Assembly (NCBI GenBank): GCA_043228905.1
Contig: JBHGNT010000002.1
Span: 3,906,001-3,970,000 of the forward strand
Origin: Azolla caroliniana
Lineage: Eukaryota; Plantae; Polypodiophyta
Length of the DNA: 64,000 nucleotides
Direction: 5' to 3'
The notes beneath the pieces are model-generated. The model saw only the letters and a program-made list of their open reading frames with translations. It was not told the DNA's origin and did not search any database. The translations under genes were made by a program, and so were the position numbers. The number at the start of each line of letters is the position of its first letter. The first letter of the stretch is position 1. Shown here piece after piece: positions 1 through 64,000 of this stretch.

Positions 1-1006
1 TCATTCGAGGGTGGGGTGAAAGCTATCTCGAGTAGGATATCTTATGTGGGTATAATTTCATGGTATGGTGTTTCATTTTTGAAGGTTGGATAAGGTGTTT
101 GCTAGGTTTTCGGTAGTTGGATTATTTTTGTGACAGGTTGAGAGAGTAGATTTCATGATTTAGGAAGTAAAAGAGGAAGTGTGATTAGTGTACTATGATT
201 GTGTGTTTTCTTGCTTAACTTGGATTAGCAGTATATGATACATTTATTTTTGATGTTTTTATTCTTCTTCTGTTGCTCAATAAATAAATATTGTTCTTAG
301 TAGATCTATGTTTCTTAGAACTCTCATTTTATATTGTTGCCTTTTTTCTTCTTTTTTCAGAAAATGTTGCAAGTAATGCGTATATCATGTGTTTTGAACC
401 TCCTAGTTTGTTGCCCTTTTTTTCCATCTTCTCAAATAATGTTTTAGGTAATATAAATGTGATTTGTTTAGCCTCTCAATTTGCTGCTTTATTCTCAAAG
501 AAATGTTGTTTCCTCCTCTGTTTCAGAAATGTTGTTGGCAATTTATATATGATATGTGTATATCATGTGTTTTGAACCTCCTAGTTTGTTAGAACTCTCT
601 GTTTCCTACCTTTATAGAAATGTTGCAGGCTATATGTATATGAAGTTTGTTAAACTTCTTTGCTGATTTTTTCCTCCATTTCTTCAAGCAAAATTGCAGG
701 TAATATTTATATGATGTTTGTTAACCTCTCCGTTTGTTGTTGCATTTTTCCGCTTTTGTTATCAAGAAATGTATTGATGTTTGTTTAGCTTCTCTGTTTG
801 CGGCAAGTATATAAAGTTTGTTGAACATCTTAGTATGTTATGGCGTTTCGTTTTTCTTTCAGGAAATGTTGCAGGCTATGTATATATAAACATTGGTTTA
901 AAACTCTCATTTGTTACCTTCAAGTTTTCAAGAAATGATTTAGGCAATATGTTTGAACATGAAATTTGTTAACTTTCCTATCATTGATGATGTGAGAAAA
1001 CAGCAT
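1..1006 (+). repeat. Segmental duplicate copy A (intron ending at the PurK exon acceptor), homologous to 15527-16663
   Basis: Collinear high-identity match, e.g. GCTCAATAAATAAATATTGTTCTTAGTAGATCTATGTTTCTTAGAACTCTC in both copies. Both end in GAGAAAACAG|CAT and then diverge. Confidence 0.95.
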
Positions 1007-4000
1007 GGAGATATGTAGATCTCCCGTTGGATTATGCGATACCATCATAGGGGTTCTTGGAGGAGGACAACTCGGCAGGATGCTTTGTCAAGCTGCTTCT
1101 TCTATGGGGCTGAAAATAGCTGTTCTTGATCCTGAAAGAGACTGTCCAGCTAGTAGTATTGCATACAAACATATTATTGGTAGCTTTCGAGATACAAGTA
1201 CTGTTCGGAAATTCGTTAAAGAGTAATACTACAGTTTTTATCTCTTTCCTTTTCTTAATGTTTTTAAATATCGGAAGGGGATCCTCATGTATTTCATGTT
1301 GTTTTAAGACACCATGCAATACATGAGCATCCCAGCTTTAAAAGAAAAGAATTGCTTTGTAAACATGAGATTTTAATATGTTTAATGATGTTTTAATGAG
1401 TTTTTTAAAGAAAAAATGGCCCAAAGGTTTTTTAAATATTAGCACAGGAAGATCACGTGTATTGTGGCGTTTTAACTAGTTCCAATAGAGCATCATGTGA
1501 TGCATGAGCATCTCAATATTAAAGAAATTCGTTTTTGGTCAAAATGATTCTTATAAATAAGAATGGGATTTTCATATGTTTCATGGCATCACATCGTTAA
1601 AAGACATTTTATTTTATCCAAATATTTCTAGACAAAAACAAGTGATGTTCATGTATTTTAGATGTTTTAATGGTAGGTGTGGAGTATTGACCGTTGAAAT
1701 TGAGCATGTTGATGTCAACACACTTGAAGAACTTGAAAGAGAGGGTATTGATATCGAACCGAAGCCCTTCACTATACGCATTATTCAGGTGCAACCTCCT
1801 GTGCAAGATCACATATCCTGTTGTGTTCTTAAAGTCTTATGGACCTTTTTAACGTCTCACAGTTTGCAAGAAAGTACTTACAATGATGCAATAATGCAGG
1901 ACAAATATCTTCAGAAGGTACATTTCAAGCAACATGATGTCGCACTGGCTGACTTCCAAAAGGTCTGGATTCACTGCTTAGTTTGGAATAATAATCATTA
2001 CCGCCATTTCGGTGTGGAATGCCGCATTTTAGTTCTCAATGACAATATTTATACTTTACAGATAGAGGATTTACAAAGTGCGGAGGAAGCAGGATCTCTA
2101 TTTGGTTATCCCTTGATGGTGAAGAGCAGATACCTTGCATATGATGGACGTGGAAATGCAGTGGCTCATAGCAAAGGAGACCTACTTCAGGCTATCTCTT
2201 GTAAGCTTTCATGGGAATGTTAAGGTATGTATTCATACATCATTTTTTAAGTTTATAATACTAAAACACCAGGAATGTCTATTACAGCATTAGGAGGATT
2301 CGAGCATGGTCTATACGCAGAAAAATGGGCTCCGTTTGTCAAGGTACAGATCATATTTGATGCATTTGTGTAGAAAATTTTGACCTGATGCAATGAGTGA
2401 GAAACAAGTGCACTCTTTGCACTAGTAGAGTTAACATGTGGTTAATCAGAGTAGGATGAAAGCCATAATATCCAGAATTTCTAGCACAATGCCCACAATA
2501 CAGTACATTCTATTTTCTAGTACAATGCATGGATTTTCTTCAAATTCTCATGCATTTCTAGTTGAGCCGGTGCACTTTGTTTTCATACTTCTTTGGCTGT
2601 TCCTACTTGTCATAAATATTTATAAAATCAGGATTCATTGAATTGCATTCACCATTGCAAGTAGCTATAAATAAATATTAAATTGAAATCATCTCTTATA
2701 TGCAAAGCAAAAATTGTTGATTGTTGATTAGAAATATGTACTTCTTATGACTGTATATACATCATTAGAACAATAATCACGAGACATTTCTTCAATTTTA
2801 TAATTGATTATATTTGTGTGAATCTTAGGAGTTGTCTGTCATGGTAGCAAGGGGAAGAGATGGTAGCTTGGACTGCTTTCCCGTCGTCGAAACCATTCAT
2901 AAGTAAGAGAAATCATTTAATAATATTTATATGCTTTCCTCACTGTGTTTTTTTTCATGTGAATATGTTTGGTTAACTCACTTGCAGAGAGAACATTTGC
3001 CATATTGTTGAGGCTCCTGCACAAATATCTGAAAAGGTGGCTCATACTGCAATTCAAGTAGCAAAGGCAGCAGTAGGATCTCTTAAAGGTGCTGGCATTT
3101 TTGGTGTTGAACTGTTTCTGCTTGCAGATGGGCAGGTACTATAATTGAGCCACATTGGCTCCTTTCTATTTGAACTGAATTTCATATTTGAATTGTGGAA
3201 GAGTTTCCCTATATTTGGTTCTCCTTGAGTACCTACGAGTGCTGCTGCTATTGTCATTAGATGAGTCATGAATAATACTCAAATTGCTCATCTATGTCAA
3301 GGGCTCTCACGAACTGAATGGGGTTACACCTCAATGGGCTTAGGAGTGAGGCCAGACAGTCACGTATTCAATTCCTCAACACGATAGAAATCTAACATTG
3401 TTGTAAGTTCGTCCCAGGTGGGATTTGGCTGAAAATACAGGGTAATAAAGAGATGGCTTACGACTAGGGTAAAACCACCAGATATCGAATGCCAAACCTG
3501 TTCAAAATGCTGAAGTGACCAATAGTTGCATCCATGCGTATCTAGTGTAATGTCTGGTAAAATAAAGTAAAATCTAATGTACCTAACCTAGGTAGCAGAC
3601 CTATATAACTAGGCTGCGACAATGGATACAAGTAATATGTGGCTTATAATGTGTGAAACAAATAAATCTGGGTAGATAGGTCATGGTTGGATCAGACCCT
3701 CAACACTCTCATTGAATGATACCGCATAATGCCAATACTCCTGAGGAATGGTCAATCTCTGGCAATGATTCTCTGCAATGTAAGAGGGTGATGTCTTTTA
3801 TTTGATCATCCAAATTATTTGGGATGTTGGAACAGGTACCAATGTGTCAATTGCACCCTTGTTCAATGCGTTAATGTATTACCAGCGATTTATTGTAATG
3901 TTTCTTAACACCTTTATGGAAAAGAGAGTTTTGCAAAAAATAGAGCGGCAGAGAGATTAATGGTCTTTTTGCAGGTTCTATTGAATGAAGTGGCCCCTCG

Positions 4001-5009
4001 GCCACATAATAGTGGACACTATACTATTGAAGCATCTTATTGTTCCCAGTATGAGCAACATCTTCGTGCTGTCTTGGGGCTTCCATTAGGCCTTTCGGCC
4101 ATGAAAGTTCCTGTAGCAATAATGTACAATCTCCTCGGTGAAGATGATGTATGCTCCATATTTTCTTATATGGTTTTTCAGTGGGTGCATAGAAAGCATT
4201 CATTTTTGTTGCAATCTACAAAAGTTGTATTGAGCATCATTTTTTGTTTTAATTCAGCCACCAGGCGGATAGTGTGGTTTATTTATTTTTGTTTTGTAAG
4301 AGTAATCTTTGTTAGAGGAATGCAATATTGTTGTCCATTGCAGTGCATGTTTTTTCTAAGCTTTTGTGTTTTGTGTTTAGGATAATCTCAAAAAGCATTT
4401 TTTTTCAATTCTTATTATAGGGGGAAGCAGGCTTTGCTATTGCTCAAGAAAAAATGAGAAAAGCTATAAGTATTTCTGGTGCAAGTGTTCACTGGTATGG
4501 GAAACCAGGTTGGTATTCTAGTCTGCTCTATTATTTCTGCGATCTCTTATTGTATACATGTTTGTGTACCACATGAGAAAATATTTGTGATTTTTAATTC
4601 CCAGTTGAATCTCGTTGAATTTTGTCCTCACTGCCCCCTCATTTCTTTTTTTTAAATGTGAGTGATCAAAAGCTTATATTTTTCTACATGTGCCATGCAG
4701 TCTAATTCTTAATGTTTATTTAGCTTGTTTGCCCGTATTGGCCAGGGTGCTGAACTTTTCCTGTTTGAAGTTCCCTTCCATTTTAAAGATTTGTTGTGCT
4801 TTTATCTAGAAATGTTTGCTTGTATTGTACAGAGTTTTGACTTTTCCCTGTTGGATTTTAAACATTACCTTGATATGCATTTGCATCATGCAGAAATGAG
4901 AAAGAAGAGGAAGATGGGTCATATCACTGTCGTGGGCCAATCAGTTCCTGTTGTGAGGAACAAAGTGAAAGCGATTATCGGAAATGAAGCTCCAGATTCC
5001 TGGTCTTGA
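1004..5009 (+). CDS. purK: PurK-only gene (N5-CAIR synthetase, ATP-grasp half of plant AIR carboxylase); 5'-partial, first exon presumably upstream of the window
   Basis: Ten exons join in frame through GT-AG introns: 1004-1222, 1677-1788, 1900-1962, 2062-2200, 2288-2343, 2829-2902, 2988-3135, 3975-4148, 4421-4508, 4894-5009. PurK motifs GVLGGGQLGRM, LTVEIEHV, AYDGRGN, NEVAPRPHNSGH, HWYGKP and RKMGHIT are present. TGA at 5007-5009 follows the PurK domain, with no PurE exons nearby. Confidence 0.93.
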
Positions 5010-5097
5010 GGATACCCAAAAACAGGGAAATTTTCCATTTACGTGCCAGAGTCCATAAAAGATCATTGGATGCATCTCTCTAGACTGCCAATTTCGT

Positions 5098-5483
5098 CAC
5101 ATGCATGACTAACTAACTGCCCACAATGCCATTCATTGTGCTTAGTTGGAGACGAGTGTGTCAACGATGGCTTGGTTGTTCCATTGATGTTGTGGGTTCC
5201 TTTGAAGAAACAACGTACAGAGCAGATCACACATGTCTTCGGACCTATGATTCTTCCACATACGTGACTAACTGATTGCTCACAATGTCATTTGTCGCAA
5301 TTACTTGGAGATTGTGTGACAATGATGGCGTGGATGTGCTGTTGATGCTGTGAATTCCATCAAATAACAACATACATTGTAGATCAAAGTGGTGAGTTTG
5401 CATGGGCGGATCAATCACCGAATGTCATTTGTCAAAATTACTTGGAGATTGCGTGACAATGATAGCCTGGTTGTTCCATTGAT
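5098..5483. repeat. Degenerate tandem repeat, about 160-bp unit, about 2.5 copies
   Basis: AATG(C/T)CATT...TTGGAGA...GATGGC...GTTCCATTGAT-like blocks recur near 5100, 5260 and 5420. Confidence 0.75.
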
Positions 5484-6539
5484 TTAGTATTCCTAAAAGT
5501 TACAAACTCTTTTGTCTATTATACAAGTTTTGTCAAAGTTACAATGCTTGATTGCAGATTTTTTGAGTTTTCATTTGAGGTTGTTTGTAAATATGTAGGA
5601 AATAAGCATATTGCCAAAGTTAATTTAAAGACAAGTGGATGGTGGAGAGGCAAATGCAAGGCCCATGATGTGGCGGTGGTGTGTTGTAGATATGGCTTGG
5701 TGTTCCATCTTGCATTTACAGTTGAAGTATTTATTTGGAGGGTCATGATTGACCCTTTAGAGATGCCTCGAGAAAGCAAACTATTGTTGTTGGAATGTGT
5801 TGCGTGCATTGTTTGCACGATATGACCGTAACATAGTAAGCATTGAACTTCATACTTATCAAAAGCTTATGAAGGCATTGGGAAATTTTTGCATGAATAT
5901 GTAATTAAGTGTTAATTAGCTTCTTCTATGATAGGAGGGTGCTAGTGAGAAATTGACGCGATCCCCACCAGGAAAGTGAGCGGTTGTGATCCCCATTGAA
6001 ATTAGAAGGTGAACAATTGAAATCGGTCCTCGCCAAAGGAAAGTGGAGCCAAACTTAAACCAAAATGAAAATGGAGTGCAAGCAAACAATGATTCGATTC
6101 CCACCAAGAAAGTGAGTAATTGTAACCCCCATCAAAACTGGGAAGGTGAGCGATTGAAATCAATCCTCATGAAAATCGTGATGCAAAACAATACTAGATG
6201 ATGACAGTGACAATGAAGAGGACGGAACAATGATGACAATGAAAGACCATGCAAAGTAATGTTGATAATAATGAAGGTTGGGCGAAGTAGCGTTTGATGA
6301 AGACAACGAGAGCTGTTGAAAATGATGATGTCGAAGATGAGGCAACGAAGATGATGATGAGGTGGAAACAATGACTATGACTATGGTGACGATGGTGTCT
6401 CTAGAAGCAATGACGACTATGACGACAATGTCTCTAAAACCGAGGATGTCGATTATGGTAACTCTGTAAGCAAGGATGGTGATGATGGTAACTCTAGAAG
6501 CAAGGCCGATGACGACAATGGGTGATGCTTCTAGTGTGA

Positions 6540-7546
6540 AGAGTTCCGAGTCAACGGTTGGTGTATTTGTGACAATATTAAGTGTTGGGTCCTTAAGAAA
6601 TACCTTTTGGACACTTTGGTGACATCGATGCTTCTATATGGAGTGAAAGTATGGGGTGGTAGCATCCCTAAATCTACTTGGAAAGAGTTTGAAAATGTCC
6701 AAAACAATTTTCTTACAAATTTTCTATAAGCTAAAAAACAAACACCATACGTCCTTGTCTTCCTTGAGACGGGATCACTTCCCATTGAGATCATGGCCAT
6801 GGAACGGGTTGTTGAATACATGGTTAAGGCTCAAAAAAGTCCCTCACATCGACTTCCTAGAATTGCATGGGAAGTAAGCAAATAGATCCAGCAAAATTTT
6901 GTGTTCTCGTTGGATGCAAGATATAAAAAAGTGGTTTTGGTAGATGGTAGTAACACATTTGCTTCATGATGCATTACTAGATTCCTATGTAAACAAGGCT
7001 TTTTGCAATGCGAATGTATCATGATATAGGAAAAATGTGGAGGCTCACACTTCACACATTATACTACACATGTTGAACCTAACTACAAAATCGTATTCTT
7101 TGCGGAACTGGGAAATCGTACACAACGATACATGTTAGAGCCCATTCTGTTGGTTTCCATTTGAACCATTGTTTCCATGCAACTTAGCTTTCATGCATTG
7201 TGATGTGAGATAGGGCGTTGGTGCACAAGTGATGAGAGTGGTCGACGATGCACACTTTGCCTTAAACAAGTTTGATAGTTTAAGTTAAGTATCACACTTT
7301 GATACAATGTTCTACCTTTAATCATATTCGACCATGCTTTCCACACATCTTTGACCAAACCTAATCCTTGCATTAATTTCTCTCACAACCATAATGTGCA
7401 CTCTCGATTGGAACATTCATTGGTACGATTCTTGAACATCGAGAGTCACTACTCACTTTTACACATATAACGTGAAATGTAATATTTTTAATCTTATAGG
7501 TCATATTTGACCACTAAAGATGATAATATAATCTCTCTCTCTCTCT
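6540..7546 (+). mobile_element. Degraded 3' fragment of a non-LTR retrotransposon (RTE-like) ending in a (CT)n tail
   Basis: Broken reading frame LLYGVKVWG...FENVQNNFL...LETGSLPIE resembles the post-RT region of LINE ORF2. It contains stops and ends in a CT microsatellite at about 7533-7546. Confidence 0.6.
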
Positions 7547-9515
7547 CCCCTTTGGTCCCATCTATGGGTTATCAGAGCCGGAGTTGTATGCGCTTCGTGT
7601 ATACATCGACAAAAACACGACAAAAGGGTTCATTCGCCACTCAAAATCTTTGGTTGGGGCACCAATCTTGTTCATCAAGAACAAGGATGGCTCCTTGTCT
7701 CCATGTGTCGACTATTGAGGACTTAACAAGGTAACGATCCACAATCACTACCCATTACCATTAATTCCAGAGCTCTTGCACCACCTTCGGATCAGACAAG
7801 TGTTCTCAAAAATCGATCTACAAGAGGCTTACAATTTAGTGCATATCTGTTCGGGAGACGAATGGAATATGACATTCCAAAGTCAATATAAGTTGTTCGA
7901 GTATCGTGTCATGCCAATTGGTCTAACCAACGCCCCTACCATATTCCAACACATGATGAATGATATCTTTTGGGAGTATTTTGACCAATTCATGGTGGCC
8001 TATTTAGATGACATTGTCATCTATTCTCTGGATCTCGACACCTATTAGCAACATGTCTGCTTGGTGTTAAGACTTTGGGAACACAATCTTTATGCCAAAT
8101 ATGAAATGTGCACGTTCGATTCAACCTTTTGTGGAATTTCTGGGGTACATTGTGTCCCCCGATGGTATTTCCATGGATCAATGGGAAGTGGCTGCAATTC
8201 AACAATGGAAACCTCCCACCTAGGTAAGAGATGTTCAATGCTTTCTTGGTTTTGCAAATTTTTGTCGTCGATTTATTAGAGGGTTCTCCAGTATTGTGCA
8301 ATTGTTGGTTGCTTTCACTCGTAAGGACCAACCTTTCTATCAGACGTTGGTAGAACAAACTGCATTCATGTTGCTTAAATTTGCCTTTATGACCGCCCCA
8401 ATACTCCTTCACCCCGACCTAATGAAGCCATTCATAGTGGAAACAGATGCGCTAGATTATGCTATCGGCGTTCTCCTCTCAAAGCTTGACAACGATGGGG
8501 TACACCACTCGGTAGCTTATGACTCGTGCAAGTTCACAACTCCTGAAATCAACTACCCAATCTATGACAATGAACTTGCAATCATTATATATGTTTTCGA
8601 GGAATGGAGGCCTCACCTAGCTGGGGCCCACCTAACCGACCACAAAAACCTTCTCTATTTTACTTCTACCCGCACCTTGAATCATCGACAAGCTCAATGG
8701 TCAAATTTCTTGCCTGACTATCACTTCGAAATCACATTTCGTCTAGGACACACATAGCAAAGCTGATGCCCTTTCTAGGTGGCCGATGCTAACACCTTGC
8801 CCCGGGGACAAGGCATACAACCAACAGTCCCAATGTCTGTTGACACCTAGCCAAGTTCAAATCTTCGCAACATATGTACTCCAAGACGAGACCCTCCTTG
8901 TTGAAATCATCACGACCACTTCAATCGATCACTTTGCTCAAGAAATCAATGCATGTTTCGATGACCTAACTCATTGATCACATCGACATGACCTTGAAAA
9001 AGTTTCCTTTCGAGATGGGTTACACCAGGAACAATCTAGTCTACGTCCTGGAAGGGTTGTGCCAAGTTTGCCTCATAACTGAATGCCACAATGGTTCGCT
9101 TGCTGACCATTTTGGGGTCGCCAACACTTTAGAACTGATCTCTCGGACCTATTGTTGGCCCCAACAGTGGAAGCTAGTCAAAGACTTCATCAAGACTTGT
9201 GACATCTGTGCTCGATCCAAAACAACCCATCATCGCCCATATGGACTACTTCGACCTCTCCCACTCCCGGATCAGCCGTGGTCATCCATATCGATGGACT
9301 TGATCATCGACTTGCCACCATCTAAGGGACATGATTGCATCATGGTAGTCGTGGACTGATTTACCAAAATGGCGCATTTTATACCATGTTCCAAAGTCAT
9401 CTCAAGCCTAGAGACAATGAATCTAATCTTAGCGAATGTTGTGTGCCTCCATGGGTTACATGTTGACATTTTCTTCCATCATGGTGCACCATTTATTTCC
9501 CATTTTTGGAAACGT
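7547..9515 (+). mobile_element. Degraded Ty3/Gypsy pol (RT, RNase H, integrase; Tf1/Tcn1-like)
   Basis: [31 protein letters not shown] (RT); FIVETDALDYAIG, TDHKNL (RNase H); H..HFG...CDIC and WSSISMDLI (integrase). Many stops and frameshifts; cut at 9515 inside integrase. Confidence 0.92.
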
Positions 9516-11080
9516 TGTCGTGGAAATCCACGCGTGCGTGTCGGCTTGGGCGGGACCACGGGGGTCTTTGACTAGGGAGTAAAAGAAGGGATAAAATGGG
9601 AGCTTAACCGAGGCACAAAGCCACAATATGATTACAATCACGGCCATATAGGCCGGACTCAAGCACAACTAGAAAACCTAACCGGATAGGAAGAAGAACT
9701 AAACCGTAATCGAGAGGAAGGAAAATGATATGAAAGGGGAACCTAAAACCGAAACCCTAAAACGAAATAAGGATAAGGTGAAGAAGAAAACCTAACGGTC
9801 TACCTCTAGCGACAAAATGACGACCCCTTCAATGGTGACCCTGGTGGTCCTGTCGTGGATCCTACACGTACTCATGGAATACTGGGACAATGGTCTGCCT
9901 TTTCCTTCCTTAGCTTCTTCCCTTGAGAAGTCTTCAAGCACCACTGGCCAAAATCCGGTGTCGGTTCTAGAGCCAATGCTCTTCTCTTTGCCGACACGAA
10001 TGCCAGTCGGCGCCGAGTAATGGACGGTCTCTACGTGACGCGCCACAGTCTCATCCATCAGTATTTTCATCCCTCCTCAACCGATGTTCATCTCGAGGGG
10101 CTTGCGTGTCTCGCTTGCATGTACCTGACCGTTCCATAGGTACATGACATTGCTCTTAAGTGCGTCGGTGAAGTCAGCACACTCCTTTCGAATGTGATCG
10201 ATAACATCTCAACTCTTCAAGAGCCGCGCTCCCGGATGACCCTTCAACCACGTTGGTCGGAATTGGGCCCGGCTCGAGCCGTCTTCTTGTCTCATTCGAT
10301 AGAGCTGGAATCTCCTCCGCCATCCTTCTCGCAGCCAAGCCGATCGACGATGACCCCTCATCATTCCAATCCCTCCGTTTGTCGAAACAACTGCATATTC
10401 TCTTAACTACAACCCAATCGGTTGTGAGGCCGTCGTCTGTCTCGAGGAGGAGACCTACCTTTTTGCGATCACGCGAGTCTATCGATTTTATGAAAAGAAA
10501 GACCTTGCTCGTATTGAGCACGGTTCATTCCAACGCCGAAAGACAGTGCAAACCGCTTCTTAAATTCCTAGAGAAGCGTTGAGGTGTTCCTTCCTTTTTT
10601 GGGGCTCTTGACCCACTCCATGAGCCCCCATTTCGACATTCGGAGCGAGTCGTTGATGTCGTACCTCTTGAGGATTTGCTCCTCGAACTCCGACCAGTTA
10701 CGAAAGTTGGCTTTTATTTAAAGCACCTTCGCGTGGATGCTCAGCGTGATGACTTGGGGAAATCTGGAAAGCCGCATGTCCTCTAGGATGTCCCACATTA
10801 GCATTTCAGCCTTATAGGCCTCCAAGTAGCATGCCACGTCTTTACCATTAAATCGGTCTGTTGTGCCGACTATCGTTTCAATAGCCTTGTCGAGGCCACC
10901 CGCGCTTTCCCAAGCATTCACCAAGCGATCGACAAACACCGCCATCGTTTCCGCAAGCTTGCTTCCCCTCATCTCGACTCCTTTGGCGCCTCTTTCACGT
11001 CGGGTTCACCAAAGATGTCATAGTATTCCGCATGTACGTGTCAGAATGAGACAAGACCACCAGGGACTTGGACCAAGGAG

Positions 11081-11137
<57 letters not shown>

Positions 11138-12079
11138 CCGGTTCGACCACTAGATATCTTCGCAGGCAAATGGGACCTCACATGTAATCTGATCCGGACC
11201 AATTACAGGATTCCGAATAATGAGCACATGGTGTCGAAGAAATCCTGGGGTATGCGTTGAAACAAGGTGGAACCACCGGAATCTCGGACAAAGGAGCCGA
11301 CAAGGGAAGAGAGGTTGTTAGGATATCTTCGCCAGAGCGTGGTCTGGACACATATCCGATCCGGACCAGTCTCCGGATGCAGGATGGTGAGCACACGAGC
11401 TTAGACACGAGTACTGTTCCAAACTTGTTGCTTGTAGCAAGCGGCGAGCACATGGACTCGGGACTCAGACAAACGCGTAGGCAGATGGGAATAGAATGGA
11501 GATGCGAACCCAACACAGAGAGACCAATTGGATACAACAAAAACGAAATGGCATTAACAGGGAAGAGGGATACAACCGGACTCGGCCGGTGACAGAGCTT
11601 CGAGCTTCCCACACTCACACACACAGACGGTAATGAGCCTTCGATCGGGAGCACACAGGCTACCAGAGCGAAACGGAGGCCTCATAACACAATGATAGAA
11701 AATAGAGAACTGAAATCTTTAGAGCTCGGTCCAGTAGCACTTCGTTCTCCAAAATCGTGGATACCTCTCTAAGTCTTCTCTCCCCTTTTTATATCTCAAG
11801 GAGAGAGAGGGGAGTCGTTACATCAGGCCGTTAAGACGGTCGCTTTCAATCCTTGATTCTCTCCTCAATCTCCTCCGGTCAATTACATTTATTCCCGTAT
11901 TTATTTGGCCATAAAGTACCTATTAAATCACTCCTACGTAGTATTCATTAACACTCAAACTAACACTATGATACTTACACATGTTTGTACATAAAGACTA
12001 GTTGGTGTGCATTCGTGTACACCCCTGTTCATGCGAACCCGACTCCCTTTTCTCCATATGGCCGGAATCCTTCATGACA
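9516..12079 (-). mobile_element. LTR-retrotransposon-derived element carrying a decayed gag only, bounded by TG...CA termini
   Basis: Termini TGTCGTGGA (9516) and TTCATGACA (12079) form an imperfect inverted repeat. Gag-like fragments lie on the minus strand at 10972-9792 (DRFNGKDVACYLEAY, KVFLFIKSID, partial knuckle HIRKEC). There is a TATA-like TATAAAAAGGGG on the minus strand near 11790 and (GA)n at 11085-11131. No clean TSD. Confidence 0.65.
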
Positions 12080-12082
12080 ACG

Positions 12083-12350
12083 GGCTCGGAGACTCGGATA
12101 TGCACGTAAGCAAGAGGAAGCGGAGGTGAGAATGTGGATAGAAACAGAGAGACGCACAACACCATAGAGAAATACGGAAAGATAATCGATTAAATTTGTA
12201 ATAGAGGGAGATACACTTGGAGTCTATTGGTAACAAAGCTTCCAGCTCTTAACACACCCACGTAGGCACTAGTGAGCCTCTGATCGGGAGCACACGGGCT
12301 TCCAACGCAAACAAAGGCTTCTAAATGTGTAGATCGATAAAGAACTGATA
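12083..12350 (-). mobile_element. Diverged partial copy of the non-coding part of the 9516-12079 element
   Basis: GAGCC...GATCGGGAGCACAC(A/G)GGCT occurs at about 11635 and about 12275, with collinear similarity to about 11455-11720. Confidence 0.6.
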
Positions 12351-12424
12351 GTGAAGCGTACACCAAGGACCTAAAAAATTATTGTTCGATTGTGAATTTA
12401 TTTTTCATTTTGAGAATTTATGTG

Positions 12425-12810
12425 AAAATATAGTTGTATTTTGGTAGTTTAGTCGAAATTGTAGGGGTATTGTGGTAATCTACAACAATATAGGGTATTA
12501 TGGTAACTTACAATGGGGTTTTGATGGTAATTTATAGGAAAATGTATGGGATATATTATGCTAAATTATATGAAAATGAAGGGGAATTTGGGTAATTTAC
12601 AAAAATGTAGAGGCAGGATATAAGAAAAATAGGGATATTCTGGTAAATTATGCAAAATGTGGGGGCATTTGGAAAATTTACAGAAAATATAGGGATATCC
12701 TGGCAATTTATATGACAATGCAGCGGTATTTTGGTAATTTATACAAAAAATGTAGGAGCATTCTGGTAGTTTTACAAACGTATATAGGGGGCATTTTGGT
12801 AATTTACACG
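12425..12810. repeat. Minisatellite, about 31-bp unit, about 13 degenerate copies
   Basis: Consensus approximately AAAATGTAGGGGTATTTTGGTAATTTACA(G), repeated head to tail. Confidence 0.85.
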
Positions 12811-13089
12811 AATTGTTGTTTCGGAAAAAGGAGAAAGAACGAAGTAATCTAGGGCTCGGACGGCCCTAAAGTGGTTTGGGGGAATCTTAGACGATCAGGG
12901 CCGTCCACATAATTAATATTTACATAAATAATATAAAACCGGAAATAAAACAGAGAAATATAGAAAAGAAAAAAACTAAACGAGAAAAAGAAAAACTAAA
13001 AATAAAAAAAGAAAAAAGAAGAAGAGAGAGAGAGAGAGAGAGGGAGAAAGAAAGAAAGAAGAAAGAAAGATATATTAACGTCTTCTAAG

Positions 13090-13489
13090 GCCAAAATTGG
13101 CCCATGAGACAGTTGGTTTACAACAAAAATGGGTATTTATCCAATCATCAAAACTAAAATAAAAGTAAAGTAAAAATAGCTTAAGCTAAAAGAGTTCTAA
13201 AAGAGAGAGAGATAAAGAAAACCCTAACTTTGGGCAAAACTAAGGGCGGGCGGATCAGAGCCGTCCAATACTCGTTATCTAAAATCAAAAAGCAAAGCCC
13301 TAAACCCTAAACGCAAAACGCAAAACGCAGAAAGCAAAACGCAAAAAGCCCAAAATAAGGATTGTCTCTCTCTTTCTCTTCTGATTTTAGCTGAGGATTA
13401 TTTCATCAAACAGTGACGAGCCTGTGGGTTAGGGTTAGGGTTTGCATTCGAGGATTATTTTAGAGTGAAAGGAAGAGCGCAAGACAGAG
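13090..13489 (+). promoter_or_regulatory. Putative promoter/5' UTR of the PurE gene with telo-boxes and site II-like motifs
   Basis: AAACCCTAA at 13219-13227 and 13302-13310; GGGTTAGGGTTAGGGTTT at 13426-13443; GGCCCA at 13099-13104; AGCCCA at 13347-13352; CT-rich patch at about 13365-13382. This combination is typical of plant housekeeping promoters. Confidence 0.6.
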
Positions 13490-16400
13490 ATGGAGTCGTC
13501 TTGCTGCCATCCTCCGCTATTTCTGAGCTTTGGCGACCTTGTAACTTCTTCAACCTCCTCCTCCTGCTTTTTTGCTTCTTCTTCAAAACCGACTTCTTTT
13601 CAGCGTATCTTCTGCAATGGCAGCAGCCTGATCAGAAGCTCTCCACATCGTTGTCAACAACAACAACAACATCATCATCATCATCATCATCATCATCATA
13701 GTCGTCGTCATCATCATCATCGCTATAAAATGAGTACTTGTGCTGATCATGTATCTCCTAGAGCCGTTTCCAACGGTGAACAACAGACATTGTACCTCTC
13801 CAAAACGCATCCTTGCTTTCTCAGTTTTAAGTTGATGGTTTTGCATGTTTTCTTTCTCTCTTCTTGTTCCAAGAAATTTTGATAATTTTTTCTTTTTTAT
13901 ATTCTCTTCTTTTCTCGATAAATGTTGCACATCTGAGGGAAAAAGTATTGAAAGGAAGAACTCAAATGATTTATGACGGAAATCTGGTTTAAATACATGT
14001 TCAATTAATTTGGTTATTATACAAGCATTTTGCCTCCCATGAACAAGAGTTAAAATCATTTTTTTCACAGAATCCCTATTTTTCCTTTTAAAATCTAATG
14101 ATTGCTACATGGGTACAAGTACAATGGACTTGAAGGGGTATTCTATAGTGCTCATATAATTTGTAATTTAGATGGTTATTTGTGAATTGATAAGCTTGAA
14201 GCTTGTGAGCACCATTTCTACTTTGGAGCTGGGATGAACTTGGTGACATAGTATTCTACTTGGGGTGGATGTGGGTGCATTGTTGATTGTGAGGATTGGA
14301 GGTTTAACATTGGTTCTTCTACAAGTTCTTTGATGAGTTTTTGTAGTCAACGTGTTTTGTATTTTCTCTATCCTCTGGTGTGTTGATAAGTGTAATACAA
14401 GACCGAGCGCCAATTTAAATTACTGTGGCCATACTCTTTTTTAGCAGCTGCCATGAATTCTGCTTCTGTGGAAGAAAGTTTACGCTGTCTGGTTTCTGAA
14501 ATTGCTATGATACTGATCCTCCAGCCAAAGTAAACATAAAACCTGTTGTGGATTGCCTCGTGTCTAAGTTGCCATTGTAGTCTCATTCACACCATCCATG
14601 TAGGCCAAAATGTTCCGACAAGTTTACTCGATGATGTGCATGTTTGAGGTACCTTATTACTTTGTTTAATGTATTCCAATCAGGTGGTCTTGATTTTTCA
14701 TACATCTTAAAGATATCTCCTGATGAAACATAGATCAAGTTTTCTACAGGAAACAAAGTAGCATATATTGTTTAGTTCCTCTTCATGAGGAATTGCCTTC
14801 AGTTCTATATTTATTTTTTATTGAGAATTTATCTGACCCTAGTTTTAGACCATGCTTGGAAGGAATTAATGCTTGTTTGCAATCCATCATGTCATGCTTC
14901 GTAAGTATACCTCCATACCTATGCTGTGGCAAAGTTGATGTCGCTGAATCTTATTGAAAGTTCTAATTGGACCTATTTGATGGTTTCAATATAATTGCGA
15001 AGATATATTATGTCATCATCATAATTGGTAACATAGGATCTTCAAAGTATTGGGGTTATTCTATATAGATTGCAATGTCTAGGTTTCCATTTAGAAAGGC
15101 TGTTTGAATGTCTAGTAGATGAATCAACAGGTTTAGTTGATACAAATACCTAAAAGAACACAAAATGTTGTCATTGAAAGTATTGGAGAATAATTAGAAG
15201 AGCTTGATGTCGATGTAAGGTACATCGTGGTCGAGTTTTCTTCTCAGTAGTCATTTTTGTAAATTTGACTACTTTGTGATTGATTAATATCGATGTATCT
15301 TTTTTGTTAGTAGAATTCATTTCTGATCTCATTACCACTTCCCATTGAGGTTCTTCACGCCCTTGATAAGCCTTTGTTCATCGAATCAACCACTTATTAG
15401 AGCATACTAGCCATGTGGTTCTGTGACTTGTTTTCACAATTGTCTTGAAATTTGAATGTCTAGAGTTTGGTGAAAGCTTTCTCGAGTAGGATATCTTATG
15501 TGGGTATAATTTCATGGTATGGTGCTTCATTCTAGGGTGGGTTGGAAGCTATCTCGAGTAGTATATCTTACTTGGGTATAATTTCATGGTTTGGTGCTTC
15601 ATTATTGAAGGTTGGGTAGGGTGTTTGCTAGGTTTTCCGTAGTTGGATTATTTTTGTGACAGGTTGAGAGTGAGTAGACTTCATGATTTAGGAAGTTAAA
15701 GAGGAAGTGTGATTAATGTACTATGATTGTGTGTTTTCTTGCATAACTTGGGTTAGTAGTATATGATACATTTATTTTTGTTGTTTTTATTCTTCTTCTT
15801 TTGCTCAATAAATAAATATTGTTCTTAGTAGATCTATGTTTCTTAGAACTCTCATTTTATATTGTTGCCTTTTTTCTTCTTTTTTTAGAAAATGTTGCAA
15901 GTAATGCGTATATCATGTGTTTTGAACCTCCTAGTTTGTTGCCCTTTTTTCCATCTTCTCAAATAATGTTTTAGGTAATATAAATGTGATTTGTTTAGCC
16001 TCTCAATTTGCTGCTTTATTCTCAAAGAAATGTTGTTTCCTCCTCTGTTTCAGAAATGTTGTTGGCAATTTATATATGATATGCGTATATCATGTGTTTT
16101 GAACCTCCTAGTTTGTTAGAACTCTCTGTTTCCTACCTTTATAGAAATGTTGCAGGCTATATGTATATGAAGTTTGTTAAAACTCTTTGTTGATTATTTC
16201 CCCCATTTCTTCAAGCAAAATTGCAGGTAATATTTATATGATGTTTTTTAACCTCTCCATTTGTTGTTGCATTTTTCCGCTTTTGTTATCAAGAATTGTA
16301 TTGATGTTTGTTTAGGTTCTCTGTTGGCTGCAATTAGTATGTTATTGGCTTTTGTTTTCTTTCAAGAAATGTTGCAGGTTATGTATATATAAACATTGGT

Positions 16401-17775
16401 TTAAAACTCTCCATTTGTTGTTGCATTTTTCCGCTTTTGTTATCAAGAATTGTATTGATGTTTGTTTAGGTTCTCTGTTGGCTGCAATTAGTATGTTATT
16501 GGCTTTTGTTTTCTTTCAAGAAATGTTGCAGGTTATGTATATATAAACATTGGTTTAAAACTCTCATTTGTTGCCTTCAATTTTTCAAGAAATGATTTAG
16601 GCAATATGTGTGGAAACGAAATTTGTTAACCTTCCGATCCTTGATGATGCGAGAAAACAGCATTTTATCTGGAACAGAAGTGCTAGTTGGCATCATCATG
16701 GGGTCGGACTCTGATTTGCCAGTAATGAAAGCTTCAGCAGAGATACTTGAAACATTTAATGTAGCGTATGAAGTAAGCAAATTTCATTTGTATTCCATTA
16801 TTTTCATGTGTATACAAGGTTGAGTGCCCTAAACTGGTGTCTTGTTATGATTTTGTGAACTGTACAGTTGACTGTAGTCTCTGCACATAGGACACCTGAA
16901 AGAATGGTTGAGTATGCTAAAAGTGCACATGTACGAGGAATTAAGGTGATTATAGCTGGCGCTGGTGGTGCTGCTCATTTACCTGGTAAATATGACTTGC
17001 TTGCGCTACTTACTTGCCATTGATAGATGGTCTGTGTATGAAGACATAATAAAGTCAATTGACTGGGTTTGAAAATTTCTCATCAGGCATGGTAGCAGCA
17101 ATGACCCCTCTTCCGGTTATTGGTGTTCCTGTCAGAGGCTCATCGCTGGATGGTTTAGACTCACTTCTATCTATTGTTCAGGTACTCACATCTTTGATTA
17201 ACAGAAAAGTTGACAATAGCTCTAGGTATTACCAAAATCTAGGCACACTCATATATCTGTTTACACTTACCATGCAACTATCTATACTTACTCATACGTC
17301 TAACTATACTTTCCACAATGTAGGTCTTTGATATTAAACATCTATTTCTGCACTGAATAAGATTAGTGGCCAGCTATTAGTGGCAGCTATATCTGATACT
17401 AGAAAAATAACAATTTCTTGGATTGATAAAATGCATACATTTTAAACCATTTCTATTTCATGATATTTGACCGTAATATATCTAAGTAAAGTTTGTGAAT
17501 GAGCACAGATGCCAACAGGGGTACCTGTTGCTACAGTGGCAATCAATAATGCAATGAATGCAGGATTACTGGCAGTTCGAATACTGAGCTCCTCCGATGT
17601 TAATCTGAGAAATAAGTATGCATCTTTACTTATGCTTTCAAATCAATTCACGAGAGTAATCTTTGCTCATACTAAAGTATGTTGCAGAATATTGGTGCAC
17701 CAAAACAATATGAAAAGTACAGTGCTGGAGAAAGCTGAAAGGTTGGAAGATGTTGGGTGGCAAGCTTACTCTTGA
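13490..17775 (+). CDS. purE: PurE-only gene (class I N5-CAIR mutase) with its own transit-peptide-like exon
   Basis: Exons 13490-13791 (Ser-rich transit-like peptide; phase-2 donor TT|GTACCT matches the acceptor at 16661; alternative phase-1 pair 13775/16678), 16661-16772, 16868-16985, 17087-17181, 17509-17615, 17688-17775. Motifs [30 protein letters not shown] and [11 protein letters not shown]. PurE exons are secure; the exon-1 join is inferred. Confidence 0.88.
15527..16663 (+). repeat. Segmental duplicate copy B, homologous to 1-1006, with a private 154-bp tandem duplication
   Basis: Collinear with 1-1006. 16253-16406 is repeated at 16407-16560, whereas copy A has one unit. Confidence 0.95.
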
Positions 17776-19429
17776 AATCCATTCTTTTGAAGAATCCATA
17801 CAGAGATGTACAATATACTAGGGTTACATTATTGGAGATGTCCAATATACAAGTAGAACACATTGAAGAGGTCAAAAATCTGTAAGCCTAGTTGAATCTG
17901 GTATAATATTGAACATGAAATAAAAAAATCTGGTATAATGGAGCTTTCATACTGAGAATGAAATCACCTCAGTAGCATATAACTAGGCTGATTTAACTTA
18001 CAGCCAAAGCTGAGAAGCGGGTTTGTAATCATTTTTGAAATGACATTTTTTTATGCAATAATATAATTAAATTCGGATGATGATCTTCTTTCTTGTGTGA
18101 CTTCACTTTCCATTAGGAAATGAATCTGGGTTGGATATGAGAAGAGCAGAAGACGTCCAAAAATCTTAAGAGCAGTTGAATCTGATATAAACATGGCTCC
18201 AAGTTCAATGTGAAATCATCTATGTAGCACTGAATTTGATTTAGTTTTCAGCCGGATCTTGGAAGCTTTTACAAATATTTCTGATATGGCATTTTCATAG
18301 AATAATCTACTTAAAATTGGATTATAATATTCTCTGGTATAATTTGATTGCCATGAGAAACGAAACTGGGGTGGATATGACAAATACATAACCTTTGAAG
18401 GAAATTGAATTGTAACATTTTTGAACACTTTCATTATTTCAATCTTGTATTGCTTACTTTGTTCTGGCTTCACTATTTCTGGGATTATTTGCTAGTTATA
18501 GTTTTTCACCACTCATGGTCTTGTCCGCATAGTACTATGCTGTTCCGTGTTTTGTTATGTTCTCTGGTATTCTAGGTAGAAACGAAAGAAACATCATGTG
18601 ACATTTGATGAATCAGTGACAATTCTATTGCTGCTGAGATATATGCGATGGAATGATATTCCAGCAGCTGCTCAATCTCTGTGTTCCCTGATTGTGATCT
18701 ATTTTATGGTAACATTACTACTGTTTCTGCCTCCCTGAGGTTACAAATTGTCAAATGATGCAAGCATACTATTATCCTCCTTTCAATTGAAGATGAAAGA
18801 TGATCATGGCCTTCTTGTAAAATGCATTATATTGTACCATATATCTGGTATATAATCGTAGGGTCAATTTCCTTGCTATCTCTGTATACCTTTGTATGTA
18901 TATCCAATATGTGGAGTCAATTTGTCGGGTCTTTACATTCCTACTACTACGCGTGCTAATCTTGCTGCAAGTTTGCTCTTAACATCCCCACCATGAGCCC
19001 AAGCGAGATAAGTTTAGAAGTCAACTAGTTATGTTGTGCTAGAAGTTTCCATGGACATCCATAGCTTCAAAGGCACGTGTAGAGTGTTAAATGTTAAGTG
19101 CGAAGTCATGGAGGACCTAGAGAAATGTTGGACCGTTGTAATAGCACCAAGAGTCAAACGTTCCCACCCATGTGCACTTAGTTAGACAATCTTTGCCGTC
19201 ATACCATCTCAACATATTGGTTACATGATGAGGTTTGTTGAGTCTTTGATTGGGGTGATTGCACCTACCATTTAGAAAATTTACAACATGAGGGAATTCT
19301 ATAATCGGAGATAAGGAACAGTTCGTTGTAGTAGATCAGTTGTTTCTCAACAAGAGCATAATAGATGAAGTATTGATTCATCTCCATGCCCACATATCTT
19401 ATAAGTAACAACAATTACATGATTGTAGC

Positions 19430-19760
19430 AACACATGATCGTGTAGGGTGGAGCTCTAGTTAAGCACTTCCAAGGAAGCTCAATCATTTTTGTGTGTAAC
19501 CCGCAAGAGCGTGCACACACACATTTGTGCACAAACATATACATGTAGATGATAATATAGGGAGAAGCTCCATGTAAGCATTTCGATATTGTGCTTAACC
19601 CACAAGAGCATGCACACACACACACATACGCGCGCGCGCGCTCGTGCACAAACATATATGTGAAGATGATCATATAGGCAAAGCTCTAGGTAAGCACTTC
19701 CAAAGGGACTCCTCCATATCATGCATGAGCTGCAAGAGCGTGCATGCACATATGCCTGGA
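19430..19760. repeat. Tandem repeat of about 120 bp (3 copies) containing CA/CG dinucleotide runs
   Basis: AGCTC...TAAGCA(C/T)TTC...CAAGAGC(G/A)TGCA recurs at about 19450, 19565 and 19680. Confidence 0.75.
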
Positions 19761-20130
19761 GTACAGAACACCCACTTTGCATTCATGATGAATACAGTTA
19801 TCCAACACACACACACACACACAGTGCATGGTACTCGAGATCGATTCTATCACCTCGAGTGGCAAAGTGCCCAAGGCAAAGGTGTGCGCGACAAGTGTGG
19901 TGAGTGAGGGACACGCTCGCGTGTACATACATCCATGGACCAAAAGGTACCCATGGCCTTTTAGACGTGATATTTTAAGAGATATTCCATGGCAATATGT
20001 TATCCTCTCCCTCTCCTTCTCCTTCTCCTTCTCCTTCTCCTTCTCCATTGGTCCTTCTGTTTTTTTCTCTCTTCATGTGATATTTGTTTGTTCTTTGTTT
20101 TTTTAGAGCTAGCTTTGGGCTCATCCCCTC

Positions 20131-23100
20131 ATGGCCACTACCAGCTCCTTCACAAAATGGTCTCCTCCGGATTTCCTCAGCTTCTCCCACCACTCCAGGC
20201 CAAAGCTCATGCCCGTCTCTTCTCTGACCAATATTGCTCTGTCCACAGGTGAGTAAATAAATATATGATTGTTTCTTATTTTATTCCCAATAACCCATTT
20301 TAAAAATTGATTTATCACTCTTTCTGTGTTTCTAAAGGAATTTAGTATTTGTATAGACATCCTGAATCAGGGTCTTTGTAAACAATTTCATTCTAGTGAG
20401 CTAATGAAGAGAGAAAAGCCAGTGAAAGTTTTGCATAAGCATTATGTGGGCATCAGAAATGGGGCTTTCAATCTATGGTTTCCAAATGATTGAAAGAATA
20501 TATACACATGTCTATATATGTGTATACATATGCACATGCATAAATACATAAATACATAAATACATAAATACATAAATAGATATGTATATATAAGGATATC
20601 ATATGCATAGGATTCAACGAATAGTAATAACAATTATATGCCAGTAGCTGTATTTAATCAATGGGATTAATTAGGGTTTCATTGGTAAAAATTAAATATT
20701 GATCCAATGATATATAAACATTAATCTAATAAATAACCAATAATTAGTAATAGTAGTAAAATCTAATTATAGAGTACCAATATACATCTATGTATATATA
20801 TTTAGATCAAGATCTTTCATGATGATAAATTGTTGTCGTTGACAACAGTATATATTCATGTTTTTAAAATGGCATAATTTTATTCTAATGCATTTTGACT
20901 CACCACAAAGTATTTAAATAACTTTCTAAACTCAAGTACTTAGTAATTATAGAAAAACAAACCTTACACAAAAAAACGACTCCAGAAAGAATGTAGTTGA
21001 TTTAACACCCGAAAACATTTGTCAAGAGGAAGTCCTAGTACAAAAAGAAGACTCTATATGCTTCGAAAAAACTCTCTTATTAGAGAGAAGGGAGCTCTAG
21101 ATACCAGTAGTGATTGGGTAGCTAGCCCTTTATATACCGATTAACCTTGCCTCTGTATAGAGTCCAAACTATGACCGATGACCTAGTTGACCGACCTCTA
21201 ATAAATAATTTGGCAATTATTGTTGCCAACATTAATGTGTCATGCATACTAGACTACTACTAAATGATAGTGTGTGATGCTTTGCATGAAAAGTGTAATG
21301 GCAATATGTTTGGTATGTCAATATTGGATATGTTTCGCAACTCGTTGTTGGAAAAAGGTCATTGACATAGTTGGATGCGTTACAATGCAGTATTACACCA
21401 ATTAATCGGATAGACAGAAGAACATGTTGGGCAAACGTAAGAACTTGCCACTGAAACTTATGGTTTTGGATGACAATCATGACATGTAGCTTGTAAAGTT
21501 TATCACATTAAGAAACAATGTACTGGGCCTAAACCTTATTTGAAACCATGATGAGACCTGATCCACCTTGATATAATAATTTTGTGGGAATCTACAGGGT
21601 TGTAAAAATTTTGGTTTTACAACTAGTATATATCCTCCATGTGAAAAATTAACTTAAGGGAATGACACCAAAATAATCTTAAAGTTTAGCCTATCCATTT
21701 AATAGCCCTAAGGTTTCAAACTTTACAAGAATGCCCCAATTTTGGACCATAGAACGGTATTTTGGAAATGTCCAAAACGTTAGGGGTAATTTGGAGATTG
21801 TAGACTTAGGATGAGCTCAATACTTGTGCTTACTCCGACCTATGGCTACAATCTCCAAATTATCCCTAACGTTTTGCAAATGTCCAAAATGTTAGGGCTA
21901 ATTGGGAGATTGTAGCCATAGGTATCTTGGCAGTTAGCAAATGGTAATGGTTTTTTCTGCATGCATGTGAAAATATAACGAGTCATTTCCATCAGGCGGA
22001 TATGAGATTACTTTTCATAGTTTTATTTCCCTTTTTGTATCTAAATTGTAGCAAATCAGCCTCATCTGCGTGCTTTCTTTTAGATATGAGTTCCAGCGAT
22101 GTTGTACGTAGAAAAAACCAAGGTTGCTTTGTGTGTGCATTTCATAGCAGAATGGTCGTGTTTCTTTATATGGTCATACTATATGTTCATAATATATATT
22201 TTCACATACAGCTGGGCCATGTATGAGACTTGTTAAAGAAGAAAATGCTTATGCGGTTCGAGCAACAGTGGAACAGGCTTTGGGTAATGATCTAGAGAAC
22301 AGGGGTGATACAAATGATGATGACGATGTTTGTGAACTTGTGAGTAGGCTTGAGCTTACCTTAGGGGCAGGGGAAGATGCAATGGATGCTTACCTAGTGA
22401 AAGCCATGAAGAACAACAATGGTGCTGCTGTGTTACTCTTAACTGATGATTTCGGTTATAATGACAATGATACCCGGGACTTCGCTTATCGGTTGTCTTG
22501 TTTCGGCTACAAGTATGTTCTGCTTCTTTCTTTTGTTCATATTAATTTATATTACACTTGTGTTTGATCCACTAAAGAATAATAAATGTACAAAAATTCC
22601 CATAATTACTTCATCTTTTTTGTAGTGATACCTTATGCTACTACTTTTGTAGTGATAACTTATGCTACTACAATATGAGGATGTTAGTGAACAAAGTTCC
22701 ATTACACCTGGAAAACTCACTACTACAAATAAAAATGTTAAATACACAAATGGCTTGTAACCCATATGATTTCTGAGTTTAAGGATTTCTCTCTTGAGTT
22801 CAATGTGTTTTGCGGTAACAGAATGACCAAATTTTGTCTCTGCTATATCGTAGTGTTCTTGTGCCTGATCTATTTCGTGGAAGGCCATGGATGAAAGATA
22901 ACCCAATGAACGTGTATGAGGATTGGGCGGCTACTCATCCTCTCGAAAGGATTGTAAAGGACATAGACACCGCGGCAAATTGGTTGGTGGAAGAGATAGC
23001 TGCTGCAGGAATGAACATGAAAGTGGGACTCATTGGTTTCTCATTAGGAGGTGGCGCTATATTTGAGGTGTTGGCCAGAGATGATGGCCGACGGTTTATT

Positions 23101-23376
23101 ACCGCAGCATGCTTCTATCCGACGAATTTCAACTCAACTATAACTACTAAGATACATGTTCCTTTGTTGTTTGTTTGTGGTGACAATGATGACAAGTGTT
23201 CCCCAGATATGCTCGAATCTATCGCAACTCAGATGAGGAACACCAAAACACTCTTGTATTCAGGACGTGGTCATGGCTTTGCTCATCGTCCTAAATCTCT
23301 TGAGGAGGATGGAGATGCTGAAAATGCCTTTCTGGCCATGAAATCATGGCTTCATGAAAAGTTGGTCGCTGTTTAA
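20131..23376 (+). CDS. Dienelactone hydrolase family alpha/beta-hydrolase (carboxymethylenebutenolidase homologue), probably plastid-targeted
   Basis: Exons 20131-20248 (MATTSSFTKWSPP..., phase 1), 22212-22512 and 22854-23376 join in frame with GT-AG. Motifs GYNVLVPDLFRG, GFSLGG, PLLFVCGDND and GHGFAHR. Confidence 0.88.
20960..21231 (-). mobile_element. Short LTR plus PBS remnant in intron 1 of the hydrolase gene
   Basis: The minus strand starts TGTTGGCA at 21231, and about 125 bp later has a tRNA-iMet-type PBS variant TGGTATCTAGAGC (21106-21094). Confidence 0.4.
21773..21922. repeat. Three copies of a 38-bp unit in forward/reverse/forward orientation (foldback)
   Basis: CAAAACGTTAGGGGTAATTTGGAGATTGTAGACTTAGG at 21773-21810, a near reverse complement at 21839-21876, and a third forward copy at 21885-21922. 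Confidence 0.9.
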
Positions 23377-24837
23377 CAAAGGTACATACTAATCTTCAAC
23401 ATAATCAGATCTATATAAATGATGCCACAAAGGTTTCACAGAATTCTCTCAATATTATGGAGATGCATAAATATAGACCTAATTGCACAGCTGAAGTACT
23501 TGTATGTCTTATGCCAGAAAATTCAACATTGTAGTGGCGATCCAACATCCATTTTAAGAAACAATCTACATTGTATTATGGTTTAGTCATGTACGCACAG
23601 AGATGATTTTCTCACGTTAGTAGATAGCAAGGTTGGAGATTGCATACCCCAAACTCAACCCGCAAGAGCACCCTTCATTTTGTACATTGTAGTGCCATTG
23701 TGGAACATTATCAATTATTGTGCCATTGTGGAACATTGTGCTGTTTTGGATTTGATGATTGTACACTATTATTTATTGAACTTTCTCGATTGTTTTGAGG
23801 TGGTATCCATGACCTCAAATATTGTATAGCATAATTATGTCGACTTAGGGTAGTATGGACATGTATTTCTTTTGGAAGTAGGATACAAAAGGTTTATCTT
23901 AGGGTTTCACATAGTTTGTGAATCCTCTCTGTAACTAAATATATTGACAGGAAGATTGCGTTTCCTCAATAATGATAATTGTAAATGAAAAGTTGATATG
24001 AAAAATGTAACTCTTAAGAAAGAAAAGATGGGTTAGTTGATTTCAATATGTTGACATGGTAAGTATTAAATCTAGAATTGTATGGAAATTTGGACATTTT
24101 ATATTAAATGGGGATCTCACATGGTGATAAAAATATTGAACGAGATGATTGTTTATAACAATCCATAAGTTTTATTTTCTCAAAGGAAAACTTAAACATC
24201 ATTGGCTATTTGAAATTCATGAAATAGACCTTACAAGCACATGTTTGTTGATTATTAGTGTAATAATGAAAGAAAGAGTTTTCTTCTAAATTGAATCAAA
24301 TATCTCTTTGATATTGGTCTACTTATTAACTATATTATTAACATACAAATCTATATGAGACAATTGTCAATGGTGTGCATGCTCTTGACATTTGGATGTA
24401 ATAATATAAAGGCATCTCACACCATGTTGTGCATGCTCTTGACACCTAGATGTAATATATGAATGATTATCTATGCATACTTTTCTCTATGACTATTAAA
24501 ATATGTCCAAAAAAACCATAAGTACTTTGGCGGCAACTATTGAAATATAACCAACAGGTTTAGTTTTCTTGCGAGGTTCAATATCTTGATCATTTATGTT
24601 TGATTGCATGTAACATGCTCTTGTTAACTTTGGTTGCTTGCATGTCTCTAGTTTATAAGCCATTTTTTATTATGAACTCGGTTATTTCAAATGCAAATGC
24701 CACTTTCTTACCGTTGTCGAAAGATTCAAGTTATAAACGATCTTCATGGACAAGGCAAAGACAAATGGAAGGTTAACAAAAGAATGAAATTGTGTTCTCA
24801 TGCTAAAAGGAAATTTGTATGTAACGAGAGAGAGATA

Positions 24838-24905
24838 GATGTAGCTCAGTTGGTCAGGTTGCCCAATGGAGACCAGGTGGTCATGGGCTCAACCCCTACA
24901 TTCCA
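24838..24905 (+). other. Degenerate tRNA-derived sequence (SINE head or tRNA pseudogene)
   Basis: A-box-like TAGCTCAGTTGG at 24842-24853, B-box-like GGCTCAACCCC at 24886-24896, ends in CCA. No convincing anticodon arm. Confidence 0.5.
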
Positions 24906-25133
24906 TAGTGGTATCTAGGGAAATAAGATATATCTATGGAGTAATAGAGGGGTGAGGAACTTAGGTTTCGAATCCAAGATGTAGTGCTAATAGTGTGAAT
25001 GACTTACCGCTAGGGTTTAGGGTTAACAAAAGAATGGGTAAATTGGGTCGATCATTGTATGGACAAGGCAAAGACAAATGCAAGGTTAACAAAAGAATGA
25101 CATTGTGTTCTCAAGCTAAAAGCAGATTTTATA

Positions 25134-25185
<52 letters not shown>

Positions 25186-27332
25186 GATTCATTATGATGA
25201 GTTGTTGCTAAACTAAATTAGTTATATTATATCTTTTAGCATGGGTAAATTGGGTCGATCACTCGAACTAGGGGTGGGTGGAATTGATACTCCCCTAAAT
25301 GTGAGGGCCGATTACCTTTATGATATTTTTGCTATAAAACATACTTTAGTCAGCTTGAGAGAGACTAGACACCTTTAAAGCCTAAAGGGACAAACATTAC
25401 TAGTATGCCTTCGCTTTCCACGTAAATATAATATTGTTTTGCCTTCCACTTGTTACGAAATTAATATATAGCTATGTATTTGATCGGGTTGATTGCATGT
25501 TAACTTGCACTTTGGATTATTGAAGAGTTGGACTCGGTAGTTTGGATGTTTATGTGTTTGTTTTAATGTTATGTGAAAACACATGTGAACACGTAGTGAG
25601 GACACATATTTTCTATTATTTAGTGTTTGCTTGACATGGAAGAGGTCACACCTTTCAATGGGTCTTGCATGTTCTCAAAACAAGGCCAAGCTTTTAAACC
25701 TTTTTTTATGCAAATTTGTATAATAAGTGATGCTTTGGATTGAAAATTGTCTCCGTCTCTTTTGAAACCTTCAAATTCTTGATAGATCGATCTACATGCA
25801 TATATAGTTTAATGTTAATATGTGCAAGTTTGCGACTTTGCTACCTCACTTGTACATTTATTCATGACTTTGAAGTCGAATGAACATGTGCATGTACTCA
25901 TAATTCTCATTGTTTCGTAATATATTAATTGTAAGTGTGCTATCAACACCGATCCCCGTGGAAATGCAACCAAGTTTAACGAGAAACTGATGTTTAAATA
26001 GTCTTTGAGGACAGTAGAGAGAACCGACTACAGAAAAGTAGTATAGGCACATGTACCCATGTATTTCGTTTTGAATAATGTTGTTATTATGTGTGACGAG
26101 TTGGCTTGCTTTTTGAAAGAGCTTCCTAGTAAATTCTTTGAATTGCATGATTGAGGTTATAGTCAACCTATGACACTTTCTTTCCATAGTATATAATATT
26201 TGAGCAAATCCCCTTTTTGTGTTCAATGATTTATATTTCTCCTATCACACATTTGCCTTGACTATAGTGAAAACTAGAATGCTACAGTTCTAAAAAAACA
26301 TCAAATGACAAGAATATGAGCACAAATTTCACATGCAAATGTCGAACGATATGAAATATAGGTAATGTGGTGGAAGAAAACGCCAAATGATGAGAACCAT
26401 GAAAAGGGAGTTCCTAGATCTTAAAGAAATTTACACATGAGTTTATAATTAGATAGATTTTTGTTTTTAAGATCCACATGTAATATGTGTGTTCTTGATG
26501 TTTTTCTTACTTCAATGTAGTAATATTACATAGTTATAGTTTTGACGCATCCTACTTGATGTTCCTAGAGTAACTTGCTAAGATGGATGACCCATTAGAC
26601 AACTCTTTCCTTCATGTTCACTTACAACATTCAGACATGTTGTATCCTAGGCTCCACATACTATAAGGTGTGGTGCGGGTTCATGTCATCTTCTTTCCCT
26701 ACAATGTTCAATATTACAAGCTTTTGAAGATGAGGATATGTATGCCTAGGTAGGTGTGGTGGGGGTCCAACGGAAGGACAATTCCTAGTTTCCCTATTAT
26801 AGTCATAAAATGGCAAGCTTCTAGATGTGTATGGGGATGAACCACACAATGTCCATCACAAGGTGAGAGTCACCCTACGTTCTTAAGTGCAATAGTTGGC
26901 CTTAAATGTCTCGTACATTTAAGGCAGAATTTGTATATAACCCCCCTTTGAATTGTACACGTGTGTGTTGTAAAAAAGAATGTATACAATGAAGGCTTTA
27001 AAAGATGAGGAGAGAGATTGACCTCATTGAGGGCTTGGCATACTTAAGTGGGTGTGGTGGGTGAATCGAAGGCCCCCGACGATGTTAGAAAGACTGCAGT
27101 TTTAATGTGTTACGAGGCTTTGGAGGTGATTTGGGTTAATCTGTAATGACCAAGTGTAGCGAGGGGGAAGCCAGGGCATGGTGATCATAAAGAATGAATT
27201 AAAAGGTCTCTCATGTGGGACTTTATAGTGACAAAAAAATGGAAACAAAACGTCTAAAGACCTTGTTACAATAGTATACGTGTTGACTATATAAAAGCCC
27301 TTTTCAGTCATCATGGGATGGTGACCGACTCC

Positions 27333-27590
27333 ATGCATGCATACATACATAGACAGATATACATACATACATGCATGCATACATACATACATGCATACAT
27401 ACGTGCATACATACATGCATGCATGCATACAATACCATACATACATACATAGACACATACATACACACACACACATACATACATACATACATACAATACC
27501 ATACATACATACATACATACTATACAATACATACAATACCATACATACATACATACATACATACTATACAATACATGCATGCATACATCC
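27333..27590. repeat. (ACAT)n-type compound microsatellite
   Basis: About 250 bp of ACAT/GCAT/ACAC repeats upstream of the GT47 gene. Confidence 0.95.
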
Positions 27591-27841
27591 ATCACCATTG
27601 CCATCCACACCCTCATCATCCTAGCTTCCTAGTTATTTCTCACCTATAAACATTGGGCAATGCAAAGAGAAATCTGCCAACCATTGGTCAATCATGAACA
27701 TATATACATGACATCTACATGAATTATCATCATCTCTAATTCATCACCAGATTCACCATTTCCATTACCAAAAATCCTCACTTGATTCATTAATCAGGTA
27801 ACCAAATCAAACCAAACCAAACCATAGAGGTGTACATATTC

Positions 27842-29539
27842 ATGGATCACCAATGTTGTAAGCCATTCCTAAAATTGTATCATCATTATAAACCTCTCTT
27901 CAAGATCCCTCCACATTCCTATAGCAAGTTCATTGTAACTGCTTCTTTGCTGCTTCTGTGGTGGCCTCCATTGCTCTATTTCCATCCTTTCCAATCCTCC
28001 CACTATGAAAACCAGATCTTAGCCTCATCCAACCTCATCACTCACATTGATCCCTTTCAACTGCCCACATCTAATGATCATTTACCCACATCTTCAAATG
28101 ACAATTCACCCACATCTATTGATACATCCCACGTACCAACTACCCATCAAATTCACTTGTCCCATGATGATGGTCGATCGGCCTACATGCCAATTCCTAA
28201 TGATAATGATAAAAAATCACCGGCATCGAATGATAATACCACGATTTCTAGCCATTTACAGGATGACCATGAATCGCCGTGTCATGGGAAGTATGTATAC
28301 ATGTATACTCAGCTCCCACCGATGTTCAACGAAGAGATGATCTCGAAATGCCGAGAGATGTCCTTGGATTGGTTAGATGTTTGTTCGATCACATCGAATC
28401 AAGGCCTAGGACCTATACTCAAGCTGGATGGCAATGAAAACAGGAGCAATGATGATGCAATCTGGTATAAGACCGATCATTTCGGCCTAGACGTGATCTT
28501 CCATAACCGAATGAAGCGATACCGATGCTTGACGAGCGACTCCTCGAGGGCCAAGGTTGTGTATGTGCCATTCTATGCAGGGGTGGACAGCAACATAAAC
28601 CTTTTCAACCCTAATGCGACGCAAAGGGATCGACTGGCGAGGGAGCTAGCCAAGTGGCTGCCGGAGCAAGACGAGTGGAAGCGGAGGAGAGGCATGGATC
28701 ACTTCGTGGTGACCGGAAAGATCGGCTGGGATTTCCGGAGGAATCCGGACCCGGACCCGGACCAGAAGGATTGGGGCACGGTCTTCCTGAGCTTGCCGGA
28801 GTTCGGCCGGACAATGTCGGTGCTAGGTGTCGAGAAGACCAACATGCCGGAGTACGAGCGGTACGAGGACTCGATCCCGTACCCGACCTACTTCCACCCG
28901 CGCACGGATTCGGACATAATGCAAAGGCAGCTCCGGCTCCGGGAGTCCCCCCGCCCAAACCTCTTCTCATTCGCGGGCGCCAAGCGGCCCGAGATGCCTT
29001 CGTCCATACGCTCCCACCTCATCGACCAATGCCGATCGGCCGGGGCCTCTTGCAAGCTCCTGGAGTTTGTTCGGGGGGCCACGGCCCCCCGCTTCTCGGC
29101 CACCGCGGTCTTCAGCTTGTTCGAGGACTCGGTGTTCTGCCTCCAGCCACCGGGGGACTCGTACACGCGCCGCTCCGTGTTCGACGCGATGATGTGCGGG
29201 TGCATCCCCGTGCTCTTCCACCCACACACCGCCTACACCCAATACCTATGGCACCTCCCCAAGGACCCCGAATCCTATTCAGTCTTCATACCCGAGGACT
29301 CGATCCGCAATGGCTCGGTAGTCATCGAAGAAGTGCTCCGCGCAATCCCCCCCGCCCGTGCCCGCTCCATGCGCGACACGCTTATCGGCCTCGTGCCCCG
29401 CTTGGCCTATGCCCACCCCGAGAGCCGGCTCGAGCGCTTCTCCGATGCCTTCGATGTCGCTCTCGAGGGCCTCATTGCCAAGATAAATCGCAACCTCGGA
29501 CAAGAAGAAGAAGAAGATAATGGACGGGACGGTCGATGA
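27842..29539 (+). CDS. Exostosin-family (GT47) xyloglucan galactosyltransferase-like protein, MUR3/KATAMARI1/XLT2 group; single exon
   Basis: First ATG at 27842; N-terminal hydrophobic anchor and low-complexity stem. Motifs CHGKYVYMY..LP..FN, WYKTDHF.LDVIFHNRM, YVPFYAG, DHFVVTGKIGWDFRR, IPYPTYFHP and FCLQPPGDSYTRRSVFD...GCIPV. Confidence 0.93.
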   Translation: MDHQCCKPFLKLYHHYKPLFKIPPHSYSKFIVTASLLLLWWPPLLYFHPFQSSHYENQILASSNLITHIDPFQLPTSNDHLPTSSNDNSPTSIDTSHVPTTHQIHLSHDDGRSAYMPIPNDNDKKSPASNDNTTISSHLQDDHESPCHGKYVYMYTQLPPMFNEEMISKCREMSLDWLDVCSITSNQGLGPILKLDGNENRSNDDAIWYKTDHFGLDVIFHNRMKRYRCLTSDSSRAKVVYVPFYAGVDSNINLFNPNATQRDRLARELAKWLPEQDEWKRRRGMDHFVVTGKIGWDFRRNPDPDPDQKDWGTVFLSLPEFGRTMSVLGVEKTNMPEYERYEDSIPYPTYFHPRTDSDIMQRQLRLRESPRPNLFSFAGAKRPEMPSSIRSHLIDQCRSAGASCKLLEFVRGATAPRFSATAVFSLFEDSVFCLQPPGDSYTRRSVFDAMMCGCIPVLFHPHTAYTQYLWHLPKDPESYSVFIPEDSIRNGSVVIEEVLRAIPPARARSMRDTLIGLVPRLAYAHPESRLERFSDAFDVALEGLIAKINRNLGQEEEEDNGRDGR

Positions 29540-30129
29540 CACGTGAGCTCTCGATTGTTTTCTCAAGAAAAAACGAGCGAGTTCCCTGATATGTTTCGGT
29601 TTGCAGCCAACACAAAAAATGATCTGTCGATATATTTGTAGAGTTTCTTGTGGTCGGTCGACACTTTGAAGTTGTGGGCTTTGTTTACTGGCATGAGACG
29701 ACTTTGTTAGTGTTGTTTTTACATTGGGCAGGGGGATTGCTAGATTGGGGGAATCGATCTCTAGAATGAGAGTTAAACATCACTCAATGAAGTTGCTAGT
29801 TTGCTAGGACACAACATTGGCATAACATATTGTGGATCTAGCCATTCACTTAGTTCTGTTATTAGTAATAACTAAATTTCATTGATTCATTAATTCATTG
29901 TGTATTTGGTTATTCGGAGCATCTTCTACATTGTGATCGGTTAACACAACAAAACACGAATATCAATGAGGATTGCATTCTTGTAGATACTAATTCAAAT
30001 TGGTCTAGGCTTCTTGGATCTTTAATACATTTGTATCAGAAGATGCTCTACAATTTATTTCGATCTTACTTTACAACATAATAATGCCTAATAATGCCTA
30101 TAGCCACTTCGACACCCTTTTCTCAGAAA

Positions 30130-31200
30130 TTCTTCTTCTTCTTTCTCAAGCAAAGCACAAATGACATGTCCAAGAATACATTCTCATCCTCATCAATACT
30201 TTGTAGCACGCCTTCAATTTGACACCCAAGGAAACTTTTCATATAAAAAAGTTACACTCCTGAGATACTTAACAAGGGTAGTTTTTTGGAATGTTTTACC
30301 TCATTTTTAAACTTCATCAATGTAGTTGAATTTATGTGCAATCGTCTATATGTGTGATATTATACTAAGAAATGTGGAACTAGATGCAAGTAGTGTGAAC
30401 TTTCTATCCAGAGTGGGAAATATATTCCATTATATACTAAGGAGCCATCCTAGGGATGAACATGAGGGCAATAATGTCAACAATGAGGCAATAGACCACA
30501 AAAATCATTAAATGAGACTGACACCCAATAAAAGAAGGGAAGAGGATGAATTTTGTAAATTCCATGAGGTGACAATAGGTTGTGAAACAATATAATCAAA
30601 TGTTGTAAATGAGTCTTCCATTGCAATGTGTTTCATACTTATTGAAATTGTTTTCCTCTTGTTACCAAGATATCTCTTAAGGTCCACTATTGCAATATCA
30701 ATCCAATTGTTGATGATCCTTAGTTGAAACAATGAATAAAAACCCTTTGCAATCCTCAACACTTTACTACTTTCTTGGTCCTATAAGTGTTCCCCCGATA
30801 CGTAATTGGCTAGGTAATTACACAACATTACTAGAGGAGTTGTAATACACCAATTATTGATTGTAGAAACATGATATTTGCTAGTCTTAGTTTAGGTAAG
30901 ACCAAATAATTTTGTAATTGTCAACTTTCACACCACAGGCTGCCACAATTCGAAGGCTTCTACTTCAAATGCTAATCGCCTTTGTACAATTCCAAAAACT
31001 GTGAGAGATTGATTCCAAAGCATGTCCGCATAACTTACAACTAGCCTCGCCACCACAGGAACTCAACCACTCGCCTACAAGTACAGCCTTGTGGCTAAGA
31101 AGCCACAACCAAGCCTTAATATTTTCTGGCGTATCCAATGCCCATAGTCTCCTCCAAAACGACTTCAGATCGAAGACGACAAAACTATTAGTTACATCTC
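30130..31200 (-). mobile_element. Highly degraded LINE reverse-transcriptase remnant
   Basis: Minus-strand traces VVSYAD (about 31030), KIIWS (about 30905) and RYLG (about 30670) lie in the order expected for a LINE RT; heavily interrupted. Confidence 0.35.
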
Positions 31201-33154
31201 TTGTCTAAGCTAACACACATACCCTTTACATATCATGAAATACCCTCTTCATATCATGCTTCAAGCTTAACATACACACTTACACCTTTGGATATTACAA
31301 ATTTTAACAACTTTGATCTAGAGAGTACATGGTTGGTAAGTAGCTTTGTTTACAAATGTGATGGTAATCATTCCTCGTGGCAACTTATGTGAAGGTCATA
31401 CCATATTGAACTTATATATTATGTTATACCTATGCAATGCTAACATGTACCTACCAACCAAGTCTCATCACACCTTGCTACCACCTTCTACCATAACATT
31501 CTTTATTTGACAGAGCATCGTATTGGATTTGGCTAGTAAGAAACCTTTTTCCAACTTTATAAATTATACCCCCCCAATGTAAATTTGTAGTCTCCTTTAG
31601 CACATGATTTTGATTAATATGTCATCCATAATGAAAGTGGAAGAAATTTATTAACATGGTGCATGAAGTAAACATTGTTGGTTGCTTATTATTGTGAAAC
31701 ATGCAAATGTACAAGTTAATGAAAAATAATAAAGACATGTAACAATCGAGATTTCCTAAAGAATTTAAGTTTACACACTGATACTTCAATCGAGTGATGT
31801 TTCAATGTTTATGAGGATCCCAAACACCTAAAAAATGTGTAGGTGGAGTGGAAACCACTTGACATACTCATTAAAGCCACAAAGGTTGCTAGAACATGAA
31901 AGCATATTGTTGAATTATGCAATATTGGCCAATCATCGATGTGTGTTTCGGGGGGAGGGGGGCAAAGTTGTTATGTTTCTAAACGTTTTTTTCCCATAAA
32001 GGTTGGTTGTTAAAATTTAAGGCAAACCCGAATACTTTGTAGTTGCTAATTGCACTTTGTTTTGGTCATATCAACCTCAAATCAGCCAAATGATAAGTTA
32101 TAGCATCATTGAATTAAATGAGGTCTATGTGCATGCACATTACATCAATACTAATGTATATAAGTACACACATCAGAATTTACTACAAACTTGCATATAA
32201 TTACAAAATTCTATGTGAGGATATGTGGCCCAACTTTTTGTAGTGACTTTACAAACATATAATGGTATGTATAATGTTAAATGTTTCATGTAACTCGGCC
32301 CTACCACAAGTGTGTTGCTCAAAAGTGACTTTAGAACAATGGTCATGCATAAGAAAAAGGTATTCTTTATTGCAATTTTAGAGGATGAAAACGAAATCTA
32401 CATTGCATTCATCATATTATATTCTTGAATCACAACATGTCACATCAATCAATTGGCCCAAAATAAATCAATTGACCTTGTTTAGGCCAGATGTGCCATG
32501 TCCAGTAACTTGTTTCTTTTTCTTTTCTACTCACTAGCTTCATTAGCCAACAACTAACCCCAAGGTTAATCTAACAAGAATTTCATGTTTAGGCTATAAT
32601 TTTGACAAAAAGCATATGTTTATACATATCATTCAATTTTAACTACGTTTTACATACATGTGATTCATATATATATATATATATATATATATAAGAAGGT
32701 ACTAATTATACAAATTACAATTAGTTATATATCATACCACATCTTCAATACACCTTCCATTGGTATGGAGAGTTAATTTGCATCTTGGTGAATACATACA
32801 TAAATAAGTTCAAAATGTTTGCAAAACTTTACTCTTCCATAATTCTCTGCTCTTCCAAATAATGTAAATAGAAGAAAATGTTTGATAACTATCATGATTA
32901 AGATCCATCATTGAAAACTTTTGGTGCATTTCAAGGTCGTTATTTTGTTACAATTATTTATACATGTGAGATCCAATAGTTTGATGTTGGAAATTGGGAA
33001 TTGGGTTTCTTTAACATTTCAAGGTGGTTATTATTCAGATAACTTTGGCCAACTAAATTTGTCTACATGAATGAGATGATGTTTTACATTGAAACTTCGG
33101 TAAAAACAATCTCATGTTTCTAGATATCACAAAAACTGAGTTCTCAATGTCATT

Positions 33155-33670
33155 TTCAAATGCCTATATTTCATAACATGAATTTAACTAAAGCATATTA
33201 AAAGGAAATAACTGCACATAGGAAATAATTGACAAAATGGGGATTCTTATAGGGTTTTCATGACAATGTTGGCTAAGTAGACTTGGGAAAGTGACAAAAT
33301 GGGGATTCTAATAGGGTTTTCATGCCCATATTTCACAACATGATCTTAACTAAAGCATACAAGAAGGAAATAGCTTCACATAGGATAAAGTCAACTTTGG
33401 ATAGTGACAAAATCGAGATTCTTTTTGAAGAGTTTTATAATGCTAACACACGCATTTAATGATGGATATCAAAGATACATGGATACTAGCACAATTCAAC
33501 AACTAGAACTACATCTAAACCAACATATCATTATATCCAAGTTAGTGGGATGCAATTCTATTTTGACAAACGCCTCTTTTAACAATGGACCACAAAGCTA
33601 GATTGACACTAGGCACAATTCAACATCTAGAATTACATCTAAACCAACAAATCACTATATACAAATTAGT
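33155..33670. repeat. Cluster of local tandem duplications
   Basis: TGACAAAATGGGGATTCT.ATAGGGTTTTCATG recurs at about 33230 and 33293, more weakly at 33405. GCACAATTCAACA.CTAGAA.TACATCTAAACCAACA recurs at about 33489 and 33613. Confidence 0.75.
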
Positions 33671-35073
33671 GGTCTAATGACTCCTCAAACCATAAAACGA
33701 AAGGTTACTTGGCATCAATGGCTATTGAGGGCATATGAATAAGCACAACTCAAATTCAATAACTATAAGATGTGGAAAAAATTAAAATTAAAATTAAAAA
33801 ATAAATTGTGTGATGAATCGTAAGATATAAAAAAAATAAAACTGCGACACAAGTACTCTTGAGGACATTACTTACTTTCACCGTAACCATTGCTTGCAAA
33901 ATTTCTTAGGAAACCAGCATGGATCAAGTACGTGCAATAGAAAACAATCAACTTCAAATTTATAAGAAAAAGGTGATTTAAATTTAACTTTAAATTAATT
34001 CCACACGACTAAAGTGGACTGTTATGAACATATTGACATAAAATTCCATGTTCCTTATTTTTTTCATACAGATTTGTTTCTTCTAAAATTTAAAAACTTC
34101 AAATTGTGCCCTTTTGGGTAGGAGGAGAATATACCTAGGAGCATGATCCTAGGTATTCTCGAACAACAGGTCATGTTGACTAATCCCATGCGATTGTTCA
34201 CCATAAATACAAGTCTTGATGATCCGATGATGGAGTCTCTCAGCAAAGCTCTAATGAACGGCAACCTTAATTATAATGGTCCTATGGTTTACAGAAAGCC
34301 CCAACCTGCATGAAAGGCGTAACGATTTAGGAACTGAGAAAGACAATACACATGTTTGTGATGTTGTGTGCTACTTGAAGTTGGAGAGAAAAATCTATGA
34401 AGCTTTCAATGCTCAAAGATACTTATTCCTTTGTCTTTGATATTTGGCGGATATGCCATAGTGCCACATATTGATCCAAACATACATAAAACCAGCAAAC
34501 TTCTTAACCTGTCACATACACTATCCTCTTCATCACTTCAGAATGGTGTGTACATTTGGCGGATACGAAATATTTATACTTCGGGTCCACTTGCAACATA
34601 GTTTTCTCTTAATCCCATTTACTGCAGAAACTAAGGGCAGGAAGAGATATATAGAGTGAGATTTAAATTCCAACTATTACTTTTTATAATAGCAACACTT
34701 TGTTGCTTAGTAATAGGGATCGATATCACCATTCTTAATGGAGACCAGGCAAGGAGCTACACAAGGGTCAATGTAAGAAAGCCTTGGGAACAAACAGCCA
34801 AACACACCTTGAGTGGCTCACTTTGGTTCAAATTCCTCATAAATACATTTTTCTCTTCCATCCGTAATGATCAACATGAATAATGCCAAGGTATATGTGA
34901 AGACAAATTTTCACCTCTTAGATTGTTTGTAACATTGATGACGTGGGGAATTCCTTCTCTCCTTTTCCTGGGCAAAAACATTCTACCTTTGTGATCAGTT
35001 CATCTCTCTATTACCCATGGTTGTTGTCGCTCAAATACAATCAACATACGAAACCATTTTCCATGCAACATTT

Positions 35074-37935
35074 TCATATTGCCCTAATGCTAGCAGTTGC
35101 ATATATATTCCCAAGGTAGACATATGCAACCACACACTGTTGGTCCAATTTTATCGATTGCTCAAAGGCCCATATACCAAGCTCCAGATTCACCAGTTTG
35201 CAACATGCACCTAATATAGACAACCAAAGTTGAAGACAATTATATGATGGCACAAGATCAATCACAGCTCCAGCTTTATCAAAATGTCCTGCTCGGCTTA
35301 AGAGATCAACAATGCACGTATAATGTTCTAAAGTTGGATTAAGATGATAGACATTGATCATATGATCGAAGACCAATATCCCCTCATCCACTAGGCCTCC
35401 ATGATTGCATGCATTCAACAAAACAAGAAAAGTCACTAGATCCGGCATGTTACCTTCTAGTCTCATTGCTCTAAATAAGTTTAAAACCCGCTTGGATTCC
35501 CCTAATTGGGCATACCCGGCCATAAGAACATTCCACGATACTTCATCTCGTCGTGGAAGCTTCTCAAATACTTCTTGAGCTTTCCTGAACATACCACACT
35601 TGGCATACATATCCACCAATGTTGTGCCAAGAATTAGTTCTTTTCCTAACAATCCTTGTTTGCACGCTTCTACAGCTATCTCTTCTCCCATCCCAAGGCA
35701 TCCTATGCTTGTACAAGCTTTTGAAATGCCAACTAAGATGGCCACATCAAAAATGATGCATTCATCTTGCATTTTTCTGAAGCAACGAAGTGCTTCTTCA
35801 CTCAAACCAAGTTGGATATAACCATATATCAATGCAGTCCATGTCAGAGCATTCCTTACTGGAAGATTTCCAAACACTTCTTCTGCTTTTCTCATCACAC
35901 CACACTTTGCATACATATCCACCAATGCATTGCCAAGTGAAACATCTGTTTCTAATAGCATTCGCTCAATGATCTCCACATGTATCTCCTCTCCTGCCGT
36001 GAGGGATCGTATATCTGCACAAGCTTTCAAAATGGAAATAAAAGAGACTATATCTGGAATGATGCCATCGTCTTGCATGTGTTTGAAGAGTTTCAAAGCA
36101 TCAACACATCGACCATGTTGAACATACCCTGAAATCAATGCATTCCAAGCTATAAGATCTCTGGTTTGAAGCCCATTGAAGACTTCTTGTGCTTTCCCTA
36201 GAGCACCACACTTCGCATAAGTATCCACCAACGTTGTACCAACCACAATATGTTTTTCTAATATCCCTTGTTTGCTTAACTCACTATGTATCTCTTCGGC
36301 AAACTCAACTAATCCTATGTTACCACAAGCTTTTAAAACACACATAAACGTGACTACATCTGGAAAAACCCCTTGATCTTGCATTTCATGAAAGCATTTT
36401 AGAGCTGCATGACTAGATCCATGTTGGGCATACCCACAAATCAAGGCATTCCAAGATGCAACATTTTGAACTTTTAGCTTTTCAAACAATTTTTGTGCTT
36501 TTTCCATCGCCCCACATTTACTATACATGTCCACTAAAGCTGTTCCAAGCACTACTTCTTTTTCTAACAACCCTTGTTCCTGGACCTCAGTGTGTATGGC
36601 TTCCCCTATTTGAATACAGCTATTGTTGCTACAGGCCTTCAATATACAAGTAAACGTGATTACATCAGGAGAAACATTCTCTTCCTGCATTTGCTTGAAA
36701 CATTTTAGGGCGTCATCATTGAGTCCATGTTGCACATACCCAGTTATCAACGAATTCCACGATACAATGTCCTTTACTCGAATCGTTTCAAACACCCTCT
36801 GTGCTTTATCAACAGCACCACATCTTGCGTACATATCAACTAATGCATTACCTAGAAGAGCATCATTTTCAAGTAAACCTTGTTTTCTGACATCAGCATG
36901 TATCTCCTCTCCCAGCTCAAGCAATCTTATACACCCACAAGCTTTCAAAATGCAGACAAATGTGACTGAATTCGGTGAGAGACCTTGGTTTTGAACTTGC
37001 TTAAAACAATTCAAAGCTTCATGAAAAAGGCCATGTTGGACATAGCCAGAGATCAATATATTCCATGACACTATATTACGAACTTGAAGCTTCTCAAACA
37101 CATCTTGTGCTTTGCCTAACACACCACATTTTGCATACATGTCCACTAATGCATTACCAAGAATTATATTCACTTCCAATAACCCTTGCTTGATAATCAC
37201 AGCATACATTTCTTCCCCTATTTTCAAAGATTCTACACTTCCACAAGCTTTCAAGATGCAAACAATAGTGACGACATCTGGCAAGACACCTTGCTCTTGC
37301 ATTTGTTTGAAAATTCTCAAAGCTTCATAACCATATCTATGTTGAGCATATCCACCAATGAGAGCATTCCATGCTATAATATCATGTTGAACAATAATCT
37401 CATCATCAAACACTTTTTGTGCTTTCTCCAACATGCCACATTTAGCATACATATCCACAATTGTTGTACAAAGAAATACGTTTCTATTCAATAAATTTTG
37501 CTTTTTCACCTCACCGTATATCTCTTCTCCCATCTCAATAAACCCTAAATTTCCACAAGCTTTCAGAACACAATTGAAAGTGACTGAATCTGGTGAAATG
37601 CTCGCATCTTTCATATGCCTAAACCATTCTAGGGTTTGATCAAAGAAACCATGTTGGGCATAGCCACTAAGCAAAGCATTCCAAGAGACGACATCCTTCA
37701 TCGGAAGATCTTCGAATACCTTCCTCGCATCAAGAAGAGAACCACACTTACCGTACATGCTGAGAAGAGCATTGCTGATTCTGGTATCGCGCTTCACAAG
37801 CAAGCCATGCTGGAGGAGAAAACTGTGTAAACCTCTGGCTTTGTGGAGATCCTTCTGTCTGCCACAGCTCTTGATCAAGTCCAAGAGATCTGTCTGATGG
37901 ATGAGAAGGGGAGCCTTCTCTATATCAAGGGACAT
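35074..37935 (-). CDS. PLS-class pentatricopeptide repeat protein with truncated E extension and no DYW (organellar RNA-editing factor type)
   Basis: 953-aa ORF with about 8 L-S-P triplets of about 102 aa (ILKACG / LVDMYAKCG / VSWNALI.GY), then L2-S2 (TFLVLLNACNHGG, EHYTCIVDLLSRAG) and E1-E2 (WLSILGAC...AYVYLGNIYA). Confidence 0.95.
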   Translation of the reverse strand: MSLDIEKAPLLIHQTDLLDLIKSCGRQKDLHKARGLHSFLLQHGLLVKRDTRISNALLSMYGKCGSLLDARKVFEDLPMKDVVSWNALLSGYAQHGFFDQTLEWFRHMKDASISPDSVTFNCVLKACGNLGFIEMGEEIYGEVKKQNLLNRNVFLCTTIVDMYAKCGMLEKAQKVFDDEIIVQHDIIAWNALIGGYAQHRYGYEALRIFKQMQEQGVLPDVVTIVCILKACGSVESLKIGEEMYAVIIKQGLLEVNIILGNALVDMYAKCGVLGKAQDVFEKLQVRNIVSWNILISGYVQHGLFHEALNCFKQVQNQGLSPNSVTFVCILKACGCIRLLELGEEIHADVRKQGLLENDALLGNALVDMYARCGAVDKAQRVFETIRVKDIVSWNSLITGYVQHGLNDDALKCFKQMQEENVSPDVITFTCILKACSNNSCIQIGEAIHTEVQEQGLLEKEVVLGTALVDMYSKCGAMEKAQKLFEKLKVQNVASWNALICGYAQHGSSHAALKCFHEMQDQGVFPDVVTFMCVLKACGNIGLVEFAEEIHSELSKQGILEKHIVVGTTLVDTYAKCGALGKAQEVFNGLQTRDLIAWNALISGYVQHGRCVDALKLFKHMQDDGIIPDIVSFISILKACADIRSLTAGEEIHVEIIERMLLETDVSLGNALVDMYAKCGVMRKAEEVFGNLPVRNALTWTALIYGYIQLGLSEEALRCFRKMQDECIIFDVAILVGISKACTSIGCLGMGEEIAVEACKQGLLGKELILGTTLVDMYAKCGMFRKAQEVFEKLPRRDEVSWNVLMAGYAQLGESKRVLNLFRAMRLEGNMPDLVTFLVLLNACNHGGLVDEGILVFDHMINVYHLNPTLEHYTCIVDLLSRAGHFDKAGAVIDLVPSYNCLQLWLSILGACCKLVNLELGIWAFEQSIKLDQQCVVAYVYLGNIYATASIRAI

Positions 37936-38060
37936 TCTTCCATACCCAAGATGTGGTGATCTCTACTGTGGTCACTAGACTTCTGTCTGCAGATTGCTAT
38001 GTCTTTGAAAGGAGGAAATAAACAAATGATAGCATTATATATATGTTATTTTGATATTTA

Positions 38061-38136
<76 letters not shown>

Positions 38137-38389
38137 TTTGTATGAACCATAGGTGCATTAGTAGCTTTCGATCCTTCAAGTAATGGTAAACACACTCGAA
38201 GTCTGATAAATACCATACTTTTGTATTCATTATTCACTGTACTAAGGTAAAAAAGTGAGATAAAAAGATTTAAAAATGTCAAGAAAAAAAACATTAAGTA
38301 TGTTTTCATAACATACGGATTCGTTAGCAAACGTATGAAAAAGAATGTTTGAGCGGAAGAATGTGAATATTACGTTCAATGTTAAACAG

Positions 38390-39200
38390 AGGATATAAGG
38401 TCACATTGGAAGTTGTAGGTGTTGGCTAAACAACCTTTGTTCAGATTAGATTGGGAACCAGTTGACAATTAGTGGACAGATCCATTCACTGGTAATAACT
38501 TTAATTTTTATCAAGTATTCTGTATAGTTGGGAAGACATGTGCTTTCGGATGGATAGACGGGATGTGTTACCAACTGCACTTAAATATTGGAGTCAGCAG
38601 GGTATTACTCCGAAGTTCTGGGTTGATCTATGGGCAAGAACTCAACCACAAAATATTGCATGTACAGTGGTTACTTGTACATCGAGCGTTACTTGTTGGC
38701 ACATGGTTGTGTAAGATGGGTGTATCCTCTAGTTGTGATTGCTATCATTTACAACCTGAAACTCAAAAACATTGTTTATGGGACTCCATTGAGTCTCTAC
38801 TGGTATGGCAATGCCTCCTTAGAATATTTGCTAAGTACTTTCCCGCATTGGTTTTCACATGGAGCCTGGTGGTTTGGACGTCACTTGTTCGCTCTACTTT
38901 CCATTACGACGTTGAATGTATGGACCATGGGTTTTACACCAAATCTAGAAGTGTTCGTCCACTTCCATTACTGTCTTTGCAGTAGTATGGGAGATACTGA
39001 GTAGTATTTGGTTGGACATGGTTCATACTTTAAAGGGTCAAGGGGATTGTATTGTTGAAGATTGTGACGATAAAACTGATCAATGTGATGAGTTTTTTAC
39101 CTTGTGGACAACTACTCCACTTATCACCTTCAAGAATGACACTCCTTTCTGGCATTTTCAACCACCAAAATGGTTGTTTCATTCGCCGATCACATAGTCT
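38390..39200 (+). mobile_element. Old degraded 3' fragment of a LINE related to the element at 41673-45975
   Basis: WLLVHRALLVGTWL...PETQKHCLW...FTWSLVVW aligns with WLLIHYALPVGDWL...TESILHLFW...FSWGAVLW of the young ORF2; frameshifted. Confidence 0.75.
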
Positions 39201-39869
39201 TCAAAACCTTGTAAATTGTTTACACTAATGAAAGGATATCTTTTAAGGAAAACAAATATTACGTTCTATGTATATATATATATATATATGGATGTATAGT
39301 TCAACTACTACTCAGAGGTCTTAGAAGCTCTTCAACTCGGAGGGTTAGTTAATTGGGGATGCTACATGATCCATGGACAGCAAAATCATGCCCCAACTAC
39401 AATCTCTTTGGTTTCCTTCCTTCTTCTCCGTCTTCTCCATCGCCGAGGAGGCTATAGAGGTTGTGATGTGGTTCATGTGCAATCGGTGCTAGAGATTATC
39501 GAAGTTAAGAAGACAATGCCTAGAGATGACCCCACCAAGAATAACACTAATAATGGTGGTTTTACTAATCTACCACATATGCAAGGTACATCAAAGAAGA
39601 TATTGTAGGTGATTTAGCATATATAGGAACATAGGCTGAATTTAGACATTAATTTGATCATAATTGGTTAATTAGGGGAATCACTGCAAACAATTGTGGA
39701 AGTCCAAAGCAAGGAATTTTCTAGTAAATAACCCATTGAAAAATATGTTGAAACTTATAGTGTAATGTCAAATTGTATGTATAATATGGAGATCACACTC
39801 ATTTGCATAAGAATTAGAAACCAAATGTTGAAACCTTAAAAAGAAACAAGCTAAAGAATAAGAAAACCA

Positions 39870-40354
39870 TATGTTATTCCTCGGTTTAGAACTGAAAATC
39901 TGGTTATTTGGCGTACTGTTACGTCACTAGCGCTGTGGACAATATGGAAAACGAGATGCGATGCTGTTTTTAATAATGCTCACATACATCTCAATAATAT
40001 GCTTATTGAATTCTGGTGGTTATTTGTCCACACCATACGTGGACAATATGATGGTTTGCAGGGTACAACTGATGCTCAAAGGCAACGTCAAGTGGACTTT
40101 AAGAAACGGTGGCGAGGGCTTCACTTATTTTCAGATACGTCTCCTGGTATGAAGTGGAATTATTCCATTCCTCCTTTTTTATTGCATAGCTTGTAGATGG
40201 TGTTCCATTTGTTCCTATTGTGATATCATCTGTATCATCAGATGTTGGTATTAGGTTTTGTATTACAATAGAGGTGAGATGAAATGTCTCCCTCTGTTTT
40301 CTATATGTACATTTCTCAAGTAATTTACTAAGGTGTATCTTTTTTTAAAAAAAA
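39870..40354 (+). mobile_element. Short 5'-truncated LINE copy with poly(A) tail and 17-bp TSD
   Basis: Near-identical to the reverse complement of about 41673-42160. TSD AAAGAATAAGAAAACCA at 39853-39869 and 40355-40371. Confidence 0.95.
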
Positions 40355-41672
40355 AAAGAATAAGAAAACCAAAAAGACCCCAAAATTTACCAATATGCAA
40401 AATAAGCCCTCTTTTCGATATGGAACAAAAATTCTAACTCTACACCAATTGAGTCGGGCGTCTACCTCTGAGCAACGCCTACCCTAAGACAGTCGAGCGA
40501 CTACAGTCAAAGAGTAGGGTGTTTAGTGACATACGCAATCAGCATCAAGCGTTTGGTGGATGGCACACTTTTTTTGGATAAAGATCAGACAATGCAAATC
40601 ACACACACCCTCAGTTGAGCGCCCTGAACCATCTGCGGCCACAATTCCCTTGCCTGACCTCTTTATGATTTGGTCGCATATAGACATGTATGTTTGTTTG
40701 TTGCCTTAAGCAAATGTGGCGCATATTCATTGTCAAAAAAGTTTCTTTGGTATCACAAGCCACACAAATGCTTGGATTGAGTGGCGCCATACATTGCCCA
40801 TATTCATGACTCTGAAACCAAATAGAATTTTATCCTACAATCATCAATCATGTACACTCAAACTAAGCTAGTATGCATCAAGTTAGTATATGTGGCACAT
40901 ATTATTTGGTTCTAGGAAAATCATGCTTGATGCATTTAAATTTTTTATAATGATTGTTGATATGAACAAGAAATATATATGGAACGTGTGGACATACTGT
41001 AAAAGTATGTGACACATGATTCTAACTCAAGTGTCATTAACCACACCATGACGTTTTTTACCATAACCATTCGGCCGTGTTACTTGAGCGTCTTTGAATT
41101 AAAACAAACAAACCAAACTATGTGGTTGAATGATGTCTTTAGCGTGTCTGGCAAATCAAGTTGGGCATATTACAGAACTGACAAACATGGCTTAAATTGC
41201 ATCACGTAGGAATTTTGACTCGTCTCTCAATAAAACATATCCTTTCTATCATGACTTTTACCATATGCTTAATTGGTACAACGAGAACATGAACAACATA
41301 AATGTAACAACATTTTTGTAGTGCTTGTAATTGTGCTTTTTGATGCCATGTTTTATTGCTCCTTTATACGCCTATCATTGTTACGATATTTTTATGAGCA
41401 ATTCCTTTAAGCATCGATATGGCAACAAAACCTTTACATTGTAGTACAAACCTACTATGATCCCTTGTCATGCACCATCCTCCCTATCTAGCATGAGAAT
41501 AATTCAAGGGGTTCAAAGAAAGTTGGTTCCTTGTAATATCAGGAACTCATTTGTAATATTGGGTAGGAAGTAGGCTAGAGAAATAAAAGATGAGTAAAAC
41601 AAAAAATAGGTATAATAAATTTAGGTTATATTTTTAAACAGTAATACCAATATTCTTCCTAAACTATTTGTT

Positions 41673-44600
41673 TTTTTTTTTTTTTTTAAAAGATACACCT
41701 TAGTAAATTACTTGAGAAATGTACATATAGAAAACAGAGGGAGACATTTCATCTCACCTCTATTGTAATACAAAACCTAATACCAACATCTGATGATACA
41801 GATGATATCACAATAGGAACAAATGGAACACCATCTACAAGCTATGCAATAAAAAAGGAGGAATGGAATAATTCCACTTCATACCAGGAGACGTATCTGA
41901 AAATAAGTGAAGCCCTCGCCACCGTTTCTTAAAGTCCACTTGACGTTGCCTTTGAGCATCAGTTGTACCCTGCAAATCATCATATTGTCCACGTATGGTG
42001 TGGACAAATAACCACCAGAATTCAATAAGCATATTATTGAGATGTATGTGAGCATTATTAAAAACAGCATCGCATCTCGTTTTCCATATTGTCCACAGCG
42101 CTAGTGACGTAACAGTACGCCAAATAACCAGATTTTCAGTTCTAAACCGAGGAATAACAGATGGAAATGAAGTGAGATAGATGTACCCATTGCAAAAGTA
42201 AAAAACATGAGAAGCATGCATACGTTCGTAATTCATAACATCTCCATGAAGGACACCCCATAATACTGCACCCCACGAGAAAGTAGAACGAGCATAGTGG
42301 TTTCTTAGTAATAAAAACAACTTACTCCAGAATTGCTTGATTTTGGGACACATCCAAAACAAATGCAAAATAGATTCCGTCGATTCACCACAATGCATTC
42401 CACAAGCATATTGTTGATTTTGCCTCAACCAATCACCAACAGGAAGAGCATAATGTATCAACAACCAACGAAAACAAATAACTTTTTTCGGCAACTGCAT
42501 ACTCCACAACCATTTCCAAAATTTTGTAAGTTGTAGTTCATTCACATTATTTGCAATCCAATGCTTCATGGCAGCCGGGCATTTATACTTTGATTGCAAT
42601 AATAAATTTCTACCTAACTTAACTGAATACTGAAAGAACTCTAAGTGTTTACCATTTCCATTAGCATTCGGTTTTTTCCATTGATAATCAGCTGGATCCC
42701 AATCCAAATTATAAAGCGGCTTTTTTTGAAAAACCCACAACGAACAACACCGTAAGCATTCTTGAAATGGTGGATCCAAGAGCCATTTTTTTCCCGATCT
42801 TGCAACTACTCGAATCGCTGAAACATTGGCGGATATCCACACCTCTGATTCAGAAAATACATGCCACAACCTACCATCATCATCCACATTAAAGTATATT
42901 ACATCACCCATAGTGTTAGTTACTTTAGCTCCTAAAATCACTTTTAGAGGAGAGAAATAACCAAACCAAATCTGATTGCTAGAGGGGGACCATGAAGCCA
43001 TAAATTGTCCCAATGCCACTTGCATATTATCGCACATAATAGCACTTCCTCGAACTGAAGGCCTCGACAAAGGTTGTAACTGTTGATTCATAACATAGCA
43101 TCCCCATGCTTGAACATTACCTGCTATTGATGCATCCATAGAAGCCCAATTCAACCGAGGACGGCTACCAAGCAGAAAACCCCTTGAATCTGAAAAGAGA
43201 AAGTTCCAGATCAAGGGTTGTCTCAACAAGTCATCCGTTGTCGAAGGTACCTTCCGAATTAGAAACTTTTTGACAGCTGACCAACTTGTGAGAATTCCAT
43301 TAAAAAACCTATCTTCTAATAAGGTTGTTTTAAACAAATGAAAATTCTGAATAAAACCCCATCTTAAAGATGGTTGCCACTTTCCTCCTATTGATGGGCA
43401 CATAGTAGACAACCTATGCATCATCAAACGACTCCAAACACCTTGCATTGGCAGCATAGCTCTGCACACAAATTTAGAAAGCAAAGCCTTACACTGTGCA
43501 TCTGGATCTACCAGCCCCATCCCACCATTTTGTCGTGGAGCAATCAATACTGCCCAAGCTACTTTAGGCCTTTTACCTTGACCTGTTTTCCCTCCCCAAA
43601 TGTAGTTACGAATGAGGCGTTGCACCTGTAAAATACATGATCTAGCAAACAATGTAGTTGAAGCAACATACCAAATAGTCGCTAACAACACTTGGTTAGC
43701 TACAAGTATACGACCTGCAAGTGACAGGTTAACCGAATCCCAAAGCAACAATTTTCTTCTTAATTTTACAAGTAGAGGAGCAACTAACATATCTGCAGTA
43801 ACATGACGTCCCACTTGACAGCCTAAGTAACGAGTAGTGGTTCCATTAGGAACCCACTTGAATTCCTGCGAAGGCATCCAATTAGGCAAGGAATTTTGTG
43901 ACACCCAAAAGCCAAGAGATTTATGCCAATTTATCTTTGCTCCAGAGGCCAAACAAAATTCCTCCACTACTTCTTGCAATTTACTTAAATTTTCATCATT
44001 ACCTTGAACATAAATTGCAGTATCATCTGCAAATTCTGCATCCAACATTTGTTGTTGCGTGGCAGGCAAAGGCAAACCCTTCAAAGCAACTTGAGAGGAG
44101 TTTAAATACATTGAGAATGTTTCCATAACTAGCAAAAACAGGAATGGGGCCAATGGACAACCTTGACGAACCGAACGCGAGATAGAAAATTTTCTAGTTT
44201 GCCCACCGGCGACCAACACTGAACTAAAGGCCTCACGATACAAGGAAGCTACAGCCCTAATCCACTGCGCAGGAAAACCTAATCTCAATAATGAACCTTC
44301 CATGAAGTCCCAATCAACTCTATCATATGCCTTCTCAAAATCTAATAAAAGTACCGCTAGATCTTCTTTAGTTTTCATTGCCATCCCTGTTAATTCCCAA
44401 AACAAAAAAATATTGTCAAAAAGACTACGTTCTTGCATAAATCCCGTCTGTGAGTCATGCACAATCTCTGAAAGAAAAGGTTGTAATCTCAAAGCCAATA
44501 ACTTAGCATAGATTTTGTAAATTGTATTCAATAAAGTAATGGGCCGCCAACCCTTCACCTCATCCGTAACAACCTCACCTTTCGGAATGAGGCATATTAA

Positions 44601-45975
44601 TCCCTCTTTCCACTTTTGTGGCATAATACCTGTATTGAACATTTCTTGAAATGCTGCCAATAGATCTTCGGCAATCAAGTCCCAATATGTAATGAAAAAA
44701 TCTCTTCCCATTCCATCTACTCCCGGGGACACATCTGGCCCAACACCTTTAATAGCTTGTAATATTTCAAAGGATGAAAATGGACGAAGAAGCTGAAGAG
44801 ATATCCGAGATGTTACCTTAACCACAGTAACAGCCCATACTTTTTGGCGCATTTGTTGAGTTTCAACACTTGGAGTATCTGCTGATAACAACGACTCATA
44901 ATAAGTGGCAACAATGTTACTCATTTCATCTTTATCCATAGTAATTGTACCATCAGATCTTTTCAATTGTACAATCTGAATTTTATTTCTTTTAGGCGTA
45001 ACATGTTGGAAAAAGAATTTTGACATGGTGTCTCCTTTTGTACACCATCTTGCTGCAGATGCATGAAGAAAAAATTGAGCACGTTTTTGCTGCAGAAAAG
45101 AAATAAGCATCATAACATTCTGTAATTCACAATGAATATATTGAGAATGAGGCTGTTTTTCTTGCAAAATTTGAAGAGAAGCCAAACCTCTCTTAGCATT
45201 CAGCAATTTTCTAGTGTAGCTACTTTGTTTTAACTTAACTTGTTGTATAAAGAAGTTGGAAACTGCGAGAAGAGCATTCTGTAATTTTTGACAATTAGAA
45301 TCCCCTACAGCCATTCTCCAAATTGACAAAACTGTATTCTGCAAACTCATATCATCAACAATAAACCTTGGCACATACAATCGAGAAATAGAAGTATGGC
45401 TGTTCATACAGAATTTGAGCATAATCGGGGCATGATCTGAGAACGAAGTGCCTGATATAATACCCACATATCCTCCACGATCCCAAAAAAAAGAATCTGC
45501 ATAAAACCTATCTATTCTCGACAGATTAAGAGCAACACTTCTTCGATTGGAACGTGAGTATAACAAGGAATCGGGCATGCGAGAGAAGGTTGGAATATGC
45601 CACAAATCAGTAACTTCATATTTGAAAATTAACTTTTCCCACTCACGCAATTCTAAACCCGATATAGTAGTAGAAGATCCACCTAATCTATCACTAGGGC
45701 TTTCAATCATGTTCCAATCACCACACATGCACCAATGTTGTGCCACAGGAAGATCTTGCAATAACTTATTCCACAAACGAATTCTTCCAGTAACAGAATT
45801 CGGAGCATATACATTCAAAAAACCAATCAATTTTCCGGAGATAAGAATAAGCATATATTGAACTCTACCACCAAACAATACTCCTTTAGCTTGTACATTA
45901 GACTGCCATTGCATTTTAAGTGCGATACAAAGGCCACCTTGAGTACCAGATGGTCCAAAAGCCGGAACCCATTCA
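41673..45975 (-). mobile_element. Young 5'-truncated L1/Tx1-like LINE with poly(A) tail and 13-bp TSD
   Basis: TSD TAAACTATTTGTT at 41660-41672 and 45976-45988; poly(T) on the + strand at 41671-41687; ORF2 uninterrupted. Confidence 0.96.
41835..45974 (-). CDS. LINE ORF2 (APE endonuclease, reverse transcriptase, zf-RVT-like C-terminus), N-terminally truncated
   Basis: NVYAP, GDWN, SRIDRF and SDH (APE); WRPITLLN, LDFEKAYD, RQGCPLAP, FADD and RYLG (RT); C..C...ESILHLFWMC. The frame stays open upstream of Met 45914 to the TSD (EWVPAFGPSGTQGGLCIALK). Confidence 0.92.
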   Translation of the reverse strand, partial: EWVPAFGPSGTQGGLCIALKMQWQSNVQAKGVLFGGRVQYMLILISGKLIGFLNVYAPNSVTGRIRLWNKLLQDLPVAQHWCMCGDWNMIESPSDRLGGSSTTISGLELREWEKLIFKYEVTDLWHIPTFSRMPDSLLYSRSNRRSVALNLSRIDRFYADSFFWDRGGYVGIISGTSFSDHAPIMLKFCMNSHTSISRLYVPRFIVDDMSLQNTVLSIWRMAVGDSNCQKLQNALLAVSNFFIQQVKLKQSSYTRKLLNAKRGLASLQILQEKQPHSQYIHCELQNVMMLISFLQQKRAQFFLHASAARWCTKGDTMSKFFFQHVTPKRNKIQIVQLKRSDGTITMDKDEMSNIVATYYESLLSADTPSVETQQMRQKVWAVTVVKVTSRISLQLLRPFSSFEILQAIKGVGPDVSPGVDGMGRDFFITYWDLIAEDLLAAFQEMFNTGIMPQKWKEGLICLIPKGEVVTDEVKGWRPITLLNTIYKIYAKLLALRLQPFLSEIVHDSQTGFMQERSLFDNIFLFWELTGMAMKTKEDLAVLLLDFEKAYDRVDWDFMEGSLLRLGFPAQWIRAVASLYREAFSSVLVAGGQTRKFSISRSVRQGCPLAPFLFLLVMETFSMYLNSSQVALKGLPLPATQQQMLDAEFADDTAIYVQGNDENLSKLQEVVEEFCLASGAKINWHKSLGFWVSQNSLPNWMPSQEFKWVPNGTTTRYLGCQVGRHVTADMLVAPLLVKLRRKLLLWDSVNLSLAGRILVANQVLLATIWYVASTTLFARSCILQVQRLIRNYIWGGKTGQGKRPKVAWAVLIAPRQNGGMGLVDPDAQCKALLSKFVCRAMLPMQGVWSRLMMHRLSTMCPSIGGKWQPSLRWGFIQNFHLFKTTLLEDRFFNGILTSWSAVKKFLIRKVPSTTDDLLRQPLIWNFLFSDSRGFLLGSRPRLNWASMDASIAGNVQAWGCYVMNQQLQPLSRPSVRGSAIMCDNMQVALGQFMASWSPSSNQIWFGYFSPLKVILGAKVTNTMGDVIYFNVDDDGRLWHVFSESEVWISANVSAIRVVARSGKKWLLDPPFQECLRCCSLWVFQKKPLYNLDWDPADYQWKKPNANGNGKHLEFFQYSVKLGRNLLLQSKYKCPAAMKHWIANNVNELQLTKFWKWLWSMQLPKKVICFRWLLIHYALPVGDWLRQNQQYACGMHCGESTESILHLFWMCPKIKQFWSKLFLLLRNHYARSTFSWGAVLWGVLHGDVMNYERMHASHVFYFCNGYIYLTSFPSVIPRFRTENLVIWRTVTSLALWTIWKTRCDAVFNNAHIHLNNMLIEFWWLFVHTIRGQYDDLQGTTDAQRQRQVDFKKRWRGLHLFSDTSPGMKWNYSIPPFLLHSL

Positions 45976-46189
45976 TAAACTATTTGTTACACTAAATATG
46001 CAAAAGAAAATGGGATTATATTTCAAAATAATATTATCTCTATTTTTTATTAGCTACTTGGGGCTCGTAATGTCAGGTAATGATTGTAATTTTAGATTCC
46101 TGTTGAATCCTTCATCGATATCAAATCCAACTTGATATTACAAGCCACTCTCTAATATTACATGCCATATGCCTCCAGGCTCCGATCAT

Positions 46190-47757
46190 GAGAACATAAA
46201 TCAATATTATTCGAAGGTTATGACAAGCCAATTCTGTAGCCACAACTTGTGTGACAATTTTTTTCCTTCTTGGGGCGAGGGAGTGTTAATGGATCATTTT
46301 TTACAAGGAATTTGTCATGATGATGTAAAAGACTTGCCTGTTATCTTCCATGAAGACCCCAGTCACTTACATAGGCTAGTTGAGTAGAGCAATGTGATAT
46401 TTCAAGTTTCCGAGTGCCAATAAATGTCACACTCTAGTCGACATAAGCAAATGCTTGGAAGTAGCTTCACCCTCAGGGCCAATGGATGCAGCCAACCCAA
46501 TTTTTGTGGATGGTCCCACTCTGACAAACATAAGAGCAACATATCAACAAAGACCGTTATTTGAAGTGGAGAAGCAACAAAAACAAATTGTTTATGTTTG
46601 TAATGTGGTGATCCATGGCATGTAACAATGATTGGTCTCGAATGACCAAGGAAGTGTATAGGATAACCTCATCTCTAAAATACCAATCCAAATGTTTTGA
46701 AGTTCAATGCCAACTACATGAGGTGTTAGATAACTAAGTCATGCTAACATTGGAACCATTGTTAGATAATCCAGAACTTGTAGAGTTTATCCTTATTACT
46801 GATTTCATTTCATAGAATCGAGTTTGGAATGTGTTTAAGAAGGTTAATAAACCTTGATTTCATGGAGTCCTTCTATTTTCTCTCTTAGATTTAGAAGCCA
46901 ACTCTTAATTTATGGATTGGAATATTGCCTTGACACGACAAATCCTCTTGAGCAAGTGTCCTTGCCCAACTTCTACAATAGTAAATGATGACATTCCATC
47001 ACGCCAGGAGACATATTTGACAAATCTAAGCTAGTTTGTGTGGTAGTAGGTAGGTTGATGTGTATAATCTCCTTTAACATTAGTAGTAGTTCTAAGAGTT
47101 CAACTGTTCTACAACTGCCTCTGTTTGAAATTCATATTTTGAAGATTGAGTAGATAAGCCACACAATCAAAGAGTCCAAACAAAGGAAATGTTTGTATTT
47201 GCAATGTTCACAAATCCCATCTCCCAAATCATAAAGGTTAAAAGTATCAAGAATTCAAAGATGTATTTATCAAAGTGAAGGCAAATACTCTCTTAATGCA
47301 TCAATCTTATTCTTATCTTATCAACTTGCAACCAAGGAAAGAGATGCCATGGGAACCAATGTATGATTTATCATTGTCAAAGCTCGAGGTCCTCAAAGAA
47401 TACATTGATGAGAACTTATCAAATGGATGTATCCAAGATTCTAGAAGACTAGTGGGTACACCTATACTCTTTATCATGAAGAAAAATATTTTTCTTTGGT
47501 TGTGGACTATTGAAGAATGAATCATCAACTATCAAGATGTCTTTAACAAGGCGAAGGTCCCTTATGATTGTCTTATCAACCTACAACCAAAGAGTTTGAG
47601 GTCTTTTTCATGGGGGTTAATCTAGAATTTGTCACCATCATAGCTCGAGGTCCTTCAAGGAGATATTTATGAGAACTTGACAAATGGATGTATCCAACAT
47701 TCTAGAAGCCCAATAGGTGCACCAATCTTCTTTGTCAAGAAGAATGATGGTTCTTAT
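46190..47757 (+). mobile_element. Degraded Ty3/Gypsy fragment, with the RT N-terminus locally duplicated
   Basis: YDLSLSKLEVLKEYIDENL.NGCIQ.S...GTPILFIMKK at about 47320-47510 and again at about 47560-47755 (...GAPIFFVKKNDGS). The left boundary is approximate. Confidence 0.7.
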
Positions 47758-47769
47758 CCCAAAATGAAA

Positions 47770-48690
47770 CATCTCAAAAAATGGTTCATGTTTTTGCCAT
47801 TTTTTCACAAGCTTTCAAGATTCAACCAAATGTAAGTAAGAACATGTGGACTTGGGAGATGCAAGTTATTTAAGATATATGGGACTGCAAGTAGCTTGGA
47901 ATGTGTCTACAGGATAGCTTGGAATAGCTTGGAATGTGTCTACAGAATAACTTTCAGATTAGTTGACTAGTTTTCTCTACTTTGGAGTACATAGATTGCC
48001 TTCCTCAAACCATCATCTTATAAAGATGAGTTGGGAAAAATATTTTGTATGTTGTTGTTATGACTTTTCTAAAAACTAATGGAAGGATATGTTCTTTTGA
48101 AAAAAAAAAGTAAGAACATGTGGAGAAAGACCAACAAGCTTCATTTGTGTAAAGCACTGGATCCTTCTACATCTTTCTTATTCTTGACATATTTCACTAT
48201 AAGTGTTGTCCATGACATTATACTACAAACTAAAAGCTTGTCAAATCAATATTAAACTATAGTTAATAAGCCACATTTTCCATGTACATATACTATAGGA
48301 GTGGTAATGTTACAATCACTTTGGCAACATGGTCATCATGTTTAGCACAAGGTGAATAAGGCCATATTCAACATTTGCACAAAAACCTCTTTTTAGCTTC
48401 CTCAATATGGCCATGTTTAGCATAAGCTAAAATAGGGATAGTTCATGAAAGTCTGTCTTGACATTGAAACTTGTGGAACACATGCCCAATGCACTAAGAT
48501 TAGCATATATAACAATCAATATAGTACTAACAAGATTTTCTTTTCAATATGGCCATGGATATTTTGACTCCAGTTGTAACGCAAGCTTTCAAGATGCCAA
48601 CATATGTTAGAACATTTGAAGCAACCTCTTCATGTCTCATATTCTCAAAGCACAATAGTCCTTCTTTACTCTTGACATATTCAACATTGC
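47770..48690 (-). pseudogene. PLS-type PPR pseudogene fragment
   Basis: Minus-strand traces TYVGILKAC (about 48600), AYAKHGHIEEA (about 48410), QCFTQMKLVGLSPHV (about 48140) and ILKACEK (about 47810), with stops and indels. Confidence 0.7.
47851..48107 (+). mobile_element. Poly(A)-tailed retroposed insertion with 17-bp TSD inside the PPR pseudogene
   Basis: AAGTAAGAACATGTGGA at 47834-47850 and 48108-48124; A-run at 48100-48109. Confidence 0.8.
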
Positions 48691-49732
48691 ACTTTTTGGG
48701 CATTCTCTTAGGCCACTTCTAAACCACTTTTTAATCACCTCGTTCTAAGCCTGCTTTTAGGCCACTTTTCAAATACTCATCTAGATCATTTTTCAACCAC
48801 ATTTACACCACCTTCTAGGAAAACTTTGACCACTTTCTTTTGGTACCAACTTGTTGAGCATGGAATTGTTGTCCTCAACATCTAGTTTTGTTAAGAATCT
48901 CTTAGTGATCAAAAGACCAAATTAAAGTAAAAAAACTGTGAATAGATTGGATAGTAGGACCCCATCCTCCAGAGCGCCCCTGAGTTATGATCAAGACATA
49001 GCCAGCCTACCACCAACCTCTTGTACCGACAGATATTCGGATGATTAGTATCCTTAGAAGTGGTAATGTGATCATCATGATGAAAGCCTTGCCCGCACCA
49101 CGAGTCTTGCAATGTAATGTGTCTAATGAGGGTAGCTAGGCCTCTCGTATTTATACTTCTTCCTAGGCCCCTTGAATGGATATGTTTTTCCTCTAAATGA
49201 GTATATATCCATTGAACACTACATGCATCTATCATTCCCTCTATCCAATCACATGAGTCCCCTTTCTAACATCAATAAACATACCCTTCACTTAGGTTTT
49301 GTAAATATTAGCTATCTACCCTCGTCCACGTTATGTGTACATAACACAAAGTTTTTAGAGAAACACATGCCTTCGGCGTACAAACACATGACATAGTTCA
49401 AAACGAACCGATGCATTCTCGGGCACATCCATGGTCGACATTAACCATTACTCTTGACCCAACTCCATAGAAACAAAACATCAAATGCTTTTAATCTTTT
49501 GCTTTAGAGAAAGAAACCAGGTTTTTGGCATACATATCTAATCAAAGTGGTACTAAGAAAAGGCTTGTTTTCTCAGCAAATCTGTTCCTTGCTAATCCTC
49601 TCATGCATGTTGGCATGCTGTTTTCTATGTCTTTTAGCTTTGTGGCTGGCTTGGAGCAATAGCTTGAATGCATCCCCATTACCATGCATACATACATCCA
49701 TATTTAACCATTTCATCATAAGTTTGAGAGAT

Positions 49733-49935
49733 TGGTGAGCTTCTATGGAAATTTTGCTAAATTATATTGGGGATTTGGGGAATTAAGTCATCATGGACCA
49801 CCTTAATTACTCCAAGCTAGTTCTTGATGGGTGGAAGCTTTATTTGATCAATGGTGAGAATTTGAAAAACATTTGCTAAACTATTTGGTATTTGGGGATT
49901 AAGTCATGAACCACCTTAATTTCTCCAAGCTTGTT
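49733..49935. repeat. Tandem duplication of about 120 bp
   Basis: GGTGAG...TTTGCTAAA...TTTGGGGA.TTAAGTCAT...ACCACCTTAATT.CTCCAAGCT occurs twice. Confidence 0.75.
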
Positions 49936-50343
49936 TGATCCCTTTCTAGTGTTAACACTCTGTTCATTACAAAATGTGGCATGAACAAACTAAAACTCTA
50001 GCTTGACCTGTGCATTTCTTACTGTATTTGCAATACAGAGATAGATTCATTGTACTGTCCTTCCATGGACACATCTAATAAGATCTGTTTTAGCAGAGAT
50101 TAAACATACCAACATATAAATATATAGTAATAATTAGATGGCAAAAAACACCCACTTGAGTGTTTCACTACAAATTGTTTTGAAGTGATGATTTGAAGTA
50201 GGGCAGGTTGTGTGTGACCCAGGGTTCATGGGTAAAAAAAGCACACATTCATTGGTATGAATAATGAACACACCACCAATGCTAGCTAATAGTAGCTAAA
50301 GGAAATAAAGATCATGGTTGGCGCCTGAAGGGGGGGCCGAAAA

Positions 50344-50539
50344 TAGGGATCAGCAATGATTCGGTTTCGGCTTCACCGGTTTGGCCTTGTCCAAACCAAA
50401 ACGATTAAGCCTAAACCGGTTTAGCCTTAAATGGCTTGGTAGCCGGTTTAGGCTTAACCGGTTTGAGCAATCCCAAATTGAGCTCAAAGCAATTGAGGAA
50501 GCTCAAGCCTAAACCAAACCGCCAAACCACCAATTCCTA
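50344..50539. mobile_element. hAT-type MITE (196 bp)
   Basis: Termini TAGGGAT.../...ATTCCTA; 8-bp flanks GCCGAAAA (50336-50343) and GCTGAAAA (50540-50547); interior packed with AAACCG/CGGTTT subterminal motifs. Confidence 0.7.
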
Positions 50540-52198
50540 GCTGAAAAGCCCATGTCCTTCTCACATTGATATCAGAACAAATGCCCACATTTACATTGGT
50601 ATGGGTGTAGTACCACTTTATGTTGGAATTCGAAACGGAGTGCTTGCATTTTTTCTTTTTATGCATAAAAATCCAAACAAAGAAACAACTTGTCGTGCAC
50701 AGGGCCGTGATGACCGTACAACTAGTGTTGGTTACCTCATCATGATGACTAAACAGCCAGTAAAGGAAAAGCAACTCCTTGCAAAGAGTACAATGTGCTA
50801 TCTAAGAGCTTGGCTAAGAAGTGACTCTCATCAATAGTTCTAGATGGATTACATATCCTCCGCAATTTATTGATTTGAACTATAAACGCTTATTCAAGTC
50901 TAGCTCCCCCCAAGTTACGAGTCATTCAACAGTGCACACAATGTCATTTAATCGCGGTGAGGGTACGAAGTCCTACGGAATCAAGATAAAATGTAATAAC
51001 ATTACAAGAGTACATACTCATATGGACGCGAGATAAAATGTGATAACGTTACTTGGATTCATGAAATGAGAGAGCCTTACATAGGCTTAAAGTACAAGAG
51101 GTAAGACCTCATTCAATGAAGTTATGTGTGTTGAATGCTATCAAAGCTAGTGAGTTAATGGAGTGGGAGAAGAAGATTCAGCACAAAGATATGAAAATCT
51201 CTATTATAACGACATTGACCAACTTTAATATTAAGATTTTAATGGGTTTGTACGCGTTATGTTATTACGTGATTACCATTTGATCGAGCTTTGTGTACCC
51301 TTAAAAAAATAAATTTAAATCCTTGTTAAAGAGGTAGCATTATACATCAAGACCACACCTATATATGAAGAAGACCACGGTCTTTGCAAAGGCTCTAAGA
51401 TTTAATGATTATGTCAAAATGATTTTTACTGTAGGCGACAATGTTACAAGATTCTATCCATGATAACATGTTTACTATGCCAATGATTCGATCGAAGCAA
51501 TTCCTCAGTCTAGAGAACAACGTTGTGTATACATAGAATAGAAACTTTCACATGAAGGGATTGGATGTTTGTTCGTGGTTAAAAATCACTACATGGGTAT
51601 CAAAACACAGTCATATGGTTATATGTTTTTATGTCAATAATTCAATTGGAACAGAACCATGTTCTCCATTCATGTCATGCAGTGTTTTTTTTTGCGGTAA
51701 AATCACTGACATTGACAATGATTCAAGAAAGACATTTGTCGATAAGCATGATATATATGGAAACCTTACAAAAGACTCACCGGATTTTACTGTAAAAACA
51801 TGCAGGTATATAATTGAAAATTATTGTCGAAACTTTTGTAGGATTGGATCATTTTTATGGGACAAGAGGATGCCCACCAAGGGTGTGATCAATGTGAGAA
51901 TGAAGTAAACTCACTCACTCTTTATCTTTAATAACTTTGAATCAAATTTCACTAAGTTTTCAATCCAATACATTAATATTAATGATGATGATACAGTAAC
52001 CTTCACAATCATCTATCCAACTAGTCAATGAAATGATTAACTAGACAATATGAAATGATTTAACTTACACCTTGTATCATCTATCCATACATTCTTCAAA
52101 TTTTCAAAGCTGGAAAAAATTTGAAGCCATGCTATGCTGCTTGCTATATGCTAAGGGCTCATAAAAGAAGAAAAAGATGATTGAATGGATGATGAGGA

Positions 52199-55091
52199 TC
52201 ACTCGAATTGAAAACTCGACAGATTCGGCTTCTCGATTTCATCTCTCGTTTCCTTAGAATACGTGGAAGATCCTCCTCCCATGTTAAGGTCGGCGACAGC
52301 TTTGAGGATCGAGCAGGCTTTAGAGACCGATGCCGGAATGGTTAGACCTCCGGATTGCACGTCGGGGAACACGAAAGGCTCGCAAGAAGACCTTTTGCTT
52401 GATAGTGAAGAAGACTGCATTGGAACCCCGTTCTCTTTCTTAGTGAAAAGCCTCCGCATTTCGGCTTCGGCATCTCGTGTCGGATGATGCGCGTGATTTG
52501 GGTTCTGCTGTAGATGTAGATGTTGGTTTTGTTTATCATGATTTGGGATTTTTTGCTGTTGAATTTGAGGCTCGATAATTGTTGAATAACTTTGTTGCCT
52601 CCTATACTTTGTGTTCTCATCATTATCATTATCATTATCATCATCATCATCATCATCAATATGATCTTCTTTTTCTTTGCTTTGTAATGTTTCGGATTCA
52701 GTGAACATGCGATGATGATTCTTCGATCGATACTCTTCCAATGCTTTGAACGCACTCAGCACGGATTTCCCACCCTTCACTAATTTCTCTGCTTTCAGCT
52801 CAAGCGAGTCATTTTCTTGGATATATTTCCCTTCGTCGTCTCTATGCTCTCTCTTCGGATCATCATTCTGTAGATTTGTAGGCATGGTTTCTTTGGTATT
52901 TCCATCATTTGTCTTGGACATGGGGACCAAAAACTTCTCTTTTGATGATGCTTGGAGCTTTAGTAAATTGTTAGATCTTGCATGGACTCCATTAGCAGTC
53001 TCTCTCTCTGAGACTTGTATTTCTCTGAGAGGTGTCCTGTTATATGACTTCTTCAATCCAGTTGTTCCCATCTCTTTATCCTGTTTGTAGAACATTATCA
53101 TACCATGTCAATGTGATCAACAGGCATCCAAATAAGCATGGAATTTTTAGACTAAACCCATGGAGAATACACGCAAAAATAGACTCTGATTTTAGACACA
53201 AATCCATTTAAAATACATAAAAAAACACTGATTTATTTAGTCACAAATTAATGGACATACATATACAAATCTAGATATGCTGTTAACACAACTCGATAAT
53301 GTAGACCATGGAAACGCTTACAAATAGCATTGATTGATATAAACGGCCACATCTTAATAGAAATTCATGAAAAACGTATGATTATACACTGAATTAAGAC
53401 ACAAATGCATGGAAATGCTTACAAATAAGCGTCCATGTAAACACAAATCCAAGGAAATTCATGCAAATAGGCATTGATCTTGACAGCAATCATAGATTTA
53501 CATACACATAAACATTGCTGTAGACAAACCAATGCAAATACACACAAATATGCATTAGACACAAATCCATGAAGATACATACAGATGAATTGGTCTTGGC
53601 ACAAAACCGTGGTTTACAAAGAAGACAGACAGAAAGACTTACCTTGATCAAATCAAGATGGCCAATCTCAGAATTGATTGAGTTTTCCATCGATCCATCA
53701 ACAATGCGGGCTGCACTTGTGGTTCTTCGAAGAGGTGAATTCTCTCTTTTTCTCAAGAATTTTTGGTTAGTATCATTCTGGTCAATTCCAGCCATAGATG
53801 ATGTGGTAATTGTTCCTTTTCTGGGTGCAGCACACGAGGAAGTGAAGGATTCATGGCCTAATGATACCTTACTCTGTTGAGTTTGTCTCTTCATTAGACC
53901 AACAGAAGCAGAAGATGATGATGATGATGTCGATGATGATGGTGGTGGTGGTATAACAACAAGAGATGATTTCTTTGGCGGTGAAGGTTTTCTCATATAT
54001 CCTTCTGTCAGTGGAGCTAGCTCAGCCAATTCTCTGCTAGGATGCCTTCTATGGGAAGCACTGAAAGATGACAAGGAAGGAGGATTTTGATAATGTTGAT
54101 GATGATCTGATGGAGCATTTTGTTTGGTTATGTTATTACTGTATTGTAATGGGCGAGCTTTAATGGCTTCTTGATGCTTTGTGTTAGGGCTTATAGATCC
54201 TCTGAGAGACGAGTTCTTTGAGAAGCGAGGGCTTCCAGGGTGATTATCTCTAACACTCTGAACTCGTTTTAATGGAGAAGAAGGAGAAGAATATCTCTGA
54301 GTCGATGCTACTACTTCGGTTGTTGCAGATGAAGATGGTAACGATGTTGGAAGAAAGGTCTTCTTCTTGGGAGTAAGAGCTATGGAGTTGTTTACTAGCT
54401 CTGAGTTCTTCTCAGTATGAGGAGAAGACGTATTCTTTTTTCCTGTAACAGTATTTCTTGTCGCAGAAGAAGAAGGCAGACCGTTCTGGTATGACATTAG
54501 GTTTTCATCTCCGCCATAGCCACGTCTTAATGAAGGATGAATCTCTGCTTTCATGGCTGTGTGAGAAGATGAAGACGATGATTTTTTCAAGCTTTCTGCT
54601 TGTTGGGAAAGCCATTGCTTCCTTGCAAATGATGGGAATTTATAGTCCTTTATCTCTTCTGCTTCTCCTTCTTCTTCCTCCTCTTCTTCGTCATCATCGC
54701 CATCTGTGTTTTCGTCTTCGTCTGTGTTTGAGATCGGAGATTTTCTTTGATCTGGCGATGATGGAACGGTACGCATCATGGGTCTGAGGGGAGAAGAAGC
54801 TTTGTTTCTGTTGACACCATAGCAGCTTTGTTTCTGGCGATCACATCTAGCATGACCGGAAGAAGAAAGAGAAACAGAAGAAGAATTAGGTTTAGAAGAA
54901 GAAGGATAAATCACCGGAGAAGCAGGAATTGTTTCATTCCGCTGCTTCGTAAGATCTAGTTTTGGAGATCGCCATTGATTCTTCAGATCAGAGGGTTCCT
55001 CCTCTACAACAGCAGCAGTAGCAGCAGTAGTAGGGTGAGTGTCGAGATCCTCAACTTTTGTCTGAGAGTGTTTACTGAAGCAAGCTCCCAT
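52199..55091 (-). CDS. Ser-rich intrinsically disordered protein (about 776 aa) with N-terminal myristoylation/S-acylation motif; resembles the uncharacterised At1g65710-like family
   Basis: Exons 55091-53643 (donor AAG|GTAAGT) and 53080-52199 (acceptor AACAG|GAT) join in phase 0. Starts MGACFSK; C-terminal motif SKACSILKAVADLN. The family assignment is from recall of that motif, not from a search. Confidence 0.8.
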
Positions 55092-55623
55092 GGTTTAAAA
55101 GATAATGGCGATGATGAAAGGTTCTTCTGTAATGATTTTTCAGAAGACAACAGAGATCTGCGAGAGAAGCAGCGTAGTAACCATGGATTTCCTTGTATCG
55201 GTACAAAGGGAGCTTAATTAGAAGCTATGGCGATCGAATCTTTCTGCTATGAGATAAAAAAAGAACCGAATTTTCCTTTCTTCTCTGAGGAAAACAACCT
55301 AAAAGTAACCCTAAGGAGACTCACAGGAGCTTAAGTAGCTATGGAAATCACAGAAGCTTTAGTGGCGATGGGAGCGATCGACAGAGAAACTTGATGAATC
55401 AGCGAATGGCGACAGAAGTTGAGGCCAATTAATCAATTGATTACAAGCTGCGGCTAGAATAGAAGCTGTCAGCTATGGCGATACAGAAGCTTTGAAAAAG
55501 CTAGGTTAGAGAGCAAAAGAGGGGGGAGGGGGGGCGATTACAGAAGAACCTGTGTATGCGAAGGCCTTCTTTCTCTGTCTCTACTCTTCGTCTTCGCGGT
55601 CTCTTCTGCTCTGCAGGAAAAGG

Positions 55624-55658
55624 AAACCCTAACCCTAACCCTAACCCTAACCCTAACC
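55624..55658 (-). promoter_or_regulatory. (TTAGGG)5 telo-box-like array in the promoter/5' UTR region of the minus-strand gene
   Basis: AAA(CCCTAA)5CC on the + strand, about 530 bp upstream of the ATG at 55091. Confidence 0.6.
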
Positions 55659-58600
55659 ATAATCTGTTTCTTCCTATTGTTCTCTTCCTTTTTCTGCAGA
55701 TGTCTTTCTGGCCATGGAAGCTAATCCTTATCGCAACGGTAAGAAAATAAAATTATTTATTTATTTATTTTATTTATTAAATAACAATAATAATGAGCCA
55801 AAAAAGCAAACAAATGTATTAAAAACCCCAGCATTTTCAGTTTTTTTATTTTTATTTTTGTTTTTTCGGGAGATGTTTTGCTTTATATTCTATTTTCTAA
55901 TTTAAAGCAATTACTAAAAATCCCCCATCATTTTCATTTTTTTATTTTATGTTTTTTCCGAAAATACATATGGTCTCATTTTCTAAATCTATTTCATATT
56001 CAAATGCATTGGCAAACATTCTTTTTCATACGAATACGTATGTTATCACAACATTCTTGTGTTGTTTTTTTTTACACTTTTTACTTTAACATTCTTACCT
56101 TTAAAAAATTTTATCTTATAATATAAATAATGAAAATATAAAAGCATGGTATTTACCATACTTCGAGGGTGTTTTACCAGACTCGAATGGTTGAAACATT
56201 CGCGAATGCGCATGTGCGTATGTTACGTATGGTTCATACTATGATCTATTTATTCTTGCCTTTTCCCAAAATCCTGCATTTTGTTCAAATAATAAAAAAA
56301 CAATAAAAAAATTTAATACAAATATTATTATTTATTTAAAAAAACAAAATAATCAAGTCTTAAAATTATATATATGTATATATATATATTAGTGGACTAG
56401 AGAAACAAATATAAATAAATAAATAAATAAATAAAATCATGTTTTTAAATTTTTCCTTTAAAAAAAAAAAAGAAGCAAATTTTATTTGTTTGTTTTTCTG
56501 GGTCTTATGTATATATATAATAATATATGTATATACATAAATACATTAATAAATATCCCACCACTTCGTTCTTTTGCAGTTTTATCTTTTTTAAATAGGA
56601 AAAAAAAAAGAATATAAATAAATAAATCCTATCATTACTGTTTTTCTGTTTCGTTTTTTGGATTTCCTGCTTTTTCAAAATTATTATTTGTTTTGATTTC
56701 TTGCTTTTCTTTTAAAGCTGCGCTTTTTTGGTTTCTTTTTGCTTTTTGCTTTTTGCTTTCTGCGTTTCTCTTTCCTCTGTTTTGCTTTTCTTCTCGATTT
56801 TCACTTATAGTCATAAAACTTCCTGTTTTTTTACCGTTTTCCGCTCCGATTTTTTTTCTAAGCATTTTCTTTTCTATTTCCTTTCTTCTCCTCATTTATT
56901 TTTTTGTGTTTTTTCTCCTTCTTTTTGCCCGAACGAGTAATTCCTTTCTATTTTATTGAATTAAAAAAACTATAAAAAATAAACAGAAAAAAAAAATTTT
57001 TGAATGATTTTCTTTTGCTGCAATTATCCCCCAAAAGATTTTTTTTATTGAACGAAATCTTCAAGAAAATCTCAAATTTGAGTCCAAAACTAACTTAAAA
57101 GTCAACGAAATTCCATCATTATTCAATAATTACTTATGACATAATTGTAGTTAATTGAATTATTTGGGCTAAATTTTAGTTCCCCATTAAGCTAATCTAT
57201 GACTCAATTGATTTACTTATGACTATAATTGTGGGTAATTGAATTATTTGGATTAACTTCTAGTTCTTCATTTAGCAATCTATTGACTCCAATTGTTTTA
57301 CTTTTTAATTTTCATTCAAATGTAGACAGTGGAGGGTTTATGAGAAATCTCTGAGAATACCCCTCCATACCTTTCTCCTTAATAACCATCCCTACCCTTC
57401 CAATAACATAATTCCTCCAAGAATCCCATCATAATAATACCTTGATCAAACCTTCTTCTTGGCGCTTCTCCTTGTCATACCATCATAATGATGTGTTAAT
57501 TCTAGATTGTCCGCACAGTTAACCCCTTTGAACAACATTTCTAGAGCCAAGCTCACGTGAAGAACATGTGCGTTGAAGCTACTTGATCATCCTCCATATG
57601 TGCATCATTGCAACCTTGATTGTCGATGTAAAGTAAAGAAGCCAATACCATACAAAGGGGGTCCAAATATAAACTACATTGATTGGGAATCACAAATACA
57701 CACAAGCATGTTAGGCTTCATACAACAGTAGGGTAGATGTTGGTAATTGCTCACAATTTGGCATGTGTGAGATCCAATGTATTTGAGATTGTGTTGTTAC
57801 CGATTCGCGACAATGGCTTATATTTGCTCATGGTGTATTCATCTATTTTCACATATAGTTTATGCATGTCATTTCATGTGCACAATCAAGCTTTTGACGA
57901 CTAGATAGGCCATCACCTATCTAACTCAATGGGATGGCATATTCTTGCCCACATACTTTGGAAGAGACCTTATGCATGCACACACTTGCAATGAATAAAA
58001 CATGAAGAGCATTATTAAACTATAGAAGAGCAAAAGATGTGATTAAGGGGCGATGAGGTGAGCACGGTGACAAAAAGGTTGTGTGAAATTTGTTTTGTAG
58101 AGTTTTTGCGGATACATACACACATACAAAGCCAGATACAAACATCAATGGAAATGCACATGCAAACACAAAAGACAAATACATATACACATACAAGCAC
58201 ATACATTTCGACAACTATAAGTGCACTCAAATGGAATCATCAAGTACACACGAGGGATACAAAGGGGCTCTAGAGGACGATTAATATCATCAATATCAGG
58301 GGAGATTTTCTTGGGCATAGAGTTAAGTTTCCTTCACAAGCATGAAAAAAGTTGGAAACAAGTTGTTATGGAAAAAATAATCGGAAAAAATAAGGAAACA
58401 TGAGAAAGAAATTTGTCGGTTCTTCCAAGAATTAATCGATATGTCGTGATGTGACTCCTAAATTGTTCCATGTACATATAAATAATTTGAAGGGGAAATC
58501 TCGAGATTAATCTTCACATTAAGGGGGGTAATATTGGTCCAATCCTCTCGGCATCTTTGGAGAACATCACCTTATATGCATGCCATTGGTAAACACAAAA

Positions 58601-59899
58601 GAAAAAAATGTAGATATACATACTCCATAGTCCAGACTCCACATCGATAGACGAAATTGAACATCTCGTAAGTACATGAGGTAAAATACAAGGATGATTT
58701 ACGCGGGGATTAATGTTGGGATTAAAGCTTTAAATAAAATAAATAAAACATGCGCGTTTTAACTCTACTCTTTTCCCGTGAACAAAATTTATTCTATGGG
58801 CACTCGAGACGAGAATATGATACTCTCCCCCCTCCCCCCCCCCCCCAAAAAAAAGTGATTCAAAAGCATTACAAGGAATTGGGAAGATGATGGTTCCGCG
58901 CTTCGCTCGTCTCACATGAACTATTATGTCACTTGAAAAGTTGAATGGTTTTTGAAACGGCTATCAAAGGGCTCCAATCTCCTATGTCCTTTTTTTCTTT
59001 GGTCTAAACGGTCTCTTCATTCTTTCGCTTTGGTTGTCGTTTTGACCATTCAAAAATATTTGAACCCTTGCCTTTAATATTTCCTTCATGTATTCCTTGT
59101 GAAATTGATTGTTTTATGAGATCCAAGGATTGTGACATTTTTAAAGGTTGTGTGTACTTTAACGATTTTAAACCTTTGTACATACAATACATCTAGAACT
59201 ATATATATAAAAAGTGTACATGCAAAAGCTACTTCTATGTGTATGTGCATGTTCAACAGTCAAGCACTCATGTGTCTACAATAAGTGGCATGTGTTATGT
59301 ATCACTTATATATTTGGGGATTGCATCGTCTAGATTCTAGGGTCTATATTATATGCTATATATGACATTATGTCCAGATTGTTGCCAATTACCAACTAAT
59401 ACATGTTGGTTGCATCTATATACACATTGTATATTATGATAATTGATATTAATGTGCAATGGTAATGATATGCCTAAATGTGCTTATATGTGTTGCTTTT
59501 ATACAAAATTAGGTTTGTTGTGCTTGGTCAAAGTTTATGTTGTTGATCAAGGGAAATTTAAGATATAACACACAATTAAGGAAGTTTAAAATCAGCACAT
59601 ATGCGACTTCTAAGTTCTAGCTAACAGGTCATGGGTATACATTTCCAACATGTCCTTTGATTAGAGTTACATTAATGAAATCATGTTAGTTCTTTTTTTG
59701 AAGTTGAAAGTACTTCATCGACCATAAACTCATGGGCTTGATCAATGTATCAATCGTCCACTTGTAGTTCTAATCGTTATGAATTATATTGATGATAAGC
59801 AATATAACAAGATATTAAGGAAAAGTAGTTGACTACACTAACCACCATTGAATATTACCTCATGTCATAACTTGGAACTTAAATAACATATATATAATC

Positions 59900-61030
59900 A
59901 ATAGAGTCTCAGTAGCATCTCAATATGTTGTATTCAATAGTTAGTACCTTTTATATGGCACAAAATCTAAGTCTCCACTCCGTATGGGTTTTTTCTTGAG
60001 TAAGAGGGTCACCTTGCTTCAGAGTCCTCATACTCTTAAACATTAAAATTAGCTTTAGGAATGGTTCTTATGGTTATGTCTATAACATGAAGGATAAGTG
60101 GATGCAATCTATTTTTCTATGTTTTATGCTAGAATACATTTGGCTAATTCCACATGTTTTTATAGAATACACCATACCCTTGTTCATCCCATGGCATTCA
60201 TGATTCTTCTTTAGGTTCACAAATGTGGCCCAAATTCCTCTATTACCAACACACAAACTGTCATAGATTTCAGCTATTAGCTTTGAACGATGTTCCTTCT
60301 TATACGGAACCAATCCTCTTCCTCAAGTGTTTCTATAAATGCCCTCCATACAAAAGATCTACCAAAACATGGGAATATGTAGACTCAAACTTGAAAGATC
60401 ATCCCATAAAAGAGAGAGACAATCCATTTTTAATGGTTACCTCCGTCTCTACGAAGTAGTTTGATCACTTTGTTTGTCATCATGATTCCCCATAAATATC
60501 TCTTATAGCTTGCACGTATCCTCTTTGAATTCAACTTAATAATGTTGCTCCAAATTGGTGTGCTTAATGGTTTCCATCCAAGCTCTCTTGGTTGATGAAC
60601 CAACTAGTTCTTATGAGGTTTTCATCCACTATCACAACAAATAATCTATCACTCAATTAGTTAGAATCAGCCTTCCTTTAACTATCCACATGTTGGAATC
60701 TTGGGTTGCTACAATTTTGACTATTTGCCATAAAACATTAGGTGTAGATTTTCTAATTGCTGTAACATTTTTTCACAATCTTCAATGTGCTTAGCCATGA
60801 TGTATTTACACCCATTACCTTTCACAAACTCATATCTTCCTTTTTCTAAGAAACCCTTTATCATGATATCATCCAAGAAAGGCATGGTGAATTCAAGACA
60901 ACAATCTCTTAGCACTTTGTTCATGGCATTCATGAAGGAACCTGTAAGTTGATTTTGCGAAACTTGAAAAATAATAGACATACCAAAACACAACAAAAGC
61001 TTTGAATTGGTGGGTGTGGCATCCATCCTC
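59900..61030 (-). mobile_element. Degraded Ty3/Gypsy RT-integrase remnant
   Basis: FMNAMNKVLRD...PFLDDIMIKG (RT) and IYDSLCVGNRGIWATF...IKTCGISQ (decayed integrase zinc-binding region). Confidence 0.7.
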
Positions 61031-61329
61031 CAAAAGAATATGTACTATTTTCAAGTGAAAAAATACATCTTTATTTTTAGGAGAAAACCATAGATCATGC
61101 TCACATATCACATAAGGGTTCTCTATTTTTAGAATAAAAGTAAAGCTCATGCTAACACATAGATTCCCAATTCAATAAATAAAAAAGTTTTTTTGCCCCT
61201 ACGTATGTAATGTATAAAAAGGAGGGTTTCCCCTAATCGATCTTTTTTTAGTAACACTTTTATTACTTGTGGGAAACCTCAAAGTGAGGTGAAAACACAC
61301 AAAGAATAAAGAAAAATATACAAGTGTCA

Positions 61330-61950
61330 GTTAGACACTAAAGAGCTTAAAAGCACTCAAAGTAAAGATTGTAAATTTGCAATGTGATGTCTCTAAGTTG
61401 CAGACAATCAAATAGAGATTGCCTGAGGGATTGCTTTAAAGAAGCTAACTTCATGTAGTTGGTTTCGATCAAATACCTTATTATTGTGGGTTGTCCAAAT
61501 GGTCAGAGTGCCCAAAATCGTGTCCATTGGAGAAAATAAGCATTGTTGGATAGGGCACACAGAATTTGTCAAAATATCCAAAAGTGTTTCCCAAACCTTC
61601 GACCAAGAAATCTATGATAAAGAAATGCACTTGGTCTTTGTACAAATGTTGTAGTGAATGAGAAAGTCCATAATAAGTGTGGGATCGTTTGCAATTGTCG
61701 ACCACATATTGCACAATGCGGCGAGGCTATCAATCTCTTTTGAAGATTTGACCCAGTCGGGAGCACACCCAATAGGCATCTCCATAGGAATACTCGTTGC
61801 TTAAGTGGAAGACTAGAGCTCCATAAGCTTGTAAGCCTGTTTTTCCACCAGGACTACGTTTTGTGTAGGTTCCATTTTGTGTACGTTTTGTGTATAACGA
61901 CATGTCTAGCACATCTGCAATTGATTTTAGCCCTCTCTTTGCTAAAAAAT
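61330..61950 (-). mobile_element. Degraded LINE 3' fragment (zf-RVT region)
   Basis: GVLPTGSNLQKRLIASPHCAICGRQLQTIPHLLW matches the zf-RVT pattern; frameshifted. Confidence 0.65.
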
Positions 61951-63768
61951 AAGCTTTCCTAGGCTCTCGTTCAGCTAGTGACCCCCTAATCGATCTCTAA
62001 TAGATAAACACTAGTTGAAGTCATCATTCTTTGTATTGTTATCTTGCCAACGGTTGTTTTATCATATGTCTCACTACTCCATTTTATGCTCTTGTCTCCC
62101 CTACACTCTCATTTCTTGGTCTCTTAACTTTGTTTGTCGAATTCCATTATGTCGACCCCCCTTGTTTGTATATATATTTACCTTTAACTTTTCATGAACA
62201 ATGATGTATTAATCACAAAGGACTCCAATGAACAATTAAAGATAATATAAATAATCTCATGACCTACATAACTATATTATTTAACAACCACCATAGTTGG
62301 TGAATATGGTCTTACCAATATAACTGACATTTGAACCTCCTAAAGCAAAAACAATCATGAAGTTCCTAACAACGAGATTGTCATAGCAACTTAGCTTTCA
62401 ACCTCTAAATATGTCTCTACACCCTAGGTTGTGCCTCAAAGACAAATTCCTTTCATTTGGGCAAAATATTCCATAACCTCCAATATCTCAAGAAGTGAAA
62501 AACCATTTGAACTTGTGATAACATCTCTTATCCAACCAAGGAAACATACATGAAGTGAGGACTTTGAAACCCCATTTATGGAAGCCTTGTATGTATGTAC
62601 ATATGTACGTACGTATATATATGGATGGATGTATGTGTATATGGACATATTGTGACACTAGACAAGTGATCAAGGGACGTTTGCTAGGTTCCAATGACAT
62701 GGTACAAAAGAAACACATTCCACAAACCCTCTTCTTTAAAGCATCTCCCATGGGTAATAACACCTAGACCATAAGCTCAAAAGAAAAACCTTAGCTCTTA
62801 AAAATGGAAGACAAGAAGGCCAACCCATGCCTAACACACTTTGCAACTCATACCCTCATAACCTTCTCATCCATCCACTCATTCCTATGAATGGTTTTAT
62901 GATTTATATTGGGAAGACACCAATGTCCAATCAATTGTAGGTGTAGACTCAAGGAGTTTTAGAATTGTGTTTCACAAAGCTATCACTCCCTATATCTTAG
63001 AACAAATTTACCTATAGTTTCTATAAGTGAGAAATCTCTTCCTAGCTATTCAAAATGTCATTATACTTCATTTAGAATCCAACATGGTGTTCCATACGAT
63101 AATTAACCCAACTTATTGATGGACACATTGGTTCAAGATGGGTGGTGACCAAGAGTTTAGTCATCATCCTCAATATGACTTGATAGATCTTGATCAAATC
63201 TCACTTCGTTGCATCTTCCTTCTTACGACTCACACACACACCACTATACACTCATTTTCCTTATTTGATTAAGCTTCTTTAAGAGATTCTTTTTATTCCC
63301 TCTTAAACCCAACACACTCCAACGAGGGATTTTTCTTAAACATCAAACATATCACTCTTTATTTCTCAATCTCTCATTAAATAAAGTAAGCTTTACAAGA
63401 AACATGCATGTATGGTCATTAAGATGGAATAATCCTTACGACAACAAATCATGACCTTAATGAGTACGATTACATATTAATCTATATAAGATTTCTATAA
63501 CAACCAACAATCCTTAAACCTCTCTCGCTTCTCTTTCTTTCTTCTTCCTTACTTACCTTTCTATAGGTATTCAAGTTTTTCTCTCCTCATGATTGATGTG
63601 ATGGTGAGGAGACCTTTTTGCATTGCAAACCAATTCATGTGCCCTTTGCACTTAATGTTTGGATTGTTTTGATTTACCACTTTTCTTTGGAGTGCATACA
63701 TTGATTCTCACAAGTCATGATCCTTCCTTTATTTTTCTTCACAATTGCTTGTTCAATTAAGGTGATCC

Positions 63769-64000
63769 TATGGTTAGTTTGTTGTTCGTAGGGCTTGTTT
63801 CTCTAGGTTTGTGTATTCCCAAGTACTCTATGGTTAGTTTATTGCTCGTAGGGCTTGCTTCTCTAGTTCGGTGTATTCCCAAGTATTCCATAGTTAGTTT
63901 ATTGTTCCTAGGGCTTGTTTCGCTAGCTCCATGTACTCCCAAGTAATCTATGGTTAGTTTATTGTTCCTCATACTTGTTTCTCTAGCTCCATGTATTTCC
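63769..64000. repeat. 60-bp tandem repeat, about 4 copies visible, running off the window end
   Basis: Unit approximately TATGGTTAGTTTATTGTTCGTAGGGCTTGTTTCTCTAGCTCCGTGTATTCCCAAGTACTC starting at 63769, 63829, 63889 and 63949. Confidence 0.93.

Follow-up and report, generated by a model that had tools for sequence, protein, structure and literature searches.

Probable fission of the plant bifunctional AIR carboxylase into adjacent PurK-only and PurE-only genes in a fern lineage

The 64,000-nt window of Azolla caroliniana DNA (the whole stretch that was analysed) carries neighbouring nuclear genes, one for PurK and one for PurE, which share a strand and quite probably arose by fission of the plant bifunctional AIR carboxylase. 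In plants and fungi this enzyme is a PurK-PurE fusion (Arabidopsis At2g37690, yeast ADE2 type); N5-CAIR, an unstable intermediate, is the product of PurK and the substrate of class I PurE. Tandem PurK-only and PurE-only genes had been proposed in the initial annotation of this DNA, and the proposal is borne out here: the PurK ORF stops in the linker, and PurE has its own promoter-like region and ATG exon. The upstream gene contributes the following features to the window:

1..1003, forward strand: 3' part of intron 1 in the PurK-only gene, forming copy A of a duplicated segment (about 93% match to 15527-16660)
1004..5009, forward strand: PurK-only coding region, 10 exons (Pfam, tblastn collinearity, GT..AG model, residue conservation)
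5007..5009, forward strand: PurK TGA stop, located where fused fern homologues have a conserved Cys codon in the linker

The spliced model of the PurK gene comprises exons at 1004-1222, 1677-1788, 1900-1962, 2062-2200, 2288-2343, 2829-2902, 2988-3135, 3975-4148, 4421-4508 and 4894-5009, with GT..AG boundaries at every intron, and gives a product of 396 aa. The intact 10-exon PurK described earlier was reproduced, its stop at 5007-5009 being exact, and we agree that the first exon of the gene lies upstream of the window. Pfam matches to PF22660 (preATP-grasp), PF02222 (ATP-grasp) and PF17769 (PurK_C) follow one another in order on forward-strand ORFs between 1005 and 5009; the domain set is full length, the best solved matches are PurK enzymes, and a 635-aa fused plant protein is collinear with the model (63% identity, one gap, 378 residues aligned). 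Across columns with 97% or greater invariance in a set of 117 plant proteins, the window PurK keeps 144 of 146 residues, its two differences comparing with 0-5 for functional fused proteins on the same columns. The terminal branch of PurK in the tree is long (0.38), which could reflect altered constraint or simply few close relatives in the tree.

The downstream gene is intact as well and consists of six exons encoding 273 aa:

13219..13489, forward strand: upstream part of the PurE-only gene (promoter-like region plus 5' UTR), bearing three telo-box cores
13490..13791, forward strand: exon 1', ATG and a 100-aa Ser-rich N-terminal peptide, ending in phase 2
13792..16660, forward strand: intron 1', 2869 nt, the junction spanning the same 2869 nt in contigs
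16661..16677, forward strand: junction segment, now coding, made of CAT (the duplicated first 3 nt of PurK exon 2) and the last 14 nt of the old linker intron
16661-16772, 16868-16984, 17086-17178, 17506-17615 and 17688-17775, forward strand: five PurE exons, stop at 17773-17775 (Pfam AIRC, RNA contigs)
17776..18066, forward strand: 3' UTR of the PurE-only mRNA (spliced contigs extend to 18004-18067)

The telo-box core AAACCCTA has 12 copies in the window, where 2.3 would be expected, and three of them (13219, 13302 and 13436) lie in the promoter-like region and 5' UTR. The peptide of exon 1' carries a poly-Gln/His tract, and its N-terminus (MESSCC..) is similar to the fern MDCC../MECC... The ends of the ATG exon given in the initial annotation (13490 and 13791) are exact, and every junction of the PurE gene is present in spliced contigs. 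Pieces of AIRC (PF00731) lie between 16608 and 17775, four exon pieces spanning profile positions 2-139 of 148, and the translated model holds both SAHRTP (40s loop) and GGAAHLPG (70s loop), the defining motifs of class I PurE. Scores against solved N5-CAIR mutases (1o4v, 1qcz, 1u11) were 180-281 bits, compared with 58-61 bits against the class II enzymes 3rg8 and 5c5d, and about 60 bits for the lowest-scoring PurE entries. Assignment to class I as a predicted N5-CAIR mutase, first made from the AAHLPG motif, is supported by both loops and by these scores. PurE keeps 47 of 48 near-invariant residues, within the range of functional fused proteins, and is 82-86% identical to the fused PurE domains of the fern clade; the absence of frameshifts and broken splice sites from either half, as claimed earlier, agrees with the intact ORFs and the retained residues.

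Transcript evidence was drawn from public runs that were presumed by guess to be RNA; they are read as RNA because they yield spliced contigs at 3-8x intron depth in four organisms. All five introns of the PurE gene, including 13791>16661, are present in spliced contigs of organisms A, B, C and E. The 13791>16661 junction (GT..AG) appears in contigs of X1, X5 and X2, and X3 shows the variant 13790>16660. The X2 contig differs from the window by 1 mismatch in 875 nt and continues without a branch from exon 1' across the PurE exons; contigs of the PurE RNA start at about 13405-13460, and four of the six listed coding differences to relatives are synonymous. For PurK, loose ends in X1 and X5 run from an exon-1-like exon into GCATGGAGATATG.., the first PurK exon at 1004, a junction seen in these two relatives. 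Of the two separate transcripts that had been expected, the PurE-only mRNA is seen in full, and a PurK-only mRNA is probable, with its exon-1-to-exon-2 junction seen. The possibility, also raised earlier, that only fused transcripts occur is contradicted by PurE-only mRNA in four organisms.

The locus could still be read as one fused gene in which 5003|5004 is spliced across about 11.7 kb to 16661, the PurE-only mRNA coming from an internal promoter. The sequence TG|GTCTTG (5002-5009) does offer a phase-2 GT that matches the phase-2 acceptor at 16661; with C at +3 and T at +5, however, it makes a poor donor, the contigs from four organisms have no loose ends at 16661-16678 other than those from exon-1-type exons, and the X2 contig does not branch where such a form would join. 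Furthermore, the Trp-Ser codons spanning this GT are old coding sequence in the fern comparison and not an old donor. The fused reading appears unlikely. A minor fused isoform may nevertheless use the weak GT at 5004-5005, whose phase fits splicing to 16661, given that the read contigs covered the PurE half and contigs drop rare forms.

Comparison of the linkers locates the upstream breakpoint. Fused fern proteins read EAPxGWSC(E/D).., and the window reads EAPDSWS*; the ..GWSC.. that the fern proteins carry at this place shows that Trp-Ser belongs to the old coding part and that the TGA falls on the Cys codon. The same comparison rules out a stop reached by read-through beyond an old donor at 5003|5004. 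When the DNA is aligned with a fern mRNA of the fused type, a 2-nt deletion is the best fit at the stop, and against Adiantum the deletion and a TGT>TGA change are less clearly separable. Judged from these alignments, the PurK TGA is one that arose within an old linker-coding exon, by the deletion or by a nonsense change, and not a native terminus. From the stop to the next PurE exon the distance is 11.6 kb, and tblastn detected no PurE relics in 5010-13400 and no PurK relics in 13800-16600. The space between the genes also contains remnants of a retroelement, including reverse transcriptase, RNase H and an integrase zinc finger:

7776..9356, forward strand: degenerate Ty3-type retroelement remnants (Pfam RVT_1, RT_RNaseH and Integrase_H2C2 on broken ORFs)

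The downstream breakpoint is marked by a duplicated intron. Positions 1-915 match 15527-16419 at 92.7% identity, and the similarity continues to 1006/16663 (about 93% overall), confirming the earlier observation that a copy of the intron ahead of the PurK exons also precedes the PurE exons. Copy B (15527-16660) makes up the last 1.1 kb of intron 1' and has an internal 154-nt tandem duplication at 16246-16553 (repeat families D1-D5). Copy A ends in the acceptor gagaaaacag|CAT; similarity between the copies ends just past the CAT at 16661-16663, and it is at this duplicated intron-1 acceptor that the PurE gene is spliced. The old acceptor AG at 16676-16677 corresponds to the acceptor position of Adiantum, 8 nt ahead of the Val-Gly codons with identical phase, and the 14-nt linker-intron tail that ends in it is in frame and present in the mRNA contigs. 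Exon 1' is joined in mRNA to CATTTTATCTGGAACAG-AAGTG..., a sequence that can arise only where the duplicated acceptor lies directly against the tail of the old intron. As this junction recurs in independent runs of four organisms, an assembly artefact (a repeat collapsed or joined wrongly) is an extremely improbable source of the duplication, although the 93% identity of the segments and their short tandem repeats might otherwise speak for it.

The joined coding sequences served for translation, for local BLAST against fetched proteins and for a tree, whereas database searches used exon pieces and stored proteins. A trimmed set, A5, took the place of A3 and A4, two exon-piece alignments of too low quality. 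None of the species' own annotated proteins turned up in profile searches, and five long ORFs of the window are likewise missing from the collection, so that the lack of a match there carries no information. The six fern-clade homologues in the tree are fused, and the window PurK falls within a fern-like fused clade (support 99/99). The fused state is likewise seen in an Adiantum fragment and locus, in mosses other than Sphagnum, in liverworts and in seed plants, and about 100 nt separate the last PurK exon from the first PurE exon in Adiantum nelumboides. These data support the fused PurK-PurE form as the ancestral state, in line with the initial statement that plants carry the two domains as one protein. 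Among the homologues there is also a Ceratopteris PurE-only entry (P0312), and PurE-only partial entries are frequent in plant annotations.

The split layout is not unique among plants, since Sphagnum appears split too. Its PurK-only protein P0378 (526 aa) ends within the linker, and its PurE-only proteins P0217/P0211 (261-282 aa) are encoded without introns and with no PurK within 10 kb; the N-terminal parts shared by both proteins are about 70% identical at the DNA level. On these grounds (intronless PurE, no PurK nearby and the divergence of the shared N-termini) the Sphagnum split appears to be independent, older and of a different route. A literature search of incomplete coverage returned no report of a split plant AIR carboxylase.

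It is quite unlikely that the window holds redundant partial copies, one or both of them decaying beside an intact fused paralogue elsewhere, because the arrangement is common to relatives about 5-8% diverged in the 3' UTR, time enough to decay. The long branch of the window PurK and the many PurE-only partials in annotations would suit such copies, and the search was confined to the window; against this stand the near-invariant residues kept in both halves, the intact splice sites and frames, and the assembly of PurE-only as the form present in four organisms, with no fused junction.

Returning to fission of the bifunctional gene, its likeliest history begins with a partial tandem duplication, after which the downstream copy lost every PurK exon. 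In the ancestral fern gene, a transit-peptide exon and intron 1 would have preceded ten PurK exons, which a short linker intron would have separated from five PurE exons. Gene 1 would consist of exon 1 upstream of the window and then 1004-5009, encoding the N5-CAIR synthetase (PurK), with the TGA created within the old linker-coding sequence as its stop. Gene 2 would have gained a promoter-like region for itself together with copies of the transit-peptide exon (13490-13791) and of intron 1, and the acceptor of this intron copy would have become joined 14 nt ahead of the old PurE acceptor, so that exon 1' splices in frame onto the PurE exons to give the predicted 273-aa precursor of a class I N5-CAIR mutase. 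The deletion of PurK exons would have started 3 nt into exon 2 and stopped 14 nt short of the old acceptor, only in-frame outcomes being retained. The duplication with reciprocal domain loss put forward at the outset is upheld in its duplicated segment and complementary halves; for the exact route, insertion of the duplicated 5' segment into the linker intron competes. The PurK mRNA would be polyadenylated past 5009, both proteins would be imported into plastids with the enzyme activities predicted from their sequences, and N5-CAIR would either diffuse freely or be handed over non-covalently.

The window shares with the plant fusion (P0035, P0366, P0376) the same domains in the same chromosomal order (PurK 63-79% and PurE 82-86% identical), a homologous N-terminal peptide and a like exon/phase layout around the linker. 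It differs in that the frame is broken in the linker and PurE comes with a promoter, an ATG exon and an intron copy of its own, giving two polypeptides: there is neither one ORF nor one mRNA, as PurK stops at 5007-5009 and the PurE mRNA starts with exon 13490-13791. Bacterial purE/purK (E. coli PurE 1qcz/1d7a, PurK 1b6s) likewise comprise two polypeptides, a class I mutase and an ATP-grasp synthetase, whereas the layout in the window is derived from the eukaryotic fusion, nuclear and intron-rich, with no operon and apparently with targeting peptides and separate transcription. The Drosophila monkey-king family is a case of gene fission via duplication and complementary degeneration; it likewise has adjacent partial paralogues with a common duplicated 5' segment and complementary parts retained, whereas here a core metabolic enzyme with a labile shared intermediate is involved and an organelle-targeting exon is reused by both genes. 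Sphagnum resembles the window in its separate PurK and PurE, related N-termini and a PurK ending inside the linker, and is unlike it in the intron content and location of its PurE-only gene.

Channelling of unstable intermediates is the usual explanation for fusions of consecutive pathway enzymes, and the plant reversal indicates that the link between them can be given up. The frames of exon 1 and the first PurE exon permit direct joining, which would make reuse of the transit-peptide exon easy, and the locus offers a compact case: a targeting exon duplicated, 14 nt of intron exonised by an in-frame deletion, and a stop in the linker, with both breakpoints readable to the nucleotide and the split state common to related species. 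Annotation pipelines are likely to call such genes truncated or to fuse them into a chimeric model. Matched fused and split fern enzymes would be well suited to kinetic, interaction and import work. Taken together with Sphagnum, we tentatively entertain as a real possibility that the PurK-PurE fusion has been undone more than once in land plants, in the fern lineage and in Sphagnum, with the transit-peptide exon reused for both halves. If so, the covalent link would be dispensable for handling labile N5-CAIR in plastids, and these lineages would be natural experiments on substrate channelling and on the fixation of gene fissions.

Both halves of the plant bifunctional AIR carboxylase were recovered as separate genes, and a single reading frame for both domains, as in the fused plant family, was looked for and not found in the window. 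Pfam scanning of plus-strand ORFs placed the PurK domains PF22660, PF02222 and PF17769 between 1005 and 5009 and the PurE domain PF00731 between 16608 and 17775. Using a 635-aa fused plant protein (P0035) and Selaginella P0041 as tblastn queries, PurK residues 79–461 were matched without a gap at 1029–4997 and PurE residues at 16635–17769; the same queries detected no PurE relics in 5010–13400 and no PurK relics in 13800–16600. The PurK model built from the window sequence has ten exons with GT..AG borders throughout, encodes 396 aa and stops at 5007–5009, and the PurE model has six exons encoding 273 aa; joined models were confined to local scripts, and database queries consisted only of exon pieces or stored proteins. 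At columns at least 97% invariant among 117 plant proteins, PurK differed at 2 of 146 and PurE at 1 of 48; the corresponding range for fused proteins that are functional is 0–5. Solved PurK enzymes were the best structural-database matches of the PurK profile; PurE retains SAHRTP and GGAAHLPG and scored 180–281 bits against solved N5-CAIR mutases versus only ~60 bits against 3rg8 and 5c5d. Judged by sequence, both proteins are ordinary PurK and class I PurE family members, in agreement with the intact ten-exon PurK and intact class I PurE of the initial annotation.

Because its N-terminal 100 aa are Ser-rich, poor in acidic residues and open with MESSCC.., resembling fern MDCC../MECC.. N-termini, the PurE-only protein is predicted to be plastid-targeted. 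The transit-peptide exon also contains a CAA/CAT microsatellite (13645–13727) encoding Q5 H10 .. H4, which is probably length-variable, as reads appear cut there. The PurE ATG is preceded, within 270 nt, by three telo-box cores, and the window as a whole is rich in them (12 versus 2.3 expected).

Reads from four runs, labelled as four different organisms, were mapped over 13200–18400; the RNA label of these runs is a guess only, and exon depth several times intron depth fits RNA. The separate PurE transcript proposed earlier was found: spliced contigs contained all five joints, namely 13791>16661 from exon 1′ (GT..AG, 2869 nt skipped), 16772>16868, 16984>17086, 17178>17506 and 17615>17688, and extended to about 18066. 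A 929-nt contig from run X2 showed one mismatch to the window over the 875 nt aligned; the remaining contigs were a few percent off, mainly in the 3′ UTR, and therefore derive from relatives, with four of six coding differences in an incomplete list being synonymous. Runs X1 and X5 also yielded a contig that leaves the exon-1-like sequence at 13790 and then reads GCATGGAGATATGTAGATCTCCCGTTGGAT, which is the first exon of PurK (1004), indicating that a paralogous exon 1 is spliced to PurK in these species; from the duplication register, this exon is expected ~2 kb 5′ of the window. At 16661–16678 the contigs showed no loose end of the kind that a PurK-to-PurE junction would leave, a weak negative as contigs can lose rare forms. 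In the relatives represented by X1 and X5, two PurE-only junction variants occur side by side at 13790–13791: the last base of exon 1′ is either T, giving a Phe codon, or G, giving a Cys codon, and the G form is also the one spliced to PurK. Their coexistence suggests that alleles or homeologues are present, or that the two copies of exon 1 still exchange sequence.

The claim that the intron preceding the PurK exons was duplicated before PurE held up, positions 1–1006 being repeated at 15527–16663. Over the first 915 nt the copies share 92.7% identity, the second copy has an additional 154-nt tandem repeat, and similarity ends 3 nt past the common acceptor ..gagaaaacag|CAT. Fern linkers read ..EAPxGWSC(E/D)...VGIIMGSD and the window PurK ends ..EAPDSWS*, so the TGA occupies the conserved Cys codon. 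Compared with the P0366 mRNA, a 2-nt deletion (TCT TG[TG] A..) accounts for the TGA better than plain TGT>TGA, and compared with Adiantum the two are about equally good; under either reading the stop arose within former coding sequence. The Adiantum locus L003 has a phase 1 intron of ~100 nt between the last PurK and first PurE exons, with its acceptor AG 8 nt ahead of the Val-Gly codons, and the window AG at 16676–16677 matches it in position and phase. Splicing of today's PurE gene occurs at the copied acceptor of intron 1 (16660|16661) and not at this old linker acceptor. The 17 nt at 16661–16677, comprising CAT of PurK exon 2 and 14 nt of old intron tail, are now coding; they join (1 + 15 + 1) the phase-2 end of exon 1′ in frame with the old phase-1 exon, the junction gaining F-I-L-S-G-T. 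The apparent coincidence of breakpoint and splice site is thereby explained: an ordinary DNA deletion left the acceptor functional and the frame intact.

The profile search, in a collection without the source species' own proteins, yielded for the most part fused plant proteins. Six of these (P0366, P0365, P0373, P0376, P0370 and P0374; 75–80% identity) were closest to the window PurK and formed a clade with it (99/99 support), termed fern-like because named fern entries (Adiantum nelumboides P0348, Ceratopteris richardii P0312) have its linker motif and ..GW.AYS C-terminus. In the best-supported history, a partial tandem duplication would have left the upstream copy lacking its PurE exons; the downstream copy would then have lost its entire set of PurK exons by deletion, and the frame of the upstream copy would have come to a stop within the linker. 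The same arrangement would also result if a duplicated promoter–exon 1–intron 1 segment had been inserted into the linker intron, and only sequence upstream of the window distinguishes the two routes. Of the earlier inference of duplication with reciprocal loss, the separate halves and duplicated intron stand, and reciprocal loss is the favoured route, with segment insertion as its competitor. The interval separating the two genes contains degenerate remnants of Ty3-type RT, RNase H and integrase, and downstream follow three ordinary plant genes and LINE-type sequences:

22834–23373, plus strand, dienelactone-hydrolase exon (plant gene)
27830–29536, plus strand, GT47 exostosin (plant gene)
35077–37935, minus strand, intronless PPR protein, 953 aa (plant gene)
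38563–38982, plus strand, zf-RVT fragment near the LINE-type ORF
41838–45914, minus strand, uninterrupted LINE-type ORF, 1359 aa, RVT_1 and zf-RVT

The last two possibly represent a young non-LTR retrotransposon. Two long minus-strand ORFs (52202–53101, 300 aa; 53493–55091, 533 aa) had no Pfam match at E ≤ 0.001, and no tRNA genes were found in the 64-kb window.

The earlier statement that plants encode PurK and PurE as one polypeptide applies to the fused proteins of the fern-like clade and to other mosses (P0416 and P0194 are fused) but not to Sphagnum-type sequences, which are split:

L001:10001–10786, Sphagnum jensenii OZ023706.1
L002:327–1175, Sphagnum-type split-enzyme sequence
L004:1102–2682, Sphagnum-type split-enzyme sequence

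The Sphagnum-type PurK-only protein (P0378; 526 aa, 47 members) ends in the linker, and its ORF is uninterrupted on a 4.2-kb contig; the S. jensenii genome holds an intronless PurE-only gene (261–282 aa) with no PurK within 10 kb, and both proteins have related MGVL.. N-termini. Judging from these sequences, fission in Sphagnum was probably an independent event and may have occurred by retroposition. Among angiosperms, many of the PurE-only records in databases are predicted truncated isoforms or short paralogues. Selaginella moellendorffii P0041/P0281 (XP_024524038.1, XP_024524037.1; 771–776 aa) combine PurK, a normal PurE and a second divergent PurE-like domain with VSIGYSELPG in place of AGGAAHLPG.

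The incompletely covered literature yielded no description of a split enzyme in plants. Because the intron copies are ~7% diverged and relatives are also split, the data suggest that the split predates the related species yet is young on the fern time scale, an estimate that gene conversion could blur. Taken together, the observation is real and the initial interpretation, with corrections, largely right; the process is akin to gene fission through duplication and degeneration.
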